In this document: positions 1 through 64,000 of the stretch, piece by piece | Numbering within the stretch: the stretch's first letter is position 1 | How the letters are laid out: the number at the start of each line of letters is the position of its first letter | From: Acidobacteriota bacterium | Lineage (GTDB): Bacteria > Acidobacteriota > UBA890 > WLXD01 | DNA length: 64,000 nucleotides | Assembly (NCBI GenBank): GCA_965205505.1 | Contig: CBDBHB010000009.1 | Span: 2,784,001-2,848,000 of the forward strand | Direction: 5' to 3' | Position numbers and translations under genes: made by a program | Notes under the pieces: generated by a model | What the model was told of the DNA's origin: nothing | The model's database searches: none | What the model saw: only the letters and a program-made list of their open reading frames with translations

Positions 1-130
1 CAGCAGGGTTCACCCAAGATGCGGCGGAAACAGAGCCGGTTTGTCCACCTTTGGACAAACGCGAATAGCTGGGCTGCGAGGAGCACCGTTGCACACGGTG
101 CTGCTGCACGACGGGGTGTCAGCTTTCACT

Positions 131-481
131 CTAGCCGGTACGGCGGGCGATGATGAGTTTGCCGGGCCGGTCGAGCGCATCCATGTAGTTGTGATCCTCG
201 ATGTGGTCAACGGTCCATATGCCGTCGGTTTCAAGGCCGGTGATGTGGCTGGCGTAATCGTCGTCGTCGAAGGGTTCGGCATTCATGAAAATCACAACCG
301 ACCCGCCTGGTACCGGCATGCGGATCAGTTCCCTGATTGCCTCCGGCCCGAGGTGGCCAATGCCGAAGCTGCCGACGGAAATGACCGCATCATAGGCACC
401 ATCTTCGATGGCAGTTTCTTTTTCTACGTTTTGCCAGATCAGGTTGCGATAGACGTCGGTCTTTTCGGCTTCGGCGAGCAT
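131..481 (-). pseudogene. 5'-truncated class I SAM-dependent methyltransferase
   Basis: YDAVISVGSFGIGH and PGG motifs present. No GxGxG motif I; in-frame stop shortly upstream. Confidence 0.65.
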
Positions 482-547
482 GTTCCTTGATATTTCTCTT
501 GCTCATCTGAGTTGCATCCCGTTTGCGGCAGACTACCGGGGGCGGGG

Positions 548-635
548 ATTTCGTAGGAGCCTCATTCGCGGGCCGGATTCCATAGCGCAACCAGAGGGGC
601 TGGGTGAGCGCCTGAAGCCTATCGCCGGAGCGCGC
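548..635 (-). pseudogene. Ser/Thr kinase remnant: upstream region plus degenerate first codons
   Basis: GTGAGCGCCTGAAGCCTATCGC is shared with 13847-13868. ATG at 583 reads MESG..(fs)GSYEI, like MEPGTKLGPYEI at 13825. Confidence 0.7.
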
Positions 636-690
636 GAAAGTCGCCAGGTGGCTCGCGAGGTCATCGTCAACCAGCGAAGTTCTTGAGCGG

Positions 691-1080
691 CTAGGCGGCT
701 CCGGTCCAGAGCGAGTAGCCGAGCGCGGCGGAAACGACGATCATGATCGCGCCCGGGACCCGGAACAGGCGTGAGTTGTCCGGCCCAATGCGCACCATCG
801 AGCGCAGGCCCACCTCCGGGAGGACGAACGTGACGATGGCCTTCAGCACCATGCTCCAGCCGAGCAGGGTGACTGCCATCGGGTATCCCGACCAGACGTT
901 GTGGAACGCGACGATCAATGTCCCCGTCACCAGGCTCCGGAAGCCGTTGGCGAAGGCTCCCGGCCGCCCGAGACTGTGCAGGTAGGCGAAGAATTCGGCC
1001 CAGGCGTGATGTTGGAGTACATGAGAGAGACCCAGGACGAGGAAGTTGACTGCAACGAAAGCTCGGATGCCCTGCTCCAT
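691..1080 (-). CDS. small integral membrane protein (about 4 TM)
   Basis: 129 aa hydrophobic ORF with LVTLLGW-like segment. Confidence 0.75.
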   Translation of the reverse strand: MEQGIRAFVAVNFLVLGLSHVLQHHAWAEFFAYLHSLGRPGAFANGFRSLVTGTLIVAFHNVWSGYPMAVTLLGWSMVLKAIVTFVLPEVGLRSMVRIGPDNSRLFRVPGAIMIVVSAALGYSLWTGAA

Positions 1081-1189
1081 TTGTTTGCGGCTCCATCGTT
1101 TGGCTTGGCTGTCGTCGGCGAAGTCGCTGCCCGAGCCGGCCCAGTAGGGCCGTGCTCGTTAACGTCGAGCGCCAGAGGCTATCGTTCTT

Positions 1190-1412
1190 CACCTCGTGGC
1201 GGTACCCAGAGTCACAGCTCAACCAGCTTGGAGCCGTGCTCTGGCCGGTGACGGGGAACATCCCGCTAGCGTTGACCGTCTACTGTGACGTCGTAGTCGG
1301 ATTGGGCAGCGAGGCCAAGCTGAGGGACGTCGAGCCCGCCGAGGAATGCCCCTCGAACAGAAGCTCCGGAGTTCCGTGGCTGAACGCGGAACCTTCCGTG
1401 GGTACACTTGCC
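1190..1412 (-). pseudogene. remnant of the C-terminal TolB/PD40-like propeller of a kinase-propeller protein
   Basis: FSHGTPELLFEG and DYDVTVDGQR in adjacent frames, typical of the last blade of these proteins. Confidence 0.65.
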
Positions 1413-1512
1413 GGGTCCCGGCGAAAACATCCAGCTGCCGGAACGCCAAATCGCAGGCCAATACCGTGCAAGCAAAATGACTGATCCGAGAACCAAACAT
1501 GGGAGGCGACAA

Positions 1513-2421
1513 ATGACTTTGGGAAGGCACAATCGTATTCGCGAGCTCTTGTTTCTGGTTTTCTTGCTGCCAATGGCTAGCGGCGCAATTGCTCAGGAGC
1601 TGAAAGTCTACATATCTGCAGACATGGAAGGCATTGCCGGAGTTGTTGCTGGGAACCAACTTTCACCGGGAGGATTCGAGTACAGCCAGTTCCGCGAATT
1701 GATGACTGCGGAAGTCAACGCCGCCATTGAGGCCGCACGCGATGCCGGCGCTACCGAGATTCTGGTTAGCGATTCGCACGGAAACGGCCTGAATCTGTTG
1801 CTGAATGCGTTGCCGCAGGACATCGAACTCGTTCGTGCCTGGCCGAGGCCGCTCGGGATGATGGAGGGAATTGACGAGAGTTTCGGCGCCGCAATTCTTA
1901 TTGGTTACCATGCGAGCGCGGGCAACATCGACGGTATCGCCGCCCATACGGTATCCGGCGGCGACTTGTTATCCGTAAAACTCAACGGGATGGAAATGAC
2001 CGAAGGCGGCATGAACGCACTGATCGCCGGTCACTTCGGGGTTCCCGTGGTGATGATCAGTGGCGACGATGCCGCGGTACGCGAAGTGTCCGACATGTTG
2101 GGCCCTATTGAGGGAGCCGTCGTCAAGTGGCACTACAGTCACACTTCGGGGCGCACCCTGATGCCGGAGGCTGCACGAGCCCTGATCAAGGAAAAAGTCA
2201 AAGCCGGGCTGAGGCGTCGGCGGCAGCTTGAACCTTTCAGAATCGAAGACCCGCTTGCTCTCGATATGACGTATAAGAACGACAAGGCGGCGGAAATGAT
2301 TGCTTATCTCCCAAACGTGGAGCGTATCGATAACCACACCGTACGCTTTGTTGGGAGTATCGTTGAAATAAGCATGTTCATCGAAATGGCGTTGGGCTAT
2401 CCGCCGACAATGAATCGCTAG
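1513..2421 (+). CDS. dppA: M55 family D-aminopeptidase (DppA-like), signal peptide
   Basis: [20 protein letters not shown] motifs. GGAGG precedes ATG 1513. Confidence 0.9.
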
Positions 2422-2527
2422 CTAGTGTCCTGAGTTGCATATTGTGGCGAGCGCGACCGAGCCGGATCCCAGGAGGCGCGACGACAGCGATGCAATGAGC
2501 ATCGTCGAGGAGCGCCGACGCCGGAGG
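2422..2527. mobile_element. partial MITE (type B end) with hairpin core
   Basis: CTAGTGTCCTG..GTTGCATATTGTGGCG is the reverse complement of about 62365-62480 and resembles 31610-31712. Confidence 0.8.
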
Positions 2528-2678
2528 CGGCGGCTCGGGCCTCCTGCTCAAAGCGGGCGAGGCGCTCGGGATCAGAGGCGAACTCGGCGGGCAGTACTTT
2601 GATGGCCACCTTGCGGCCCAGGCGCGTGTCCTGCGCCAGGTACACCTCGCCCATACCGCCAGCACCGAGCTGCTCGGT
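2525..2678 (-). pseudogene. Ser/Thr kinase N-lobe remnant
   Basis: [51 protein letters not shown] (Gly loop, VAIK). No start codon; cut off by the MITE. Confidence 0.9.
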
Positions 2679-2702
2679 CGAGCTGCCGCCCCGCCGTAAC
2701 CG

Positions 2703-3032
2703 CTAGAGATCTTCCCAACAGAGAAAGATCTCGTCTTTGACCTTTGAATAAACTGCCATGTGAACCGATTCCCCCGGCTCCCTGCGGGGAAGAATATGCT
2801 CTACAGCCCGGTCACACTGGGCGCGGTCTCGAAACGACATGATGAAAAAGTACTCGTGATCGCGTTCCCTATCAGTGTCCATGATCGGGTGCCTCTGCCG
2901 ACGACCGATAGGACCAGTGCGGTACACAAGTTCGAGCTCCTCGAGATGAGTCGTAAGGTCGGCAAGTGACTGCCGAAACTCGTCGATAGAAACCTCTGGC
3001 TTGAGATTGAAGCAGGTCAGCATATGAAACAT
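2703..3032 (-). CDS. dimeric alpha/beta-barrel (Dabb/DUF6614-like) protein
   Basis: MFHMLTCFNLKP...EYFFIMSFRDRAQCDRA..H..VYSKV. GGAGG upstream. Confidence 0.7.
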   Translation of the reverse strand: MFHMLTCFNLKPEVSIDEFRQSLADLTTHLEELELVYRTGPIGRRQRHPIMDTDRERDHEYFFIMSFRDRAQCDRAVEHILPRREPGESVHMAVYSKVKDEIFLCWEDL

Positions 3033-3080
3033 CTGGCGCCTCCACTCCTCAGCTCTATGCGACATGGGCTGCGAACCGTC

Positions 3081-3167
3081 GAGGGCCGCCGCGGCCTCGC
3101 GCTCGAATCGAGCCACCCGCGTAGCGCCTGCAGACTATCGCTGGGGCAAGCGAGGGTCCACGGGAGA
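3081..3167 (-). pseudogene. kinase remnant: upstream region fused to an alphaC fragment
   Basis: RVARFEREAAAAL plus GCGCCTGCAGACTATCGCTGG..GAGGGTCCACGGGAGA, matching 13851-13894. Confidence 0.75.
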
Positions 3168-3313
3168 AGCCACGACTATCCGCTCCGACGGCACCGACGA
3201 CAAGCTCTTGCCAGCACCGATTCTATGAGTTACGAAGTGGCCCAAACACTTGGGGCAGGGTTACTGTCCGGTGAGCGCAAGACGGCGCTCGATCCAAAAG
3301 CGTTGCATGCCAC

Positions 3314-4828
3314 ATGACGACTAGAGAGCATTCGAGTAGGACGGCGTTGCTGTCCGCAACGTTGTTGCCGCTGGGCTTGGGGCTGTCCCTTGCACTCTTC
3401 TCCTGTACGCCGTCGGCCCAAGAAGGCTCCGAGAGTGTGCGAGCGGCCGAAGACGACCCGATGTCCGACGGCGCACAGAACGTGCGGCTTGTGGGCTACA
3501 ACGATCTGCAGGGCCGCGAATCACTGCAACTAGTGACCCGCTCGGACCGGCAGAACGGAAACTGGCTCTATGTCGGTCACCAACCGAATGGACGCGGTGG
3601 CGACGAAGAGGGGCTGTTGAATCCCATCACAGGGGAGTTGGAAATCAATGGGACGTCATTGATCGACATCTCGGACCCATCCAGCCCAACCACGATGTGG
3701 CACATTCCTGGTGTTTCGAAAGCGAATCACCGCTCGGTTTCGGTCGTCTATGACTACACGCACGACGGAGAAGGCAAGGACTATCTCGCCCGCAGCCTAG
3801 ACACAGGTGACGAGTTCAGGTTCCAGATCTTCGATATCACCACCAGAAGCTCGGACCCCGCGCAGATTACTCTCGTGGCCGAGATCACCGGTACGCCCCC
3901 GGACTCGTGCGGCCCTGGTTGCGGCGGCCCTTTCAAGTATCGAGCGCACAAGGGCTATTGGTCGCAGGACTCGGGCTACTACTACACATCATCCGGGGAG
4001 CCCGGCTTCCGCAACACTTCACTCCAGATTTGGGACCTCAGGGACCCGAGAAATCCGAAATTTGCAGGCCGGGCGTGGCTCCCGGGCATGAAGGAGACGG
4101 AAGACGAAGCGCTCTACGAGGGCCAGTACGTGCACCATCCGATCGTCGACGAAGCCAACAATAGGATGTACATCGGCTTCCGCGGCTCCGGTTGGATGGG
4201 CGCGTGGGACATCTCCGAGCGCTCGAACCCAAAGATGGTCTGGAGCTACGATACGTCGCCGCCAGGGCGGGGTCCTCACACCCTTACGCCCGTCGTCTAT
4301 GACGATCTCACCCAATACTTCAAAAGCGACGCGCTACCCCGCAACTTCCTGTTCGTTACCGACGAAGCAGGCACCGCCGACCTGACGCCCTGCGAGGATG
4401 GCGTCCGTGCGAAGTCCTACATGTTCGACGTCACCGTGGAAACCCATCCGATGCCGGTCTCGACGTTTCAGGTGCCGACCGGTAATTTCTGTGACAAGGG
4501 TGGGCGCTTTGGTCCCCACCAGCACGCTGAGCAGCGGAACGGCCGCATCAACCGCCACGAGGACAGAATCGCCTGGATAGCCTATTTCAACGCTGGCGTC
4601 CGTGTCGTCGATCTCTCGGATCCCTACCATTTGACGGAACGCGGTTACTACATTCCCGAAACGAACGAGAACTCCTACCCTATGTCCGCGGGGCAGGAAA
4701 CGGCGATTCAGATCAATGACGTCACGCTCGACCACCGCGGTCTTGCCTACGCGTCGGATCGCGTAGGAACGGGCATGTTCGTCTTCGAATACACCGGTCT
4801 TAAGCCAGGCTCGCAGCCGCAGAGCTAG
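3314..4828 (+). CDS. LVIVD-repeat beta-propeller lipoprotein
   Basis: Lipobox-like ALFSC; repeated IDISDP / WDLRDP / AYFNAGVRVVDLSDP. Confidence 0.85.
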   Translation: MTTREHSSRTALLSATLLPLGLGLSLALFSCTPSAQEGSESVRAAEDDPMSDGAQNVRLVGYNDLQGRESLQLVTRSDRQNGNWLYVGHQPNGRGGDEEGLLNPITGELEINGTSLIDISDPSSPTTMWHIPGVSKANHRSVSVVYDYTHDGEGKDYLARSLDTGDEFRFQIFDITTRSSDPAQITLVAEITGTPPDSCGPGCGGPFKYRAHKGYWSQDSGYYYTSSGEPGFRNTSLQIWDLRDPRNPKFAGRAWLPGMKETEDEALYEGQYVHHPIVDEANNRMYIGFRGSGWMGAWDISERSNPKMVWSYDTSPPGRGPHTLTPVVYDDLTQYFKSDALPRNFLFVTDEAGTADLTPCEDGVRAKSYMFDVTVETHPMPVSTFQVPTGNFCDKGGRFGPHQHAEQRNGRINRHEDRIAWIAYFNAGVRVVDLSDPYHLTERGYYIPETNENSYPMSAGQETAIQINDVTLDHRGLAYASDRVGTGMFVFEYTGLKPGSQPQS

Positions 4829-4956
4829 CCGTCGCCGAAGGCGACAGGTGGTTCTCCGCTCCACTTCGACGGTTTCTACGCTCGGCCGGACCCGGAGGAG
4901 CCGTGGATCCTTCCGGCACTCGGCGGCTTCTTTGGCTTCAGCGAGAGCGACCCCTC

Positions 4957-5733
4957 CTAGCAGCCGGCGATGATCCGGAAGTTATCGAATGCCACCCAAC
5001 GATCGGCACCCGCTGCGCCGTAGCTCGTTTCGACTCCGATCCGTAGACCGCTCGCGACCGGACGTTCGATCCTGCCGTATTCGATCCAGGGGTCTGTCTG
5101 CCCGCGCCGATAGAAACTGGTGACTATCTCCGCGTCGATGCGCATGCGCAACGAAACCGGGGCGTCCCGCTCATAGGAGACGTTGTAGTGATCGTCGTGG
5201 GACTGGCCGTCGATCTCGCTCACGACCTGCAGGATCACGGGCGGGTCGCGCCTACCGAGGAAAGACTCCTTGTTCACCCGTACGTAGTTGTCATTGTCGA
5301 GATACAACATGATACCGGCGTTCTCGTACAGGCTCTCGGGACGGTTCCGAAGATCCACGTCGATACACAGTCGATCCTCCGATGCCGGAACATCTCGAAC
5401 CAGCAAGTTCTTGACGCCGTCGTCGTCGAGGTGGATGCCGCCAGGCTGAGTAAGGATATGAAGTTGGCCGTTCTCCAGTCGCCATCCGCCGTCGGTATCA
5501 CCGACCCACCCCCATCCCGCTTGCATGGTTCCGTCAAAAGTCTCGAAGAATAGGATCCGCTCCTGCAGCGCAGCTGCCATCGACCCGGTTCCTGTGAGAA
5601 GGGAAACGACGGCAACGATAGCGGAGGCTGAACCCCAACGCGTACCCGGGCGGATATTTGGTAGAATCGGCGGGAGGTCTGCGATGCGGCTCGCGAGCAT
5701 TAGCTGGCTACTGATCCGCTGGCACGGTCTCAC
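4957..5733 (-). CDS. concanavalin-A-like beta-sandwich protein (DUF1349 / GH43 C-terminal-like), exported
   Basis: YENAGIMLYLDNDNYVRV, LRIG, FDNFRI motifs. Start uncertain. Confidence 0.7.
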   Translation of the reverse strand: MRPCQRISSQLMLASRIADLPPILPNIRPGTRWGSASAIVAVVSLLTGTGSMAAALQERILFFETFDGTMQAGWGWVGDTDGGWRLENGQLHILTQPGGIHLDDDGVKNLLVRDVPASEDRLCIDVDLRNRPESLYENAGIMLYLDNDNYVRVNKESFLGRRDPPVILQVVSEIDGQSHDDHYNVSYERDAPVSLRMRIDAEIVTSFYRRGQTDPWIEYGRIERPVASGLRIGVETSYGAAGADRWVAFDNFRIIAGC

Positions 5734-6350
5734 TGCCCTGCTTCTCGGAACCCCGCCCCGGGTGGTTGCTCCGGAAGCGGCTCCACGAACCGAAACTCGC
5801 CCTCGAACACGCTCCGGTCACCGTTTGGAGCCCAGCGGCCCCAGACCGCCCGCACCAGATCGTCTGTCAGGTTCACCATCCGGTGCATCGTATTCGGGGC
5901 GATGTAGACCACCTCGCCGGGCTCGGCGAGGAAGGTCTCATTGCCGAGGGTCCACTCGGCCTGCCCGTCGATGACGACGTAGAACTCCGGTACCGGGTGC
6001 ACGTGACCGGCGTAGATCGCCCGTGGCGCGAGCTCCCAGAGGCCTACCTGCAGATCGTCGTCGGGAATCGAGACGCCGCCAATGACCACATTTCAGCGCG
6101 TGGTGCTGCCCAGTGACGGCCCCGCAGATGCCGGCCCCTGCCCTGAGAACCAGACGTTCTCCCAGCCAACCTGTGCCGAGTTGATGTGCGCTGGCGGCGC
6201 CGAAGTCTCTGACGCCGGGTTCGCCAGGTAGCCATCCGCGGTTCGCAGTGCGAAATCCTCGGGGACGACTTGTCCGGTGCTCGGAACCGCCAAGAGTAGG
6301 GCCGTCACGGCGACGGCGACTGGCGGGACGGACACACGCATCAACCTCAT
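5730..6350 (-). pseudogene. exported cupin (DMSP-lyase-like fold) with in-frame TGA at 6093-6095
   Basis: ORFs 6093..6374 and 5730..6089 are in one frame. HxHxxxEFY and PNTMH cupin motifs; signal peptide; AAGGAG SD. Confidence 0.7.
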
Positions 6351-6642
6351 AGTGCTCTCCTTGAGCCGTGGCACCGGTGAACTTGTTAGTCTATGTGCGG
6401 CGGTTTGGCGGGCGCGGGAAGCGTATCGTCAGCGCCGGTGAGAACCAACGGCAGGAGGAGGGGGGACGATACGGGCCGGCAGCGAAGTAGAGGAAATAGC
6501 CCCAACGTGGGAATTTTGAACACCACGCGGAGTATGTGGCGCGGCTAGCGAGGGCCGGGTAGGGAGCTGGTAGCCCTGTGTTCTCGCGAATCCTGGCGGG
6601 GTACCCTCGGCGCGACCGCAATGGCTGAAGCGAGGAGGACGC

Positions 6643-7815
6643 ATGGATCCCCTGACCCGCCGGACGATGATGCAGTGGGGGCTCGCGGGCTTGCCGCTGG
6701 CTGCCGCGTCACCGCTGGAACCGATCGTGACCCCAGGGCAGAACGGCAGCGCGGACCTCGAGCGGCTGCGCAGCCTGGTAAGGCTCACCGGCGACGGACC
6801 GTCGATGACGCCTCCCGAGTACGTCGATCTGTTGCAGCGGGTTTCTCGCGAAGACGGGATCGAGACCGACAACTACTCTCGGGGCGGCGTCGTGGCCGCG
6901 CTCGAAGAGCGCATGGCGGTGCTGCTGGGCAAGGAGCGCGCAGTGTTCCTGGCCACCGGTACGCTGGCCAATCATCTCGCGGTGCGCCTTCTCGCCGGAG
7001 GCGACCAGCGCGTGGCAGTGCAGCGCGACAGCCACCTGTACAACGACTCGGGCGACTGCGCCACGGTGTTGAGCGGTCTGAACATGGTGCCGCTGGCCCA
7101 CGGGCGAGGTACATTCACCGTAGAAGAGCTCGAAGAGCTCCTCGAACGAACCGGCTCCGGGCGGGTAACGACCGGACTCGGAGTGATCTCGATCGAATCG
7201 CCGATCCGCCGACGCTTCGGCGAGACGTTCGACGACGGAGAGATGAAGCGCGTCTGCGCATGGGCGCGCGAGCGCGGCATTCGCACCCACCTGGATGGCG
7301 CGCGCCTGTTCATGGCTTCCCCCTACACCGGAGTCTCGCCGCGCCAGTATGCCGCCCGCTTCGACACCGTCTACGTGTCGATGTGGAAGTACCTCAACGC
7401 CATCTCCGGCGCCATCCTCGCGGGGCCCGCGGCGCTGCTCGACGATCTGTTCCACACGCGCCGCATGTTCGGCGGCGCCATGCCCGGCGCCTGGCCGTTG
7501 GCCGCGGCGGCGCTGCGCTCGCTCGACGGCTTCGAGGAGCGCTTCGCCGCGGGCGTAAGGGCCGGCGAGGAGCTGATCCGGGCGCTCGACGCCACCCCGG
7601 GTTTCGCGGTGCAGCGTGTCACCGGCGGCAGCAACCGCTTCTGGCTGTCGGTCGACGGCGACTCGGCGAGGTTGGTTGAGCGGGCGGCCGAAGCCGACGT
7701 GTTGCTGCCGTCACCGGGACGGGACGGCCGTCTGCTGCTGACCGTGAACGAGACGCTCGCACGCCGGCCGACCCGATATGTGGTCGAGGCGATCAGCGCG
7801 GCTGTGGCCGCCTGA
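6643..7815 (+). CDS. low-specificity threonine aldolase family PLP enzyme with Tat signal
   Basis: TGTLAN, HLDGARL, SMWKY; N-terminal TRRTMM; GGAGG SD. Confidence 0.88.
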   Translation: MDPLTRRTMMQWGLAGLPLAAASPLEPIVTPGQNGSADLERLRSLVRLTGDGPSMTPPEYVDLLQRVSREDGIETDNYSRGGVVAALEERMAVLLGKERAVFLATGTLANHLAVRLLAGGDQRVAVQRDSHLYNDSGDCATVLSGLNMVPLAHGRGTFTVEELEELLERTGSGRVTTGLGVISIESPIRRRFGETFDDGEMKRVCAWARERGIRTHLDGARLFMASPYTGVSPRQYAARFDTVYVSMWKYLNAISGAILAGPAALLDDLFHTRRMFGGAMPGAWPLAAAALRSLDGFEERFAAGVRAGEELIRALDATPGFAVQRVTGGSNRFWLSVDGDSARLVERAAEADVLLPSPGRDGRLLLTVNETLARRPTRYVVEAISAAVAA

Positions 7816-8100
7816 GCGATCGAGGTGGCGCTTCGGAGAGCTGGATGAGCGCCAGAACGTCCCGTCAGCGCAGACGAAGTCCAAGGAAGCCGAGTTGGTC
7901 CACCGGGCCAAGAAGAAGCCGAAGGTCGATGTCTGTCACATCCCTCTGGGCAATCCTGGCAACGTTCACGTCATCAGCATCAATGAGAATGCGGGCCTTC
8001 TAGGGACGCTTAAACAGATATATGACTGGTGCCCGTCTTGCATCATGGACGAGCGGAATCGAAGGGTCGTGAGGTGGCTCGCGAGGCGCGACTGAGCGCG

Positions 8101-8148
8101 CTACGGGTCCGTCGGCACGAGCCGCTTCAGCTCGTCGAACCAGTTGAG
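8101..8148 (-). pseudogene. kinase-propeller extreme C-terminus remnant
   Basis: LNWFDELKRLVPTDP*. 8108-8148 is identical over 41 bp to 12652-12692. Confidence 0.85.
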
Positions 8149-8306
8149 CGCGCAAGTGGATCTATGTGACCGGCCTTTGCATTGGCGGCGAGATTCATGA
8201 ACTATGCCCGGGCGGCAAGTGCAGTCGAATACTAGTGGGACAGCGGTCGTGCCCACCGGCTCACCCTAGGTGCCGGATGTGTCCCCTTTTCCTTGGAGGG
8301 CTCCAG

Positions 8307-9602
8307 ATGGTGCGTCGAATAGCTTTGGGCCTCGTCGCGATATGGCTCCATGCGACTCCAGTGTCCAGCCAGGTTGTCGCGATCAAGGCAGGACAGGTAG
8401 TGAATACCGAGTCCGGCACGACCGCGACAAACCAAATCATTATCGTCGAGTCTGGTGTCGTTAAGGCTGTTGGCCCGGGTCTTCCAATCCCTGACGGTGC
8501 GGAGCTTGTGGATCTCTCCACCTCGACCGTCCTCCCGGGACTATTCGATGCCCATACGCATCTTTGCATGAACGTTCGTCCTGGACGCGACGCGGGCAAT
8601 TACTACTTCACCACTCTGCAGGATTCCGATGCAGCGCGGGCACTCGATGGTGCAATAAACGGCCGGTCGATGCTCAATGCAGGCTTCACCACCGTTCGTG
8701 ACATCGGCAATGAGGGGGCGTACGCGTGCACGGAGTTGCGCCGTGCCATTGAAGCGGGGCGCATTGTTGGCCCCACCATGATCAATGCCGGCCGGATCAT
8801 CGCCCCGTTTGGAGGGCAGTTCAGCCTCCAGCCAGACAGGCCAAATCTCGGTGAGCCCGAGTATTTCTTCGCCGATACGCGGGACGAAATGGTCAAAGCC
8901 ATCCGCGAAAACGTCCATTACGGCGCGATGGTGATCAAGATCGTGGTCGATGATCAGGACTACATTTACTCGCCTGATGACATTAGGTTTATGAAAGAGG
9001 AGGCGGCTCGCGCCGGTCGGCGGTTGGCCGCGCATGCCTGGACAGCCAAGGGCGCTCACAATGCGGCTGAAGCAGGGGTTACCTCGATGGAGCACCTGTG
9101 GGCGATCGAGGATGCTGACCTCGAATTGGCAAAAACGAATGGTGTCACTGCTGTGTTCACCCCGTTCCCGGACGAGGAGTGGACCGCCTGCTGCCAGCAG
9201 CACTATCCGGGATTTGTATTGGAGAGGCCCACGGCTGAGGAAATGGCTGCAGTGCATGCCCAGCAGATCGACCGCATCAGCAGTGCCCTAAGGATCGGAA
9301 TTCCGATGGTCTTCGGCTCCGATGCCGTCACTGAGCTACCCGGGCATACGCGTGGGACTCTGGCCATGAGCCGCATCGACATGTTTACGGAGGCAGGGAT
9401 GACGCCCGTTCATCTACTCCGGTCAATGACGACAGGGGCCGCGGAACTATTGGGCGTGGCCGAAGTGCGCGGAACGATTGCTCCGGGAATGGCGGCAGAC
9501 CTCATCGCGACACCGCGCAATCCCCTTGATGACATCCAGGAACTGAAGCGCGTGTTCTTTGTTATGAAAGACGGCGTGATCGTTCGTCAGGGTCCATCTT
9601 GA
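8307..9602 (+). CDS. metal-dependent amidohydrolase (prolidase-like), signal peptide
   Basis: PGLFDAHTH, GFTTVRD, AAHA, FGSDA, GTIAPGMAADLI. Confidence 0.9.
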   Translation: MVRRIALGLVAIWLHATPVSSQVVAIKAGQVVNTESGTTATNQIIIVESGVVKAVGPGLPIPDGAELVDLSTSTVLPGLFDAHTHLCMNVRPGRDAGNYYFTTLQDSDAARALDGAINGRSMLNAGFTTVRDIGNEGAYACTELRRAIEAGRIVGPTMINAGRIIAPFGGQFSLQPDRPNLGEPEYFFADTRDEMVKAIRENVHYGAMVIKIVVDDQDYIYSPDDIRFMKEEAARAGRRLAAHAWTAKGAHNAAEAGVTSMEHLWAIEDADLELAKTNGVTAVFTPFPDEEWTACCQQHYPGFVLERPTAEEMAAVHAQQIDRISSALRIGIPMVFGSDAVTELPGHTRGTLAMSRIDMFTEAGMTPVHLLRSMTTGAAELLGVAEVRGTIAPGMAADLIATPRNPLDDIQELKRVFFVMKDGVIVRQGPS

Positions 9603-9617
9603 ACCACTAGGCTCACC

Positions 9618-9848
9618 CTATCGAATGAGGGTTACGGTCTTGGCGAGCTCGACGATGCGATCCCGCGAACCGGTCAACGCTCTGGCGGTCGCAGGCCAAT
9701 TCGCGCCGACGAGTTCGCCGTTTTGTTTCACGCGCTCGCCAGCGACCCAAACGTCCGTGACGTCCGCAACCCCGGTATTGAAAACGACAGCGGCGACCGC
9801 GTCGGATACGGGATGATGGCTGATGGAGTCCGCAGCGATGAGCATCAA
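9618..9848 (-). pseudogene. C-terminal fragment of a second amidohydrolase (deaminase-like)
   Basis: DVTDVWVAGERVKQNGEL terminal motif only. Confidence 0.6.
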
Positions 9849-10335
9849 ATCCTCGTGGTTCCGTAGGGAGGAGGGTCGACAGACGGGGCTAGACCTCCCG
9901 CGGCTCCACGCCAGCCAGCTCAGCCGCCTCTAGAAGCAACGCTAGCTGCTGCTCCGGTTTGGCTGTCGGTGTCAGGGCCCAGGTTGACCAGTGACAGGTC
10001 GGTGAGTGTACGGATGTTGCAACGGTGCACATGTACCAGCGAGTTCATTATCCCCCTTGCGCTCTAGATTGTCTTGGCAGAATGAGCCGCGCGTTGCTTC
10101 TGCAGACGTTACGATCAGAGGCAGGCAGGAGACCGGGAAGAAGCCCGTCGCAGCGGCCTATCGAGGGAGTCGCCCAGGACCAGGATCAGCGGCTAGCTTT
10201 GCGGGCGGGCATGAGAGAGGGCGTGTGGTTCTAGAGGCACCTTGCATCCCAGGCGTGGCAGTTCCTGACCGGCGCCGCCGGTGTGTTCCCAGCCTCGCGT
10301 GCCGAAACACCCCTGATCGAACTGATGCGCCGCGG

Positions 10336-12219
10336 CTATTCCACCACTGGCAAAATGACAACTGATGGATACTCCGGCGAATGGTGCACGATGTTACGTG
10401 CCGGTATGCCCTCGGTCTCGTCGTAGTTGTTGCCGCCGGTATTCATGTTGCGATCCCAGCGCGGGAAGTTGGAGCTGGACACCTCCAGCCTGATTCGGTG
10501 TCCTTTACCGAAGTAGTTGCTGGTGGCTTCAAGGTCCAGGTGGATTTCATACACCTCGCCTTCTTCCATCCACACCTTGCGCCTCAGATCCTCCCGGTAT
10601 CGCATGCGTATCACGCCTTCCTGCACGTTAAACGCCCGACCATCGGGATAGACGTCGACCAGCTTCGCAGTGAAATCGGTGTCTTTCGCATCGGAGGACA
10701 CATACAGGACGACCTCGAGGAATCCCGTGACTTCGATGCCCTCCTCTAGCGGTGGCGACGAATACACCAGCACGTCATTGCGCATTTCGATCGCCGACTG
10801 ATCGTAGCCGCCCGCGGCAGCCTCCAGACCGGTACAACACGCCTGCCCGCCGCGCCCGAGCACGGGGGTTGCGGGGTCGTAGACGAACTCGTCCGACGCA
10901 TCCCCTGTCGGCATCGACCGCGACAGGGTCCCGTCGCCGAAGCGACTGTTCGCGCGGCCTGCGCTGTCCAGGTACCACTCCTGGTAGGCGGTCCCCTCGA
11001 CCGGCCAGGCATCGGCTCCGCGCCACTCGTTGGCGCCCATCAGGTAGTACTGCACCCGCGGCATCTCGGTGATGCCGTTGTCGACGCCCTTGAGCCAGTA
11101 CTCGAACCACGTCAGGTAGAGGTCGACGAAGTCCATGCGCGCATCGCCGAGATCGGGCTCGCCGACCACCGTGTTCTCTGTTGCCGACGCCCAAGCGCAA
11201 TGCTCGCTCGGCGCCAGAATGACGAACTGATTGTCGCGCGCCCTCTGGCTCAGCGCGTTGGCCCGTATCTGATTGAACAGCTTCAATACGTTGCCCGGCC
11301 CGTAGTCGTACCAGGAGTCGATGTACAGGGCGGGCGTATCGAACGCATCGTCGGGTCGCACCAGGTCGTTCAGGCTGTCGAAGTAGTCCGACTCCGGGGT
11401 GCTCGGCGCGTAGTCCTCGTAATCCGTGTAGGGCATGCCGGCTTTGCGAACGATGTCGGCGACGGGCAGCGTTTCGTAGATCGCCATGATCTCCTGGCGG
11501 CTCAACCCGCCTCGCGGCGCCCTGAAACCCGTGCTAAATAACCCCGACTGCTCCGACTGGAACCACTCCTGCCGGTCCATCCACTCGGGCGGTCCGTGAA
11601 AGACCTTGCTGCCGGCGTCGAGAAACCAGCCCGCGGTCTCCGCTAGCTCCATCGCGCCCCCGTTGAACGAGGCGAACGGGCGCCCGCCGCTGTCGTACGA
11701 GGCGGTGCTGGCCTGCGGAATCATGGCGACGTGATTCGGGTGCTGTGCCGCGGCGAGCACAAGTTGCACGTCGCCCGAGTAGGAACAGCCGAACGTCCCG
11801 ACCTTTCCGGCGGACCACGGTTGATCGATCAGCCAATCGATCGTGTCGTAGCCGTCCTCCCTGTCCGCGTTCTTGGACTGATAACGGCCCTCCGACTCGT
11901 ACCGCCCGCGCGTGTCCTGGACGGCGACGACGTAGCCCTGCTGCACCAGCAAGGAAAGCATGCCCTCGGTGCGGTACCAGTTCTTGCCGTACGGTGTCCG
12001 GATCATGATGACCGGCACCTTGTCCTCGACTCCCGCCGGGAAATAGAGATCCGTCGACAGCCGTATGCCGTCGCGCATGGGTACGAAGACGCTGTTCTCC
12101 TTGCGGATCTCCGTCGTGATCTCCGGCCGGGGTGGAGACTGCGCCGAGGCAACCAGCGGGATGATGAGAATCACGCCGAGCAGTATTGCTGTAACGGACT
12201 TGTGCCCGTTCTTGTTCAT
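10336..12219 (-). CDS. CocE/NonD family serine hydrolase, signal peptide
   Basis: VPMRDGIRL, RTPY, QDTRG, GCSY, HRIRLEVSSSNFP. Real start placed at MNKNGHK. Confidence 0.9.
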   Translation of the reverse strand: MNKNGHKSVTAILLGVILIIPLVASAQSPPRPEITTEIRKENSVFVPMRDGIRLSTDLYFPAGVEDKVPVIMIRTPYGKNWYRTEGMLSLLVQQGYVVAVQDTRGRYESEGRYQSKNADREDGYDTIDWLIDQPWSAGKVGTFGCSYSGDVQLVLAAAQHPNHVAMIPQASTASYDSGGRPFASFNGGAMELAETAGWFLDAGSKVFHGPPEWMDRQEWFQSEQSGLFSTGFRAPRGGLSRQEIMAIYETLPVADIVRKAGMPYTDYEDYAPSTPESDYFDSLNDLVRPDDAFDTPALYIDSWYDYGPGNVLKLFNQIRANALSQRARDNQFVILAPSEHCAWASATENTVVGEPDLGDARMDFVDLYLTWFEYWLKGVDNGITEMPRVQYYLMGANEWRGADAWPVEGTAYQEWYLDSAGRANSRFGDGTLSRSMPTGDASDEFVYDPATPVLGRGGQACCTGLEAAAGGYDQSAIEMRNDVLVYSSPPLEEGIEVTGFLEVVLYVSSDAKDTDFTAKLVDVYPDGRAFNVQEGVIRMRYREDLRRKVWMEEGEVYEIHLDLEATSNYFGKGHRIRLEVSSSNFPRWDRNMNTGGNNYDETEGIPARNIVHHSPEYPSVVILPVVE

Positions 12220-12319
12220 CGTCCGGCCCCGGGGCATGAATCGCTGCGCCACCGCGGAGTGTACAGGTCTCCAGCAGGGAAGCGGCGGTCGCGGCGGACA
12301 GCGCGGCTCGACCGACTCC

Positions 12320-12650
12320 CTACTGTTGCGCCCGCATTGCCACAGCCTCGTCGTACAGGGCACACGCCTGCGCGCGCAAGCCGGCGCCGGCCCGCACCTG
12401 GTCGCCGAGCTCGATGTAGGCATCGGACTCCGGGTCCCATTCCGGCCACGTCTTCGAACCGTCACCGTCGGGTCACCGGTGGCGGCAAAACGTGTCCAGT
12501 ACCCGCCAACCGCCACCGCCAGCGCGGCGTCGGTCGTGTCCCATGGCATCCAGCCTGTCAGGAGTGTTGAACACGTGCGGGATCTCGGCGCCGTGGACGT
12601 CGCCCAGAGCTCCGCCGGGCTGCACGCGCCTGAAGTAATACAGCCAGGCC
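12320..12650 (-). pseudogene. type-B carboxylesterase C-terminal fragment, frameshifted
   Basis: WLYYF..HGAEIPHVF, YWTRFAATGDP and WPEWD..YIELG pieces in shifting frames. Confidence 0.75.
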
Positions 12651-12651
12651 T

Positions 12652-12710
12652 TCCGTCGGCACGAGCCGCTTCAGCTCGTCGAACCAGTTGAGGACGACGT
12701 TTACCGGTTC
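12652..12710 (-). pseudogene. kinase-propeller C-terminus remnant
   Basis: VNVVLNWFDELKRLVPT. Confidence 0.85.
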
Positions 12711-12837
12711 CTTCCTGAGCCGCACGATTGCCCTGCAGGAGTGGTTCCACGAGCAGAATGCCGGCTGCCAATGCAGCTGGTAGACGAGCCCTGCTCGACG
12801 CGCAGCCACGTCCTCACGCGTCGGTGCGGCGGGTGAT

Positions 12838-13419
12838 CTAGCGCAGCCAGCCTGGCGGGATGGCGCGGCGGCGAGCCTCACGACGCAGTCGCCGCTCCTC
12901 GTCGTCGAGCTCCTCGAGCCGGTCCTCGACACGCTGGATGCGCTCGTTGATGCCGGTGAGGTTGTAGTGCCCGAACGTCATCGCGCGGCGCATGCGCCGC
13001 AGCCCTCCGTCCAGTGGTCCGTCCAGTAGATCGCGCAACTCGGCGCGTTCGTCGCGGATCGCCATCCGCTTCCCGAACCAGTACTCGCGAGTCTTCTCGG
13101 CCAACGGCGTTTCGGCCACTGTTTCCGTATCCGCGGCCACGTCCTCGCCGGCAGAAGCCACCGGACGAACGGGCATCGGCGGCGACGGCACCGGGCCGAT
13201 CTCGTCGTTGTCCTCGACGCGGTCAACCAACTCCATGGACAGCGCAGCGGTGGCGCCGAACTGAGTGAAGATCACGCGACCGCCCTCGACGCGGGCCTCG
13301 TCCGTATGAATCATGCGGCCGGACTTCAGGTAGATCGTATCGGCCGTGGCCGGTGCGGCGAACAACAACGCCAGCGCGGCCATGGTCGATGCCAATCGAC
13401 AATGCTTGCCATTCAACAT
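12838..13419 (-). CDS. exported coiled-coil hypothetical protein
   Basis: Signal peptide ending ATA-DTIYLKSGR; C-terminal EARRRAIPPGWLR; GGGAGG SD. Confidence 0.75.
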   Translation of the reverse strand: MLNGKHCRLASTMAALALLFAAPATADTIYLKSGRMIHTDEARVEGGRVIFTQFGATAALSMELVDRVEDNDEIGPVPSPPMPVRPVASAGEDVAADTETVAETPLAEKTREYWFGKRMAIRDERAELRDLLDGPLDGGLRRMRRAMTFGHYNLTGINERIQRVEDRLEELDDEERRLRREARRRAIPPGWLR

Positions 13420-13497
13420 CAGGGCCTCCCGCGGTGACGCGGCGGTTCGGCCACCCCACCTCCGATTCAATCGGTTACACCCCGGCGCCGCAAGGGC

Positions 13498-13895
13498 GTC
13501 CAGCGTCGTATCGCGGGCTCGGTACATCTGCCCCATCCCGCCTTCACCGAGTGGGGCGAGGATTTCGTAGTGGCCGAGCGTCTTGCCGACCATCAGGAGC
13601 CTCCGGTCGGCACTAGCCGGTTCAATTCCTCGAAGCAGTTGAGGACCACGTTGAGTCGTGTTCCGGGTGCCGTGCCTGTCCGCTTCCACGAGATGCCGCG
13701 AGCCGTTTCCACGGCGACACGGAGAACATCTTCGTCACCAAGGAGGGCCACGCCAAGGTGCTGGACTTCGGTCTGGCGAGCTGCTCGGTGATCTCGTAGG
13801 GGCCTAGTTTGGTGCCGGGTTCCATCGCGCTCCCGAGGCACGGGTAGTGAGCGCCTGAAGCCTATCGCTGGAGCGTGAGAGGGTCCACGGGAGAG
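13498..13895 (-). pseudogene. cluster of four kinase remnants
   Basis: Upstream region + MEPGTKLGPYEITEQL (13777-13895). Inverted + strand ENIFVTKEGHAKVLDFGLA (13722-13778). C-terminus RLNVVLNCFEELNRLVPTGGS* (13593-13660), whose TGA overlaps the ATG of MVGKTLGHYEILAPLGEGGMGQMYRARDTTLD (13498-13593). Confidence 0.9.
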
Positions 13896-13998
13896 GGCGG
13901 AAGGGGCTAAAGAGCGTCACACTTTGCAAAGCAAAGTAAATGATGAACAATGGTGGGAGACGGACGAATGAACTGCCTCGGCGGCGGATCGTCTGGAC

Positions 13999-14021
13999 GT
14001 GCTACCCAAAGTGCTACCCAA
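13999..14021 (+). repeat. tandem 11-bp direct repeat GTGCTACCCAA (possible integrase arm-type sites)
   Basis: GTGCTACCCAA-A-GTGCTACCCAA about 70 bp upstream of the tRNA. Confidence 0.5.
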
Positions 14022-14037
14022 GCTACTGAGGCGGACG

Positions 14038-14066
14038 TTGTCGAACTTCTTAAACGCTCGTAAAAT
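14038..14066 (+). promoter_or_regulatory. sigma70-type promoter of tRNA-Leu
   Basis: TTGTCG-N17-TAAAAT. Confidence 0.55.
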
Positions 14067-14093
14067 GTTGATATTAAATGAGTAACAGAACAT

Positions 14094-14176
14094 GCCGGGG
14101 TGGCGGAATTGGCAGACGCGGCGGACTTAAAATCCGCTGGCCTTAGGTCATCTGGGTTCGAGTCCCAGCCCCGGCA
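14094..14176 (+). tRNA. tRNA-Leu(TAA), no encoded CCA
   Basis: GCCGGGG/CCCCGGC acceptor stem, GCGGA-CTTAAAA-TCCGC anticodon arm, long variable arm, GGTTCGAGTCC T-loop. Confidence 0.96.
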
Positions 14177-14194
14177 CTTGTTTAGAATCAGGTA

Positions 14195-14285
14195 CTTAGA
14201 CAGCAGCAGTGGCAAGTGGCACCAGACCTGGATCGACGTGAACGGGGTGCCGTCCTACCTAAACGGCGGCTTCGAAGGCGGGCTC
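14195..14285 (+). pseudogene. internal gene fragment (DUF1579-like beta-barrel)
   Basis: DSSSGKWHQTWIDVNG..LNGGFEGG with no start codon. Confidence 0.45.
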
Positions 14286-14293
14286 GCCGGCTG

Positions 14294-16968
14294 CTATGAA
14301 GGCGTACCACCGCGTAACGACAATGCCGGGTCATGACGGGTGGCGCGCCTCGCCGGCAGCGCTGCTGCTGCCGTTCCCATCACGACCACCACGATCGCCG
14401 CCGGCACGTACATCCGCAGGTCGAGTCGCTCGACGCCGAAGAGGCCGGCGTTGACGAGCGTGGCGAATCCGAGGGCCAGCGGCACGCCGAGACCGATACC
14501 GAGCGCGGCGAGGCGGAGTCCGGAGCCGAGGATCATGCGGTTGACCTGCTCGGCGCGGGCGCCGACGGCCATACGGATGCTTATCTCGCGGTAGCGGCTG
14601 TGGGTCTCGAGCATCAGGACGCCGTAAATGCCGATGGCTGAGAGCAGCACCGCGGCGCCGGCGATCACGCCGGCGAGCAGTAGAGCGAACCGTTGCGGGC
14701 CCACGGCGCGGTCGTAGTCGTCGCTGAAGGAGTGCAGTCCGGCGACCGCCAGATCTGCATTGACGCCGGCGACAGCATCGCGGATCGAATCGGTCAAGCT
14801 TGCCACCTGCCGGCCGCGCACCATGTAGCCGATTTCCCATCGCGGTGCCTGGGCCCAGGGCAAGTAGACCTGGCCGGTGGACGGCTCATCGATCGATCGA
14901 TCTCGCAGCGGCTCGGTGACCCCGACGATGCGTGCCGGGACGTTCTCGAAGTGATCGTCGCGCCAATGACTGACGATCACCCGACGTCCGAGGGCCTCGT
15001 CGTGGCCGAACAGGCGCTCGGCGAGCACGGTGTCGAGCACCGCGCGACCCGCTCACCTTCGGCGTCGGCGGCTGCGTCGAACTCGCGTCCCGAGATCAGC
15101 CGGGTGCCGAGCGTGTTGAAGTAGCCGGGCGTCACCATACGATGATCGACGATGCCCTGCTGGCTCGGATCGTCGGGACTTTCGACCAGCACCACACGGT
15201 TGGCCCAGTTGACCCAGCTGCCGAGCGGCATGTGTGATCCGGCGCCCACCGACTCCACGCCGGGAAGATCGAGAATCTCCTGCCGCACCTCGCGGACCAC
15301 GCGATCGCGCGTGGCTCCCTCGGCGAAGCCCTCCGATGACAGGCTGATCTTGAACGTCAGACGTTCCGGTACCTGGAAGCCGGGCTCCACCTGTTGCAGG
15401 TTGGCCACGGTGGCCGCCATTAGCGAGGTCCCTACCAGCAGAGCGAAGGTGGCGGCGATCTGTGCCACGCTTGCCACCCTCCGCATGCGGATGCCGAGCC
15501 TACCGGAACCCTCGCCGGGGCGGCCGAGCAGGAACCGCGACAGGTCCGAGCGCGACAGCAGCAGCACCGGCCCGACCGACAGGAACAGCACCGAGACGAT
15601 CGCGGCGCCGATGGCGAACAGCGCCACGCGGCCATCGGCGCTGACGTCGGCAAGGTGCTCGAGCGACGCCGGCCGTACCGTCCAAAGCAGCGATAGGCCG
15701 GCGGCGCCGAGTGCCATGCCTAGGGCGGAAGCGGCGGCTGCCAATAGCATTCCTTCGCCGATCAGCTGGCGGGCCAGCTGGCGTCGCTCGGCACCGAGGC
15801 ACGAGCGCACGGCGAACGCCGGTAGTCGGGCCACTGCATTGGTCACCATCAGGCTCGTGACGTTCGTCAACGTGAGGAACAGCAACAGCAGGGCTCCCGC
15901 CTGCACGCCGATGAGCGCCACGCGCAGGTGGCTCGTCCACTCGGTGTTCAGTTGGCGAACGTCGAACCAGACATCGGAGTCGGCCAGGTCGGGGCGCAGC
16001 TCGCGAAGATCACGGGCCGGCTTCTCAAGCGCAGCTTGCGCCGCGGCCGTGCTCAGCCCCGGCCTCAAGCGACCGACGACACGGAGGTAGTACTGGTCGG
16101 GATTGAGGTATTGCAAGGGAGGGTAGGGGACGAACGCGTCGAGATGCGTGGGGACGCCGTTGCCCGGCGGAAAGCGGAATTGGAATCGTTCTGGCATCAC
16201 CCCGACGATCTGGTGCGGCGTCCCGTTCATCCGCAGCGTCATGCCGAGCACGTTCGGATCGCCGCCGAAGTAGCGCTGCCAGAACGCGTGGCTCAGGAGT
16301 ACGGAGCCTTGCGCATCGGGGGCGGTCGGGTCGGCGGCGTCGTCGTCACGCAGCAGGCGGCCCATCGCCGGTGGCACCCCGAGGGTCGAAAAAAGCGATG
16401 CGGTCGATTGGCCGACCGATACCTGCTCGGGATACTCCCCCCCGGTGATTGTCGAGCTGCTCGCCCATAGTCCGCCGATGCTCTCGAACACGTCGCCGGC
16501 CTCGCCCAGCTTGTCGAGCTGGGCCGGTGACAGTGGAGCCTGTGAAAAGCCGGCGGCGCGCCAGTCGCCCCATACCACCACCAGGCGCTCTGGCTCGGCG
16601 TACTGGAGCGGTCGTAGCAGGACGGCGTTGGCGACGCTGAAGACGGCTGTGTTGACGCCCAGGCCGATCGCCAACACGAGCCCGCACATCGCGGTGAATC
16701 GTGGTTGCCGCACGAGCCCCTGCAGGGCCTGGGCTAGCTCCCAGGCCAGCCGCGCCCGCAAGGCTACTCTGTCTCGCTGCCGCGCCCGGTACGCCTCGGG
16801 GAGCGCCAGGAGGCTGTCGATTACCAGACGTGACGCTACGCGCAGCCGCGCCAGGCCCTGCTCCCGGCCGACCATTTCCGTCGCGGTGTGGAGCCACGGC
16901 TCCCCCAGCTCCTGGCGAAATCTACGGGGGTGAAGCCGCAGCAGACCGAGCAGGATCCATCGCATCAC
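14294..16968 (-). CDS. ADOP-type duplicated ABC permease (MacB/FtsX), frameshift near 15041
   Basis: LAIGLGVNTAVFSV..VLLRPL, IVGVMP, AIGIYGVL..R.REISIRMAVGA, PARRATRHDP. Split into two ORFs. Confidence 0.88.
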
Positions 16969-17306
16969 GACCCCGACCTCTCCAGGAGCTTCTTGGCGTG
17001 GGCTGCCCCCACGAGGCGCTCGAAGCTCTGTGCCTCCAGAGTTACCTGTCGCAGCCCCGCCCCGGTGAGGCGGTAGTAGCGGCGTCTGGGATCGGCTCCC
17101 GCTCCCGCGTCCGACTCCTCGATCAAGCCTTCGCTCAGGACGCGTTTGATGGCGTTGTAGAGACTGCCCGGCCCCAGTCGTACCTCGCCGTCAGTAACTG
17201 TTTCGATCTCATCGATGATCTCGAGCCCGTAGCGCTCCGCGTCGACCAAGGCTAGGAGCACGTAGAAAGAGGTACTGGAGAGTGGTTTCGTAGAACGCGC
17301 TGGCAT
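16965..17306 (-). CDS. PadR family transcriptional regulator
   Basis: YGLEI..LGPGSLY..RRRYYRLT; overlaps the permease start (ATGA). Confidence 0.93.
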   Translation of the reverse strand: MPARSTKPLSSTSFYVLLALVDAERYGLEIIDEIETVTDGEVRLGPGSLYNAIKRVLSEGLIEESDAGAGADPRRRYYRLTGAGLRQVTLEAQSFERLVGAAHAKKLLERSGS

Positions 17307-17355
17307 TCGAGAGAGCCGCTCCTTGTTTCCGGTGACGAGAAGGATGGAGAATCTA

Positions 17356-17381
17356 ATTCATTTCGATATATCGGAGTGAAT
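17356..17381. promoter_or_regulatory. 26-bp imperfect palindrome, candidate PadR operator
   Basis: ATTCATTTCGATA|TATCGGAGTGAAT (11 of 13 paired) upstream of padR. Confidence 0.6.
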
Positions 17382-17529
17382 GATATCACGGACCCAGGCT
17401 GGTAGGCTCTGATGATTCGCCTGGTTCGGGCTGCACACAGGACGCCGCAACCATGCAGTGCTAGTCTCCTCCATCCTCGTGGTGATTCGGCTGGACGTCT
17501 TGATCACGGTGAACCTGAGGTAGGCCACC

Positions 17530-18498
17530 ATGGAATGCTCCCCAACAAGATCGCTGCGCGCTGCGACCCTGGTGCTACTTCTTGCATCGCTGCTGCACGC
17601 GGCGTGTGTCGGCAGTCCGGCCGGCGAGAGCGGAGATCGCGCCCCTCAGGCTCCGCCAGCCCGCGTTCACCAGCTGGCGGCAACCCCGGCAACGGTGGCG
17701 TGGGGCTACTACTGGGCCGAGGCCGAGCCAGTGCTACGGATCGAGCCGGGAGACATCGTCGAGGTCGAGACCCTGCTGACCTCGAGCCCGACGAGGCTCG
17801 AGGGGGCGGAGCCGGGCGACACCCTGGAGGTACGGGTGCTCTCCATCGACCTGGCGATCCCATACGCTTACAACGGCTGCAGCGGCTTCATACGGGAGAA
17901 TTGCGACGAGCAGCGGATGCGTATCATCCGGTTCGATGAGAAGCGCATGGTGGCGCCGTTTAGCGCTGGCATCGAGATCCCGTTACGACCCTTCTTCGGC
18001 AGCATGGGGGTGGCGCCGCCACCCGCTGCGGGTCGGATCAGCAGCAACCCGCCGTGGATCCACGCCGGCAACCTCGATAACAAGGAGTTGGTGGCCGGTA
18101 CGACCCTGTTCATCCCGGTGCACGTTCCGGGGGCGCTGTTCGAGGTGGGCGACGGGCACGCCGCCCAAGGTGACGGCGAGGTCGATCAGACGGCGATCGA
18201 GACCTCGCTCGACGGCAGCCTGCAGTTCTTTCTGCACAAGGGTGCGCGACTCGCCTGGCCGCGGGCCGAGACGCCGACTCACTTCATCACCATGGGCATG
18301 GACGAGAACCTCACCGAGGCGACCCGCATCGCCGTTCAGGAAATGGTCGACTTCCTGATGCAGACCCGGAGCCTCGAGCGCGGGGCCGCGTACGCCTTGG
18401 CGAGCATCGCCGCCGACCTGCACATTACCCAGCTCGTCGACGGCAATGTGGATGTTCACATGATGATCGCCAAGGAGATTTTCCCGGAGGCTCGCTAG
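17530..18498 (+). CDS. acetamidase/formamidase family lipoprotein, probable internal in-frame deletion
   Basis: EGAEPGDTLEV, PFFG, GNLDN, GDGHAAQGDGEV. Confidence 0.85.
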   Translation: MECSPTRSLRAATLVLLLASLLHAACVGSPAGESGDRAPQAPPARVHQLAATPATVAWGYYWAEAEPVLRIEPGDIVEVETLLTSSPTRLEGAEPGDTLEVRVLSIDLAIPYAYNGCSGFIRENCDEQRMRIIRFDEKRMVAPFSAGIEIPLRPFFGSMGVAPPPAAGRISSNPPWIHAGNLDNKELVAGTTLFIPVHVPGALFEVGDGHAAQGDGEVDQTAIETSLDGSLQFFLHKGARLAWPRAETPTHFITMGMDENLTEATRIAVQEMVDFLMQTRSLERGAAYALASIAADLHITQLVDGNVDVHMMIAKEIFPEAR

Positions 18499-18523
18499 CC
18501 TGTTAGGGCTCGCCCATCCACAA

Positions 18524-19768
18524 GTGTGCATGGAGCCAGATTCTCGAAGCGGAGGAACCGTGACCTGCCGGCATCCCAACGTGCTCGACGCAGATCCGCG
18601 GCCACTGTTCTTTTCAGTTGGGAACGCCGAAGCCCTCGGCTTGTCGCCGCCGGCCGCTCGCCATGGTGCGTCGGTGCGTACCTGGGTTCGAACGCTCTCC
18701 GGGATGCAGAAGGAGGCGATCACGATCAACGGCGCCGACGATGCCGCCTGGCGGTTCGTCAGCGACGAGGGGCCGTACCTTGCGGGGCACGATGTCGGCC
18801 CGTGCCCGCTTTCGTTCTTTACCACGGGGATGGTGGCTGCGTACACGAACGAGATCCTCGCCGCAGCACGGCAGCACGACGTTGAAATCCGAGATCTGCG
18901 GCTTGTCCTCGACAACTACTACTCGATGCAGGGCAGCGTGCTCCGCGGCACGATGACCGGCGGAGCGTTGGCGCCGGAGCTGCGTGTGGAGATCGACGCA
19001 GACGCGTCGGAGTCGGTCTTGCAGCGTCTCGTTGCGAAGGCGGTGCGAGCCGCGCCGGTTATCGGGCTGCTTCGCGGAGTGCACGAGAGCCTGTTCACGC
19101 TGAGTCACAACGGTGTCGAGATCGTGCCGGCGAGGGTGAAACAACTCCGAGGCGCGCCCCAGCCGGATCCGGCGGATGGTTTCTCTGAAGTCCGTATTGC
19201 GGGGGAGCCCGCCGGTGACCTGATCCGAAAGCTTGCCGAGGCCGAGAGGGTCGAGAACGAGCCCGGCGGGATCAACACCAGCCTCACCGAAAGTCAGGAC
19301 CGCCGGCTTCACTGCCGCGGCGTGTGCACTGTTCGTGACGATGGTGTGCGGCAGATCGACCAGACGCTGTTCAAACCGATCGGCTCGAGCTTCCGCTTTC
19401 TTTCTGAGGAGGATACGGTGTCCGGTTGCGGCCGCCGGGCCCCGGACGCCGCAAGCTACATCTCCGCCGGTATTGCCTTCTGCTTCATGACGCAGTTCGG
19501 CAGGTACGCAGACATCGTCAAGCATGAGCTCGGCGCCTGTCGGGTGGTGCAAGACACCTACTTCTCGCTAGCGGGAGCGAGCGGTGGGCCGGACTTCGCA
19601 GGAGTGGCAGATGCGGTCGAGACGCACGTCTGCCTGGAGACATCTGACGACGACGCGTTTGCCCGTACCGCGCTGGCCATGAGCGAGCAGACTTGTTTCC
19701 TACATGCGCTGTGCCGCACAGATCTCGACACGAGCGTCGACGTTCGGAGTGTGGCTAGTGGCCCGTAA
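18524..19768 (+). CDS. tandem OsmC-like domain protein
   Basis: SDEGPYLAGHDVGPCPL, AGIAFCFMTQ, EQTCFLH. Confidence 0.75.
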   Translation: MCMEPDSRSGGTVTCRHPNVLDADPRPLFFSVGNAEALGLSPPAARHGASVRTWVRTLSGMQKEAITINGADDAAWRFVSDEGPYLAGHDVGPCPLSFFTTGMVAAYTNEILAAARQHDVEIRDLRLVLDNYYSMQGSVLRGTMTGGALAPELRVEIDADASESVLQRLVAKAVRAAPVIGLLRGVHESLFTLSHNGVEIVPARVKQLRGAPQPDPADGFSEVRIAGEPAGDLIRKLAEAERVENEPGGINTSLTESQDRRLHCRGVCTVRDDGVRQIDQTLFKPIGSSFRFLSEEDTVSGCGRRAPDAASYISAGIAFCFMTQFGRYADIVKHELGACRVVQDTYFSLAGASGGPDFAGVADAVETHVCLETSDDDAFARTALAMSEQTCFLHALCRTDLDTSVDVRSVASGP

Positions 19769-19837
19769 CGACCGAAGGGTTAGTGCAGCGGATTCCTTGT
19801 AGAACCGGCCCCGCTAGGCGGGCCACAGGAGACACAT

Positions 19838-21451
19838 ATGCGAGCGATCCACCTTCTCATCGGTGTGCGACCGGCTTCGATCTCGCTCCTCGCCGCCCTG
19901 GTGGTCGGCCTAGTGCTCCCCGGCGCGTTGGCGGCGCAGACGCTGAGCCTGACAGAAGCGACCATCGCCGACATCAGCGCGGCACTCGACGCGGGCACGC
20001 TCACATCCGAGGCGCTCCTGCAGCAGTATCTGGCGAGGATTGCCGCGTACGACGAGCAGGGGCCGGAGCTCAACGCGATTCTCTGGCTGAACCGCGATGC
20101 CCTCGAGACGGCGCGAGTGCTGGATCGAGAGCGTCGCGAGAGCGGCCCCCGCTCCCGACTTCACGGGATCCCGGTGGTGCTGAAGGACAACGTGGATACG
20201 CACGACATGCCGACCACGGCGGGATCGGTGCTGCTTGCCGGGTCGATCCCGCCCGACGACGCGTTCATCGTCCGTAAGCTGCGGGCTGCCGGTGCGATCA
20301 TTCTGGCGAAGCTGAACATGAGCGAGTTTGCCTCGGGCGTTCCGATGAGCTCGATGGGCGGTTACACACGCAACCCACACAGCCTGACGCGTACTCCGTC
20401 CGGTTCCTCGGGCGGTACGGGCGTCGCCATCGCCGCCGCGTTCGGGCAGATCGGCATCGGCACTGATACGGGTGGGTCGGTGCGCGGCCCGTCAGCCGCA
20501 AACGGGATTGTGGGGCTGAAGACCACCCACGGTCTCGTGAGTCGGGACGGCATCGTGCCGCTGGGTCTCTCTTTCGACACCGCCGGTCCCATGGCTAGGC
20601 ATGTCTACGACGTCGCGGCGATGCTCACCGCCCTGGCTGGGGTGGATCCCGCCGACGACTCGACACGAAAGAGCGAGGGGAACGTCATGGCTGACTACAC
20701 CATGGCGCTCGATACCAACGCGCTCGAGGGGGCGCGAGTTGGTATCGCGCGCGGCTTTCTCGGGCAGGATCAGGAGGTCGACTGGATCATCGAGGCGTCG
20801 TTGCAGGCTATGCGCGACGCCGGCGCCGAAGTCGTCGACGTGAAGTTTCCCGAATGGCTCCTCGAGGCGCGCGGCGACATGTACACGACCATTCGCTGGC
20901 GAGAGTTTCGGGTCCAGATCGCCGAGTATCTGAGCACGCTGGGCGAGGAGTACCCGAAGACGCTCGCCGAGCTCATCGAGCGCTCGCAGAAGATTACCGC
21001 CCGCACGGAATACGGGGCGCAGCCAAACCCGACGCGTTGGGCACTGATGCAGAAGGAGGAAGAGAGCGGCGAGGTGACCGACAGTGAGTACCTCGCCGTT
21101 CGAGATCACGGACTGGCCCTCGTGCGCGCTATCGTCAACGGCATCCTCGCCGAATCCGAGCTCGACGCCATCGTCTATCCGACCCGACCAACACGCCCGA
21201 GTCTCGTGGAGGGCAGCAGCGGCGGCGGCGGGAGGTCGGTGACCAACATCGCCAACCTCACCGGGTTTCCCGATCTGACCGTGCCAGCCGGTTTTACCAG
21301 CAACCGGCTGCCGGTGAATATCTCCTTCCTGGGCGCCGCCTTCGCCGAAGCGCGACTGCTGGCGATTGGCTATGCGTTCGAGCAATTGACCAAAGCACGC
21401 CGCGACCCTCTGCATACCCCGGCTCTGCCGGGCGAAGGGATCGAGCAGTAG
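19838..21451 (+). CDS. amidase signature family enzyme, signal peptide
   Basis: LHGIPVVLKDN, GSSGG, GTDTGGSVRGP. Confidence 0.93.
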   Translation: MRAIHLLIGVRPASISLLAALVVGLVLPGALAAQTLSLTEATIADISAALDAGTLTSEALLQQYLARIAAYDEQGPELNAILWLNRDALETARVLDRERRESGPRSRLHGIPVVLKDNVDTHDMPTTAGSVLLAGSIPPDDAFIVRKLRAAGAIILAKLNMSEFASGVPMSSMGGYTRNPHSLTRTPSGSSGGTGVAIAAAFGQIGIGTDTGGSVRGPSAANGIVGLKTTHGLVSRDGIVPLGLSFDTAGPMARHVYDVAAMLTALAGVDPADDSTRKSEGNVMADYTMALDTNALEGARVGIARGFLGQDQEVDWIIEASLQAMRDAGAEVVDVKFPEWLLEARGDMYTTIRWREFRVQIAEYLSTLGEEYPKTLAELIERSQKITARTEYGAQPNPTRWALMQKEEESGEVTDSEYLAVRDHGLALVRAIVNGILAESELDAIVYPTRPTRPSLVEGSSGGGGRSVTNIANLTGFPDLTVPAGFTSNRLPVNISFLGAAFAEARLLAIGYAFEQLTKARRDPLHTPALPGEGIEQ

Positions 21452-21599
21452 TCGATACAGGAGCCCTACGGGCAACGCGCGCCGCGCTTGTTGACAGGCT
21501 GCCGTGGCGCGTGGTCGGATTAAATCTCGCCCGAGGGCATTGACCCGGTCGTGGTGGCCGGCAGCCCGCGTAGCACGACCTTGTCGATGGGGGCCGGGA

Positions 21600-22848
21600 A
21601 TGCGAGCGATTGGGAAGATCAGACCGTTGGTCATCGTCACGTTGGGGGCCACCCTGCTGTTGCACGGACCGGGCCTTCAGGCCGGCGCCCAAACGGGCGA
21701 GTACGTCGAGCTGTTCAGCATCGCGGCAAGCGCACGCGAACCGGTCCCCGCGAGCATCCTGGGTACCGCCATGCCGGGATCCGTGGAGCGCCTAGACATC
21801 GATCTCGAAGCGCTGAGATCGTCCTCGGGCGGATTTCCGCTGGGTACGTATGACGTTCCGACAAGGCCTCGTCAGCCTGCGTGTAGCGCGCGACGAGATG
21901 GAGTGGTCGAACGATCGGACGCTTTCGTGGTTCGGCAAGATCGAGAACGATGGAGGCTCGGTGCTCCTGTCGATACACCGCGACGCGGTGTTCGGGCGCA
22001 TCGAAACCGGGGCCGGAGTCTACAAGATCGAGCCGGCCGGCAGAGGCTACTGGCTGTACCAGCTCGATTTTTCCAGGGCGGCCCAGGTGGACTTCGGAGG
22101 AGTAGAGTCCCGGTTCCCCTACGAGGTTGACGGGGGCACCGACCGGGCTGCTCAGACGTCGGCTAAGACGACGATCACCGTGCTGATTGTCTACACGAAC
22201 GGCTTCAAGGCGGCCTACCCACGCTCTGAGCTGAAGGCACAGATTAATCTGCTGGTGAATACGGCGAACCTCTCATTCAAGAACAGCAAAGCAAAGATCA
22301 AGCTGAAGGTGGTCGGTAGAAAGCTGCATAAATACCCCGACGGCGGCGACCTCAATGCGGCATTGGATGACTTTGAGGATGGAGTAGGCGTCTTCCGCAA
22401 GGTTCCCGGGTGGCGGGACAAGTTTGCCGCCGACCTGGTCATGCTTCTTCGCGTGCTCAAGGAAGACAACACGAGTTGTGGGCTCGCGGAGTTCATGGCT
22501 CAGCTTAGCGCCAGCTTTGCTCCCCGCGGCTATTCGGTGGTGCAAGTAGGCCGGATTGATTTGGGCGGGGGGACGTTTAACTTCTGTCGCGATCAGACCG
22601 CTGCACACGAGATCGGCCATAACCTGGGATGCAATCACAATGACGGCGACATGGGTATCTTTCCGTTCTCCCTTGGCCATGTGTTCGGTGCGTTCGGCAG
22701 CGTAATGTCCACAAGAGGTGGTGTGACCACGGTGAGCCACTTCTCCAACCCCAAGGTGAAATATCAGGGGTTGAAGACCGGCACTGCGAAGCTCAACAAC
22801 GCCAAGTCTCTCAACTTGGTTCGCGAAGTGGCCGCTGATTGGCGATAG
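21600..22848 (+). CDS. reprolysin-like (M12B-like) zinc metalloprotease, frameshift near 21825
   Basis: HEIGHNLGCNH, Met-turn GSVMS, FSNP. Signal peptide lies in the upstream frame. Confidence 0.8.
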
Positions 22849-22963
22849 CTCACGGGGTTTGTCCGCTCACCGAGCCGCTCGGGAGTTGGGGTTCCCCCAG
22901 CTACATGCGGCGTGACTCTGTGCGTATGCTGAGCCGGGTAGGCCGGATGGGTCCAGCAGTAGA

Positions 22964-24592
22964 TTGATGATCGAAACCATACGACCCCGGTTCGGAATCG
23001 GCTGGTTTGCCGTTGGGTGCCTGCTGCTCGCCGCGGGGGCCGGGGGCGCGGCGCGGGCAGCGCCGCAGGCCTCAGAGGAGCCGCCGCTCGATCTGATCAT
23101 CCGGGGCGGGCGTGTGTTCGACGGTAGCGGAAATCCCTGGATCCTTGCTGACGTTGGCATTCAGGGCGAGCGAATCGTCGCGGTGGGCGATCTTTCCGAT
23201 GCCTCGGCCGAGGTCGAGATCGAGGCTACCGGGCTCTACGTGGCACCAGGCTTTATCGATGTCCATTCGCATGCCCTCGCCGGGTTGATCACCGAGGATC
23301 GTAGCGCTGCCGCGACGCTGCTGTACCAGGGTCTGACGACGGTGGTGATCAATCCCGACGGGGGTGGCGGCCTCGATATCGGCGAGCAACGAGACGCCCT
23401 GCTGGCGCACGGCCTCGGCGTGAACGTCGCCCAGATGGTCGGTCATGGAACTGTCCGTGGCGCGGTGCTCGGCATGGAGGATCGCGCTCCGACGGCCGAT
23501 GAGCTGGCACAGATGATGGCGATCGTGCGCGGGGCCATGGAGGATGGAGCATTCGGGCTATCCAGCGGCCTGTTCTATACGCCGGGCAGCTATGCCGAGC
23601 TCGACGAGGTGATCGAGCTTGCTAAGGTCGTTGCTGAGCTCGGGGGCGCCTACGGCGCCCACATCCGCGACGAGGCCGACTATACGATCGGCGTCGTCGC
23701 CGCGGTCGACGAGGTTATCCAGGTGGCACGCGAAGCCGGCATTCCCGGTGTGGTCACCCACATCAAAGCGCTTGGGCCGAACGCTTGGGGTGAATCGGAG
23801 ACGATCGTCGAGCGGATCGACGCGGCCCGAGCCGAGGGCGTGGAGATGTACGCCGACCAGTATCCCTACGAGGCTTCGAGCACGGGGCTGTCCGCGGCCC
23901 TGTTGCCGCGCTGGTCGCAAGCCGGGGGCAGCGACGTGCAGGCGCGGCGCTTTGCCGACCGCGAAACCCGCGCACGCATTCGCCAGGCGATGGTCGACAA
24001 CCTGGCGCGGCGGGGCGGTGCTGATCGAATCCAGTTCACCGGCGGAGGTCCGGAGATGGAAGGCAGAACGCTGCAGTCGCTAGCCGATCAGCAACGAACA
24101 CATCCCATCGACGTGGCCATCGAGATCATCACCGGCGGGCTACCCGGCTCGGTCATCTCGTTCAACATGCACACCGACGATCTTCGCAGGCTGATGGTAC
24201 AGCCGTGGACGATGACCTCCTCCGACGGAGGATTGCCAACTTTCGGCGCCGGTAAGCCGCACCCGCGATCCTACGGCACCTACCCTCGCAAGATCCGCAA
24301 GTATGTGCTCGAGGATGGTTTCGTTACGCTACCGGCGGCGATTCGCAGCATGACCAGCCTTCCGGCGACCGCCTACCGCATCGAGGAACGGGGGTTCATC
24401 CGATCCGGGACCTTTGCGGATGTCGTGGTCTTTGATCTCGATCGGATAACTGACCGGGCAACCTATACCGACCCGCATCAGTACTCCGAGGGTATCGTCC
24501 ACGTTCTCGTCAACGGCGGCGTTGCACTGCGCGACGGTGAGCCGACCGGGGCGAGATCCGGCGTCGTGCTACGGCGGAACGGCGCGAAGTAG
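22964..24592 (+). CDS. N-acyl-D-amino-acid deacylase
   Basis: PGFIDVHSH, GLSSGLFY, HIRDE, SSDG, HPRSYGTYPR. Confidence 0.92.
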   Translation: MMIETIRPRFGIGWFAVGCLLLAAGAGGAARAAPQASEEPPLDLIIRGGRVFDGSGNPWILADVGIQGERIVAVGDLSDASAEVEIEATGLYVAPGFIDVHSHALAGLITEDRSAAATLLYQGLTTVVINPDGGGGLDIGEQRDALLAHGLGVNVAQMVGHGTVRGAVLGMEDRAPTADELAQMMAIVRGAMEDGAFGLSSGLFYTPGSYAELDEVIELAKVVAELGGAYGAHIRDEADYTIGVVAAVDEVIQVAREAGIPGVVTHIKALGPNAWGESETIVERIDAARAEGVEMYADQYPYEASSTGLSAALLPRWSQAGGSDVQARRFADRETRARIRQAMVDNLARRGGADRIQFTGGGPEMEGRTLQSLADQQRTHPIDVAIEIITGGLPGSVISFNMHTDDLRRLMVQPWTMTSSDGGLPTFGAGKPHPRSYGTYPRKIRKYVLEDGFVTLPAAIRSMTSLPATAYRIEERGFIRSGTFADVVVFDLDRITDRATYTDPHQYSEGIVHVLVNGGVALRDGEPTGARSGVVLRRNGAK

Positions 24593-24620
24593 ATTGGCGC
24601 GACACCACCCCCGAGAGCCG

Positions 24621-26330
24621 ATGGCCGGGTCCCCCATGGTCATACGCACGGACACTCCGTCGTACGAGACGCTCGAAGACGAGTTCAGATGGTGCGTCCC
24701 GGAGCGCTTCAACATCACCGAGGCGGTATGCACACGCCACGCTCGGTCGATCCCGGATTCCCCCGCGGTGATCGAGGACGATCCCGTGAACGGGCACCGG
24801 ATCGTCAGCTTCGCCGAGCTCGAGACACGGTCGAGTCGGGTGGCGGTAGGGTTGCGGGCCCGCGGCATCGGAACCGGCGACCGGGTCGCGATTACCCTGG
24901 AGCAGGGTGCCGACGCTCTGGCGGTGCACCTGGCGTGCTTCAAGATCGGCGCCATCTCGGTACCGATCGCATCGCTCTATGGCACTGAGGGATTGGCCTA
25001 TCGACTCAACGACTGTGGAGCGCGCCTGCTGGTTACCGACCTGGTCGGCGCAACGAAGCTGCACCCGCCAGCAGGGACCAGCCGACGGGAACGGCTGCCG
25101 GCGCTCGAACACGTCGCCGTTGCTGCCAGCGCAGCTGGGTTCCCGCCGGCCGCCGACCCGACCGCGATCGCCACGATACCCGGGGCTTTTCCGCTCGACG
25201 AGCTCAACGCGGCACGCGACGATCCGGCTGGGGCTCGGTGTGCGGCGAGCGGGGCCGACGACCCGGCGATCCTCTTCTACACATCGGGCACAACGGGACC
25301 CGCGGCGGGTGTGCTCCATGCCCACCGTGTGCTCATCGGCCATCTGCCAGGCTTCCAGATGGTGTTCGACCTAGCGCCACGCCCGGCAGATATCTTCTGG
25401 ACTCCGTCGGTATGGTCGTGGGTGGCATCGCTGGTTGAGTTGGTGCTTCCGGCGCTGTACTTCGGGTGTCCTGTCGTTGCGAGCGCCGAGCGGTTTTCGA
25501 TCCGGGGTGCGTACCGGATCCTCTCGGCGCACGGCGTCACGTGTCCTTTTCTTGCACCCGCAGCGTTGCGCCGCATGCGGGCGGAGCCCCCAGCACTTGA
25601 CGTGCAGTTCGCGCTCCGAGCCGTGATGACCGGCGGCGAGGTGTCTCCGCCAGAGGTCCTCGAGTGGACCCATCGGGCCCTCGGCGCCACCGTCAACGAC
25701 ATCTACGGCCAGACCGAGGTCAACCACATCGCCACCGGGTGCAGTGCCCTTTTCGAAACGCCGAATGGTGCCATTGGCAAGGTCGTTGCCGGACGCCGAG
25801 CCCGAATCGTGGATGAGGATGGCCAGGAGGTTGAACCGGGTGCGTTGGGCGAGATCGCCGTGCACCGTGACGACCCTGTCGTCATGCTCGAGTACTGGAA
25901 TCGGCCGGAGCAAAGCGCAGCGAAGTTTGGCGACGGCTGGATTCGTACTGGCGATGCGGGCTGCGTCGATGCCGACGGCTTCCTGTACTTCGCCGGTCGC
26001 CTCGACGACATGATCACGGCGAGCGGCTATCGCATCGGTCCAGAAGAGGTGGAGGGAGCGCTTCTGGCTCACGACGCCGTGATGGAGGCGGGCGTTGTAG
26101 GCCTGCCGGATCTCGACCGAGGTGAGATCGTGGCCGCGTGTGTGCGGCTCAAGCCTGGTTTCGAGCCCAGCGACTCGCTCGCCGTGGAGCTGCAAGACTT
26201 CGTCAAGACTCGGCTGGCGGCGCACGCGCGCCCTCGGAGGCTCGAGTTCGTGAGCTCGCTCCCCGCCACCTCGAGCGGCAAGACGCGCCGTGCGGAGATC
26301 AGGAGTCGGCTGCTTGCCGGGGACGCTTGA
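24621..26330 (+). CDS. acyl-CoA synthetase (AMP-forming)
   Basis: YTSGTTG, YGQTE, TGD, GYRIGPEEVE, SGK. Confidence 0.9.
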   Translation: MAGSPMVIRTDTPSYETLEDEFRWCVPERFNITEAVCTRHARSIPDSPAVIEDDPVNGHRIVSFAELETRSSRVAVGLRARGIGTGDRVAITLEQGADALAVHLACFKIGAISVPIASLYGTEGLAYRLNDCGARLLVTDLVGATKLHPPAGTSRRERLPALEHVAVAASAAGFPPAADPTAIATIPGAFPLDELNAARDDPAGARCAASGADDPAILFYTSGTTGPAAGVLHAHRVLIGHLPGFQMVFDLAPRPADIFWTPSVWSWVASLVELVLPALYFGCPVVASAERFSIRGAYRILSAHGVTCPFLAPAALRRMRAEPPALDVQFALRAVMTGGEVSPPEVLEWTHRALGATVNDIYGQTEVNHIATGCSALFETPNGAIGKVVAGRRARIVDEDGQEVEPGALGEIAVHRDDPVVMLEYWNRPEQSAAKFGDGWIRTGDAGCVDADGFLYFAGRLDDMITASGYRIGPEEVEGALLAHDAVMEAGVVGLPDLDRGEIVAACVRLKPGFEPSDSLAVELQDFVKTRLAAHARPRRLEFVSSLPATSSGKTRRAEIRSRLLAGDA

Positions 26331-26405
26331 GCCAACCCCACCCGGCTCCGGCGTGCGGGCGGCTCGACCTTCGATCAGCTGGTTGCCGTGCGCTGCCTTT
26401 GTAGC

Positions 26406-27032
26406 TCAGGCCGGTCGGTAATCCGGGTTGTCCCACACGATGAGCACGGCCCAGTTACCGACCGCGTCGTCGCCCATGTAATCTGGGATAGCCGCCCGGG
26501 GCTGGAAGCCACGGGCGATCTGGAAGGTCAGCGTCCGATCGAATAGCTCGCCGGCCGAGACACGCCGGATGTACTCTTCGGCGCTCATCGACTCGATGTG
26601 ATCGGCGTAGCCGGGAATGACCCCGCCGGCCACGATGCCACGACGGTTGTAGGTGCGGACCACCTCCTTGCGCAGCCTGTACAGCTCGGTGCCGATGCCC
26701 TGGCTGCGATACTCCGGCAGCACGCTGATGTCGATGCCGTAATACCACCCGCCATCGGGATCGTGGTTGGCGCACTGGTGCTTGCCAGCGAGTTCCTCCA
26801 GCGAGTGGGCACCGGCGTCGAAGTCGAAATCGAGGAAGATCCCCAGACCCATGCCGACGGGCTCGTCGCCATCGAGCGCCACGAAGCCACCCTCCGGAAA
26901 CACCGTGCAATAGAAGCGGACGTCGTCCTCTGAGAGCAGGTCGAATCCACTGAGGTTGGGGAAAGCGCGGCGCTCGATCATCGCGCACGCTGCGGCGTGA
27001 CGGGGCTCGATGTGGACGTAGCGGATCACCAT
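26406..27032 (-). CDS. GNAT family N-acetyltransferase
   Basis: ISVLPEYRSQGIGTELY motif A. Confidence 0.9.
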   Translation of the reverse strand: MVIRYVHIEPRHAAACAMIERRAFPNLSGFDLLSEDDVRFYCTVFPEGGFVALDGDEPVGMGLGIFLDFDFDAGAHSLEELAGKHQCANHDPDGGWYYGIDISVLPEYRSQGIGTELYRLRKEVVRTYNRRGIVAGGVIPGYADHIESMSAEEYIRRVSAGELFDRTLTFQIARGFQPRAAIPDYMGDDAVGNWAVLIVWDNPDYRPA

Positions 27033-27036
27033 GGCG

Positions 27037-28164
27037 TCAGGCCAGGATCGGGATCCTGTAAAACTCGTTCATGCTGGGGAGCCCCCACACGGCCCATACG
27101 TCGGAGGTGCGCGGCCGCATGATGGCTGCGCCGCTGGATTCGAAGCGATAGGGATCCCTGGCCACCTGACAGATGGCACTCGGCTCGCGGGTGAGTGCCA
27201 TGAGGTCCTGCGGCATGATGTCGTGGTGGTCGAGAAGATCGATAGCTTTCCGCAGTCGGCTCATCGAGCTGTCCTGTAGGCAGGTGGGGCGCCGACCCTG
27301 TCCCGCGGTGGCGGCGGGCGTCAACGTATGGTTGGTGTGCACCAACGGATCTGCGTTCAGCTGCGTGACGGGCCGTTGCGTAGGCATCGCTTCGACGTTG
27401 TATCCGACGCCGCTACGGTCGAACAGCAGGAAGTTGTGGCCTCCCGCTAGGTTGGCTTCCAGGATTACATCGCGGGCATCGGTCGCCGTAGGTTGCATGA
27501 GTGCGTGGCGCACTACGAACGGCCAGGTGACTCCGATACGACCATCGGCAGCGGTGAGATTGTTGATTCCGACGCAGACGCCGAGCTCGTTGATGCCGAA
27601 CTGCCCGACGCACCCCGTGGTGGTGAACACCAGGGCGGCTGGACCGTTCTCGGGTGCGAGCCGCAGCAACAACACGTAGTCGGTCGCGCTGTCGTGCATG
27701 TCCCAGGTCTGGCCGAGGAAGCCGGCGCCGGCCGCTCGGTGGTCCGGCACGATGAACGCGGTGCAGTGGTCCTCCGTAGCAGCCGCGAGGGGCACATCTC
27801 CAGAGCTGTTTCGCACAATGTCGAGGAAATCGGTGAATCCTCCAACCAGCACGATCTCGGCAGGGGTAATTCCCGCACCTTCAGCGATGCCGACCATCTC
27901 TGTGTATAGCGCGGCGGAATGCGCCTCGTGGGCGGGAAGACACGCCCTGGCCAGGTCCAGAACGTCGGACCGGGAGCGTCCGCCCCACAGCGTGGACGAA
28001 AGCAGGTTCAAGCGATCCTGCGCGTAAGTGCGAATCTCCTCCGCGTGGGCCCGGCCGTGCGCGTATCCCATCGCCGCTGGCGACCCCACCACATCCAGCA
28101 CTCGAATCGGAGGGCGTTTCAAGATCAACCTCCAGCCAGGTTGCCCTCGTGGCTGCGGAGCCAC
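27037..28164 (-). CDS. C45 family Ntn-hydrolase (acyl-CoA:6-APA acyltransferase-like)
   Basis: H-CT autoprocessing site, GQTWD, GINELG, HTNH. Start uncertain. Confidence 0.88.
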   Translation of the reverse strand: MAPQPRGQPGWRLILKRPPIRVLDVVGSPAAMGYAHGRAHAEEIRTYAQDRLNLLSSTLWGGRSRSDVLDLARACLPAHEAHSAALYTEMVGIAEGAGITPAEIVLVGGFTDFLDIVRNSSGDVPLAAATEDHCTAFIVPDHRAAGAGFLGQTWDMHDSATDYVLLLRLAPENGPAALVFTTTGCVGQFGINELGVCVGINNLTAADGRIGVTWPFVVRHALMQPTATDARDVILEANLAGGHNFLLFDRSGVGYNVEAMPTQRPVTQLNADPLVHTNHTLTPAATAGQGRRPTCLQDSSMSRLRKAIDLLDHHDIMPQDLMALTREPSAICQVARDPYRFESSGAAIMRPRTSDVWAVWGLPSMNEFYRIPILA

Positions 28165-28255
28165 TCGGCAGACTACGCCGTGCCACCGGCTTCCCTAGAA
28201 TAGATCGGCTCCCCAGTCACCGACAACGAAACGTGAACCCTGACCGGACCTACCT

Positions 28256-29926
28256 ATGAGCTTCCCTGCCGACTTCCAGATCGCTAGCTCGGCCACCTTG
28301 CGCCCCATCATCGATGTGGCGGCCGAGCTCGGGCTGGGGCCCGATGACCTCGATCTGTACGGATCTGACAAGGCCAAGATACGGAGGGCCACTCTCGAGC
28401 GCCTTGAGCCCAGGTCGAAGTTGGTGATCGTTACCGCGACAACACCGACCGCCGCGGGCGAGGGCAAGACGACGGTCAGCGTTGGATTGTCTCAGGCGCT
28501 GCGGCGCATTGGCCAGAAGGTCGCGACCGCTATCCGTGAGCCGAGCTTGGGGCCGGTGTTCGGGATCAAGGGCGGCGCCGCGGGCGGCGGCTACTCGCAG
28601 GTCCTACCGATGGAGGACATCAACCTCCATTTTACCGGTGACTTACATGCCATCACGTCGGCCAACAGCCTGCTGGCGGCGGCGATAGACAACCACATAC
28701 ATCAGGGAAACAAGCTCGGCATCGATCCGCGGCGCATCACGTGGCGGCGATGCATCGACATGAACGATCGCGCGTTGCGCCGAATCGTCATCGGCCTCGG
28801 CGGTCCGATGAGCGGTGTGCCTCGTGAGGACGGATTCGTGATCACCGCCGCCAGCGAGGTGATGGCGACGCTCTGCCTGGCTACGGATATAGATGATCTC
28901 GAGGTGCGTCTCGCTCGAATTATCATCGGTCCGGACCGCGAGGGCCGCCCGGTCTTGGCCCGCGACCTCGAGGTTACCGGTGCCATGACCATGCTTCTTC
29001 GGGATGCCATCAGACCGAACCTGGTGCAGACCATCGAGGGTGGCCCGGCTTTCGTACACGGCGGTCCATTCGCCAACATCGCCCACGGCTGCAACACGCT
29101 GGTTGCAACGCGCGCGGCCATGTCGCTGGCCGATATCGTGATCACCGAAGCGGGGTTCGGATCGGACCTCGGCTTCGAGAAATTCTGCAACATCAAGTGT
29201 CGTCTGGGTGGCATCAGTCCGCAGGCAGCCGTCCTGGTAACCACGATCAGGGCGCTGAAGCTGCATGGCGGTGCGGCGGCAAACGCGTTAACCACCGAGG
29301 ATGTCGCCGCCGTCGCGGCAGGCACCGCGAACTTGGACGCCCACATCGCCAACGTGCGCCACCATGGTCTGCCGCCGCTCGTTGCGATCAATCGCTTCGC
29401 GACCGATACCGACGCGGAGGTCGAGGCCGTTTTGGAGCATTGCGCCGCGAACGGCGTCCGTGCCGACACGCTGGAGATCCATTCCCGCGGCGGCGAGGGT
29501 GGCGAGTCGTTTGCCCACATGGTCGTGGCAGCGCTCGACAGCGGTGAGGCTGACTTCAAACACCCTTACGAGACGGACCTTCCGATTGCCGAAAAGATCG
29601 AGACGATTGCCACGAGCGTCTACGGCGCAGCGCGCGTCGAGCTGAGCTCGAAGGCGCGCAAGTCGATCGACTTTCTAGAGGCCAACGGCCTCGGACACAC
29701 GCCGGTATGCATGGCCAAGACGCCGGCCTCATTGACCGATGATGCGAGCCGCCTCGGTCGACCAACTGGCTTTGCGGTGCACGTGCAGGACGTGACGCCG
29801 TCGGCTGGGGCAGGCTTTGTGGTTGCCCATCTCGGCAACGTGATGACCATGCCAGGGCTCCCGAGGGTGCCGGCCGCGAATCGCATGCGCGTGACACCTG
29901 AGGGGGGCATCGAAGGCCTGTTCTGA
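28256..29926 (+). CDS. fhs: formate--tetrahydrofolate ligase
   Basis: TPTAAGEGKTT, GIKGGAAGGGYSQV, HGGPFANIAHG, MPGLP. Confidence 0.97.
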   Translation: MSFPADFQIASSATLRPIIDVAAELGLGPDDLDLYGSDKAKIRRATLERLEPRSKLVIVTATTPTAAGEGKTTVSVGLSQALRRIGQKVATAIREPSLGPVFGIKGGAAGGGYSQVLPMEDINLHFTGDLHAITSANSLLAAAIDNHIHQGNKLGIDPRRITWRRCIDMNDRALRRIVIGLGGPMSGVPREDGFVITAASEVMATLCLATDIDDLEVRLARIIIGPDREGRPVLARDLEVTGAMTMLLRDAIRPNLVQTIEGGPAFVHGGPFANIAHGCNTLVATRAAMSLADIVITEAGFGSDLGFEKFCNIKCRLGGISPQAAVLVTTIRALKLHGGAAANALTTEDVAAVAAGTANLDAHIANVRHHGLPPLVAINRFATDTDAEVEAVLEHCAANGVRADTLEIHSRGGEGGESFAHMVVAALDSGEADFKHPYETDLPIAEKIETIATSVYGAARVELSSKARKSIDFLEANGLGHTPVCMAKTPASLTDDASRLGRPTGFAVHVQDVTPSAGAGFVVAHLGNVMTMPGLPRVPAANRMRVTPEGGIEGLF

Positions 29927-29933
29927 TGCCGGC

Positions 29934-31453
29934 GTGGGACATTCGGTAGTTGCCGGGAGCCGGAACGTGAGTGTAGGCGAGCTGCAAGATCTGCTTCGCG
30001 GCAGCGGCAGCGTGTTGGCTGCCGCGGCGGGCGTCGTTGCCGCGGCGAGCGCCGCGTTGCATGCGTTGCTTTTCAAACGCGACTCGCGTTCGGCACTCGG
30101 GTGGATCGCGGTCTCTGTGGCCTTCCCGCTGGTCGGGCCGGCGCTGTACTACGTGCTGGGCATCAACAGGATCCGCACGCGGGCCAAGCGCCTGCACGCC
30201 GATGCACCGGAGGAGGTCAAGCACCGGCCCGGGGTCGGGGCGCCGCCGGGCATGACTGGGAGCCGGTCAGCGGCCGTTGCCTACAAGGGCACCACAACAC
30301 CGGAGCCCCAGCTCGGCGACCTAGTTCGCCTCGGCCGGGTCGTCACTCGACGTTGCCTCACCGTTGGTAACACGGTAACGGTGTTGCACAACGGCGAGGG
30401 GGCCTACCCGCCGATGATCGACGCCATCCGTGGCGCGGAGCGGAGCGTTTACCTGGCGACCTATATCTTCGAGACCAACGCCACCGGCCTGGCGTTCGTG
30501 GAGGCCTTGTCGGCGGCAGTCTCGCGGGGCGTTAGCGTACGGGTGCTGGTGGACGGTGTGGGCGAGCTCTATGGCGGGCCACGGGCTTCCAAGGTATTGA
30601 TTCGAGCTGGCGTTCCGAGTGCGCGGTTTCTACCGCCTCGTTTGCTACCGCCGCAACTCGCAATCAACCTGCGTAACCACCGGAAGATCCTCGTAGCCGA
30701 CGGGTATGTGGCGTTCACGGGTGGCATGAACATTGGCGATCGGCATCTCGCTGATGACGATGATCCGCATCGGGTTACCGACATTCACTTTCTTCTCCGT
30801 GGGCCGGTCGTACGGCAAATAGAGGACGTCTTTCTGGAAGACTGGGAGTTCACTACAGGCGAAGCGCTAGAGCCGTCTCCGGTGCGCGAGGAAGTTGCCA
30901 ACGGCTCAACCTCGGCGCGCCTGGTAGTGGATGGCCCAGACGAGGATCTAGATCGCCTGGCGGCGATCCTCATCGGTGCGATTGGTGCCGCGCGCTGGCG
31001 AGTCTGGATCATGCGCCCTATTTCCTTCCACCACGCGAGCTCATAGCGGCACTAAAGGCGGCGGCGCTGCGCGGCACCGATGTCAGGGTGATCCTGCCAG
31101 CGAAAATCAACCTTCCCTACGTTCACTGGGCATCACGGAACATCCTCTGGGAACTGCTGCACTGGGGCGTGCGTGTGTTCTATCAGCCGGCCCCGTTCGC
31201 GCATTCGAAGTTGCTGCTGGTCGACGAGGAGTACGTCCAGATCGGCTCGGCGAACATCGATCCGCGCTCTTTGCGGCTCAACTTCGAGCTTTCGGTGGAA
31301 CTCTACGATCCTAGCCTGGCCGCCACGCTGGAAGCCTATGCCGAGGCGCTCATGGAGAAGTCGCGCGAGGTGAGCTTCGGCGAGTTAGACCAGCGGCACC
31401 TGGGCATCCGTATCCGCGATGCTCTCGCTGGCCTTTTTACTCCGTATCTATAG
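29934..31453 (+). CDS. cls: cardiolipin synthase, -1 frameshift at about 31013
   Basis: Two HKD motifs (NHRKILVAD; HSKLLLVD) in different frames. ATG-CG-CCC-TAT-TTC needs one base to read MTPYF. Confidence 0.9.
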
Positions 31454-31712
31454 CAGGCCGTGGTGAAAGCGTGGTGGCCTCACGGCTGTTTCCACAGCGG
31501 GGTCATCTTTTCGTCCAGCAAGTACAGACTCGGCGATCCATCGCCCTGAATCGCCACCGCCGCTCCCGGCGCTCGGCCTGACGTAGGCGGTGCTCGATAC
31601 CCGCGATACGCTCTGCGATCTCCATCGGCTCAGATCTCCGTCGTCGAGACTCCTTGGATTCAACTCAGTCGCGCGCCACAATATGCAACGAACCTCTGTT
31701 ACAGGCCACTAG
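31451..31712. mobile_element. composite MITE remnant (type A left end, type B right end)
   Basis: TAGCAGGCCGTGGTGAAAG as at 45398; CACAATATGCAACGAACCTCTGTTA as at 62454-62468 region. Confidence 0.8.
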
Positions 31713-31987
31713 TGCTCCTGATCATAAGTACGGTGACGTTTGTGGCGCGCGCGAGCGGGGCGAATTGTAGGAGCGGCGACGAGGGCGATGCTGGGTGTAT
31801 CGTCGAGGCGCCGCGACGCCCAAGGTGGCCGGTCCCGCGGCCACCCGGAGGGCAGGAGCGATAGGCGGGCGATCTCGGCGTCAGGGCTCCTCGAGGATGG
31901 CTAAGGCATCGCCTTCCTCACCCTTCCTTGATCTCGCCCGCATCTCGCTCCTGCAAACGTCACCGTACTTATGATCAGGAGCACTAG
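31709..31987. mobile_element. MITE type D, perfect 34-bp terminal inverted repeats
   Basis: CTAGTGCTCCTGATCATAAGTACGGTGACGTTTG at both ends in inverted orientation; two inverted hairpin cores inside. Confidence 0.9.
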
Positions 31988-31988
31988 T

Positions 31989-32924
31989 GTGACGATTGCG
32001 CTCGCGGTGCACGGCGGTGCCTGGAATGTCCCCGACGGCGTGGTCCATCAACACCTCGTCGGCGTCGCCGAGGCGTTGCGCGATGCTTGGCGGATGCTAC
32101 GCGCGGGCGCCGGATCGGTGGACGTCGTCGAGCACGCTGTTCGCCTGCTTGAAAACGACCCGGTGTTCAATGCCGGCAAGGGATCGCATCTGAATCAGTT
32201 GGGCCGTGTCGAGCTCGACGCGTCAATCATGGAGGGCGAGGGCCTTGAGGCCGGAGCGGTGGCGGCGGTGCAGGGAGTGTGCAACCCGGTCACGCTGGCG
32301 CGTCGTGTGATGGACGCATCGCCGCACGTGTTGCTCGTAGGATCGGGCGCTCGTCGCTTTGCCGAGGAACACGGGGTGCCGCTGTGTCGTGCGCGCGATC
32401 TGCTCGTTGGCCGAGCACGGGAGCAATACTTGCGCATACGCGCCGGCGAGACGGCGCTAGTTGACGAGGAGTTCGCCCCTGGCCCCGACGATCATATGGG
32501 CACCGTGGGCGCGGTCTCCCGAGATCGTGATGGTCTGATCGCCGCCGCCACGTCGACCGGAGGCACGCTCGACAAGTACCCGGGGAGGGTAGGGGATTCG
32601 CCGCTCATCGGGGCCGGGACGTATGCCGACTCGCGCCATGGTGGCGCCTCATCCACCGGATGGGGGGAAGGGATAGTGCGCGTCGTGATGGCGAAGGCGG
32701 CGGTTAGCTGCTTGGCATCGGGATACGATGCGGCTGCCGCAGCCCGCGCTGCCCTTGCCGACCTGGAACGCGTCGACGGTCGGGGCGGGCTCATCGTCGT
32801 GGATCGTGCCGGGTCCGCCGCAGCGGTTTTCAATACACCACGAATGGCCCGAGGAATGGCCACGATGGTGAGTGGCCTGCGAGTCGGTGTCGATGCGACG
32901 CTGGAGGCCTGCAGCGCAGATTGA
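31989..32924 (+). CDS. iaaA: isoaspartyl peptidase/L-asparaginase (Ntn)
   Basis: VHGGA, ELDASIM, GTVGAV, TSTGG, GRVGDSP, TGWGE. Confidence 0.92.
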   Translation: MTIALAVHGGAWNVPDGVVHQHLVGVAEALRDAWRMLRAGAGSVDVVEHAVRLLENDPVFNAGKGSHLNQLGRVELDASIMEGEGLEAGAVAAVQGVCNPVTLARRVMDASPHVLLVGSGARRFAEEHGVPLCRARDLLVGRAREQYLRIRAGETALVDEEFAPGPDDHMGTVGAVSRDRDGLIAAATSTGGTLDKYPGRVGDSPLIGAGTYADSRHGGASSTGWGEGIVRVVMAKAAVSCLASGYDAAAAARAALADLERVDGRGGLIVVDRAGSAAAVFNTPRMARGMATMVSGLRVGVDATLEACSAD

Positions 32925-33036
32925 CGCCGAGCGTCGTGCGCTCTTTTGGTACGCGGCGTCCCACAAACGAACACCTCATCGACGCCAGATGTCTACCGCC
33001 GCACAATCACGCCAGGGGAGTTTGGCACCGGCACGC

Positions 33037-33052
33037 TGGCACAGAGCTTGCT
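33037..33052 (+). promoter_or_regulatory. sigma54 -24/-12 promoter upstream of TolC-family gene
   Basis: TGGCACAGAGCTTGCT matches TGGCAC-N5-TTGCW exactly. Confidence 0.75.
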
Positions 33053-33055
33053 GTT

Positions 33056-33147
33056 CTATCAGGCCGTGGTGGAAGTGTGGCGGGCCTGCGACAGGGTCTT
33101 GCGAGCTGAAGGCAAGGAGAAAGGAGGAGGCGACCACGGCCTGCTAG
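33056..33147. mobile_element. internally deleted MITE type A
   Basis: CAGGCCGTGGTGGAAGTGTGG...ACCACGGCCTGCTAG; interior matches the reverse complement of 45600-45676. Confidence 0.85.
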
Positions 33148-33184
33148 TCACTCACGCCACCTGGCGAATTGAACGACCCCTCGC

Positions 33185-34885
33185 TTGGAGCCGATGATGT
33201 CCATGAACTCGAATCGCTGTTTCGCGACGATGCTGGGCTCTCTGTTTCTTCTAGTGCCCGCAATCGCCACCGCAACCCCCCAATCGGTGACTCCGACGGC
33301 CGTGCTGTCGGCCGACATCGCACCCCAGCCGGTGTCGAACGAAGCGCTTGCGGCGACGCAGGGACCGGAGGAGGCAAAGGTTCTGGAGCTGTCGCTTCGC
33401 CAGGTTGTCGAGCTGGCGCTGCGCCACAATCTCCAGGTGCGCATCGCGTCACTCAACCCAGACCTGACGGAAGAGCAGATCCGTTTCGCACGGTCGAGAT
33501 TCGACCCCGTATTCGTGTTCAATCTGCCGCAGCAGTTCAACCGATCGACTCAGCCGACAGCCTCAGTGCTTGGCGGGGCCGACGTGCTCACGCAAGAATC
33601 AATCGTGGCTGGGTTCAGCGTGTCGGCGAACACCTCGTTCGGTCTCGGGTGGTCGGTCTCGGGTAACGCATCACGGCTGGTCACCAACAACGAATTTTCG
33701 ACCTTCAACCCGCAATACACCACGAGCATGACGCTGTCCGTGCGGCAGCCGCTGCTGCGCAACTTCGGCCGCACAGCGAACCGACAGCAGCTGCTCGTGG
33801 CACAGAACGACTTTTCGGTAAGTCGCCACCAATTCGGTCAGCAACTACAGCAACAGATCGCGCAGGTGATCATCGCGTACTGGAATCTGGTATCGGCGTA
33901 CCGTTTCGTCGACATCGCCGAGCAGAGCCTCGAGCTGGCGCTGGAGCAACTCGACCGCAACAACACGATGGTGCGCATCGGTACGCTGGCCGCGGTCGAC
34001 GTGATTCAGACGGAGCAACAAGCGGCAGACGCCCAGCTCACGTTGATCCAATCGCAGATCGCGCTGCAGAACCAACAGGATCAGGTGAAGTCTCTGCTCA
34101 ACCTCGACTCGGTGGTGGCCGAAGGGTGGACTGTAGAGATCGTTCCCACTGACGAGCCGGCCAGGAACGCACCCGAGATCGACATGGAACTAGCAGTTGC
34201 GGAGGCGCTGCAGAAGAGCCCGCTCATCCGGCTCGACCGGGTGAACGTCGAGAGCCGAAAAATCGACCTCGGGGCGGCGCGCAACGGTGTACTGCCGCAG
34301 CTCGACTTCGTCGCCAGCGGTACTCTTAGCGGGTTGGGTGGCGATCAGATCTTTCGCTCCGGCGGCATTTTCGGGAGCGGCGGCGTGGTTGAGGTTCAGG
34401 AGGGCGGACTGTCCAACTCGCTGAGGCAATTGCTATCGGGTGACTTTCGCAATTGGTCGCTCGGGATCCAGGTGTCGTTTGCGGTGCGCAACGACGCAGC
34501 GCGCGCTCAGCATGCTCAAGCGTCTATTCGTGAGATGCAGGCGATGACCCAGCTCCAGGACCGGCAGGTTCAGATCCGCCTGGCCGTTCAGCAGGCGGCC
34601 AGGAACGTGACCGGGGGCGTGCAGCAAGTGAATGCGGCGCAGAACGCGCTGGCCTTGGCGGAGCGCCAGTACGCGGCAGAGCTACGGCGCTTCGAAGCGG
34701 GAATCACCTCCACCTTCCAGGTGCTCAACTTCCAGCGCCAGCTCACGCTGGCACGGTCACGGCAATTGGTGTCGCTGATCGGCCTCAACTTGTCGCTAGC
34801 GAACCTGGAGTTCAATAAGGGAACGCTGCTCCAGCAATTCGGCATCGAGATCGAAGACGCCGGTACTGGCGGACCGATGATGTGA
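33185..34885 (+). CDS. TolC family outer membrane protein
   Basis: LSLRQVVELAL.HN, QPLLRNFG, LPQLD, ELRRFEAG. Confidence 0.9.
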   Translation: MEPMMSMNSNRCFATMLGSLFLLVPAIATATPQSVTPTAVLSADIAPQPVSNEALAATQGPEEAKVLELSLRQVVELALRHNLQVRIASLNPDLTEEQIRFARSRFDPVFVFNLPQQFNRSTQPTASVLGGADVLTQESIVAGFSVSANTSFGLGWSVSGNASRLVTNNEFSTFNPQYTTSMTLSVRQPLLRNFGRTANRQQLLVAQNDFSVSRHQFGQQLQQQIAQVIIAYWNLVSAYRFVDIAEQSLELALEQLDRNNTMVRIGTLAAVDVIQTEQQAADAQLTLIQSQIALQNQQDQVKSLLNLDSVVAEGWTVEIVPTDEPARNAPEIDMELAVAEALQKSPLIRLDRVNVESRKIDLGAARNGVLPQLDFVASGTLSGLGGDQIFRSGGIFGSGGVVEVQEGGLSNSLRQLLSGDFRNWSLGIQVSFAVRNDAARAQHAQASIREMQAMTQLQDRQVQIRLAVQQAARNVTGGVQQVNAAQNALALAERQYAAELRRFEAGITSTFQVLNFQRQLTLARSRQLVSLIGLNLSLANLEFNKGTLLQQFGIEIEDAGTGGPMM

Positions 34886-35007
34886 TCGCGCTCGGCACCC
34901 GTCCAGCAGGTTCCGTTGGCGCCGCCTGACCCGCCTGCCGATCAGTTGCCGCCCCGTTAGCGTTGCAAGAGCGGCAAGTCTGGGTGGCACGCGCAGAGGA
35001 GGCGGAT

Positions 35008-35382
35008 TCAGAACGGCAAGTCTCCCTCGTCGAGGCCGAAGTGGTGACCGATCTCGTGCAGCAGCGTCTCGCGCACGATCTGCGCGATCTCGCCGCGGTG
35101 ACGCGCCTCCCGTAGCGTAGGGCCACGGAAGATCACGATACGGTCGGGAAGGTCCCACCCACCGCTGTCGCGCACGCTCTGAGGCGTGCCTTGGTACAGA
35201 CCCAACAGGTCTTGGTCATCGTCGTCTGGATGGATCCCGACCCCGGCAAGCTCTTCCGCATCAGGCTCGTCCTCGATCACGATCGCGACGTTGTCGAGAC
35301 GGTTGGCCCACTCCGGTGGCAGGCTCGCCAGAGCCTCCTCGACAATGGCCTCGAATCTCGCCAATGAGATCTTCCTGGGCAT
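35008..35382 (-). CDS. minimal zincin-like metallopeptidase (DUF1025)
   Basis: LLGLYQG, PDRIVIFR, HEIGHHFG. Confidence 0.9.
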   Translation of the reverse strand: MPRKISLARFEAIVEEALASLPPEWANRLDNVAIVIEDEPDAEELAGVGIHPDDDDQDLLGLYQGTPQSVRDSGGWDLPDRIVIFRGPTLREARHRGEIAQIVRETLLHEIGHHFGLDEGDLPF

Positions 35383-35421
35383 CGGTTCACGCCTATTGGG
35401 TGCCGTCTATACTGCGCGGCG

Positions 35422-38172
35422 ATGAGTGAAGCGTCCCGTGACTTTATCGAGTCGCTCCATAGCCATGCTACGGCCTACTCGGCGAGGCCGGCGTTTCGGC
35501 TCGCCAGCGAGCGTGGCACCGTGCTGCTTACCTTTGGGGCCCTCGCGGAGCGGGTGCAAAGATTCGGTTCCGCGCTGCTTGCTGCGGGGCTGTGCGATGG
35601 CGAGCGCATTGCCCTCTGCATGGAGAATCGGCCTGCATGGCCGGTGGGCTATCTGTCCACCTGGTACGCCAACGCGACGGTAGTACCGATCGATCCGGCA
35701 CTGGAGCCGCAGGCGATTCGGCGCGTGCTCGAGCATTCAGGCGCGCGACTCGTGCTGACTTCTCACAGATTGGGGCCCAAGTTCGTGGAAGCTTGTGCCG
35801 GGCTCGACGAGCCTCCAGTGTGTCTCGACGTCGATGCCTGCGGCGATCGGCGCTGGGACGGGGAGGCTGAGGAAGATGGACTGTCGACTGCCGCCGGCGA
35901 AGACTGTGGGGCTGCCTGGGACGAATTCGTCGCACAGCATCGCGAGTCTTTCGATTGGGCTCCGCGGCCGGCGACAGGCGTGCCGGCAACCATCATGTAC
36001 ACGTCCGGCACCACAGGGCTACCCAAGGGCGTCGCGTTGTCGCGAGATGCGCTGGCGACCAACATCGAAGCCGCCCTGCGGAGCATTGGACTGACCGAGG
36101 ACGATCACGTACTCGGGGTGTTGCCCTTGTTTCACGCCTTGCCCTTGATGGCCAGCTGTCTGGCTCCTGTCTTCATCGGTGCGCAGGCGACGTTTCTCGC
36201 CGACCTGCATCCGGACCGCATCATCGCCGCGTTTCCGCGCTTCGGAATCACTGCCTTCGCCTGCGTACCGTTGTTCTTCTACCGCTTTCACGATCGGGTC
36301 ATGGGTCGCATCCAAGCGCTGCCGCCACTGCGTCGCCGGTTGGCGCACGTACTCCTCCGGCTGAGCCGTTTCGCCCGCAAGGCGTTGGGAGTGTCGATCG
36401 GGCGTCGGTTGTTCCCAGCCGCGCACGCGCCGTTCGGGGCGCGGCTGCGGATCTTGTTGACGGGAGGTGCGAAGTTCAATGCCCGGGTCTTCCAGGACTT
36501 TCTCGACCTCGGCTTTCCGCTCCTCCAGGGGTACGGGCTTACCGAGGCAACGGCGCTATTGACCATTCTTCCGCCCAACGAACTACGGCCGGACACCGTG
36601 GGCAAAGCGATTGACGGGGTTGAGCTGCGGATCCGTTCGCCAAACGAAGCCGGGGTGGGAGAGATCATGGCGCGCTCGCCGAGCAGGATGATCGGCTACT
36701 ACCGCAATCCCGAGGCCACCGCCGAGGCCTTCCATGGAGATTGGTTGAAGACCGGAGACCTAGGCCGCCTGCTACGGAACGGTCACCTCCAGGTCACCGG
36801 ACGCGCCAAGGACGTGGTAGTGCTCGCCTCCGGTAAGAACATCTACCCGGAGGAGCTGGAGGATTTCTACGGCCAGTCTGAGTTCATCGACGAGATCTGT
36901 ATTCTGGGCATGGAAGATCCTGCCCGCCGCGGTGCCGAGCGCTTGCACGCGGTGGTCGTACCGAACCTCGACCATGCTCGGCGACACGGACACGTAAACA
37001 TCCGCGAGATGGTCATCTGGGAGATAGATGGCGCTGGCCTTCAGCTGCCGGCACCGCAACGCGTCACGAGCCTGGAGGTTCGTACCGATCCGTTGCCGCG
37101 CACTACCACGCGCAAGCTCAAGCGCTTCGAGCTGAAGCGAGAGATCCTGGCACGCGGCGACGTCAGATCGCAGCGTGAGGAGCCAGTTCCCGAGGTAGCG
37201 ATGGATGAGCCTCCGTGGGCTCACGCGGTGCGCAGCATCGTGGCGCGCCATGCGCGGGTGGACGGGGTGGCGCGCACGCAACACCTCGATCTCGATCTCG
37301 GTCTCGAATCGCTCGACCGAATAGAGATTCACACCGAGGTCGCCGAAGCGCTCCGTCTGAATCTACCGCAGCAAGCCGCGGCGGAGGTGCAGACGGTGGG
37401 CGAGTTACTCGACTTGATCGGTACGTACATCGACGGACCGGCACCCGTCGACGGTGCGGCCGTCGATCGCTGGGCGGACGTACTCGCGGGCACACCGCCG
37501 AAGGTTGAGCCCTACCTGCGCAGACGAGCATTCTGGGAGGCCGTGCTGTTCCGTATGTTTCGGATTGCTCGGTGGTGCCTGTCGTGGTGGGGCTTCGAAG
37601 TTCGCGGGCTCGACCGCCTGCCCGAGGACTTTCCGTTCATCCTGGCTCCTAACCACCTGAGCTTCGTGGATCCGTTCCTGCTGGTCGCCGCCTTGCCGCG
37701 CCGCGTTTACCGACGGATCTTCTTCGTCGGCCACAGCGCCTATTTTCGCGGCCTGGTTCTGGGTAGCCTCGCGAGGCTGCTGCGCACCGTTCCGATCGAT
37801 CAGAGCCGTCATCTAGAGCGCGCCATGCAGGCGGCGGCAGAAGGACTCCGGCGTGGCATGGTGTTGGGGATCTTTCCGGAGGGCGGCCGCTCGAGCGATG
37901 GCACGGTGAAGCAGTTTCGTCGTGGAACCGGCATCCTGGCCCGTCATCTAGAGGTACCCGTGGTGCCGGTGGGGCTTTGGGGCAGCTACGAGATGTGGCC
38001 ACGCGACGGAAGCTTCCGGTCGCACGCTACCGCCGTAGTGTTCGGAGAAGCAATGCGACTGCCGCGCGACGCCGACCGCGATTCGCAGGAGCTGTTCATG
38101 CGGGCGTTGCGCGCTCGGGTGATCGATCTGGTGCGTGAGGGAGAAGCGCTCTATTCGCGCAAAAAAAAATGA
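35422..38172 (+). CDS. long-chain acyl-CoA/ACP synthetase - carrier domain - PlsC-type acyltransferase fusion
   Basis: YTSGTTG, GYGLTE, SGKNIYPEE; LGLESLD carrier Ser; NHLSFVD and FPEG. Confidence 0.92.
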   Translation: MSEASRDFIESLHSHATAYSARPAFRLASERGTVLLTFGALAERVQRFGSALLAAGLCDGERIALCMENRPAWPVGYLSTWYANATVVPIDPALEPQAIRRVLEHSGARLVLTSHRLGPKFVEACAGLDEPPVCLDVDACGDRRWDGEAEEDGLSTAAGEDCGAAWDEFVAQHRESFDWAPRPATGVPATIMYTSGTTGLPKGVALSRDALATNIEAALRSIGLTEDDHVLGVLPLFHALPLMASCLAPVFIGAQATFLADLHPDRIIAAFPRFGITAFACVPLFFYRFHDRVMGRIQALPPLRRRLAHVLLRLSRFARKALGVSIGRRLFPAAHAPFGARLRILLTGGAKFNARVFQDFLDLGFPLLQGYGLTEATALLTILPPNELRPDTVGKAIDGVELRIRSPNEAGVGEIMARSPSRMIGYYRNPEATAEAFHGDWLKTGDLGRLLRNGHLQVTGRAKDVVVLASGKNIYPEELEDFYGQSEFIDEICILGMEDPARRGAERLHAVVVPNLDHARRHGHVNIREMVIWEIDGAGLQLPAPQRVTSLEVRTDPLPRTTTRKLKRFELKREILARGDVRSQREEPVPEVAMDEPPWAHAVRSIVARHARVDGVARTQHLDLDLGLESLDRIEIHTEVAEALRLNLPQQAAAEVQTVGELLDLIGTYIDGPAPVDGAAVDRWADVLAGTPPKVEPYLRRRAFWEAVLFRMFRIARWCLSWWGFEVRGLDRLPEDFPFILAPNHLSFVDPFLLVAALPRRVYRRIFFVGHSAYFRGLVLGSLARLLRTVPIDQSRHLERAMQAAAEGLRRGMVLGIFPEGGRSSDGTVKQFRRGTGILARHLEVPVVPVGLWGSYEMWPRDGSFRSHATAVVFGEAMRLPRDADRDSQELFMRALRARVIDLVREGEALYSRKKK

Positions 38173-38230
38173 AGAGCGCGCCGACGATTGTCCCACCTCC
38201 CCGGTCGTAACATTGGCGACGCGCTCCTCA
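38161..38230 (-). terminator. long hairpin + U9 on minus strand (terminator; possible sRNA body)
   Basis: UGAGGAGCGCGUCG/CGGCGCGCUCUUCA 14-bp stem followed by 9 U. Confidence 0.7.
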
Positions 38231-38456
38231 GAGCATTTCCTGGTCTATGCAAGAGGGAGACCCAATCCCGTTTGCTGTGACTCAGTAGGTTAAGAAATGT
38301 ATCGAATTGGTATACGCATCGCAAGACATTTATAATATCTAATAAAACGTTATAACAAGTTTAAATACCTATTAGTAACTAGCACAGGACAAGAAGGGTC
38401 ACAGATTGCGCCTGCTTTCCCGCGGCCGCGGCGATTTTTCCTGCGTCCGAGCGATT

Positions 38457-39455
38457 TCAGTAGGCCGCGCCAACCCCGATGAGCCGGCGCACGCTGCTCA
38501 TTGTCTGGGCCGCGATCTCCGTTGCTCGCTCGGCGCCGGCGCGTAGCGTTGCCGCGATGTCGGCATCGGCGAGCTCTGCTCGTCGCGTGCGTATGGGCTC
38601 CAGAGTGGCCATCAGATGCTCGGCGACGGCGGCTTTCAGATCGCCGTACATGAGCTCTCCCTGCCGCGCCGCGGCGCTCATCTGGTCGGCGAGCGGATCG
38701 GCGTCCAACAATCGCAGGATGCCGAGGAGGTTGATGACACCGGCACTTAGCTCGTCGCCAGCATCGCCACCGCTGTCGGTCACCGCGGAACGGATCTTCT
38801 TGATCGCCGAATCCACTGGCTCCATGACCCCAATGTAGTGCTTGTCGCCCAGGCTCTTGCTCATCTTCTGGGTCGGCGCGGCTAGCGACATGATGCGGCT
38901 GCCAGCAGTGAGAATGGTCTGGACGTCGGGAAAGAACTCGATGCCCACGGTTTGATTGAACCGGCGCGCAATGCCTCGCGTGAGCTCGAGATGCTGAGAC
39001 TGATCGTCGCCGACCGGAACGCCATCGGAGCGGTACAGGAGAATATCCGCGGCTTGCAACACGGGGTAGGTGAACAATCCTGCGTTGACGTAGCCGCTGC
39101 GTTCAGACTTGTCCTTGAACTGCGTCATGCGGCTGAGGTCGCCGTGCGCAGTGAACGCGCTGAAGACCCACGCGAGCTCGGTGTGCTCGGGTACGTGCGA
39201 CTGTACGAAGAGGATCGAGCGCTCGGGGTCGATTCCGCAGGCGATCAGGTCACCCGCAAGCCGTAGCGAGCGTGCGGCAAGGCCGTCGGCGTCGATCTCG
39301 TGGGTGATGGCGTGATAGTCGACCACGCAATAGATGGTCTGTTCGTACTCGTCCTGTAATCGGACCCAATTGCGCACCGCACCGAAGTAGTTCCCGAGAT
39401 GGAGGTCGCCGGTGGGTTGAATTCCGGAGAATATGCGCGATACGGGCAAGTCCAC
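38457..39455 (-). CDS. trpS: tryptophan--tRNA ligase
   Basis: SGIQPTGDLHLGNY, YPVLQAADI, VPVGDDQ, KMSKS. Confidence 0.97.
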   Translation of the reverse strand: MDLPVSRIFSGIQPTGDLHLGNYFGAVRNWVRLQDEYEQTIYCVVDYHAITHEIDADGLAARSLRLAGDLIACGIDPERSILFVQSHVPEHTELAWVFSAFTAHGDLSRMTQFKDKSERSGYVNAGLFTYPVLQAADILLYRSDGVPVGDDQSQHLELTRGIARRFNQTVGIEFFPDVQTILTAGSRIMSLAAPTQKMSKSLGDKHYIGVMEPVDSAIKKIRSAVTDSGGDAGDELSAGVINLLGILRLLDADPLADQMSAAARQGELMYGDLKAAVAEHLMATLEPIRTRRAELADADIAATLRAGAERATEIAAQTMSSVRRLIGVGAAY

Positions 39456-39493
39456 ACGTTGCTCCTGCCGGGGCCGCCCAGTCCCCGAACGTA

Positions 39494-39697
39494 GAGAAAG
39501 CCGGGGCGAGCCCGGCTTTCTCCGAGTTTCAACCCGGTGCGGCGGCCAGCTCGGCCGCCGCACCGGTTTCTGAGCAGAGGGATTCCGGTGGGGTGGGCTG
39601 TGGTGGTACCCGGAATCCCTTCAAAGGGCGGGGGTCGGGGGTGGGGGGGGCTGACCATCCCGCCCTCAGCGGCTGGGGCAGTACAGAATCATAGCCG
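39494..39697 (-). ncRNA. candidate multi-hairpin RNA / trpS leader
   Basis: 4-5 adjacent stems (12, 14, 11 and about 12 bp), C-rich loops on the minus strand; last stem followed by a U-rich tail. Confidence 0.5.
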
Positions 39698-39778
39698 GCA
39701 CCCCATCATGAGGCAAGATAGGATGCCTAGTTTCTCGTTGCCGTGCTACCGTTCGAGTAAGAAAGGGGGTAGGGAGCC

Positions 39779-40153
39779 GTGTCGCACCATCGTTTCCGCA
39801 TATTCTCGCTAGACGAGGCGAATCGGGCGCTACGCCTAGTCAACCAGGTGACCGCGAGCACGCGTCGACGCATGCGCGAGCTGCGCCAGGAGCAGGAATC
39901 CGATCCGTCGGCGGCCGAGCAAGTCGACGCCGAAACTCGACTTGTGCTCGATGAATGGGCGCGCGTGATTCTCGAGATTGGCGGCCAGCCAAAGGGCATC
40001 TTCACGGTGGATTTCCGCAGCCCCGATCCGAATGTGTTGTGGTGCTGGGCACCCGACGAGACCGAGATATCGCACCGGCACTTTACCTGGGAGTCGTTCA
40101 AGGACCGGGTATCGATCGATGCGGCCGACGCCGGATGGCCGGCGCTGAACTAG
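39779..40153 (+). CDS. DUF2203 family protein
   Basis: FSLDEAN..KG...VDF...LWCW...E..I.H.H. Confidence 0.8.
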   Translation: MSHHRFRIFSLDEANRALRLVNQVTASTRRRMRELRQEQESDPSAAEQVDAETRLVLDEWARVILEIGGQPKGIFTVDFRSPDPNVLWCWAPDETEISHRHFTWESFKDRVSIDAADAGWPALN

Positions 40154-40188
40154 TGCTGCGTACCACTATTTGTGGGGCGTAGCACTAG
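40150..40188. mobile_element. collapsed MITE type C
   Basis: CTAGTGCTGCG|TACCACTATTTGTGGGGCGTAGCACTAG, the fused ends of 42556-42724. Confidence 0.85.
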
Positions 40189-40195
40189 CCAGCTG

Positions 40196-42370
40196 CTACC
40201 TTCTTCCGGAGCGGCGAGTCGCACTGCGACCCGAGGATCTACCGGATGCGCCGCGCGACGGGGCAGAGAACGACCGCCCGGATAGCCCTCCGCTGCGGCT
40301 GCTAATGGATGGTCCTCGAGGCGCTGAGAACGATCGCGGTGCCGAGAAGGATCGTGTGCTCGACACGCTCGACCGAGAGCCGAACACGTTCCGCGGCTGG
40401 ATCGACGGCACGTACCGTGACCTCGCCGATTGCTGCGTCCGCACCGAAGCGTAGCGTGGCGGGGCGGCTTGATAACGCTGCTGCGGTATCGTGCTTGATG
40501 CCCCGGTGGGTCGGTAGCTTCCACTGCGTGGCTGATAGCGACTTGTACTGGGTTGGTAGGCGCGAGTCTGAGGTTGGTACTGGCTGGTTCGCGGCGTGTA
40601 GCGGCTGATCGGCGTGCGCGATACCGCGCGCCGCACGTCGTTGCCCGCTCCTAAGGCACCGGTCAGGTTCGCCCGCGTTGGCAGGTCCAGCCCACGCGAC
40701 AGCGTCGCCGAGGACAAGCCACTCGAAGTTCCAGAGCGCGGCTTGGCCGTCGAGCCGGCTCGTGGCTTCGAGGAGCTCCGCGGCGAAGATTCGCTGCGCG
40801 GCCGAGCGCGACCGCGTCGTCCGGCATCCGATCCTCTTCCGTTACGCGGCGAAGACGGCCGAAAGCTGTTGCCGCGAACGGTGCTCGGCCGCGTCTGGAT
40901 GGCATCCCGTAGGGAGCCCCGGCCTGTGGCCGACCTCGACCCGGTGGGCACGTCCGGCCTGGCCAAGGAGCCGCGAGGTACCGCCGAGCGACTGCCCCCG
41001 AGAGCTCCGCGGCTCGGGAGCGTGGCACCGACCCCATTGCCGCGCGAGCTCGCAACGGTTGCCAAGAGGCTCGGCTTGCGGGGTCGTAGGTTGCCCTCGA
41101 AGCTCACCGCGTTGCCCGTTGCCTGACGAGGAACCGCGCTCCGCCCGGTGGCGCGAAGCTCCGTCTTCCCAGTTCCGAAATGATCGGCGTTTACGAAGGT
41201 CCAGCCATGGTCGGCGTCAAGGTTGCGAGCGTACCCCAAACCAGCCACTGCCTTGCCGCCGCGGCGCACTGCGTAATCGTAGTTGCGGCCGCCGTGATAA
41301 CCGTTTCCGTAACCGTAGTGGCCGCCGAAGAATAGATTCGCCGACAGGAACGGCCGGTTGTAGTAGCCGAGCGGGCTCCAACCCAAGTAGCCGCTGCCGG
41401 CGTACCAGCTAACCCAGCCCGGCGAGTACACGCTGCCCGGGAACCACATCCAGCCATAGGCCGGGGTGTGGTGCCAGCGCCCATAGTGCGATGTCGCCCA
41501 GCCCCAAGATGCGTACGGTACCCAGGTCCAGCCGGCGTAGGAGTAGACCCAGCGTCCATTACGGTACGGCGCCCAGCCGGCAGCCACAGAAGGTCGCCAG
41601 GCGTAGTCTGAGAAGTCGTCGTAGTAGACCCAGTCACCGTTGCGCTCCAGATCCGCGGCATACGGACGCGCCTCCTCAGGCACGTAATCGCGGTTGCGGA
41701 CGTGGTTCTGAGTTTCGGCCATGGCCACCCAGCGCTCGATCTGCCAGCTGGAAAAGCTGTCGTGTTCCGCGGTGTTGAAATCCACTACTTCAGCGGGCGC
41801 CGTTCCGGGCTCGACGTAGGTCGTTTCGCCGGCCGCGACGATCTCGGTGAGCCCGCCGGCGTCCATGGTTGCGTTGCCGTCGTACACCGACAACCAAGTG
41901 CGATGCTCGTCGTCGAGATCGACGCGATACGAGCCTTGCGGTCGTAGCACGATGGCGGCGTCGGCGGTATCGACGCGAAGTCCCTGCTCCGGACGATCAT
42001 AGGCGCCCGGTCGCTCGACGATCAGCGAGCCACCCCACATACGGATGATCGTGTCGCCTGCGCCAGCGCGAGGCAATGCCACGACGTCGACGGTGGTCAG
42101 GTGGTCGAGCCAGATGGTAGTGCCGTCGTCAAACGTCAGCTCGACGCGCCCCTGCTCGTTCGTCCACAGGCGATCACCGGCGTCCAGTGGCAAGTTGACC
42201 AGCGCGGCGGATGTCTCAGCGGCGTGCGCGCGCTGTACGGTGACGGTGCCTTCGAAGTAGCGCACGCGCGCCGGGACTGGATCGTTACCTTCTTGCGCGT
42301 GTGCGGGCGCCGCGAGGGTGAGCGCAAGAAGCAGGGCTGCCGCCAAGGAGAAATAACCGCGGTTTCGCAT
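40196..42370 (-). CDS. exported FecR-like + DUF6600 protein with Ser/Arg-rich tail
   Basis: VNLPLDAGDRLWT..GRVEL; WAPYRNGRW..WGWATSHYGRW..PGWVSW. Confidence 0.85.
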   Translation of the reverse strand: MRNRGYFSLAAALLLALTLAAPAHAQEGNDPVPARVRYFEGTVTVQRAHAAETSAALVNLPLDAGDRLWTNEQGRVELTFDDGTTIWLDHLTTVDVVALPRAGAGDTIIRMWGGSLIVERPGAYDRPEQGLRVDTADAAIVLRPQGSYRVDLDDEHRTWLSVYDGNATMDAGGLTEIVAAGETTYVEPGTAPAEVVDFNTAEHDSFSSWQIERWVAMAETQNHVRNRDYVPEEARPYAADLERNGDWVYYDDFSDYAWRPSVAAGWAPYRNGRWVYSYAGWTWVPYASWGWATSHYGRWHHTPAYGWMWFPGSVYSPGWVSWYAGSGYLGWSPLGYYNRPFLSANLFFGGHYGYGNGYHGGRNYDYAVRRGGKAVAGLGYARNLDADHGWTFVNADHFGTGKTELRATGRSAVPRQATGNAVSFEGNLRPRKPSLLATVASSRGNGVGATLPSRGALGGSRSAVPRGSLARPDVPTGSRSATGRGSLRDAIQTRPSTVRGNSFRPSSPRNGRGSDAGRRGRARPRSESSPRSSSKPRAGSTAKPRSGTSSGLSSATLSRGLDLPTRANLTGALGAGNDVRRAVSRTPISRYTPRTSQYQPQTRAYQPSTSRYQPRSGSYRPTGASSTIPQQRYQAAPPRYASVRTQQSARSRYVPSIQPRNVFGSRSSVSSTRSFSAPRSFSAPRGPSISSRSGGLSGRSFSAPSRGASGRSSGRSATRRSGRR

Positions 42371-42555
42371 CGTCGAACCCCTTTATTCTAGGGGACCCAC
42401 CCCTGGCGGGGTAAGGGGATTCGCCAACGGAGATCAGCCAGAGGACCCTTTCACGATACCTGCCACAATGGCAGCGGGTCAAATCTTGGCCGGAACGTCC
42501 CGGCTCCAACGCCACGCTTGCACCACGATAGGCAACGATCATCTGTTACAGGCCA

Positions 42556-42724
42556 CTAGTGCTGCGCCCCACAAATAGTGGTTACGCCTGTAGCGGCGGG
42601 ACGGGACGATCCCTTTGTCGCGGCTCCTCGACGATGTTCCAACATCGCCTCCGTCGCCGCTCCGCGGACTCGTCCCGTCGCGCTCGCTACAGGCGTACCC
42701 ACTATTTGTGGGGCGTAGCACTAG
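42556..42724. mobile_element. MITE type C, 40-bp TIRs (2 mismatches), abutting a type B end stub (42542-42559)
   Basis: CTAGTGCT(G/A)CGCCCCACAAATAGTGG(T/G)TACGCCTGTAGCG inverted; central hairpin core. Confidence 0.9.
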
Positions 42725-44073
42725 CGCCCTGCTAGACCTGCCAGGTAATCGCGCGTTTCTTTCCGGCACACCGAGGCCAGCCCGATCAGGCCGATGAGGT
42801 TCGGTACCGCCATCGCGGCGTTGAGCGCATCGGCGAGCTGCCAGACGAAGTCGACGCGTCCAATCGCTCCGACGAAAACCATTGCCGTGAACACCACCCG
42901 ATACGGGGTGATTAGCCGCGAGCCGAACAAGTACTCGATCGATCGCTCACCGTAGTACGACCAACCCAGGATCGTGGAGTAGGCGAAGAAGACCAACGCC
43001 AGCGGAACTACCACGCCGCCCGCGGCGCCGGGCAGGCCGGCGCTGAAGGCGTCGACCGACAAGGGGGCACCGTCGACGCCACTGCTCCATACCCCGGTCG
43101 AGATGATCACGAAGCCGGTCATCGAGCACACGACGATCGTGTCGATGAACGTCTGCGTCATCGACACCAGCGCCTGGGTTACCGGGTGCCGCGTTTGCGC
43201 TGCCGCCGCCGCGATCGCGGCAGAGCCCAGGCCGGACTCGTTCGAGAACACGCCGCGGCCGATGCCGTAGCGCATCGCCTGGGCTACGGTGGCGCCCAGG
43301 AAGCCGCCCGCCGCGGCTGTTGGCGAGAAGGCTTGGCTAACCACCAACGCGACGACGGAGGGTATTTGGTCCAAGCGCGTCACGATGACTACGAGCGCTG
43401 CACCGACATACAGCAGGATCATCCCCGGGACCAGAAACTGCGTGACGCGCGCGATGCCGCGAATGCCACCGATTATCACGGTCCCGGTGGCCACCGCGAT
43501 TAGCAGTCCGGTAGTCCAGACAGGCCAACCGAAGTAGCTTTCCATCGCCGTCGCGACGGAGTTGCTCTGCACCATGTTGCCGATGCCGAACGCCGCCAGA
43601 GCGGTAAGCAGCGCAAAGGCACTGCCCAGGAAGGGGCTCCCTAGGCCATCGCGGAGGTAGTACATGGGGCCGCCGCTCATCTGGCCGCGTGCGTCAGTGG
43701 TGCGGTACTTCACCGCCAGCAGGGCTTCGGCGTACTTCGTGGCCATGCCGAACAGTCCGGTCACCCACATCCAGAAGAGCGCCCCCGGACCGCCGGCGGC
43801 GATCGCCGTAGCCACACCGGCGATGTTCCCGGTGCCGACCGTGGCCGCGAGCGCCATCATCAACGCTTGGAAGTGTGAGATGTCGCCGTCCGCGTCGCCT
43901 TCCTCGCGACGCTTTACCAGGGCGAGGTAGAGTGAATGCCCGAGCAGGCGGAACTGAATCCCGCCGAGCACCACCGTCAAGTAGACCCCGGTCCCGACCA
44001 ACAGCAGCAGCATGGGAGGACCCCAGAGATAGCTGTTTATCAGGACGAGAAGGTCAGTCGCTTGCTCGGACAC
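42721..44073 (-). CDS. alanine/glycine:cation symporter (AGCS)
   Basis: [38 protein letters not shown]. Confidence 0.95.
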
Positions 44074-44266
44074 CGATGGGCCTCCCTCGCTCGCCACCGG
44101 CGGACGAAGTGTGTTGGATCGAGTCACGGCGGCCATTGCGCCGGCTCAAGGCGCCGCGATGATAACCTGCCCGGTCGATACGATAACCGGCCATGGCTGA
44201 TTCGGCTTGCCCGGAGCGGCGCCTCTCACTACCGTTTCCCGCGTCTCTGCTGACGAGGTCGGGCGA

Positions 44267-45400
44267 ATGTCGAGCATCCAAGGGGAGCTGCAGTCCTACG
44301 CGGTGCGATCAGAAGAATCGCGCGGGCGCTGTTTTCCCGAGCCCGAGCACCCGTACAGGGGGCCTTTCGAGCGCGACCGCGACCGCATCGTTCACTCGCG
44401 TGCCTTTCGGCGGCTCGAGTACAAGACCCAGGTCTTCCCCAACCATCACGGAGACCACTTCCGTACTCGGTTGACGCACACCATCGAAGTGGCGCATCTG
44501 GCACGAACGGTGGCACGGGTCTTGGGACTCAACACTGCACTCAGCGAGGCGATCGCGCTGGCACATGACCTCGGCCATCCGCCGTTCGGACACGTTGGCG
44601 AGAGCGTCCTTGACGAGATGATGCACGATACCGGAGGCTTCGAGCATAACCGCCACACGCTGCGCACGGTGGTGGAGATTGAGGAGAAGTACGCCGGATT
44701 CCGAGGGTTGAACCTGACGTACGAGGTGCGCGAGGGAATCGCCAAGCACTCGGCGCGCTATGACCGCTTCGTCGGCGAGGAGATGCGGGAGTTTCGACCG
44801 CACGAACGCGCGCCGCTCGAGGCGCAGATCATCGATCTAGTAGACGATCTCACGTACAACGTGCACGACATCGACGACGGCGTCGAGGCGCATGTGCTTT
44901 CGGTTGATGAGTTGGTCGCGGACGCCCCGCTGTTCGGACGTATCTATACAAAGCTGAGCATCGAGCTCGCTGGCGCCTCCCGACGCGAGCTGTTCAACGA
45001 GACCATTCGGCGGATGGTGGACAGGCTCGCCACCGACTTGATCGAGAGTAGTCGCGAGGCGATCGCGGCGAGCGGAGTACGCAACCTGGCCGAGATTCGC
45101 GCCCTGCCGGCGAATCTGGCGTGCCATTCCGAGGGGGTCAAAGCGGACATGGCGGTGCTGGGCGAGGTGCTCTCGCAACGTCTCTACCAAAGTCCGTTGG
45201 TGCACGAGCAGATGGAGAGCGCCCGCCTGACGATCGAGCGACTCTTCCACGCCTACCTGGACGATCCCGAACTGCTACCTGAGCGTCATCGGCTAAGGGC
45301 GGACCGCGTCGGCACGCGTATCGCCATCGGCGACTATGTTGCCGGCATGACGGATCGTTTTGTGATCCGTGAGCACGATCGGATTATGAAAGACCGCTAG
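44267..45400 (+). CDS. dgt: dGTP triphosphohydrolase
   Basis: RDRDRIVHSRAFRRLEYKTQV, RTRLTH, HDLGHPPFGH, DYVAGMTD. Confidence 0.95.
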   Translation: MSSIQGELQSYAVRSEESRGRCFPEPEHPYRGPFERDRDRIVHSRAFRRLEYKTQVFPNHHGDHFRTRLTHTIEVAHLARTVARVLGLNTALSEAIALAHDLGHPPFGHVGESVLDEMMHDTGGFEHNRHTLRTVVEIEEKYAGFRGLNLTYEVREGIAKHSARYDRFVGEEMREFRPHERAPLEAQIIDLVDDLTYNVHDIDDGVEAHVLSVDELVADAPLFGRIYTKLSIELAGASRRELFNETIRRMVDRLATDLIESSREAIAASGVRNLAEIRALPANLACHSEGVKADMAVLGEVLSQRLYQSPLVHEQMESARLTIERLFHAYLDDPELLPERHRLRADRVGTRIAIGDYVAGMTDRFVIREHDRIMKDR

Positions 45401-45676
45401 CAGGCCGTGGTGGAAGTGTGGTGGGTCTGGTTACGGCGAGTTGGGGCCAGATGCAAGGCGGCCTGACACAGGCGATGCCCTAGCCATCGTCGAGGAAGGC
45501 CAACGCCGCAAGTGGCCCCAAATCGCCGTAACCCTTCGGGCGACAGGGGGGTTGCGCGCGTATGCTGCGTCGTTCCTCGTCAACGATGGAGTAACCATCG
45601 CCTCCTCCTCTCTCCTTGCCTGCACTTCGCAAGACCCTGTCGCCAGACCCACCACACTTTCACCACGGCCTGCTAG
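45397..45676. mobile_element. MITE type A, 34-bp TIRs (1 mismatch), followed by collapsed type B (45673-45696)
   Basis: CTAGCAGGCCGTGGTG(G/A)AAGTGTGGTGGGTCTGG inverted; two inverted cores; then CTAGTGGCCTG-GT-ACAGGCCCTAG. Confidence 0.9.
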
Positions 45677-45692
45677 TGGCCTGGTACAGGCC

Positions 45693-45956
45693 CTAGGCGG
45701 CGCCGAAGGTCGTGTCGGCATCGTCGCCGTCGTCGACCTCCACGAGGTTGGCTGCCGGCACCGCGACAGCTTGACCCCACTTGTCGAAGAGCACTGCGTA
45801 AACCCGTTCGCTGCGTTTCGGGTGGAAGCCGGCATCGGCGAGTTCCTTGTCGCTGAGCTGCCGCTGCACTGTGCCGAGCCAATCCTTGCAAACCATGATT
45901 TTGTGACCGATCTCGTCGCGCAGCTCCCCTGGCGTACGAACAACCTTGACGCGCAT
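45693..45956 (-). CDS. small hypothetical protein (possibly SH3-like beta fold)
   Basis: 87 aa, GGAGGAG SD. Confidence 0.6.
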   Translation of the reverse strand: MRVKVVRTPGELRDEIGHKIMVCKDWLGTVQRQLSDKELADAGFHPKRSERVYAVLFDKWGQAVAVPAANLVEVDDGDDADTTFGAA

Positions 45957-46260
45957 CTGACTCCTCCGCTCCCGACCATGGACGCCCCATCGAATCGGGC
46001 GTCTTGCCACCCCATTTCACCGCGTCACGCCTCGAAAAACGCGCGTCGTGCGTGACCTGGCGACAACGTGCAAACTGCTCGCAAGTGTAGCATTTCCAAG
46101 GCGTTTCTGACTTCCGGATCGTTTGCCGGGCACCTAGGCCGATGGTACGCTGAACGAGCCTGCCGGGTGCGCTCATCGCTCCTCGTCGCCGCCCGCCGCG
46201 TGTCCTCTTTCGGTTCGATGGGAGTAGCTTGTTTCCTCACTGCCCCGCTGGAGTAGGTCT

Positions 46261-47040
46261 ATGGCCTGGACGATTTTCAGTCTCGAGAAACAAGACGGGG
46301 TAGCGATTGCCACGATGACCCGCGATCCCGGTAACAGCTACAACTCCGACCTCATGCACGAGCTAGCGGAGGTTGTCGAGGACGTCCGTCACGACTCGGC
46401 TGTTCGCGTAATGGTGCTGACCGGCGGCGGCGACAAGTTTTTCTCGGCCGGCGCCGACATCAACATGCTCGCCAGCAGCGATCCCCACACAAAGAGCGTG
46501 TTCTGCCTGCAGTGCAACGAGACGCTACAGGGACTGGAGCGTACTCCCAAGGTCATCATCGCCGCAATCAACGGTCATTGCGTCGGAGGCGGCCTGGAGA
46601 TTGCTCTCGCTTGCGATATGCGGATGATGGGACGCACGGTAGGCAAGATCGGCCTTCCCGAGGTCAAGCTCGGCGTGCTTCCGGGTACCGGTGGCTCACA
46701 GCGCCTGCCGCGCCTCATCGGCAAGGGACGAGCCCTCGAGATGATGGTCACCGGGGATCTGATCGATGCGGATGAGGCGAAGAGCATTGGCCTGGTGAAC
46801 CGCGTTGTGGACGGCGACGTGCTCGAGGAGACGGTTGCTTTCGCGAGGACCCTGGCAACTGGCGCGACGATGGCCCAGGGCCTGATCAAGCTTGCCGTTC
46901 AGGAGGGCATGGAGATGACGCTCAATTCGGGCCTTGCCCTCGAGCGTGAGCTGCAGAATCGCCTCTTCAGCTCAGCCGACGGACAGGAAGGCATCAAGGC
47001 GTACGCCGCCCGACGCGATCCCGATTTCCAAGGTCGCTGA
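46261..47040 (+). CDS. enoyl-CoA hydratase/isomerase
   Basis: FSAGADI, GGGLEIALACD, PEVKLGVLPG. Confidence 0.93.
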   Translation: MAWTIFSLEKQDGVAIATMTRDPGNSYNSDLMHELAEVVEDVRHDSAVRVMVLTGGGDKFFSAGADINMLASSDPHTKSVFCLQCNETLQGLERTPKVIIAAINGHCVGGGLEIALACDMRMMGRTVGKIGLPEVKLGVLPGTGGSQRLPRLIGKGRALEMMVTGDLIDADEAKSIGLVNRVVDGDVLEETVAFARTLATGATMAQGLIKLAVQEGMEMTLNSGLALERELQNRLFSSADGQEGIKAYAARRDPDFQGR

Positions 47041-47056
47041 GCCAGGAGGGAGCGGC

Positions 47057-48265
47057 ATGCTCGATCTACGCGATGGTCGGCGCGTTCTGATTGCCGGCGC
47101 GGTACGTACTCCGATTGGTGCTTTTGGCGGCACCCTGCGCCCCTTGAGCGCCGTGGATCTGGGCAAGCACGCCGTGACCTGGGCCATGGAGCGCGCCGGC
47201 TTGGAGCCGACTGCCGTCGATGAAGTCATCATGGGGCATGCTCGCCAGGCGGGCTGCGGGCCAAACACCGCTCGGCAGGTCTCCGTGGGCAGCGGCATTC
47301 CCGTGACTACTCCCGCGTTCACCGTCAACCAGGCCTGTGCCTCCGGCATGAAGTCGATCATCCTGGCGGCACAGTCGATTGTTCTCGGGCTGGCTGATGT
47401 TGTCGTTGCGGGTGGCATGGAGAGCATGAGCAACACTCCGTACCTGTTGCCGACGGCGCGTTGGGGCACGCGGCTGGGGCACGCACAGCTTCTCGACGGG
47501 CAGTTCCAGGACGGCTTCATGTGTCCGCTGTGCGGCGATCTGATGGGACTTACTGCCGAGCGCCTTGCCGAACGGTACGAGATCTCCCGTACCGAACAGG
47601 ACGAGTACGCCGCGCGCAGCCAGCAGCGCGCCCAGGCAGCGCGCGCCGCTGGGGCGTTCGATGCGGAAATCGTTCCGCTGGATGTACCGGGACGGCGTGG
47701 CTCGACAGTCGTGACTCACGATGAGCACCCGCGCGTCGATGTCACCCCCGAAAGCCTGGCGCGGCTGACCCCCGTGTTCAAGAAGGGCGGCACGGTTCAT
47801 CCTGGCAATAGCAGCGGCGTTACAGACGGCGCGGCGGCCCTTGTGATGATGTCGGACGCGGCGGCGGAGAAGTATGGAGTGGAGCCCGAGGGACGGCTAC
47901 TTGCCGCAACGCAAGCGGGCGTCGATCCGGCGATCATGGGCATCGGACCTGTTCCAGCAGTTCGCGAGCTACTCGAACGGACCGACATGAGCCTGGCCGA
48001 CATTGACCGGGTGGAGCTCAACGAGGCTTTCGCGGCCCAGGTGCTGGCGGTCGATCGAGACCTGGGCTTTGATCACGCGCGGCTGAACAGCGACGGCGGC
48101 GCGATCTCGCTCGGCCACCCGATTGGCTGTACGGGGTCACGTATCGTGGTCACTTTGCTACACGCTCTACGTCGACGCGACGAGCGCTGCGGCCTGGCGA
48201 CGCTCTGCGTCTCGGGCGGCATGGGCACCAGCCTTCTGGTTGAGAGACTGGGAGCCAGTGGGTGA
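47057..48265 (+). CDS. acetyl-CoA C-acyltransferase (thiolase)
   Basis: NQACASG, NEAFA, GHPIGCTG, CVSGGMG. Confidence 0.95.
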   Translation: MLDLRDGRRVLIAGAVRTPIGAFGGTLRPLSAVDLGKHAVTWAMERAGLEPTAVDEVIMGHARQAGCGPNTARQVSVGSGIPVTTPAFTVNQACASGMKSIILAAQSIVLGLADVVVAGGMESMSNTPYLLPTARWGTRLGHAQLLDGQFQDGFMCPLCGDLMGLTAERLAERYEISRTEQDEYAARSQQRAQAARAAGAFDAEIVPLDVPGRRGSTVVTHDEHPRVDVTPESLARLTPVFKKGGTVHPGNSSGVTDGAAALVMMSDAAAEKYGVEPEGRLLAATQAGVDPAIMGIGPVPAVRELLERTDMSLADIDRVELNEAFAAQVLAVDRDLGFDHARLNSDGGAISLGHPIGCTGSRIVVTLLHALRRRDERCGLATLCVSGGMGTSLLVERLGASG

Positions 48266-49059
48266 GCGCACGGTTCTTGGTGACCATGCAGCGCGACGGT
48301 GCCATTGCCGAGATCACGTTGTCGCGGGCCGAGAAGCTCAACGCACTGGCCAATGACATGCGCGAGCAACTACACGATCGCATAATCGAGGCGGCGCGTG
48401 ACGAGCGAATCGCGGCGCTGGTGATCACCGGCGAGGGCAAGGCCTTTTGCGCCGGTGGCGATGTCGACGCACTGGCGAAGCTTCGTGATGCGAACGACCA
48501 TCGCGGGTTCCACGAGATCCTCCATGCCAGTGTGGAGTGCGTTCTGGCGCTACAGGCGTTTCCCGGATTGACGGTGGCCGCGATCAACGGGGTGGCAGCG
48601 GGCGCCGGGTTCGCACTCGCACTCAATTGCGACTTGCGCGTCGCTGCTGACACTGCCCGACTCGCCGCGAGCTGGGGCAACATTGGCCTGGCGCCCGATT
48701 GGGGTGCGAGCTTCTGGCTGCCGCAGCTGGTCGGCTACTCGCGAGCCCTCGAGCTAGTGGTCAGCGGACGTGCGGTAGATAGCGCCGAAGCGCTACAGCT
48801 GGGGCTGGTACACGATGTGGTGCCCCCCGGCGAGGTTCGCAAGCGTGCAGCGATGCTCGCCCAGCGTGGCATGGCACACGAAATGGTCCGCCAGACCAAG
48901 TACCTGCTGCGGCGTGGATTGGAAGGCTCTCTGGAGGCCAGCTTGGCGGCGGAGACCGAAGCTCAGGAAGATCTGTTTGCCGGCGATGACGTAGCCGAGG
49001 GACTGAGGGCGTTCCGTAACAAGCGCGTACCACTATTTGACGGACGCAAGAAGAAGTGA
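48262..49059 (+). CDS. enoyl-CoA hydratase/isomerase (PaaG-like)
   Basis: FCAGGD, NGVAAGAG..LALNCD, IGLAPDWG. Confidence 0.9.
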   Translation: MSARFLVTMQRDGAIAEITLSRAEKLNALANDMREQLHDRIIEAARDERIAALVITGEGKAFCAGGDVDALAKLRDANDHRGFHEILHASVECVLALQAFPGLTVAAINGVAAGAGFALALNCDLRVAADTARLAASWGNIGLAPDWGASFWLPQLVGYSRALELVVSGRAVDSAEALQLGLVHDVVPPGEVRKRAAMLAQRGMAHEMVRQTKYLLRRGLEGSLEASLAAETEAQEDLFAGDDVAEGLRAFRNKRVPLFDGRKKK

Positions 49060-49136
49060 CTCGGGAGCGCGCGGCGGCGAGAGTCAACGACGGGCAGCGC
49101 GACCTCGTCGAGGCAGCGTCACGCCGGTCGCCGGTA

Positions 49137-49460
49137 TCATGCGGTCGCCGGCCTGCGGATCACTGTAACGAGGGCCCAAACCACCAGCCCCAGCAATAGC
49201 AGCGGCACCGCCAGGATCACGAGCTTCAGCAGCAGTAGGGTTCCGAGCAGCAGGGCCACCGGTAGCATCAGCACCACCACCGGCAACAACAACAGGCCGC
49301 CGAGCACCCAGCCGATCGTCGAGAAGGCCACCTTCACACCAAAGCCGATCAGTTTCATGAGCACGATCAACGGTAGTAGCAGTACACCGAGGAGCACTAC
49401 GAGCACACATCCGACGGCGATCAGGGCGACCAAGCCGATCAGAGCTCCAATGACTTCCAC
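49137..49460 (-). CDS. small hydrophobic membrane protein
   Basis: Leu/Val-rich 107 aa; AGGAGG SD. Confidence 0.75.
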   Translation of the reverse strand: MEVIGALIGLVALIAVGCVLVVLLGVLLLPLIVLMKLIGFGVKVAFSTIGWVLGGLLLLPVVVLMLPVALLLGTLLLLKLVILAVPLLLLGLVVWALVTVIRRPATA

Positions 49461-49496
49461 GATCTCCTCCTGCCGTGTCCGAGCCTCGGTTCTCTA

Positions 49497-49521
49497 TACG
49501 CCAACCTTGTCGAGTGGTTTC
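49497..49521 (-). promoter_or_regulatory. ECF sigma-type promoter
   Basis: GAAAC-N16-CGTA, the SigW-like spacing. Confidence 0.55.
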
Positions 49522-49529
49522 GGTGTTCG

Positions 49530-50231
49530 TCAGAAGTACACCGAGAACACGATTACGTTGGCGATGAAGTGGGCCGTCACTGCCGACTCCCAGCCACCGC
49601 GTAGGTAGCTAACCGCCAGTAATGGAGCCAGCAGCATCGCCGGCACCGGGCTGAACGGATGGGCGAGACCGAACAGAACAGATGAGATGAGCACTGCCGC
49701 CGAAACCATCCAGCGGCTCGGCTGCGGCTGGGTCGTGATGGCGCGGGCGGCGCCCCCCTTCAGTCGTAGGCGGTATTGTCGCGGCCTCGTCCTCACGACG
49801 ATCGATACGAGGAACGGAATCATGAACAACCTGAAGAAGGTCTCCTCGAGCAACGCCGCGCGCGCCGAGAACAATACGGTTCCCAGGGGTGTCTGGATGC
49901 GCCTCCAAAACCAGGGACGGAGAGCCACCCCGTCTCCGCCCGAGAGCACGATGTTGCCGATACATAGCAATAGCCCAACCCCGACGCCGTAGATGGCCCA
50001 CCGTGTCCAGAGCGTTCGCGTTGGCAGCGGAGACAGGATCAGCAGGCTCGGAAGGCCGATCTCGCCAGCCGTCCACACTGCGAAGGTGGTGATGATGCCG
50101 GAGGTAGCGATATAGAACCCGACGATGGCCAGGGATGTAGCCGGGGTCAGACTGCCGGTGAAAGTCTCGTAGGCCAGGGCCACGACGACCATGATCGCGA
50201 CATAGCCGGTGACGGCTGCGGCTCGCCTCAC
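49530..50231 (-). CDS. CPBP (Abi/CAAX) intramembrane metalloprotease
   Basis: EETFFR, FGLAH, HFIAN. Confidence 0.85.
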   Translation of the reverse strand: MRRAAAVTGYVAIMVVVALAYETFTGSLTPATSLAIVGFYIATSGIITTFAVWTAGEIGLPSLLILSPLPTRTLWTRWAIYGVGVGLLLCIGNIVLSGGDGVALRPWFWRRIQTPLGTVLFSARAALLEETFFRLFMIPFLVSIVVRTRPRQYRLRLKGGAARAITTQPQPSRWMVSAAVLISSVLFGLAHPFSPVPAMLLAPLLAVSYLRGGWESAVTAHFIANVIVFSVYF

Positions 50232-50284
50232 CGCAGGTCGCTATTCCGTGCCTTCTGGTTACGAGACATTTCCACCACTGCCTG

Positions 50285-51763
50285 CTAAAGTTTCAAATTC
50301 TCTTCGAGCTCGCGATTGGAGACATGGAGCCGGTAGCCGTCGTACTCGTCGATTTTGGTTTGGACCAGCTTGTCGACGACCTTGGTGCCCAGGGCTTCTC
50401 GTAGTAAGTCGGACCCGCGCGCACACTCGACTGCGTCGAACAGATCGTGTGGCAGTGCCTCGATGCCTTTCTCGACGCGATCCATGGCGGACAGGTCGTA
50501 AAGATCCTCGGGGCTCGGGGCGCGTAGCGGCAGCTCGCGCTCCAGACCATCGAGCCCTGCCGCCAGCATGGAGGCAAACGCCAAGTAGGGGTTACACGCT
50601 GCATCGGGGAATCGCAGCTCTATGCGGGTCGCCACCTCCTTGCCGGGCTTGTAGTGGGGGATGCGCACCAGAGCCGATCGGTTGCGCTCGGCCCAGGTGA
50701 TGTACACCGGGGCCTCGTAGCCCGGAACGAGCCGCTTGTACGAGTTGTACCACTGGTTGGTAAGCAGGCAGATCTCCTTTGCGTGAGCTAACACTCCGGC
50801 AAGGAAGTGCTTTGAAGTGGCCGACAGATGGTGCTCATCGTCGGCCGAATAGAAAGCGTTGTTCTCGCCGCTGAAGATCGACAGGTGGGTGTGCATGCCG
50901 CTGCCGTTTTCGCCCGCAAGAGGCTTGGGCATGAAGGTGGCGTGTACGCCGTTGCGCCGTGCGACCTCCTTGACCAACCACTTGTGAGTCTGCAGCTTGT
51001 CGGCCATCAGCAGCGCCTCGTCATACTTCAGAGCGATCTCGTGCTGCGACGGCGCTACCTCGTGATGCGTGTACTCGACCTGGATACCCATGGCTTCGAG
51101 CGCGAACACCGTTGCCTCGCGCAGGTCGTCGCCAGCATCGGTCGGCACCATGTCGAAGTACCCGGCCTGATCGAGCCCATCGGTCGAATGCCCGTCGCGA
51201 AAGTAGAAGTACTCCGCTTCGGGTCCGATGTTCATGTGGGAGAAGTTGTGGGCGGCGAGGCGGTCGAGCTGGCGCTTGAGGATGTTGCGTGGATCGCCTG
51301 AGTAGGGGCTACCGTCAGTGTTGCGGACCTCGGCAACCATGCGGATACAGCGCGAAGGGCCAATCTGGAAAGGAATGAACTGGGCCGTTTCCGCGATGGG
51401 CACCGCGACCATGTCGCTCTCTTGAATGCGCTGATACCCATGGATCGACGAACCGTCGAATCCCATGCCCTCTTCGAACGCGCCTTCGAGCTCGTGTTGG
51501 GTGATCTCGAAGGTCTTGAGGAACCCGAGGATATCGGTGAACCACAGACGGATCGATGTGATCTGATGCTCTCGAACAAACGCCAGCACCTCGTCGGCGT
51601 TCGACAGGCTCAGCCCGCGCGGCACGCCTGCGACGAGGTCCAAATGCTTCGACGTATAGCGCACCATCTCGTCGGAGAATTGCTGAACCTGCTGAATGAA
51701 CTGGTGCCCGATGAACCCCATACAACGCTCTCCATGCAGTCGAATCCCAGATGTGTGCGGCAA
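50285..51763 (-). CDS. glnA: glutamine synthetase type I (start uncertain)
   Basis: FDGSSI, HHEVAPSQHEI, TFMPKP..NGSGMH, NSYKRLVPGYEAP, RIELR. Confidence 0.95.
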   Translation of the reverse strand: MPHTSGIRLHGERCMGFIGHQFIQQVQQFSDEMVRYTSKHLDLVAGVPRGLSLSNADEVLAFVREHQITSIRLWFTDILGFLKTFEITQHELEGAFEEGMGFDGSSIHGYQRIQESDMVAVPIAETAQFIPFQIGPSRCIRMVAEVRNTDGSPYSGDPRNILKRQLDRLAAHNFSHMNIGPEAEYFYFRDGHSTDGLDQAGYFDMVPTDAGDDLREATVFALEAMGIQVEYTHHEVAPSQHEIALKYDEALLMADKLQTHKWLVKEVARRNGVHATFMPKPLAGENGSGMHTHLSIFSGENNAFYSADDEHHLSATSKHFLAGVLAHAKEICLLTNQWYNSYKRLVPGYEAPVYITWAERNRSALVRIPHYKPGKEVATRIELRFPDAACNPYLAFASMLAAGLDGLERELPLRAPSPEDLYDLSAMDRVEKGIEALPHDLFDAVECARGSDLLREALGTKVVDKLVQTKIDEYDGYRLHVSNRELEENLKL

Positions 51764-52033
51764 CAGATCGGGCTAGCGCTGGTGCAAGGAAGAACCCCCG
51801 AGCCCCTATACTCGCCCCCGATCCACATGGTCGCCGCACGCCTTTGGGGAGCCCCTGAAGGTGCCAGCCTAACCACGCCCCTGGCGGCCGTCAACCAACA
51901 TGAGCGCTGCCGATACGTTTCGCGTGTCAGGCGAGAGACTGCCGATCGAGAACGGCGCAGAATGCATGCCCGCCGCGCCCGAATCTGCTAGCGTTCCGAC
52001 TCGGGTCAACCCTGCTGAGCGGAGCCGGACGCC

Positions 52034-52594
52034 TTGGGTGAAACAATCCCGAAGACCTTCATTGATGCACGTACCCTGATGTTGGAATCGGTGCGTCTGG
52101 CACGTGAGATCTGGGACGACGGCTTCCACCCTGACTTTCTCATAGGGATCTGGCGCGGCGGCACTCCGCCGGGAATTCTCATTCACGAGTACTTCCGGCT
52201 GCGCGGCCTGGATCCGTATCACACCACCATCAAGACGCAGTCCTACGAGGGAATGCAGCGTGGTGATTCGGGCGTGGAGATCAAGGGGCTCGAGCACATC
52301 ATCGACGTGGTGGAGGCGGACAACCGCGTGTTGCTCATCGACGACGTGTTCGATACTGGCCATACGATGGCGGCGATCCTCGAACAGATCCGTCGACGAG
52401 CGCGTCGCAACGCCCCGGAGTTGCGCGTCGCAACGGTTTACTACAAGCCTTTGCGCAACGAGACCGGAATCCGGCCGGACTACTGGCAAGTCGAGACCGA
52501 CGAGTGGATCGTATTCCCGCATGAGCTCGAGGGTCTGTCCGACGAGGAGCTGCGTAACAAGGGCGAAGCGATCTACCAGGTGGTGACTGGCTGA
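52034..52594 (+). CDS. purine phosphoribosyltransferase
   Basis: GIWRGG, LLIDDVFDTGHT, WIVFPHE. Confidence 0.9.
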   Translation: MGETIPKTFIDARTLMLESVRLAREIWDDGFHPDFLIGIWRGGTPPGILIHEYFRLRGLDPYHTTIKTQSYEGMQRGDSGVEIKGLEHIIDVVEADNRVLLIDDVFDTGHTMAAILEQIRRRARRNAPELRVATVYYKPLRNETGIRPDYWQVETDEWIVFPHELEGLSDEELRNKGEAIYQVVTG

Positions 52595-52603
52595 ATTAGT
52601 GAG

Positions 52604-53458
52604 CTACTGAACGGTGACTGTGAAGATGCGGCTCACCGTGCCGTCGAAAGAGATCCGAAACACGGCGCCGGCCTGCGGATCGGTAACCACGTATCCATCG
52701 TCGTCGCGCACGATTCCTTGCGGGTTTATCAACGGGTCTCCCTCGGCTAGCACACTGATAGCGCCGTCCGGCGACACACGGAAAAGGGCAGCAGCGTAAC
52801 CGTCGGTCACCACAAAGCTGCCGTCCGGGTCGCGTACCAGATCGTGCGGGAAGTCGAACGGCTCGCCAGCCGCGATCGTAGAAACCCGCCCCGCCCGCGT
52901 GACGCGGAACAGCGCGCGCGCCCCATGCGACACGATCGCAAAGGCATCGTCGCCATCGACGACGATGCCTTTGGGGCTGTCGACGTCAGCGAGAAGAGTC
53001 ACCTGACCGTCGAGGGTGACGCGGTGCACTGCTCCGATGCCACTGCGCAGATCCGACACGAGCACCGATTGATCATCGAACCTGGCCAGACCTTGCGGAA
53101 TGTCGAGCTCCGTCGTGATCGTCGACAGCTCACCATCCGCACTCACACGGTACAGCCCGAACGTGCCCGGATCGGCAACGATCCAGCCGTCGCCGTCCGG
53201 TGAAGGAACGACCGAGCGCGTGCCGTACAACGGCGAGCGCGGCATTCCCGACCCCTGGTAGATCGGTCTGGTCTCGCCGGCCTGCGTCAGTCGCAACAGG
53301 CCGTGTGCCTTGAAGTCGGCGACTACCCATCCGTCGTCGTCGGGCACCAGGTCCACCGGATAGACGAGCGTCGGCGGCGGCTCGTGCGCCCAAGCCAGCA
53401 GGCAGGAGAGGGCCAGCGCCGTCAAAGCCGTGAAACGCACGTTCCGGGTGAGCCGCAT
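52604..53458 (-). CDS. exported NHL/SMP-30-like beta-propeller
   Basis: Repeated P.G/D-hydrophobic-D blades. Confidence 0.8.
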   Translation of the reverse strand: MRLTRNVRFTALTALALSCLLAWAHEPPPTLVYPVDLVPDDDGWVVADFKAHGLLRLTQAGETRPIYQGSGMPRSPLYGTRSVVPSPDGDGWIVADPGTFGLYRVSADGELSTITTELDIPQGLARFDDQSVLVSDLRSGIGAVHRVTLDGQVTLLADVDSPKGIVVDGDDAFAIVSHGARALFRVTRAGRVSTIAAGEPFDFPHDLVRDPDGSFVVTDGYAAALFRVSPDGAISVLAEGDPLINPQGIVRDDDGYVVTDPQAGAVFRISFDGTVSRIFTVTVQ

Positions 53459-53478
53459 CGAACCTCCGTTGGTGCAGT

Positions 53479-54615
53479 CTAGCAGGCGTTTTCAGCACAG
53501 GACTGCAGTGCGAGCTCGATCTCCTCGCTAACCCACGCGTCGGTTTCCGCGGCGCGTGCTGCGGTCAGCGAATCGAGCGCCGTCTGGCCACCAAGGCGGC
53601 CGAGGGCCCAGGCGCAATGGCCTCGAATCAGCGGTTCGTCATCGCGCAGACGCTCGGCGAGCACGGGAGCCGAGTCCGGGTCGCCGGAGTTGCCGAGCGC
53701 CACCGCTACGTTACGGAGGAATCCTGCGTACTTGGCCCGCCGTACCGGGCTGTGGCGGGAGCGACGTCGGAAGTCCTCCCGGTCGAGACGCATGAGCTCG
53801 CGTAGGCTGGGCGCCTCGTTTTCCGGGCGCGGCGCGAACGCCGGATCTTCCGTCATTCGTGCAAAGCGGTTCCACGGACACACATCCTGGCAGTCGTCGC
53901 AGCCGAAGATCCGATTGCCGATCGGCTCGCGCAACGAGCGCGGGATCGGTCCGCGGTGCTCGATGGTCAAGTACGAGATGCACCGACGTGCATCGAGCAC
54001 GTAGGGAGCGACGATAGCCTGCGTCGGGCACACGTCGATGCACGCCCGACAGGTGCCACAGCGGTCACGCTCGGGGGTGCCGTAGTCGAGGTCGACATTC
54101 AGGATGGTCGCCGCCAGGAAGAACCAGGAGCCGGTGCGGGCCCCGAGCAGGTTCGTGTGCTTGCCGATCCACCCGAGCCCGGCCAACTCGGCCCAGGCTT
54201 TCTCCATGACCGGGCCGGTATCGACGTAGTAGCGTCCTACGGCCTCTGGACAGAGCCGCTGGATGCGCCCGTATAGGCGCTGTACGGCGGCGCCGAGCAC
54301 TTCGTGGTACTCGTCGCCCCACGCATAGCGCGACAGCCGGCCAAGTCGAGGGTCCTCGGTGGCCGCGTGGCTGGTTCCATAGTCGCGTGTCAACACCAAC
54401 ACTGAGCGAGCCCCGGGAACGACGACACCGGGCTCACAGCGACGATCGACATTCCGCTCCAACCACGCCATCTCGCCGTGGAGCCCTTGACGCAGCCATT
54501 CCCGGAGGCGCGGCGCGGCCTCGAGTGCCGCCACCGGCGCGGCCGCGCAGCGGTCGAATCCTTCGTCGCTGGCGGCCTCGCGAATGGCATCGGTCAGGCG
54601 CGCGCGGGCTTCCAT
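53479..54615 (-). CDS. queG: epoxyqueuosine reductase with HEAT tail
   Basis: SRYAWGDEYH, VDTGPVME, CGTCRACIDVCPT, GCDDCQDVCPWN. Confidence 0.95.
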   Translation of the reverse strand: MEARARLTDAIREAASDEGFDRCAAAPVAALEAAPRLREWLRQGLHGEMAWLERNVDRRCEPGVVVPGARSVLVLTRDYGTSHAATEDPRLGRLSRYAWGDEYHEVLGAAVQRLYGRIQRLCPEAVGRYYVDTGPVMEKAWAELAGLGWIGKHTNLLGARTGSWFFLAATILNVDLDYGTPERDRCGTCRACIDVCPTQAIVAPYVLDARRCISYLTIEHRGPIPRSLREPIGNRIFGCDDCQDVCPWNRFARMTEDPAFAPRPENEAPSLRELMRLDREDFRRRSRHSPVRRAKYAGFLRNVAVALGNSGDPDSAPVLAERLRDDEPLIRGHCAWALGRLGGQTALDSLTAARAAETDAWVSEEIELALQSCAENAC

Positions 54616-54649
54616 GGAGAGCGAGTCTAACCTGCTACACTGCGCCCCG

Positions 54650-55864
54650 ATGAGCGCCGACACCGACCGCGCCGCGATGCGTCCCTTCGCGAGCCTCGCC
54701 AGCTACTCCGATGCTCGAGCCGTCGCGACGGAGCTGGCGATCCCCATCGACCGCACCGAGAAGATCTCGCTCGTGAGCGCCGCCGGCCGCGTGTTGGCGA
54801 GCCCGGCGGTCGCCGCCGTCGACGTGCCCACTGCCGACCGGGCGGCGATGGACGGCTTCGCTCTACGCGCTGCCGACGGTGCGACGGAGGGCGACGTTCT
54901 CAGGTGCTGCGGACGGATTGCCGCCGGACAGCCCGCCGAAATCGAGGTCCAGCCGGGTACGTGTATCGAGATCGCTACGGGCGCGCCCATGCCACCCGGT
55001 GCCGATGCGGTTGTGCCAGTCGAGCACACGACGCGCGACGGAGACAAGATGAGGATCGGCGTCGTCGTCGAGACGGGTCAACATGTCTCGCGCCGCGGCG
55101 AGGATCTGCTCGCCGGCCGTGCGATCGGGAACGCAGGACAGGTTATCCATGCCGCCTTTCTGGCGGCTTGTGTTGCAGGGGGCCTGCAAGAAGTCGAGGT
55201 GTGGGCCCGGCCGCGCGTGCTGGTGACGCCGACGGGTGATGAGGTCGTGCCCCTCGGTACCGAGTTGAAGCCGGGCCAGGTGTACGATTCCAACGCCGCC
55301 GGGTTGCAAGCGCTGCTTACCCGCGCCGGGGCGGAGGTAGATCGTGCCGACATCGTCGTCGATCACCCGGACGCCCTCGCCGAGGTACTACAGCGGCCTG
55401 GCTTCGACCTCGTGGTGACGGTCGGAGGCACCTCGGTCGGCCGGCGCGATCTCATCGCGGATGTGGTCGGGGACCTCGGCCAGGTCCTGGTCCACGGCGT
55501 TGCGGTGCGGCCCGGCAAGCCTCTGCTGGTTGGTTCGGCAGGCGGGCGCCCCGTTGTTGGTCTGCCAGGGTTTCCTACGACGTGCATGATGCAGGCGCAT
55601 GCGCTCGTCGATCCGATGGTGCGGCGCATCGGTCACCAGCCAGAGGGGCCGAATACTCGCGCCTGTGATCTCGGCGAAGAGGTGCGGTCGCCCGCCCGCA
55701 TGACACAGCTGCTGCCCGTGATCGTAGAGGGGCGCGTCGCAACCCCTTCGTTCAGGTTTTCTAGCGCGGTCAGCAGCATGGCGCAGGCGAGCGGCTGGAT
55801 CGAGATCGACCCCGATATCACAAGCGTTGCCGCGGGCGCAGAAGTCCAGGTGTTGTTGTTCTGA
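54650..55864 (+). CDS. moeA: molybdopterin molybdotransferase
   Basis: AAMDGFA, IATGAPMP, TGDE, YDSN, RPGKP, GLPGFP. Confidence 0.93.
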   Translation: MSADTDRAAMRPFASLASYSDARAVATELAIPIDRTEKISLVSAAGRVLASPAVAAVDVPTADRAAMDGFALRAADGATEGDVLRCCGRIAAGQPAEIEVQPGTCIEIATGAPMPPGADAVVPVEHTTRDGDKMRIGVVVETGQHVSRRGEDLLAGRAIGNAGQVIHAAFLAACVAGGLQEVEVWARPRVLVTPTGDEVVPLGTELKPGQVYDSNAAGLQALLTRAGAEVDRADIVVDHPDALAEVLQRPGFDLVVTVGGTSVGRRDLIADVVGDLGQVLVHGVAVRPGKPLLVGSAGGRPVVGLPGFPTTCMMQAHALVDPMVRRIGHQPEGPNTRACDLGEEVRSPARMTQLLPVIVEGRVATPSFRFSSAVSSMAQASGWIEIDPDITSVAAGAEVQVLLF

Positions 55865-55882
55865 CCACAGCCCGCACGCCTG

Positions 55883-57160
55883 CTAGGCCAGATCTTCTGG
55901 GTCGACTGGATCGGCGTATACGCCTTCGATTCGTACGAGATCGATCCGGTTGCGGCTTGCCCGGCGGATGTTGAAGGTCAGATCTCCGTGCGTGAGACGC
56001 TCGCCGGGCTGCGGGATGCCACCGCTCCACTCCATCAGCAAACCGGCCAGCGTGGTGCTATCGCGAGCGTTCAGGTCGAGGCTGTAGCGTACGTTCAGAA
56101 GGCTTATCGGGCAGGTGCCTTCGACCAGCAGCGTGCCGTCGTCAAGCTCTACCAGCTGAGGCTCTTGCGGCTCATCGTGCTCATCTTCAATGTCGCCGAC
56201 GATCTCCTCGAGCAGATCCTCCAAGGAGACGATGCCCTCCACTCCACCGTACTCGTCGATGACCAACGCCATGTGCTGGCGATGGTGGCGGAACAGTCGC
56301 AGCAGTCTCTCGAGCGTCGCCGTTTCCGGAACGTAGACTGGCTTACGCATGATCGCGGCGATGTCGAGATCGGCGATGTTCGCCCAATACTGGAAGACGT
56401 CTTTCGAGTGCAGGATACCGACGGTGTCGTCGAGGTTGTCGCGATACACCGGCAATCGAGTTGCGCCGGAGTCCCGCAGTGCGTGCAGAACTTCCTCCGA
56501 GGTTGCGTCGATGGCGACAGACTTCACCTGGGTGCGAGGGATCATCACGTCTTCGATTGTTGTCTCGGTGAGACGGAAGATGCTCGACAGCATGCGACGC
56601 TTCTCGCGTGCGATAACGCGCTCCTCTTCTCCGACTTCGAGCATGCCCCGGATCTCCTCCTCGGAAACCCGCGGCGCGCCCGTCGCAGTGCCCACGATGG
56701 GACGGATCAACAGGCCCGCGATGCCGGCGGCGCAGCTCGCGAAGGGACGCAGGAGCCAAACCGTGAGCTGAATCGGGCGCGCCACGAGCAACGCCAGTCG
56801 TTCGGGGTTGCGGGCGGCGATCGTCTTCGGCGCGATCTCGGAGAAGATGAGGATCGCCGCGGTCATCGCTACGGTTGCCAGCCAGAGCGCGTTCTCACCA
56901 GCAGCGCGGATGGCGATGGCGGCCGCTAACGATGACGCCGCAATATTCACGAAGTTGTTGCCCAGCAGGATGGCCGACAGCAGGCTCTCGGGGGCTTCGA
57001 TCAGGCGTCGCACGATCTGTGCGTTGCGTACCCCGCGCCGCTCGAGATAGCGCAGGCGATAGCGGCTGACGGCCATCAAGGCCGTCTCGGCGCTGGAGAA
57101 GAACCCCGACAAGGCCAGCAGCAGGATCAGGCCGCCGAGCGGGGCGACCAAGTCGGACAT
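55883..57160 (-). CDS. CNNM/HlyC/CorC family CBS-domain transporter
   Basis: FFSSAETAL, ILLGNNFVNI, EIAPKT, VIDEYGG..EDLLEEIVG. Confidence 0.93.
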   Translation of the reverse strand: MSDLVAPLGGLILLLALSGFFSSAETALMAVSRYRLRYLERRGVRNAQIVRRLIEAPESLLSAILLGNNFVNIAASSLAAAIAIRAAGENALWLATVAMTAAILIFSEIAPKTIAARNPERLALLVARPIQLTVWLLRPFASCAAGIAGLLIRPIVGTATGAPRVSEEEIRGMLEVGEEERVIAREKRRMLSSIFRLTETTIEDVMIPRTQVKSVAIDATSEEVLHALRDSGATRLPVYRDNLDDTVGILHSKDVFQYWANIADLDIAAIMRKPVYVPETATLERLLRLFRHHRQHMALVIDEYGGVEGIVSLEDLLEEIVGDIEDEHDEPQEPQLVELDDGTLLVEGTCPISLLNVRYSLDLNARDSTTLAGLLMEWSGGIPQPGERLTHGDLTFNIRRASRNRIDLVRIEGVYADPVDPEDLA

Positions 57161-57309
57161 TCCGATCTCCGAATAGAGGGTGAGCGTGGTCGAGCATACC
57201 ATCCGCGGCGGCGTCTTCAGCGCTCTCTGGCCGCCGAGGCAGCGTGCTACAGTAGCCGCCCGATCGCCTTCTCGGTACGCGCGCCGCACCCGTCTCGCGC
57301 CGCGGCCGC

Positions 57310-58221
57310 TTGTCGCGCGTGCGGCGAAGCGCCGCGTATCAGGAGCCTCAACCCTTGGGTGACACGATCCGTCCGGGCGATCAGGTGCTCGCTGCTCTCG
57401 AGGACGGCAAGACGTTCCTGATCCGTCTGCGGGCGGGCCAGAGGCACTCGACCCACAAGGGTGTGATGGACCACGACGACGTCATCGGACGGTTCTGGGG
57501 GGACGTGCTCATCACGAATACCGGGGCGCGCATCTTCCTGCTGCGACCCCGATGGATCGATCGTATGATGAAGGTGCACCGCCGCACGAACATCATGTAC
57601 CCGAAGGACGCAAGCTTCCTGATCGCGGCGCTCGGTCTGCGAGCCGGGGCGAAGGTCGTCGAGATCGGCTCCGGGTCGGGTGCTATGACGATTGCTCTGA
57701 GTTGCGCGGTGTTGCCGGGCGGAACGGTCTACTCGTATGACCGGCGCCCGGAGTTCCTCGAGCTGGCGCGCCACAACACGGCGGCGGCCGGAATCGAGGA
57801 AGGCTTGGAGTTTCGCTTGCGCGAAGTCGGCGACCCGCTCGAACCTGGAGTCGACGCCGTATTCACCGACGTCCCTGAGCCCTGGGCTGAGCTCGATCCC
57901 ATCGCCGAGGCGTTGCGCGGCAGCGGCAGATTCGCCGCCGGTACACCGACGTTCAACCAAGCGGAGCGGTTGGCAGGCGCTTTGCCCGGCTTCGGGTTCG
58001 CCGTGGTCGAGACGGTCGAGATCCTGGTGCGCGAGATCCTCGCCCGTCCCGGCAAGACACGACCGGGCCATCGGATGGTGGGCCACACGCAACTGCTGAC
58101 CACCGCCGTGAAGGTTACGGCGCCCAGCGAGGGTGAATCGGTGTCGTCGGTCGAGGACGTCGACGGCCCGGTGGCAGATCGGAACCCGCCAGAGGACGGG
58201 CCCGGGAGATCGGCCGAGTGA
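57310..58221 (+). CDS. trmI: tRNA (adenine-58-N1)-methyltransferase
   Basis: IMYPKD, EIGSGSG, DVPEPW, RPGHRMVGHT. Confidence 0.9.
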   Translation: MSRVRRSAAYQEPQPLGDTIRPGDQVLAALEDGKTFLIRLRAGQRHSTHKGVMDHDDVIGRFWGDVLITNTGARIFLLRPRWIDRMMKVHRRTNIMYPKDASFLIAALGLRAGAKVVEIGSGSGAMTIALSCAVLPGGTVYSYDRRPEFLELARHNTAAAGIEEGLEFRLREVGDPLEPGVDAVFTDVPEPWAELDPIAEALRGSGRFAAGTPTFNQAERLAGALPGFGFAVVETVEILVREILARPGKTRPGHRMVGHTQLLTTAVKVTAPSEGESVSSVEDVDGPVADRNPPEDGPGRSAE

Positions 58222-58874
58222 CGGGGCAGCGAGAAACTGAAGTGCGGGCTGCGGAGATCCTCGATCGACTCGAGCATTGTTATCCAGAGGCGCGGGTCGA
58301 GCTTGATTTCGACGGGCCGCTGCAACTGCTCATCGCCACGATCCTGTCGGCACAGTCGACTGACAAGCGGATCAATCAGGTAACGCCGGAGCTGTTCCGC
58401 AAGTACCCCGACGCCACGGCGTTCGCCGAAGCGGCCCGTGACGAGCTCGAGGAGGAGCTGCGTAGCACGGGCTTCTTCCGCCAGAAAGCCAAGAGCGTGC
58501 AAGGCTGCTGCGCCATGCTGGTTGAGCTCCACGGCGGCGAGGTCCCGCGCGAGATGAACGAGTTGACCGCGTTGCCTGGGGTAGGGCGCAAGACTGCAAA
58601 CGTTGTCCGCGCCGGAGCCTTCGGGCTGCCGGGCATAGCGGTCGACACCCACTGTCGGCGCGTCAGCCAGCGCCTCGGACTAACCGCCGACACGGATCCG
58701 GTGAAGATTGAGCGCCGCCTCGGCGACCTGTATCCGGAGGGCCGCTGGGCGGACATCTCGCGTCTCTATATCTGGCATGGCCGCTACACGTGTAGGGCGC
58801 GCACGCCGGCGTGCGAGGACTGTGCACTGGCAGACCTGTGTCCTTGGCTGCGGGATCAGGCCGACTCCGCATAG
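58218..58874 (+). CDS. nth: endonuclease III
   Basis: LSAQSTD, LPGVGRKTA, VDTH, C-x6-C-x2-C-x5-C. Confidence 0.96.
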   Translation: MTGQRETEVRAAEILDRLEHCYPEARVELDFDGPLQLLIATILSAQSTDKRINQVTPELFRKYPDATAFAEAARDELEEELRSTGFFRQKAKSVQGCCAMLVELHGGEVPREMNELTALPGVGRKTANVVRAGAFGLPGIAVDTHCRRVSQRLGLTADTDPVKIERRLGDLYPEGRWADISRLYIWHGRYTCRARTPACEDCALADLCPWLRDQADSA

Positions 58875-58900
58875 CTCTGAAGACGACGGGCCGTCTTAGA

Positions 58901-58944
58901 TACCAGAAGTATTTCTTGTATACCAAAAATATATTTGGTATACT
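58901..58944 (+). promoter_or_regulatory. sigma70 promoter overlapped by two tandem 20-bp palindromic boxes
   Basis: TTGTAT(58916)-N17-TATACT(58939). Boxes TACCAGAAGTATTTCTTGTA (58901-58920) and TACCAAAAATATATTTGGTA (58921-58940). Confidence 0.8.
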
Positions 58945-59013
58945 TCGACCTCGATTTCCAGTCACGAAGAAACGCCAGCCGGCAGTCCGGTGCGCATCAC
59001 GAGGCCTGATCAG

Positions 59014-59667
59014 ATGACCACCCTGACCCGACGCCAGAGAGCGATCTACGACTTTATTGTCGGACAGGTCAGTCTCAACGGCATCCCGCCAACCCTCATG
59101 GAGATCGCCGCCGCCTTCGGTCTCAGCTCTGCCGCGGGGGTCTCGGATCACCTCAAGGCAATCGAGCGCAAGGGCTTCATTCGCCGCCGTCCCGGCGCCT
59201 CACGTGGTATCGAGTTGGCGCGTATGGCACGCCCGAGGGCTGGACGCCGCTCGATTGGTGTGCCGGTGGTCGCCGCAGTGCCCTCGGCGCGCGGCCTATC
59301 GAAGGCGCGAGCGCGTGAGGTGTATGTCGATGGCAGGCTGGTAGGGCCTAACGTGATCGCTGTGCAGGTGAGCTCAGCCTCGCTGGGCGCCCGCGGGATC
59401 CTGCAGGGTGACCTCCTGGTAGTCGATTGCGATGCCGAGGCGCGCCGCGGAGATCTGTTGCTCGGACTGCAGTCACGCAGAGTTCTGTTGATGGAGATGG
59501 CAGGGGGCGACCGTACGGCGGTGCCGTTGGCGGGGCGATTCGACGCCAACGCCGAAGTAGAGGTGGTGGGGCGCGTGGCATCGGTGATTCGTGATCTGAA
59601 CCAGCACCCATTCTCATTGACACTCGAAGGACGACATACGCCCGGATGGGGAGGGATAGCAAGATGA
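59014..59667 (+). CDS. LexA-like repressor with degenerate S24 peptidase domain
   Basis: [25 protein letters not shown] winged helix. C-domain [18 protein letters not shown] lacks the AG site and catalytic Lys. Confidence 0.88.
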
Positions 59668-62276
59668 TCCGCTTCGACAGATTCACCGTGAAGGCGCAGG
59701 AGGCGGTCCAACGCGCCCAGGCGTTGGCGCTGTCACTCAAACACCAAGGCGTCGCTGGCGTGCACTTGTTGATGGCGCTGCTCGAGCCGGCCGACGGCGT
59801 CGTGCGCACCGTCCTCCAGCGGCTCGGAAGCGATCCGGATGCCCTGCTCCTGGCCGTCCGTGCGGAGGCCGAGGAACGTCCGCAGGTGAGCGGTGGAAAC
59901 CTCGAGCCCTATCTCCAGGCAAGCACCAAGTCGGTTTTCGAGGCCGCGCATGCCGAGGCCGATCAGCTGGAGGATCGATTCGTTTCCACCGAGCACTTGC
60001 TGCTAGGCCTGCTGGGCTCGGGCGCCAAAGCAGCCGAGCTGCTCGCCAGCCATGGCGTAGGCCGCGACGATCTCTTCGCGGCGCTGCAGAAAGTGCGTGG
60101 CAGCATGCGGGTCACCGATCCCAACCCGGAGGACAAGTACAACGCCATCGACCAGTACGGGATCGACCTTACCGAGCGTGCCCGCCGCGGCAAGCTGGAC
60201 CCGGTGATCGGCCGGGACGAAGAGATCCGCCGGGTCGTGCAGGTCCTGTCGCGGCGGACCAAGAACAACCCGGTGCTGATCGGTGAGCCGGGCGTGGGCA
60301 AGACGGCCATCGTCGAGGGGCTGGCGCAGCGCATCGTCAACGGTGACGTGCCGGAGACGCTGAAGAACCGCCGTGCGATCAGCCTGGACCTCGGCGCCAT
60401 GCTGGCCGGGGCCAAGTATCGGGGCGAGTTCGAGGATCGGCTCAAGGCATTTTTACGCGAAGTTACCGAGGCAGGCGACGTGATCCTGTTCATCGACGAG
60501 CTCCATACTGTTGTCGGCGCGGGCGCCGCCGAGGGCGCCGTCGATGCGTCCAACATGCTCAAGCCGGCGCTGGCGCGCGGTGAGCTGCACGCCATCGGTG
60601 CCACTACCTTGAGCGAGTTTCGCAAGTACGTCGAGAAAGACCCGGCGCTCGAGCGCCGCTTCCAGCCGGTGCGGGTCCAAGAGCCGGGGGTAGAGGAGAC
60701 CATCTCGATCCTGCGCGGCCTCAAGGAACGCTACGAGGTACACCACGGGGTGCGCATCCGTGACGCTGCGCTGATCGCAGCAGCGACACTCTCTCATCGC
60801 TATATCACCGACCGGTTCTTACCTGACAAGGCGATCGATCTGATGGATGAGGCCGGGGCGCGGTTGCGCGTCGAGATCGACAGCAAGCCGGCACCTCTTG
60901 ACGAGATTGAACGCCGCCGCCGCCAGATGGAGATCGAGCGCGAGGCGCTACGCAAGGAAGACGACAGCGGCTCACGGGATCGACTGGAGGCGCTCGAGGA
61001 GGAGCTGAGCGCGCTGGTCGCAGAGCATGAGCGCCTCAAGGCGCGGTGGGACGAGGAAGTTCGGCACGTGCGTGGCATTCAGGAGCTCAAGCGCCAAATC
61101 GAGGAGGCGCGCACCGATGCCGAGCGCGCCGAGCGCGACGGCGAGCTGGCGCGTGCCGCGGAGCTGCGGTACGGCGTCGTACCTGAGCGCGAGGCAGAGC
61201 TCGAAACCTCACGCCAGCGGCTGGAGGAGCTCAACGGCGACGGCAACGCGATGCTCAAAGAGGAGGTTGACGCCGAGGACGTGGCCGCCGTGGTCTCGCG
61301 GTGGACAGGCATTCCGGTCAGCAAGCTCATCGAAGGGGAGATCGACAAGCTGCTGGAAATGGAGTCCCGGCTGCACCAGCGCGTCGTCGGGCAGGAGCCA
61401 GCGGTGCGCGCCGTCTCAGACTCCATTCGCAGGGCCCGCGCCGGACTACAAGAGCGCGGGCGTCCGTACGGCTCGTTCATGTTCCTTGGTCCGACCGGCG
61501 TCGGGAAGACCGAGCTGGCGAAGGCCCTGGCAGAGTTCATGTTCGACAGCGAAGAGGCGATGATTCGTCTCGACATGACGGAGTACATGGAACGCCATGC
61601 TGTGGCGCGCATAATCGGCGCGCCGCCGGGCTACGTCGGCCACGAAGAGGGAGGTTTCCTTACCGAGGCGGTGCGCCGGCGCCCTTACTCGGTCATCCTC
61701 CTCGACGAGATCGAAAAGGCGCATGCCGACGTCTTCAACATCCTGCTCCAAATCCTCGACGATGGCCGCCTTACTGACGGCAAGGGACGCACCGTCGACT
61801 TCTCCAACAGCGTCGTAATCATGACCTCCAACCTCGGCAGCGAGCATATGCAGCGGCTGGACGAGATCGGGCCAGAGGGCATCGAAGCGGCGGTGATGGA
61901 CGCTGTGCGCCGCACCTTCCGGCCAGAGTTCGTGAACCGCATCGACGAGACGATTGTCTTCTCGCCCTTGTCGGTGGCCCAACTGCAGGAGATCGTGCGG
62001 ATCCAGCTACGCCAACTGCGAGAACGTGTCGCCGACCGTAACCTGGAGATAGAGTTCAGCGAGGCTGCCGAGCAGCTATTGGCCGAGCAGGGCTACGATC
62101 CGGTGTATGGCGCCCGCCCGCTGAAGCGCCTCATCCGCCAGCTGGTCGAAAATCCCCTGGCGCGGGCGATCCTGGCAGGCGAGTTCGTCGACGGGGACCA
62201 CATCCGCGTGGATACCGATCCCACTACCTCCGTGCTGGCGTTCCGTCGTACTCGGGCGACTGCTGCGGCGGGGTGA
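59664..62276 (+). CDS. clpB: ClpB disaggregase
   Basis: Two AAA+ modules ([16 protein letters not shown]), long coiled-coil M-domain with AAELRYG, GARPLKR. Confidence 0.97.
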
Positions 62277-62307
62277 CATGAAGAGCCCTAGAATGGCCAC
62301 TCTGACG

Positions 62308-62480
62308 ACCCACACTTCCACCACGGCCTGCCAGCCCTCCGGGTGGCCGCGGCGGCTGGCCACCTCCGGCGTCGGCTCTCCTCTGCGATACGCACAGCAT
62401 CGCCGTCGTCGAGCCTCCTTGGATTCGACTCAGTCGTGCGCGCCACAATATGCAACGAACCTCTGTTAACAGGACACTAG
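62308..62480. mobile_element. composite MITE remnant (type A arm + type B half)
   Basis: CACACTTCCACCACGGCCTGCCAG, then hairpin core and CTCTGTTAACAGGACACTAG. Confidence 0.85.
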
Positions 62481-63416
62481 ATGCCGCGTAAGGACTATTA
62501 CGCTGTTCTTGGCGTCGCGAAGACAGCCGCGGCGGACGAGATCAAGCGCGCCTACCGCAAGCTCGCCCGAAAATGGCACCCGGATGTCAATTCAGGCGAT
62601 GCCAAGGCGGAGGAAAGGTTCAAGGAGATCTCCGAGGCCTACCACGTGCTCGGGGATCCCAAGCGGCGCAAGAAATACGATCACGTGGGCCCCGAGGCGT
62701 TCGCCCGCGACTTCGACGGGTCGGCCTTTTCCGAGCAGTTCGGCAACTTGTTTGGCGGCGGCGGCGGCGGTGGCTTCTCGGTCGGCGGGTTCAGCATCGA
62801 GGATCTACTCGGCGGGTTTGGCGTTGGCAGCCCGTCCGGTGGTGGCCCGCATGTTCGTCGGCCGCCACCGTCGCGCGGGCGCGACATACGAATTCGTGTC
62901 GAGCTCGGGCTCGAGGATGCGGTAAACGGAGCCGAGCGCCTGATCAGCTACCGCGGCGAGAGCGGCGACGTGCAGCGTACCCGCGTGCGAATTCCCGCCG
63001 GGGTGCGGCAGGGCAGCAAGGTTCGGGTTCGAGGGAAGGGTTCCGACGGGCTCAATGGCGGCGGACGCGGCGACCTGTATGTCGTGGTCGATATTGCGGC
63101 GCATCCGCGGTTCCGGCTCGTCGGCGACGATCTGCACACCAACGTGCCGATCACTATCTATGAGGCGGCGCTCGGTGGTCGTGTGGAGGTGCCGACGCTG
63201 TCAGGGACGACGACGATCAGCTTGCCAGCGGGCACGTCGAACGGACAGGTGTTCCGCCTGCGCGGCAAGGGCGCCGCACGTAAGGCGGGCGGCGCAGGAG
63301 ACTTGATGGCAAAGGTGGCAATCGAGTTGCCGAAACAGCTCGACGATCCGATGGTGGAGATCATGCAACAGGTACGCGATCAGCATCCCTATGATCCGCG
63401 CCACAATAACGAGTGA
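62481..63416 (+). CDS. class B J-domain protein (CbpA/DnaJ-like, no zinc finger)
   Basis: DYY..LGV, HPD, G/F region, GDLYV, ALGG..VPTL; no CxxCxGxG. Confidence 0.93.
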   Translation: MPRKDYYAVLGVAKTAAADEIKRAYRKLARKWHPDVNSGDAKAEERFKEISEAYHVLGDPKRRKKYDHVGPEAFARDFDGSAFSEQFGNLFGGGGGGGFSVGGFSIEDLLGGFGVGSPSGGGPHVRRPPPSRGRDIRIRVELGLEDAVNGAERLISYRGESGDVQRTRVRIPAGVRQGSKVRVRGKGSDGLNGGGRGDLYVVVDIAAHPRFRLVGDDLHTNVPITIYEAALGGRVEVPTLSGTTTISLPAGTSNGQVFRLRGKGAARKAGGAGDLMAKVAIELPKQLDDPMVEIMQQVRDQHPYDPRHNNE

Positions 63417-63430
63417 GCCGCGAAGCGTGG

Positions 63431-63491
63431 CGCCTACTGACCCCAACTCGTCGTAGCCGAGCTCGCCCCGCTTCCACTACGAACCGGCCAG
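63431..63491. mobile_element. degenerate MITE type A arm
   Basis: CTGACCCCAACTCGTCGTAGCC..CTTCCACTACG..GCCAG aligns with the reverse complement of 45397-45451. Confidence 0.65.
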
Positions 63492-63575
63492 GCTGCGCTA
63501 TGCGGTCGATGGGGGCGCGGTACCATACGCGAAGCCGAATGCGTTGCAACCTACTCAGAGAGCGACCGACTACAT

Positions 63576-64000
63576 ATGCCTGAATCCGAGCCCTTCGACA
63601 CTCACCTGGACGCCGAGATTCAGCAGGAGCTCGGCCGCGCACGGGAAGCGGAGATCGAGTTCCCGGCGACATTACCGGTTTTGCCGCTGCGCGGGTCGGT
63701 GCTGTTTCCCGGCGTGGTCATGCCGGTGCTGGTCGGGCGCAAGGCCTCCCAGCAGCTGGTGGTCGAGACGATGGATGCCGATCGGCTGGTGGCTGTCGTA
63801 GCCTTGCGTGACGCCGAGATCGAAGAGCCTAACGCCGACGATCTGCATGAGATCGCCACGCTGGCGCGACTGGTGAAGGTTCTGCGTCTGCCCAACGGCA
63901 ACCTCAACGTGATCGTCCAAGGTATTCAAAGGCTGCGTCTCGACGCCGTCACGTCCACTGATCCCTACATTCACGCTACCTGGAACGACATCCCCGAGCC
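63576..64000 (+). CDS. lon: Lon protease N-terminal domain (runs off the window)
   Basis: LPVLPLRGSVLFPGVVMPVLVGR..LRLPNGNLNVIVQG. Absent from the ORF track because it is open-ended. Confidence 0.85.
   Translation, partial: MPESEPFDTHLDAEIQQELGRAREAEIEFPATLPVLPLRGSVLFPGVVMPVLVGRKASQQLVVETMDADRLVAVVALRDAEIEEPNADDLHEIATLARLVKVLRLPNGNLNVIVQGIQRLRLDAVTSTDPYIHATWNDIPE

Follow-up and report, generated by a model that had tools for sequence, protein, structure and literature searches.

Remnants of a Ser/Thr kinase-PD40 gene family between unrelated genes beside a tRNA-Leu gene in an Acidobacteriota genome

Displacement at Rhs loci has reportedly been the subject of a related study, the Rhs "C-terminal displacement" work. 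Displacement ("orphan") arrays of the Rhs/CDI/T6SS type involve a gene family that is constant in its 5' part and variable in its 3' part and whose leftovers separate other genes; in the part of the source drawn on here, recombination anchored in the constant part, homologous or homology-facilitated illegitimate, is proposed as the mechanism for the T6SS immunity arrays of V. cholerae and for Rhs loci (PMC5361080). These likenesses are shared by the locus described here, which lies in a stretch of 64 kb from an Acidobacteriota bacterium (the window). Compared to the arrays as covered in that part of the source, the window has no intact master gene at the array head, the leftovers are tiny conserved ends and not displaced variable 3' parts, the intervening genes are unrelated peptidases, hydrolases and others instead of cognate partners, and the family encodes a receptor-type kinase instead of a toxin. 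In integrons (IntI, attI, attC) genes are likewise separated by a recurring short element and the content varies between relatives, while tRNA-linked islands and plasticity zones resemble the locus in their variable content beside a tRNA gene and in some compositional outliers.

Expanded families of Ser/Thr kinase paralogues, less than 50% identical over their full length, are known from Acidobacteria, and relics go unmentioned in the consulted part of that report (PMC3174227). The source family of the pieces described here is a large kinase paralogue family of the same bacterial group, with members of about 900 residues that carry Pkinase and PD40 domains. It differs from the families in that part of the report by combining a conserved 5' part with a variable 3' part: among nine full-length members, the identity is 85–100% over aa 1–210 (mean pairwise 0.85–1.00) and 20–47% over aa 301–870 (mean pairwise 0.20–0.47). 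Such uniformity of the first 210 residues, in proteins that differ so widely elsewhere, merits a study of its own. Of the 8000 candidates scored against a 65-aa query, 7841 reached E ≤ 0.001, and among the matches listed 52 of 120 measure 800 aa or more.

Ten full-length kinase-PD40 proteins (P0022, P0019, P0025, P0026, P0028, P0034, P0040, P0047, P0048 and P0060) were compared with the window by tblastn. Seven places with E ≤ 1.3e-4 were found, all between positions 2523 and 13825 and 62–100% identical to intact family members; beyond 13825 no match had E < 0.02 (best E 0.022). The core of the preliminary description, namely kinase-family pieces littering some 14 kb beside tRNA-Leu, is thereby confirmed, as is their origin in one expanded family with conserved ends, on which the tblastn search and the paralogue alignment agree. 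Of the roughly ten pieces listed there, tblastn recovered seven and the piece at 548 is real as well; the one at 3081 is weak and that at 1190 is not supported. Other details of that description also held: all pieces lie on the minus strand except for one internal inversion, the upstream 18-mer motif has three matches against 0.04 expected, and a C-terminal 41-mer at 8108–8148 is identical to 12652–12692. As had also been stated, no intact kinase was found in the 64 kb by Pfam search and tblastn, and no Pkinase, PD40, integrase or transposase match was obtained with Pfam in the frames searched. The latter comprised 22 chosen stop-to-stop frames from 1–17 kb, 43 of the 59 frames of at least 200 aa from 16 kb on (the 16 omitted being judged shadows of better frames) and 118 stop-to-stop frames of 40 aa or more located outside genes within 1–14.4 kb. 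The sole exceptions, two sub-threshold Pkinase fragments (20.9 and 14.8 bits, the cut-off being 31.7), are relics themselves. Pkinase scores below the gathering value and a lack of PD40 are to be expected of such pieces, which are family-derived and not functional members.

The relics, all on the minus strand unless stated otherwise, begin with a kinase 5' stub at 537..660. It consists of a tandem-array spacer, the motif at 608–625, an ATG at 583–581 and about 15 frameshifted codons ("GSYEIPAP"), which align with the kinase start at 13825 and with a stub in L004, the closest relative compared. The piece claimed at 1190 (1168..1334) would amount to no more than a highly degenerate kinase 3' end with motif and is unsupported, with no motif copy within three mismatches and a tblastn E of 0.57. 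An internal piece at 2523..2678 covers aa 13–64, including the glycine loop and the VAIK lysine, is cut at both ends and is 98% identical to intact family members (tblastn); the 78-aa ORF at 2418–2654 is a representative in a public protein set (P0123). The 5' stub at 3075..3167 is a 45-nt upstream block joined directly to a weak piece resembling aa 52–66. Its motif (3124–3141) is solid, but the kinase-like codons are not (tblastn E 0.19), the "ARFEREAAAAL" that follows the motif sharing only about 70% DNA identity with the piece at 2523. Two 3' stubs follow. The one at 8066..8157 reads LNWFDELKRLVPTDP and stop, followed by 38 nt of kinase-type downstream spacer; its last 15 aa (8104–8148) are 100% identical to P0047 (tblastn). 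The other, at 12648..12704, reads VVLNWFDELKRLVPTEG, with the stop lost; it represents the last 19 aa at 79–89% identity, and it has 39 identical nt in common with the right-hand L004 stub.

Close to the tRNA gene, a 5' stub named kinase B (13501..13593, aa 1–32; by tblastn 13501–13587, aa 4–32, 62% identity) has an ATG overlapping the stop of the preceding relic, kinase A (TGATG). Kinase A (13593..13894, about 300 nt) starts with an upstream block containing the motif (13851–13868) and retains both ends of the gene with internal scraps and the stop. Tblastn resolved the start at 13778–13825 (aa 1–16, 100% identity), an inverted piece on the plus strand at 13695–13796 (aa 125–160), an internal scrap at 13671–13739 (aa 294–316, E 0.038) and the 3' end at 13596–13676 (aa 876–902, 96% identity). 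In the relic as delimited here, the inverted piece corresponds to about aa 127–156 and the internal scrap to aa 299–310. The relics are conserved end-pieces of 5–52 codons, among which truncation, frameshift, internal deletion and inversion relative to intact homologues are seen. Codon counts are 5, 5, 14, 16, at least 19 and 27 in the 3' stubs and 0, 16, about 17, 32 and about 36 in the 5' stubs. The ends of the stubs vary by up to 22 codons. Directly downstream of four of the five 5' stubs in the window and L004 lies a same-strand gene.

The genes between the relics belong to various families. A methyltransferase fragment (134..502, minus; Methyltransf_11 profile positions 25–95 of 95, E 6e-4, below the gathering score) lies directly downstream of a same-strand 5' stub and has its N-terminus truncated at the junction. 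It is followed by an M55 D-aminopeptidase (DppA-like, by Pfam; 1408..2421, plus) and by a small ORF with a weak DUF6614 match (2703..3068, minus), located directly downstream of the same-strand stub at 3075–3167. Between 3314 and 7815 four cargo genes stand with no relic in between: an LVIVD-repeat protein (3314–4828, plus), a GH43_C2/ConA-like protein (4957–5733, minus), a cupin (5730–6089, minus) and a threonine-aldolase-like PLP enzyme (6643–7815, plus). Next come an Xaa-Pro-dipeptidase-like amidohydrolase (8313..9602, plus, the true ATG near 8313), a non-kinase relic of a TRZ/ATZ-type amidohydrolase (9621..9848, minus; the last 68 residues, PRK08204 positions 377–444 of 449, E 4e-11), a CocE/NonD (S15) X-Pro dipeptidyl-peptidase-like hydrolase with a signal peptide (10336..12222, minus) and a 193-aa hypothetical secreted protein of a stand-alone family (12838..13419, minus), which has a 5' stub on one side and a 3' stub on the other, all on one strand. 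The tRNA-Leu(taa) gene (14094..14177, plus) lies with its promoter region in a conserved block of about 200 nt (13999–14198). Of the 12 genes or gene relics, four lie on the plus strand, and the inter-relic intervals hold one to four genes, a single one in two of five. For two of the six Pfam-supported array genes, the M55 peptidase (0.65) and the amidohydrolase (0.67), GC3 is below that of all 34 reference genes outside the array, which hints at a foreign origin. Decay is general and not limited to kinases, as seen in the truncated methyltransferase, the TRZ/ATZ tail and an ADOP permease split at profile position 562.

The synteny comparison concerned the context of a single cargo gene, the amidohydrolase, and one close relative, L004. 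Only two blocks are common to the window and L004: the amidohydrolase with its kinase 3' stub (8101–9610, 95.4% DNA identity), which begins exactly at the stop codon of the stub at 8066..8157, and the tRNA-Leu block. Outside these two blocks the gene content at the tRNA-Leu locus differs, with at least ten genes around the amidohydrolase in the window, at least eight in L004 and none in common; both flanks of the tRNA-Leu block differ as well. A kinase relic lies within about 130 nt of four of the four block edges in at least one genome, and near five of eight edge sides when the genomes are counted separately, which bears out the earlier statement that the pieces sit where gene content changes. 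The order and orientation of the amidohydrolase relative to tRNA-Leu are kept in the window and L004. In L004 a direct copy of the kinase 3' stub stands on either side of this gene, and in a further genome, L001, a stub of five codons follows it at a distance of 9 nt; its neighbours differ across all three genomes. The orthologous stub pair of the window and L004 is about 87% identical, against about 95% for the adjacent gene. The spacer after the stub at 8104 recurs upstream of the motif at 608 (15 of 15 nt) and also stands beside a stub in L001 (92% over 39 nt). The kinase pieces cluster, end variably and coincide with synteny breaks.

Several explanations of this arrangement have to be weighed. 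A site-specific, integron-like cassette system with the stubs as recombination sites deserves almost no credence and is close to refuted. Repeated short elements do separate genes in an array beside a tRNA gene, and L004 carries an integrase fragment at the corresponding end of the locus; the stub boundaries are, however, variable and not fixed as in an integron, no attC-like hairpin occurs (for six of six stub and motif copies, folding does not surpass that of shuffled sequences, z −0.59 to +0.34), the cargo lies on both strands and often with several genes per interval, and the recurring element is itself a gene fragment. No recombinase, neither IntI nor any other Phage_integrase match, was found in the 22 + 43 + 118 frames of the window searched with Pfam. 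The integron-like array of single-gene cassettes proposed in the preliminary description is contradicted by these features and by the share of single-gene intervals, and the analogy is further undercut by the methyltransferase cut at a junction and by relics of non-kinase genes. Mis-joining of contigs through kinase repeats is very improbable. The source looks like a metagenome-assembled genome from a clade in which near-identical kinase 5' regions are numerous, and two other window genes are split by frameshifts; against an artefact, the stub–amidohydrolase junction recurs in the independent assembly of L004, the deletion-and-inversion mosaic of relic A is unlike the product of a repeat collapse, and the relics are short (45–160 nt) and mostly diverged from each other, and therefore poor bridges for mis-joins. 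Integrase-driven genomic islands at tRNA-Leu, with the relics as incidental residents or passengers, would fit the variable region adjoining a tRNA gene, the compositional outliers and the situation in L004, where an N-truncated Phage_integrase ORF ends 34 nt before tRNA-Leu and a tRNA-like remnant lies 2.2 kb away. This is quite improbable as well: in contrast to tRNA-linked islands, the window has no integrase match in the Pfam-searched frames and no tRNA-derived direct repeat (nowhere else in the window does a match to the tRNA-Leu block exceed 11 nt), phage-like genes are lacking, both tRNA flanks differ between the window and L004, and kinase relics mark the breakpoints; the relics at the edges of the amidohydrolase block are left unexplained by this reading.

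More is to be said for kinase ends serving as homology arms, with kinase-end-linked genes inserted, swapped or displaced at resident copies by homologous or homology-facilitated illegitimate recombination, within and between species, and the stubs left behind; this is a tentative possibility and rather unlikely. It agrees with the exact start of the highly similar amidohydrolase block at the stub's stop codon, the stubs bracketing the gene in L004 and following it in L001, its changing neighbours and the GC3 outliers. Since paralogues are near-identical over aa 1–210 across genomes, anchors exist in many copies, and the mechanism is the one proposed in the consulted part of the displacement-array source (PMC5361080). 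On the other hand, the 5' stubs of the window are only about 75–87% DNA-identical outside the motif and the 3' anchor measures only about 41–45 nt, both poor recombination substrates. The kept position of the amidohydrolase relative to tRNA-Leu suggests that the neighbours changed and the gene itself stayed, the stub pair has diverged more than the adjacent gene, one cargo gene (the methyltransferase) is truncated at a junction, and no donor–recipient pair was observed. Of the earlier proposal that genes are captured and swapped through kinase-end anchors, the family origin and the sites of content change stand, whereas the single-gene cassettes and the integron analogy do not.

The explanation favoured here, with moderate confidence, is that the relics are what erosion has left of tandem kinase paralogues in a plastic, fast-rearranging zone beside tRNA-Leu and not a gene-capture machine; recombination anchored on kinase homology is a less likely alternative. 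Several tandem minus-strand kinase-PD40 genes would once have adjoined tRNA-Leu, of which at least four 5' and three 3' ends survive. The TGATG overlap of relics A and B and the recurring post-stub spacer point to such tandem ancestry. The kinases would have been dispensable. Internal deletions and one inversion would have pared them down, and adjacent genes that came and went would have interrupted them, until short end-pieces lay between ordinary hydrolase and peptidase genes. Relic A, with two ends, two internal scraps and an inverted scrap, is an expected product of repeated internal deletions. Truncation is also widespread in the clade: among the matches listed, 14 of the 31 family members found on contigs longer than 1 Mb stay below 600 aa. 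The first 630 nt or so and the last 45 nt or so of the family, being near-identical, would act as dispersed repeats, and breakpoints would pile up at kinase ends because these are repeats and the genes tolerate damage; no dedicated recombinase or recombination site would be involved. The gene differences around the amidohydrolase between the window and L004 are not explicable by deletion alone, and gene gain must therefore have occurred. The 5' stubs may have persisted by still supplying a promoter to the gene now downstream, but a consensus scan did not call the upstream motif a promoter, which counts against this idea. Also against erosion, the two direct 3' stubs bracketing the L004 amidohydrolase have more the look of an exchangeable unit than of a random scar, and the perfect 41-mer and the cross-genome 39-mer are unexpected in old neutral scars unless gene conversion acts.

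A broader proposal, considered unlikely, is that the kinase-PD40 genes are a recombination-driven receptor family and a recombinase-free vehicle of gene gain, with the tRNA-Leu locus as one dumping ground. Frequent exchange would keep the 5' third and the 45-nt 3' tail uniform, the variable sensor part would be swapped between copies and between species, and the same homology arms would carry unrelated genes into kinase loci as a by-product. Should the association with breakpoints hold across the genome, rearrangement in this poorly known and largely uncultured lineage, labelled Acidobacteriota or Gemmatimonadota, would be driven mainly by an expanded signalling-gene family instead of by mobile elements, a role comparable to that for which Rhs elements were first named. 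Relics predicted as small ORFs, such as the 78-aa P0123, moreover inflate the kinase counts in annotations of such genomes.

In silico analysis of the window by tblastn, with 10 of the 12 fetched family proteins as full-length queries, revealed seven places matching the Ser/Thr kinase-PD40 family at E ≤ 1.3e-4. Kinase residues 13-64 are preserved at 2523-2678(-) with 98% identity, the last 15 residues at 8104-8148(-) (100%) and the last 19 at 12648-12704(-) (79-89%). The remaining places hold residues 4-32 at 13501-13587(-) (62%), residues 876-902 at 13596-13676(-) (96%), residues 125-160 at 13695-13796(+) (about 64%) and residues 1-16 at 13778-13825(-) (100%). An eighth place, residues 294-316 at 13671-13739(-), was matched at E 0.038, and past 13825 the best E-value in the window is only 0.022. 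Most pieces listed in the preliminary description are recognized as real fragments of this family; the one at 548 is a genuine, frameshifted 5' end and the one at 3081 is weak, while the candidate at 1190 has been dropped, being supported neither by tblastn nor by the motif search.

The repeats reported from the sequence alone were likewise recovered. The upstream 18-mer GCGCCTGMAGMCTATCGC occurs three times, against 0.04 expected, and is part of a 45-nt block; in three of four copies, all of them stub copies and one located in L004, the locus of the closest relative, the kinase start codon follows the block by ~25-45 nt. The 41-mer at 8108-8148 is identical to 12652-12692. The promoter scan did not call the upstream motif, and its reading as a putative promoter (TGGACC-N17-TAGGCT) matches only 7 of 12 consensus positions. 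In agreement with the stated lack of an intact kinase, integrase or transposase, three Pfam scans of the window gave no above-threshold match to a Pkinase, PD40, integrase or transposase domain. The scans covered (i) 22 hand-picked stop-to-stop frames in 1-17 kb; (ii) 43 of the 59 frames of at least 200 aa starting at or beyond 16 kb; (iii) 118 stop-to-stop frames, each at least 40 aa long, from the stretches of 1-14.4 kb that lie outside genes.

The family itself is large. A 65-residue query translated from 2487-2681(-) matched at least 7841 proteins at E ≤ 0.001 among 8000 candidates scored; by our count, 52 of 120 proteins among the matches listed have at least 800 residues, and in members of ~900 residues Pkinase is combined with PD40 and related Pfam domains. 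Truncated members are common: on contigs over 1 Mb, 14 of 31 family matches among those listed, again by our count, are shorter than 600 residues. Nine full-length members show a mean pairwise identity of 0.85-1.00 for residues 1-210, but of 0.20-0.47 between residues 301 and 870, with a rise to 0.50 for the final 29 residues. When the fragment was searched exhaustively, its residues 13-63 matched many cluster representatives at 84-98% identity, although these stand for separate clusters at the 50% level; the family therefore has conserved ends and a variable middle. For the fetched proteins P0019-P0060, from several genomes, identities of 85-100% over residues 1-210 against 20-47% in the PD40 part suggest that the kinase half either evolves in concert or is very strongly constrained. 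Expanded sets of Ser/Thr kinase paralogues with full-length identity under 50% are reported for Acidobacteria in PMC3174227. Among the papers listed for such kinases in Gemmatimonadota none was relevant, and in a small number of searches of the open-access literature neither breakpoint-associated kinase relics nor the 85-100% / 20-47% pattern was seen described, although no claim of absence is made. A tblastn search of all 79 fetched loci with the kinases found relics of this family in L004 only, the remaining matches being genes of distant taxa, 23-48% identical. No kinase match in the plasmid collection reached 60% identity, and a 24-kb region of a Gemmatirosa plasmid contains one kinase, without a tandem array.

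Relic A (13593-13894) is one kinase gene shrunk to some 300 nt, in which the upstream block, codons 1-16, inverted codons ~127-156, codons 299-310, and codons ~876-902 with the stop are left; the inverted scrap has the microhomology AGCTG at its junction. In the sequence TGATG, the relic's stop runs into the start codon of another kinase, B, of which only codons 1-32 survive. Moreover, the 38 nt behind the stop of the stub at 8104 recur upstream of the motif copy at 608 (15/15 nt) and beside a 5-codon stub in the relative's locus L001 (92% over 39 nt). The A/B overlap and the recurring spacer point to kinase genes that probably once stood in tandem. The 3' stubs retain 5, 5, 14, 16, at least 19 and 27 codons, and the coding parts of the 5' stubs break off after 0, 16, ~17, 32 and ~36. 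Directly downstream of four of the five 5' stubs lies a same-strand gene, namely a methyltransferase fragment, the ORF 2703-3068, the ORF 12838-13419 and, in L004, a creatinase/prolidase-like gene. The methyltransferase, behind the 548 stub, is missing its N-terminus, since the match, itself below threshold, spans just profile positions 25-95 of 95.

The window is chromosomal DNA with a G+C content of ~64%, and its single tRNA gene, which is also the sole Rfam match there, is tRNA-Leu(taa) at 14094-14177. According to Pfam and domain searches, the genes among the relics encode an M55 D-aminopeptidase (1408-2421, +), a small DUF6614-like protein (2703-3068, -), an LVIVD-repeat protein (3314-4828, +), a GH43_C2/ConA-like protein (4957-5733, -), a cupin (5730-6089, -), a threonine-aldolase-like PLP enzyme (6643-7815, +), an amidohydrolase (8313-9602, +; the ATG near 8313 follows from alignment with three relatives), a CocE/NonD (S15) peptidase (10336-12222, -) starting with MNKNGHK and then a signal peptide, and a hypothetical protein of 193 aa (12838-13419, -), whose stand-alone family has members of 176-228 residues (best match 94% identical). 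A carboxylesterase-like stretch suspected at ~12450-12560 was dropped for want of Pfam support. The GC3 is 0.65 for the M55 peptidase and 0.67 for the amidohydrolase; for 34 Pfam-supported genes outside the array it averages 0.778 (sd 0.038, minimum 0.71).

The loci of relatives were retrieved through the amidohydrolase with 10-kb flanks, by a search of genome contigs, and the comparison concerns one cargo gene and one close relative. The protein identity of the amidohydrolase is 97% for L004 (a MAG labelled Acidobacteriota), 88% for L001 and 86% for L002 (labelled Gemmatimonadetes). In blastn, the window and L004 share only 8101-9610 (95.4%), the tRNA-Leu block 13999-14198 (83%) and stub copies. 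The amidohydrolase block starts at the stop codon of a kinase 3' stub and ends 8 nt past the amidohydrolase stop; in L004 a second 3' stub follows the block 24 nt further on in direct orientation, and in L001 the 5-codon stub lies 9 nt past the gene on the other strand. The tRNA block is flanked by relic A on its left in the window and by a kinase 5' stub on its right in L004. Given these flanks, each of the four block edges is accompanied, in one or both genomes, by a kinase relic no more than about 130 nt away; counted per genome, a relic is near five of the eight edge sides. The cargo turnover at tRNA-Leu implied by the preliminary description is borne out in part: the L004 neighbours (MetH, a GT2 glycosyltransferase, an M14 peptidase, beta-lactamase-like, PGA_cap, AHSA1 and PilZ proteins and an N-truncated integrase) all differ from those in the window, but the amidohydrolase and tRNA-Leu keep their order and orientation, at a spacing of 4.5 kb in the window versus 8.9 kb in L004.

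The reading we favour, and consider somewhat probable, is that former tandem kinase paralogues have eroded in a plastic zone beside tRNA-Leu. The kinase genes would have served as tolerated targets as well as dispersed repeats, and deletions, an inversion and gene gains would have ended at them. Gains must have occurred, since two genomes cannot come to hold different genes through deletion only. That the kinase ends acted as homology anchors in these gains is a tentative extension, which we hold to be rather unlikely; in PMC5361080, homology-facilitated illegitimate recombination is described as a proposed mechanism at Rhs loci and V. cholerae T6SS arrays. The Rhs/T6SS-type displacement array is the closest known kind, yet the kinase-relic locus lacks two of the three features that define it. 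Relics of other genes are also present in the region, namely a TRZ/ATZ tail (9621-9848) and a split ADOP permease.

The preliminary description went further, to an integron-like array without attC or IntI, and this has to be abandoned. The stubs and motif fold no better than shuffled sequences (6/6, z -0.59 to +0.34), by which attC-like hairpins were rejected; stub boundaries vary without fixed ends; four of 12 cargo genes are on the plus strand and the rest on the minus; and the intervals between confirmed relics contain 2, 1, 4, 3 and 1 genes. With no hairpin fold, no fixed boundaries and mixed strands, any site-specific recombination system is scarcely credible. A classical integrase island is improbable, though less so: no tRNA-derived att repeats were found in the window, and PHROGs revealed no phage-like gene among 16 array ORFs, the sole match being aldolase-like and of unknown function. 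Misassembly through repeats is very improbable, because the stub-amidohydrolase junction is seen again in an independent assembly.

Several further features have been identified around tRNA-Leu. In L004 an N-truncated ORF of the Phage_integrase family (19652-20236, +), which matches positions 48-171 of the 172 in the Pfam profile, stops 34 nt short of tRNA-Leu; no counterpart exists in the window. A tRNA-like remnant comprising an anticodon arm (loop CTTCAAA), a long variable arm and a T arm is conserved in L004 (17960-18037) and L001 (3289-3366), called by neither ARAGORN nor Rfam. It lies 2.2 kb from tRNA-Leu in L004, with the integrase fragment between, whereas in L001 a kinase 3' stub is only ~100 nt away. 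The region upstream of tRNA-Leu in the window (13985-14093, +) contains a tandem GTGCTACCCAA repeat and the sole promoter-like site called near the array (14038-14066), both of them conserved in L004.

The TRZ/ATZ-type amidohydrolase relic, on the minus strand, is a non-kinase remnant comprising the last 68 residues (PRK08204 positions 377-444 of 449) in a 76-aa ORF; the block in common with L004 has its right edge 11 nt away. The ADOP-family duplicated permease (14297-16998, -) occupies two overlapping frames broken exactly at profile position 562 (14980-16998, positions 4-562; 14297-15052, positions 562-801); the split is a frameshift or a sequencing error, at a site without a homopolymer. 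A second frameshifted gene, the cardiolipin-synthase-like PLD gene at 29895-31450(+), is apparently split into overlapping frames at 29895-31043 (PLDc_N and PLDc_2) and 30764-31450 (a second PLDc_2). Finally, peptidases and amidases are unusually frequent in and around the array (window positions 1-24600: M55, S15, two amidohydrolases, a formamidase, an amidase and an M12 peptidase), as they are in L004 with its M14 peptidase, beta-lactamase-like protein and creatinase/prolidase-like protein.

Follow-up and report, generated by a model that had tools for sequence, protein, structure and literature searches.

Results

Gene content and synteny of the locus

The window, by which we mean the whole 64-kb stretch of DNA analysed, carries near its end a lexA-like gene (59014..59667, + strand; 217 aa) whose description rests on sequence, fold, selection and a model of its C-domain homodimer. 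The open reading frame can be read from 58990 or 59014 to 59667 on the + strand, and a start at the ATG of 59014 yields the N-terminus common to all relatives. It is followed on the same strand by clpB, encoding the disaggregase (59664..62276, +; TIGR03346 1313.3 bits, cut-off 1232.1), by a gene for a J-protein (62481..63416, +; DnaJ 96.1 bits, DnaJ_C 146.9 bits) and by lon (63576..64000, +; LON_substr_bdg 104.9 bits), of which only the LonA N-domain is seen before the gene runs off the end of the window; the orthologue in locus L001 has the N-domain, AAA, lid and Lon_C. These domain matches confirm the dnaJ-class and lon genes proposed in an earlier sequence-only reading of the locus, as does the ATGA at 59664-59667 the overlap it described between the end of the lexA-like gene and the beginning of clpB. 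In Pfam the J-protein matches DnaJ and DnaJ_C but shows no zinc finger, which places it in class B (DnaJ/CbpA-like); its scores fall under both the DnaJ and the CbpA equivalog cut-offs of NCBIfam. The upstream neighbour, outside the operon, is nth (endonuclease III; 58218..58874, +; HhH-GPD 81.9 bits and a sub-threshold EndIII_4Fe-2S). A domain scan of 43 larger ORFs in the window (above about 100 aa) found no HrcA, CtsR or MerR/HspR domain, in line with the earlier claim that hspR, hrcA and ctsR are absent, and a scan of the 64 kb with the CIRCE and HAIR consensus sequences gave no match to either.

A comparison with 15 related genome loci (5–12.6 kb of DNA each), 13 of which are titled Acidobacteriota, bore out the suggested linkage of the lexA-like gene and clpB: clpB lies directly 3' of it in 15/15, and stop and start overlap or are separated by at most 3 nt in 14 of the 16 loci, window included. 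The dnaJ gene comes after clpB in all 14 loci whose DNA reaches that far, and lon after dnaJ in 12 of the 13 with DNA beyond dnaJ, whilst nth is found upstream in 14/15. The exception in both respects is L009, in which aconitase X lies upstream and a gene for a GAF-SpoIIE phosphatase takes the place of lon 3' of dnaJ, with the predicted operator, lexA-like gene, clpB and dnaJ still together; lon is thus not present in every locus. The gap between clpB and dnaJ is 204 nt in the window as against 3–53 nt in the nine loci measured, and that between dnaJ and lon is 159 nt in the window and 10 nt in L010. Both window gaps are long enough that they could hold promoters of their own.

It had also been suggested that a TTGACA in the lexA-like tail (59617..59622, +) might be a separate clpB promoter. 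This candidate was rejected: a consensus scan found no -10 partner, the hexamer is kept in L001 and lost in L002, and the surrounding tail is confined to the closest relatives.

A predicted LexA fold with a dead protease domain

The protein consists of a winged helix (residues 1-68), a variable linker (69-79), a dead S24-fold domain (80-195) and a disordered tail (196-217). The winged helix is intact, as first read, with a LexA_DNA_bind match of 78.8 bits over residues 1-65 (Pfam; cut-off 23.7), and the only Pfam families matched are of the LexA and generic winged-helix types. By sequence the second half is far weaker: Peptidase_S24 reaches 17.3 bits over residues 104-149 (Pfam; cut-off 23.3), and TIGR00498 (lexA; NCBIfam) scores 96.7 for the protein, under its cut-off of 110.95. 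However, the AlphaFold2 (AF2) model (mean pLDDT 84.6, pTM 0.57) is of low confidence only in the linker (71-77) and tail (203-214), and its best Foldseek matches are LexA (3jso, E 2.1e-13), with a TM of 0.90 and rmsd of 1.2 to the DNA-binding domain 1lea and a TM of 0.64–0.67 at 21–24% identity to chains holding the LexA C-domain alone. The C-terminal half is therefore predicted to keep the LexA fold despite its weak S24 signal.

The residues on which self-cleavage depends are gone. In a HMMER alignment to 3jso_A (E 1.5e-17) the cleavage stretch of E. coli LexA pairs with AAVPSARG, its Ala-Gly falling on Ser91-Ala92, and the active-site Ser pairs with Ser123; in an L-INS-i alignment of 81 LexA-type proteins the catalytic Lys column is occupied by Met160. 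Both substitutions had been mapped by eye, to AAVPSA and VLLME, and both placements stand. The accompanying remark that only the Ser is kept holds for the window copy and fails for the family, in which this Ser is retained in 4/16 loci and 9/25 proteins. None of the 25 family proteins has Lys in the Lys column, which reads M, L, V or I in all 16 family rows and K in 64 of the 65 others, and the complete set of Ala/Cys-Gly, Ser and Lys is present in 0/16 family loci as against 64/65 other LexA loci. As the Ala-Gly site and the Ser-Lys dyad are lost, RecA-stimulated self-cleavage could not inactivate this protein.

The loci were drawn from the best 80 of 445 matches in a search for LexA-type genome loci, and in the resulting tree the family makes up one side of a single branch (16/81 rows; SH-aLRT 99, stem length 1.13). 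When 1.84 billion representatives were searched with a profile, eight clear members emerged at 196–274 bits, and P0080, at 176.5 bits, also belongs to the family as shown by alignment; proteins with a double DNA-binding domain scored 150–165 bits and canonical LexA at most 152 bits. By these sequence comparisons the family is a small, conserved and distinct clade. Mean pairwise identity is 0.75 in the N-domain, 0.18 in the linker and 0.39 in the C-domain.

Sub-threshold S24 and TIGR00498 scores together with the loss of every catalytic residue are also what a decaying, functionless duplicate of lexA might present, a possibility the sequence-only reading had itself raised. However, dN/dS in five pairs of the family is well under 1 in both domains (0.06–0.08 in the N-domain, 0.13–0.26 in the C-domain), the ORFs are intact in 16/16 loci at 43–94% identity, the predicted fold is confident, and operator and gene order are conserved. 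Since the C-domain is under purifying selection the gene is not a decaying copy, and with synteny and operator likewise contradicting decay we find this explanation scarcely credible.

The C-domain is predicted to form a homodimer, as does that of E. coli-type LexA. The model scored 0.81 against 0.01 for the best control, passing a mark attained by 20 of 30 solved homodimers and 1 of 23 proteins solved as single chains, counts which hold only roughly for a model run with its own alignment. Three runs shared at least 97% of contacts, with a partner pLDDT of at least 87. As LexA dimers have already been solved, this pass shows likeness to those dimers rather than binding. In the modelled interface (residues 103-107, 128-130 and 187-196), D106 and R193 are invariant across the family and G128, I129, L130 and V188 nearly so, and the invariant G186 adjoins it.

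A conserved palindrome within the promoter

Upstream of the gene lies a predicted main operator, the 20-bp palindrome TACCAAAAATATATTTGGTA (58921..58940; PWM 30.1 bits), where GTATAC-N14-GTATAC forms a perfect palindrome. The family consensus is TACCGTAAATATTTACGGTA, that is CCGT-N8-ACGG, with CCAA-N8-TTGG in the window genome. When the window is left out of the PWM, this site is still the best match in the 64 kb (27.9 bits; next non-adjacent match 9.3), and in leave-one-out scoring the promoter palindrome ranks first in its own sequence in 16/16 loci (20–37 bits), non-adjacent matches reaching at most 9.3 bits; as the scored sites themselves went into the PWM, leaving one out removes only part of the circularity, the close relatives L001 and L002 staying in the training set. 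A second, weaker operator-like site, TACCAGAAGTATTTCTTGTA (58901..58920; 11.4 bits, leave-one-out 10.7), adjoins the main one at an offset of 20 bp upstream, and a site of at least 10 bits recurs at this offset in 6/16 loci (the window, L002, L003, L004, L008 and L015).

In 16/16 loci the palindrome takes up the 17 bp that separate the hexamers of a TTGnnn/TAnnnT promoter. In the window its predicted elements are a -35 TTGTAT (58916..58921, +), covered by the second site, and a -10 TATACT (58939..58944, +), and both TTG and TAnnnT hold a fixed position relative to the palindrome in all 16 loci. The -35 was missed by the consensus scanner, matching TTGACA at only three of six bases. The earlier proposal of a repressor heading the operon thereby becomes a concrete model, in which the protein probably shuts off the promoter of the clpB-dnaJ-lon cluster through this palindrome.

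MerR-type activators also bind in the -35/-10 spacer, and the position of the site would allow the lexA-like protein to activate the promoter in that manner instead of repressing it. However, MerR-type promoters have over-long spacers of 19–20 bp, and here all 16 loci have the optimum of 17 bp; the fold is that of LexA, a repressor family, and the second site covers the -35, so that activation appears very improbable.

Apart from the abutting second site, no further operator of at least 10 bits was found in the 64-kb window and the 15 loci, and none precedes dnaJ or lon in that DNA, so that control of lon depends on read-through. This bears on whether the protein could instead be the general SOS or stress LexA of its clade, with a broad regulon including DNA-repair genes, a non-canonical mode of inactivation (a partner protease or anti-repressor) and clpB as just one adjoining target. 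The 4-N8-4 dyad does match the E. coli SOS box, CTGT-N8-ACAG, in its spacing (PMC8565304, in the part available), CTGT half-sites occur in the operators of L006, L007 and L011, and the repair gene nth is the usual upstream neighbour. The best 80 of 445 matches include no canonical LexA from the assemblies that carry the family, which has little weight either way, and the LexA of Synechocystis, which is without the Ala-Gly site and the Ser, is still described as a global regulator in the available part of PMC4759255. However, the scan gave only the one promoter, the junction with clpB is tightly conserved, the L009 module has moved with clpB-dnaJ and without nth, and nth, lying upstream of the operator, is not driven by this promoter. 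We therefore regard a general SOS role as unlikely.

Discussion

From the domain content, residue loss, synteny, operator/promoter geometry and purifying selection of the family, we infer DNA binding, repression and co-transcription on the anatomy of the locus. The explanation we favour, at a probability of roughly 0.68, is that the protein is a RecA-independent dimeric autorepressor of the lexA-like-clpB-dnaJ(-lon) operon. It would be a LexA-derived transcription factor which uses the winged helix for DNA and has kept the S24 beta-fold for dimerisation. The dimer would bind the 20-bp palindrome within the spacer of its own sigma-70-type promoter and, in some lineages including that of the window, the abutting site over the -35 as well, excluding RNA polymerase and so repressing a single lexA-like-clpB-dnaJ transcript which probably reads on into lon. 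The repressor, as first gene, would thus exert negative autoregulation.

Such an arrangement recalls the HrcA/CIRCE, CtsR and HspR/HAIR systems, in which the repressor gene lies within the chaperone or protease operon under its control (and leads it in the case of hrcA and ctsR) and an operator with an inverted repeat overlaps a promoter for the housekeeping sigma factor. Here too the genes under control would be those for ClpB, a J-protein and a Lon-type protease, and the layout would be, by analogy, that of the hrcA and ctsR operons, with a negative autoregulator as first gene, although in Pfam the protein bears no sequence relation to HrcA, CtsR or HspR. HrcA and CtsR are stress-responsive, which speaks against a protein blind to any signal that merely buffers ClpB, DnaJ and Lon dosage by feedback whilst stress induction comes from an alternative sigma factor or internal promoters. 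To its credit, the anatomy, with the operator in the gene's own promoter, shows no more than autoregulation, we identified neither a sensing motif nor a ligand-binding feature in the protein, and the intergenic gaps of the window could accommodate other promoters. However, the large C-domain, selected as it is, exceeds the needs of a minimal dimeriser, itself a weak argument, and we judge such a signal-blind role quite unlikely.

Compared with E. coli-type LexA, the autorepressor we propose shares the winged-helix domain, the C-domain fold and a 20-bp palindromic operator with the 4-N8-4 dyad in its own promoter. It differs in its lost cleavage site and catalytic Lys, in a Ser that is not conserved, in falling below the S24 and TIGR00498 cut-offs, in a CCGT rather than CTGT half-site and in being translationally coupled to clpB, whereas canonical LexA controls DNA-repair genes. 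A search of the literature found no description in print of a dead-protease LexA relative controlling a chaperone operon. The nearest parallels come from sources available in part. The LexA of Synechocystis sp. PCC 6803, likened here by description only, has also lost cleavage residues (the Ala-Gly site and the dyad Ser), with no autocleavage reported in that portion of the source, and htpG, dnaJ and hspA stand under 'chaperones' in an RNA-seq table as several-fold different between the two strains compared (PMC4759255); unlike the lexA-like protein, it regulates many processes globally, and its gene is not known to lie in a chaperone operon. HdiR of Lactococcus/Streptococcus is responsive to heat shock, its full derepression needing Clp proteolysis, and clusters with phage CI-type repressors (PMC8565304), and therefore lacks a LexA winged helix; IrvR of S. 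mutans is a reported exception to RecA dependence (PMC7101444). Both resemble the lexA-like protein as S24-family repressors with non-SOS inputs; however, both retain autocleavage and neither is known to be linked to clpB.

As the Ala-Gly site and Ser-Lys dyad are lost, induction of the operon would be independent of RecA. The release route is speculative, as is heat or protein damage as the inducing signal; most likely, proteotoxic stress or heat would deplete the active dimer, whether by unfolding, by chaperone titration or by degradation of the Lon type. With a dyad that resembles the SOS box and nth as neighbour, the family may also have a role in DNA damage.

Locus organization and gene order among relatives

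The lexA-like gene (59014-59667; 217 aa), clpB (59664-62276), a class B J-protein gene (62481-63416) and the beginning of lon (63576 to the window end) all lie on the + strand in the final 5 kb of the window, with nth (58218-58874) as the upstream neighbour of the lexA-like gene and trmI (57310-58221) as that of nth. The start of clpB falls inside the end of the lexA-like gene, the tetranucleotide ATGA at 59664-59667 serving as stop and start alike, just as had been read by eye. A GTG at 58990, in frame with the lexA-like ORF, is a possible alternative start; the ATG at 59014 gives the N-terminus common to all relatives and E. coli LexA. The genes in the rest of the window are ordinary metabolic and housekeeping ones: the scan of its 43 larger ORFs turned up neither a further chaperone gene nor a canonical lexA or recA, nor any gene of the HrcA, CtsR or MerR type, which agrees with the sequence-only reading that hspR, hrcA and ctsR are lacking from the cluster.

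A perfect 9-nt inverted repeat, which may be due to chance, has one arm in the end of nth (58854-58862) and the other, 140 nt apart, over what is probably the ribosome-binding site for the lexA-like ORF (59003-59011). Elsewhere in the window, adjacent ORFs on the same strand (29934-31046 and 31088-31453) both match PLD-like domains and are possibly a single phospholipase D/cardiolipin synthase-type gene broken by a stop or frameshift. Two overlapping ORFs on the - strand (14294-15040 and 14977-16968) carry FtsX-type permease domains (MacB_PCD + FtsX; FtsX) and may together be a single MacB-like permease gene that changes frame, or else an ORF-calling artefact; a tRNA-Leu (taa) lies just upstream of this pair at 14094-14177.

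Gene order was compared among the best 80 of 445 matches of a species-representative genome search, which comprise 15 family loci (43-94% identity) and 65 other LexA loci; the record titles of the family loci name Acidobacteriota/Acidobacteria in 13 cases and an 'uncultured bacterium' in two. Within this set clpB lies directly 3' of the lexA-like gene in 15/15 family loci, as the proposed synteny would have it, and near canonical LexA in 0/65 loci. The J-protein gene comes next in all 14 loci with enough DNA, followed by lon in 12 of 13, and nth lies upstream in 14 of 15. Counting the window, in 14 of 16 loci clpB either starts within the stop of the lexA-like gene or comes at most 3 nt after it, with gaps of 58-59 nt in L007 and L015. 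The clpB-dnaJ gaps are 3-53 nt in nine measured loci and the dnaJ-lon gap is 10 nt in L010; those of the window are the longest (204 and 159 nt) and could be promoter locations. Its clpB-dnaJ spacer (62277-62480) measures 204 nt against 53 nt in the relative L001 and 3-16 nt in more distant ones; the roughly 150 additional nt are rich in GC, contain short inverted repeats and may represent either inserted DNA or a promoter region private to this locus.

One locus (L009) is flanked by an aconitase X gene upstream and a GAF-SpoIIE phosphatase gene where lon is expected, and keeps the operator, lexA-like gene, clpB and dnaJ together. As the flanks have changed and the module is intact, the core module is lexA-like-clpB-dnaJ, with lon as a frequent fourth gene and nth as a frequent, separable neighbour.

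The operator and its predicted promoter

A perfect 26-bp palindrome (58918-58943) lies in the AT-rich stretch before the lexA-like gene, and the motif formed by its 20-bp core, the main operator (58921-58940), is found before the gene in all 15 relatives too, with the family consensus TACCGTAAATATTTACGGTA. Using leave-one-out position weight matrices, the operator was the top match of its own sequence in 16/16 cases (20-37 bits). Other matches above 10 bits were confined to directly adjoining sites 20 bp upstream; among unrelated matches in the 64-kb window the highest was 9.3 bits, and shuffled windows gave a mean of 0.2 matches of at least 10 bits.

In all 16 loci a TTGnnn hexamer ends on the operator's first base and a TAnnnT hexamer opens with its final two; the 17-bp spacer between the hexamers is therefore wholly operator. 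The predicted elements in the window are a -35 TTGTAT (58916-58921) and a -10 TATACT (58939-58944), which were missed by a consensus scanner because TTGTAT matches TTGACA at only 3/6 positions. The conserved TTG and TAnnnT thus suggest a housekeeping-sigma promoter overlapped by the operator. A second operator-like site (58901-58920), scoring at least 10 bits in 6/16 loci, covers the -35.

The E. coli LexA box is given as CTGT-N8-ACAG in PMC8565304, with a dyad spacing equal to that of CCGT-N8-ACGG. CTGT half-sites occur in three family loci, and CCGT-N8-ACGG is the kind of site that a LexA-type dimer would be expected to bind if its recognition helix had changed. We infer that the operator is the binding site of the LexA-like protein, based on their co-occurrence in 16/16 loci, the LexA-like geometry of the site and the habit of LexA-family repressors to autoregulate. 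It may also serve a wider or DNA-damage-related regulon, to which the SOS-like dyad and the neighbouring nth would point; no further operator was found in the window or the other loci, and recA, uvrA and dinB-type genes are absent from the DNA scanned.

Neither the window nor the 15 other loci have an operator copy of at least 10 bits ahead of dnaJ or lon, so control of lon needs read-through. No terminator was found by the scan in the intergenic gaps of the cluster, its four matches all being inside genes and not above shuffles (mean 2.4), and a search of 58700-64000 for RNA thermometers and other Rfam RNAs gave no match at E values up to 1. The dnaJ-lon spacers of the four closest loci (the window at about 63500-63530, L001, L002 and L015) share a short stretch that includes TACCAT and resembles an operator half-site or a -10 element; a full site is not present.

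The sequence-only reading had raised the caveat that TTGACA in the tail of the lexA-like gene (59617-59622) could be a separate clpB promoter. As a conserved feature this was rejected: the scan found no -10 partner, and the hexamer sits in a tail that only the closest relatives have and is absent from L002. It may be a weak private promoter of clpB.

Domains, catalytic residues and fold

Residues 1-65 of the LexA-like protein match PF01726 (LexA_DNA_bind) with 78.8 bits (cut-off 23.7), whereas the match to PF00717 (Peptidase_S24) is partial and, at 17.3 bits, falls below the cut-off of 23.3; the NCBIfam lexA equivalog TIGR00498 is not reached (96.7 vs 110.95), and the only other Pfam matches are weak ones to MarR/ArsR-type helix-turn-helix families. 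When searched with HMMER against solved structures, residues 1-153 align to E. coli LexA (E 1.5e-17), so that Ser91-Ala92 takes the position of the Ala-Gly bond and Ser123 that of the nucleophile Ser, and an accurate alignment of 81 LexA-type proteins puts Met160 in the general-base Lys column. The corresponding roles in E. coli LexA are held by Ala84-Gly85, Ser119 and Lys156, according to PMC4759255.

An AlphaFold2 model built from 50 family sequences is confident, with a mean pLDDT of 84.6 and low values confined to the linker (71-77) and tail (203-214). Its first Foldseek matches are LexA structures, whole chains at E of about 1e-13, C-domain-only chains at TM 0.64-0.67 with 21-24% identity, and the NMR structure of the DNA-binding domain (1lea) at TM 0.90 and rmsd 1.2. 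The intact winged helix and the loss of the Ala-Gly bond and Lys, both seen by eye, are thus borne out. Taking the structure matches and residue losses together, the fold is that of LexA and the catalytic chemistry appears to be gone; the protein is predicted to undergo neither RecA*-stimulated nor alkaline autocleavage.

A homodimer model of the C-domain (residues 78-198) scored 0.81 against 0.01 for the best control, passing a mark reached by 20/30 proteins solved as one-chain pairs and 1/23 solved as single chains, counts that hold only roughly because our own alignment was used. Three runs share at least 97% of contacts, with a partner pLDDT of at least 87. As LexA dimers have already been solved structurally, this pass is to be read as likeness to LexA dimers and not as proof of dimerisation. 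The model interface (residues 103-107, 128-130 and 187-196) holds the family-invariant D106 and R193 and the near-invariant G128, I129, L130 and V188, and adjoins the invariant G186; this conservation would fit selection for dimerisation.

The family and its constraint

A word-indexed protein search returned 75 matches. The top 53 (E 1.7e-130 to 5.4e-31) have PF01726 but lack PF00717, and an E gap of 15 orders of magnitude separates them from 22 further proteins, 19 of them with PF00717. This break recurs in a profile search of 1.84 billion representatives (clusters at 50% identity), which gave eight clear family clusters (196-274 bits) and a protein, P0080, at 176.5 bits, whose family membership is shown by alignment; canonical LexA scores at most 152 bits against the family profile. 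Four proteins scoring 150-165 bits via the N-domain alone (P0081, P0082, P0084 and P0085) carry a tandem pair of LexA-type winged-helix domains and lack S24.

In a tree with the 65 other LexA loci (a quick, unrooted search of 81 rows), a single branch (SH-aLRT 99; stem 1.13 changes per column) separates the 16 family rows from all others. Cleavage site, Ser and Lys are found together in 0/16 family rows as opposed to 64/65 other LexA loci, so that the loss of residues first seen in the window extends to its relatives. An Ala-Gly/Cys-Gly site is likewise present in 0/16 versus 64/65, and the Lys column reads M, L, V or I in 16/16 family loci. The view that only the Ser is kept holds for the window copy but not for the family, in which it is retained in 4/16 loci (9/25 proteins in another comparison). 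Over five pairs, dN/dS was 0.13-0.26 for the C-domain and 0.06-0.08 for the N-domain, and mean pairwise identity was 0.75 for the N-domain, 0.39 for the C-domain and 0.18 for the linker; judged by these values, the C-domain is constrained despite its catalytic loss.

The sole non-family locus of the 65 without intact catalytic residues (L077, 6001-6615, a Bryobacterales MAG) encodes a second, unrelated degenerate LexA-type protein in the Acidobacteriota, with Leu-Gly at the cleavage site, Ala in the Ser column and Arg in the Lys column; its branch is very long (2.99), and clpB was not found nearby. A series of Pfam-tagged S24 LexA-like proteins (P0057, P0061 and P0075; named matches Thermoguttaceae and Planctomycetia) reads LLDGR or VTGKK where the cleavage site would be, has Ala in the Lys column, and is possibly another LexA lineage without cleavage.

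Discussion

The observation from which this analysis started is real and, as far as sequence goes, its interpretation is well supported: the protein appears to be a catalytically dead LexA-family autorepressor for a clpB-dnaJ(-lon) operon in an Acidobacteriota clade, and a dedicated one as far as seen. We put the probability that it represses its own operon at about 0.7. A dimer on the spacer would block RNA polymerase, in some lineages with the help of another dimer sitting on the -35, and the repressed unit would be a single transcript running from the repressor gene via clpB and dnaJ, and probably through lon; hrcA and ctsR operons share this layout.

As there is neither an Ala-Gly bond nor a Lys, release should not be by RecA-stimulated self-cleavage, and we lean slightly towards proteotoxic stress as the signal. 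Release could occur because the dimer or helix is itself heat-labile, as in RheA and CtsR; because the repressor depends on a free chaperone, as for HrcA with GroEL and HspR with DnaK; or because Lon or Clp degrades it, UmuD being an S24-fold protein that is a Lon substrate in E. coli. Rather doubtful when taken jointly is the further proposal that a dead LexA-fold protein constitutes an independent class beside the known negative heat-shock regulators HrcA, CtsR, HspR and RheA, and that its pseudo-peptidase domain is a built-in client of the proteins encoded by the operon it heads; the dimer would stay active as long as ClpB/J-protein machinery is free, and Lon would clear the repressor once unfolded. 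If true, the SOS scaffold would have been rewired from RecA-mediated DNA-damage sensing to protein-damage sensing.

The protein is a LexA relative by descent. It shares the winged-helix DNA-binding domain with the SOS repressor, its gene also has a palindromic box in its own promoter (16/16 loci) and the fold is kept, but it fails the S24 signature, the TIGR00498 score, the cleavage site and the Ser-Lys dyad. Having failed the testable defining features of LexA, it should not be filed as such. With HrcA, CtsR and HspR it has no homology by Pfam, and CIRCE and HAIR, the operators of the HrcA/HspR systems, gave 0 matches each in the window at up to 3 mismatches from their consensus sequences; yet its gene is likewise co-oriented with and tightly linked to chaperone/protease genes, and has an inverted-repeat operator over a predicted housekeeping-sigma promoter. 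By analogy, it would work like these operon-encoded negative heat-shock repressors.

The nearest precedent for loss of the cleavage features is the LexA of Synechocystis (PMC4759255), a global regulator that is not known to be linked to clpB. HdiR is heat-responsive and Clp-assisted (PMC8565304) and IrvR is RecA-independent (PMC7101444); both still self-cleave, unlike what is predicted for the present family. In the literature searched, neither a LexA-type regulator of clpB nor an Acidobacteriota heat-shock repressor was found.

Five of the 53 family proteins from the word-indexed search are labelled 'repressor LexA' at source, and SOS regulons inferred from such labels in the genomes of this family would be wrong. 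The Acidobacteriota are an abundant, little-studied soil phylum, for some members of which the repressor is a testable candidate for the control of clpB, dnaJ and lon. The family would clearly exemplify how a well-known sensor-repressor scaffold, LexA, can lose its signal-receiving chemistry, keep its DNA-binding geometry and be reused for another stress circuit, proteostasis.
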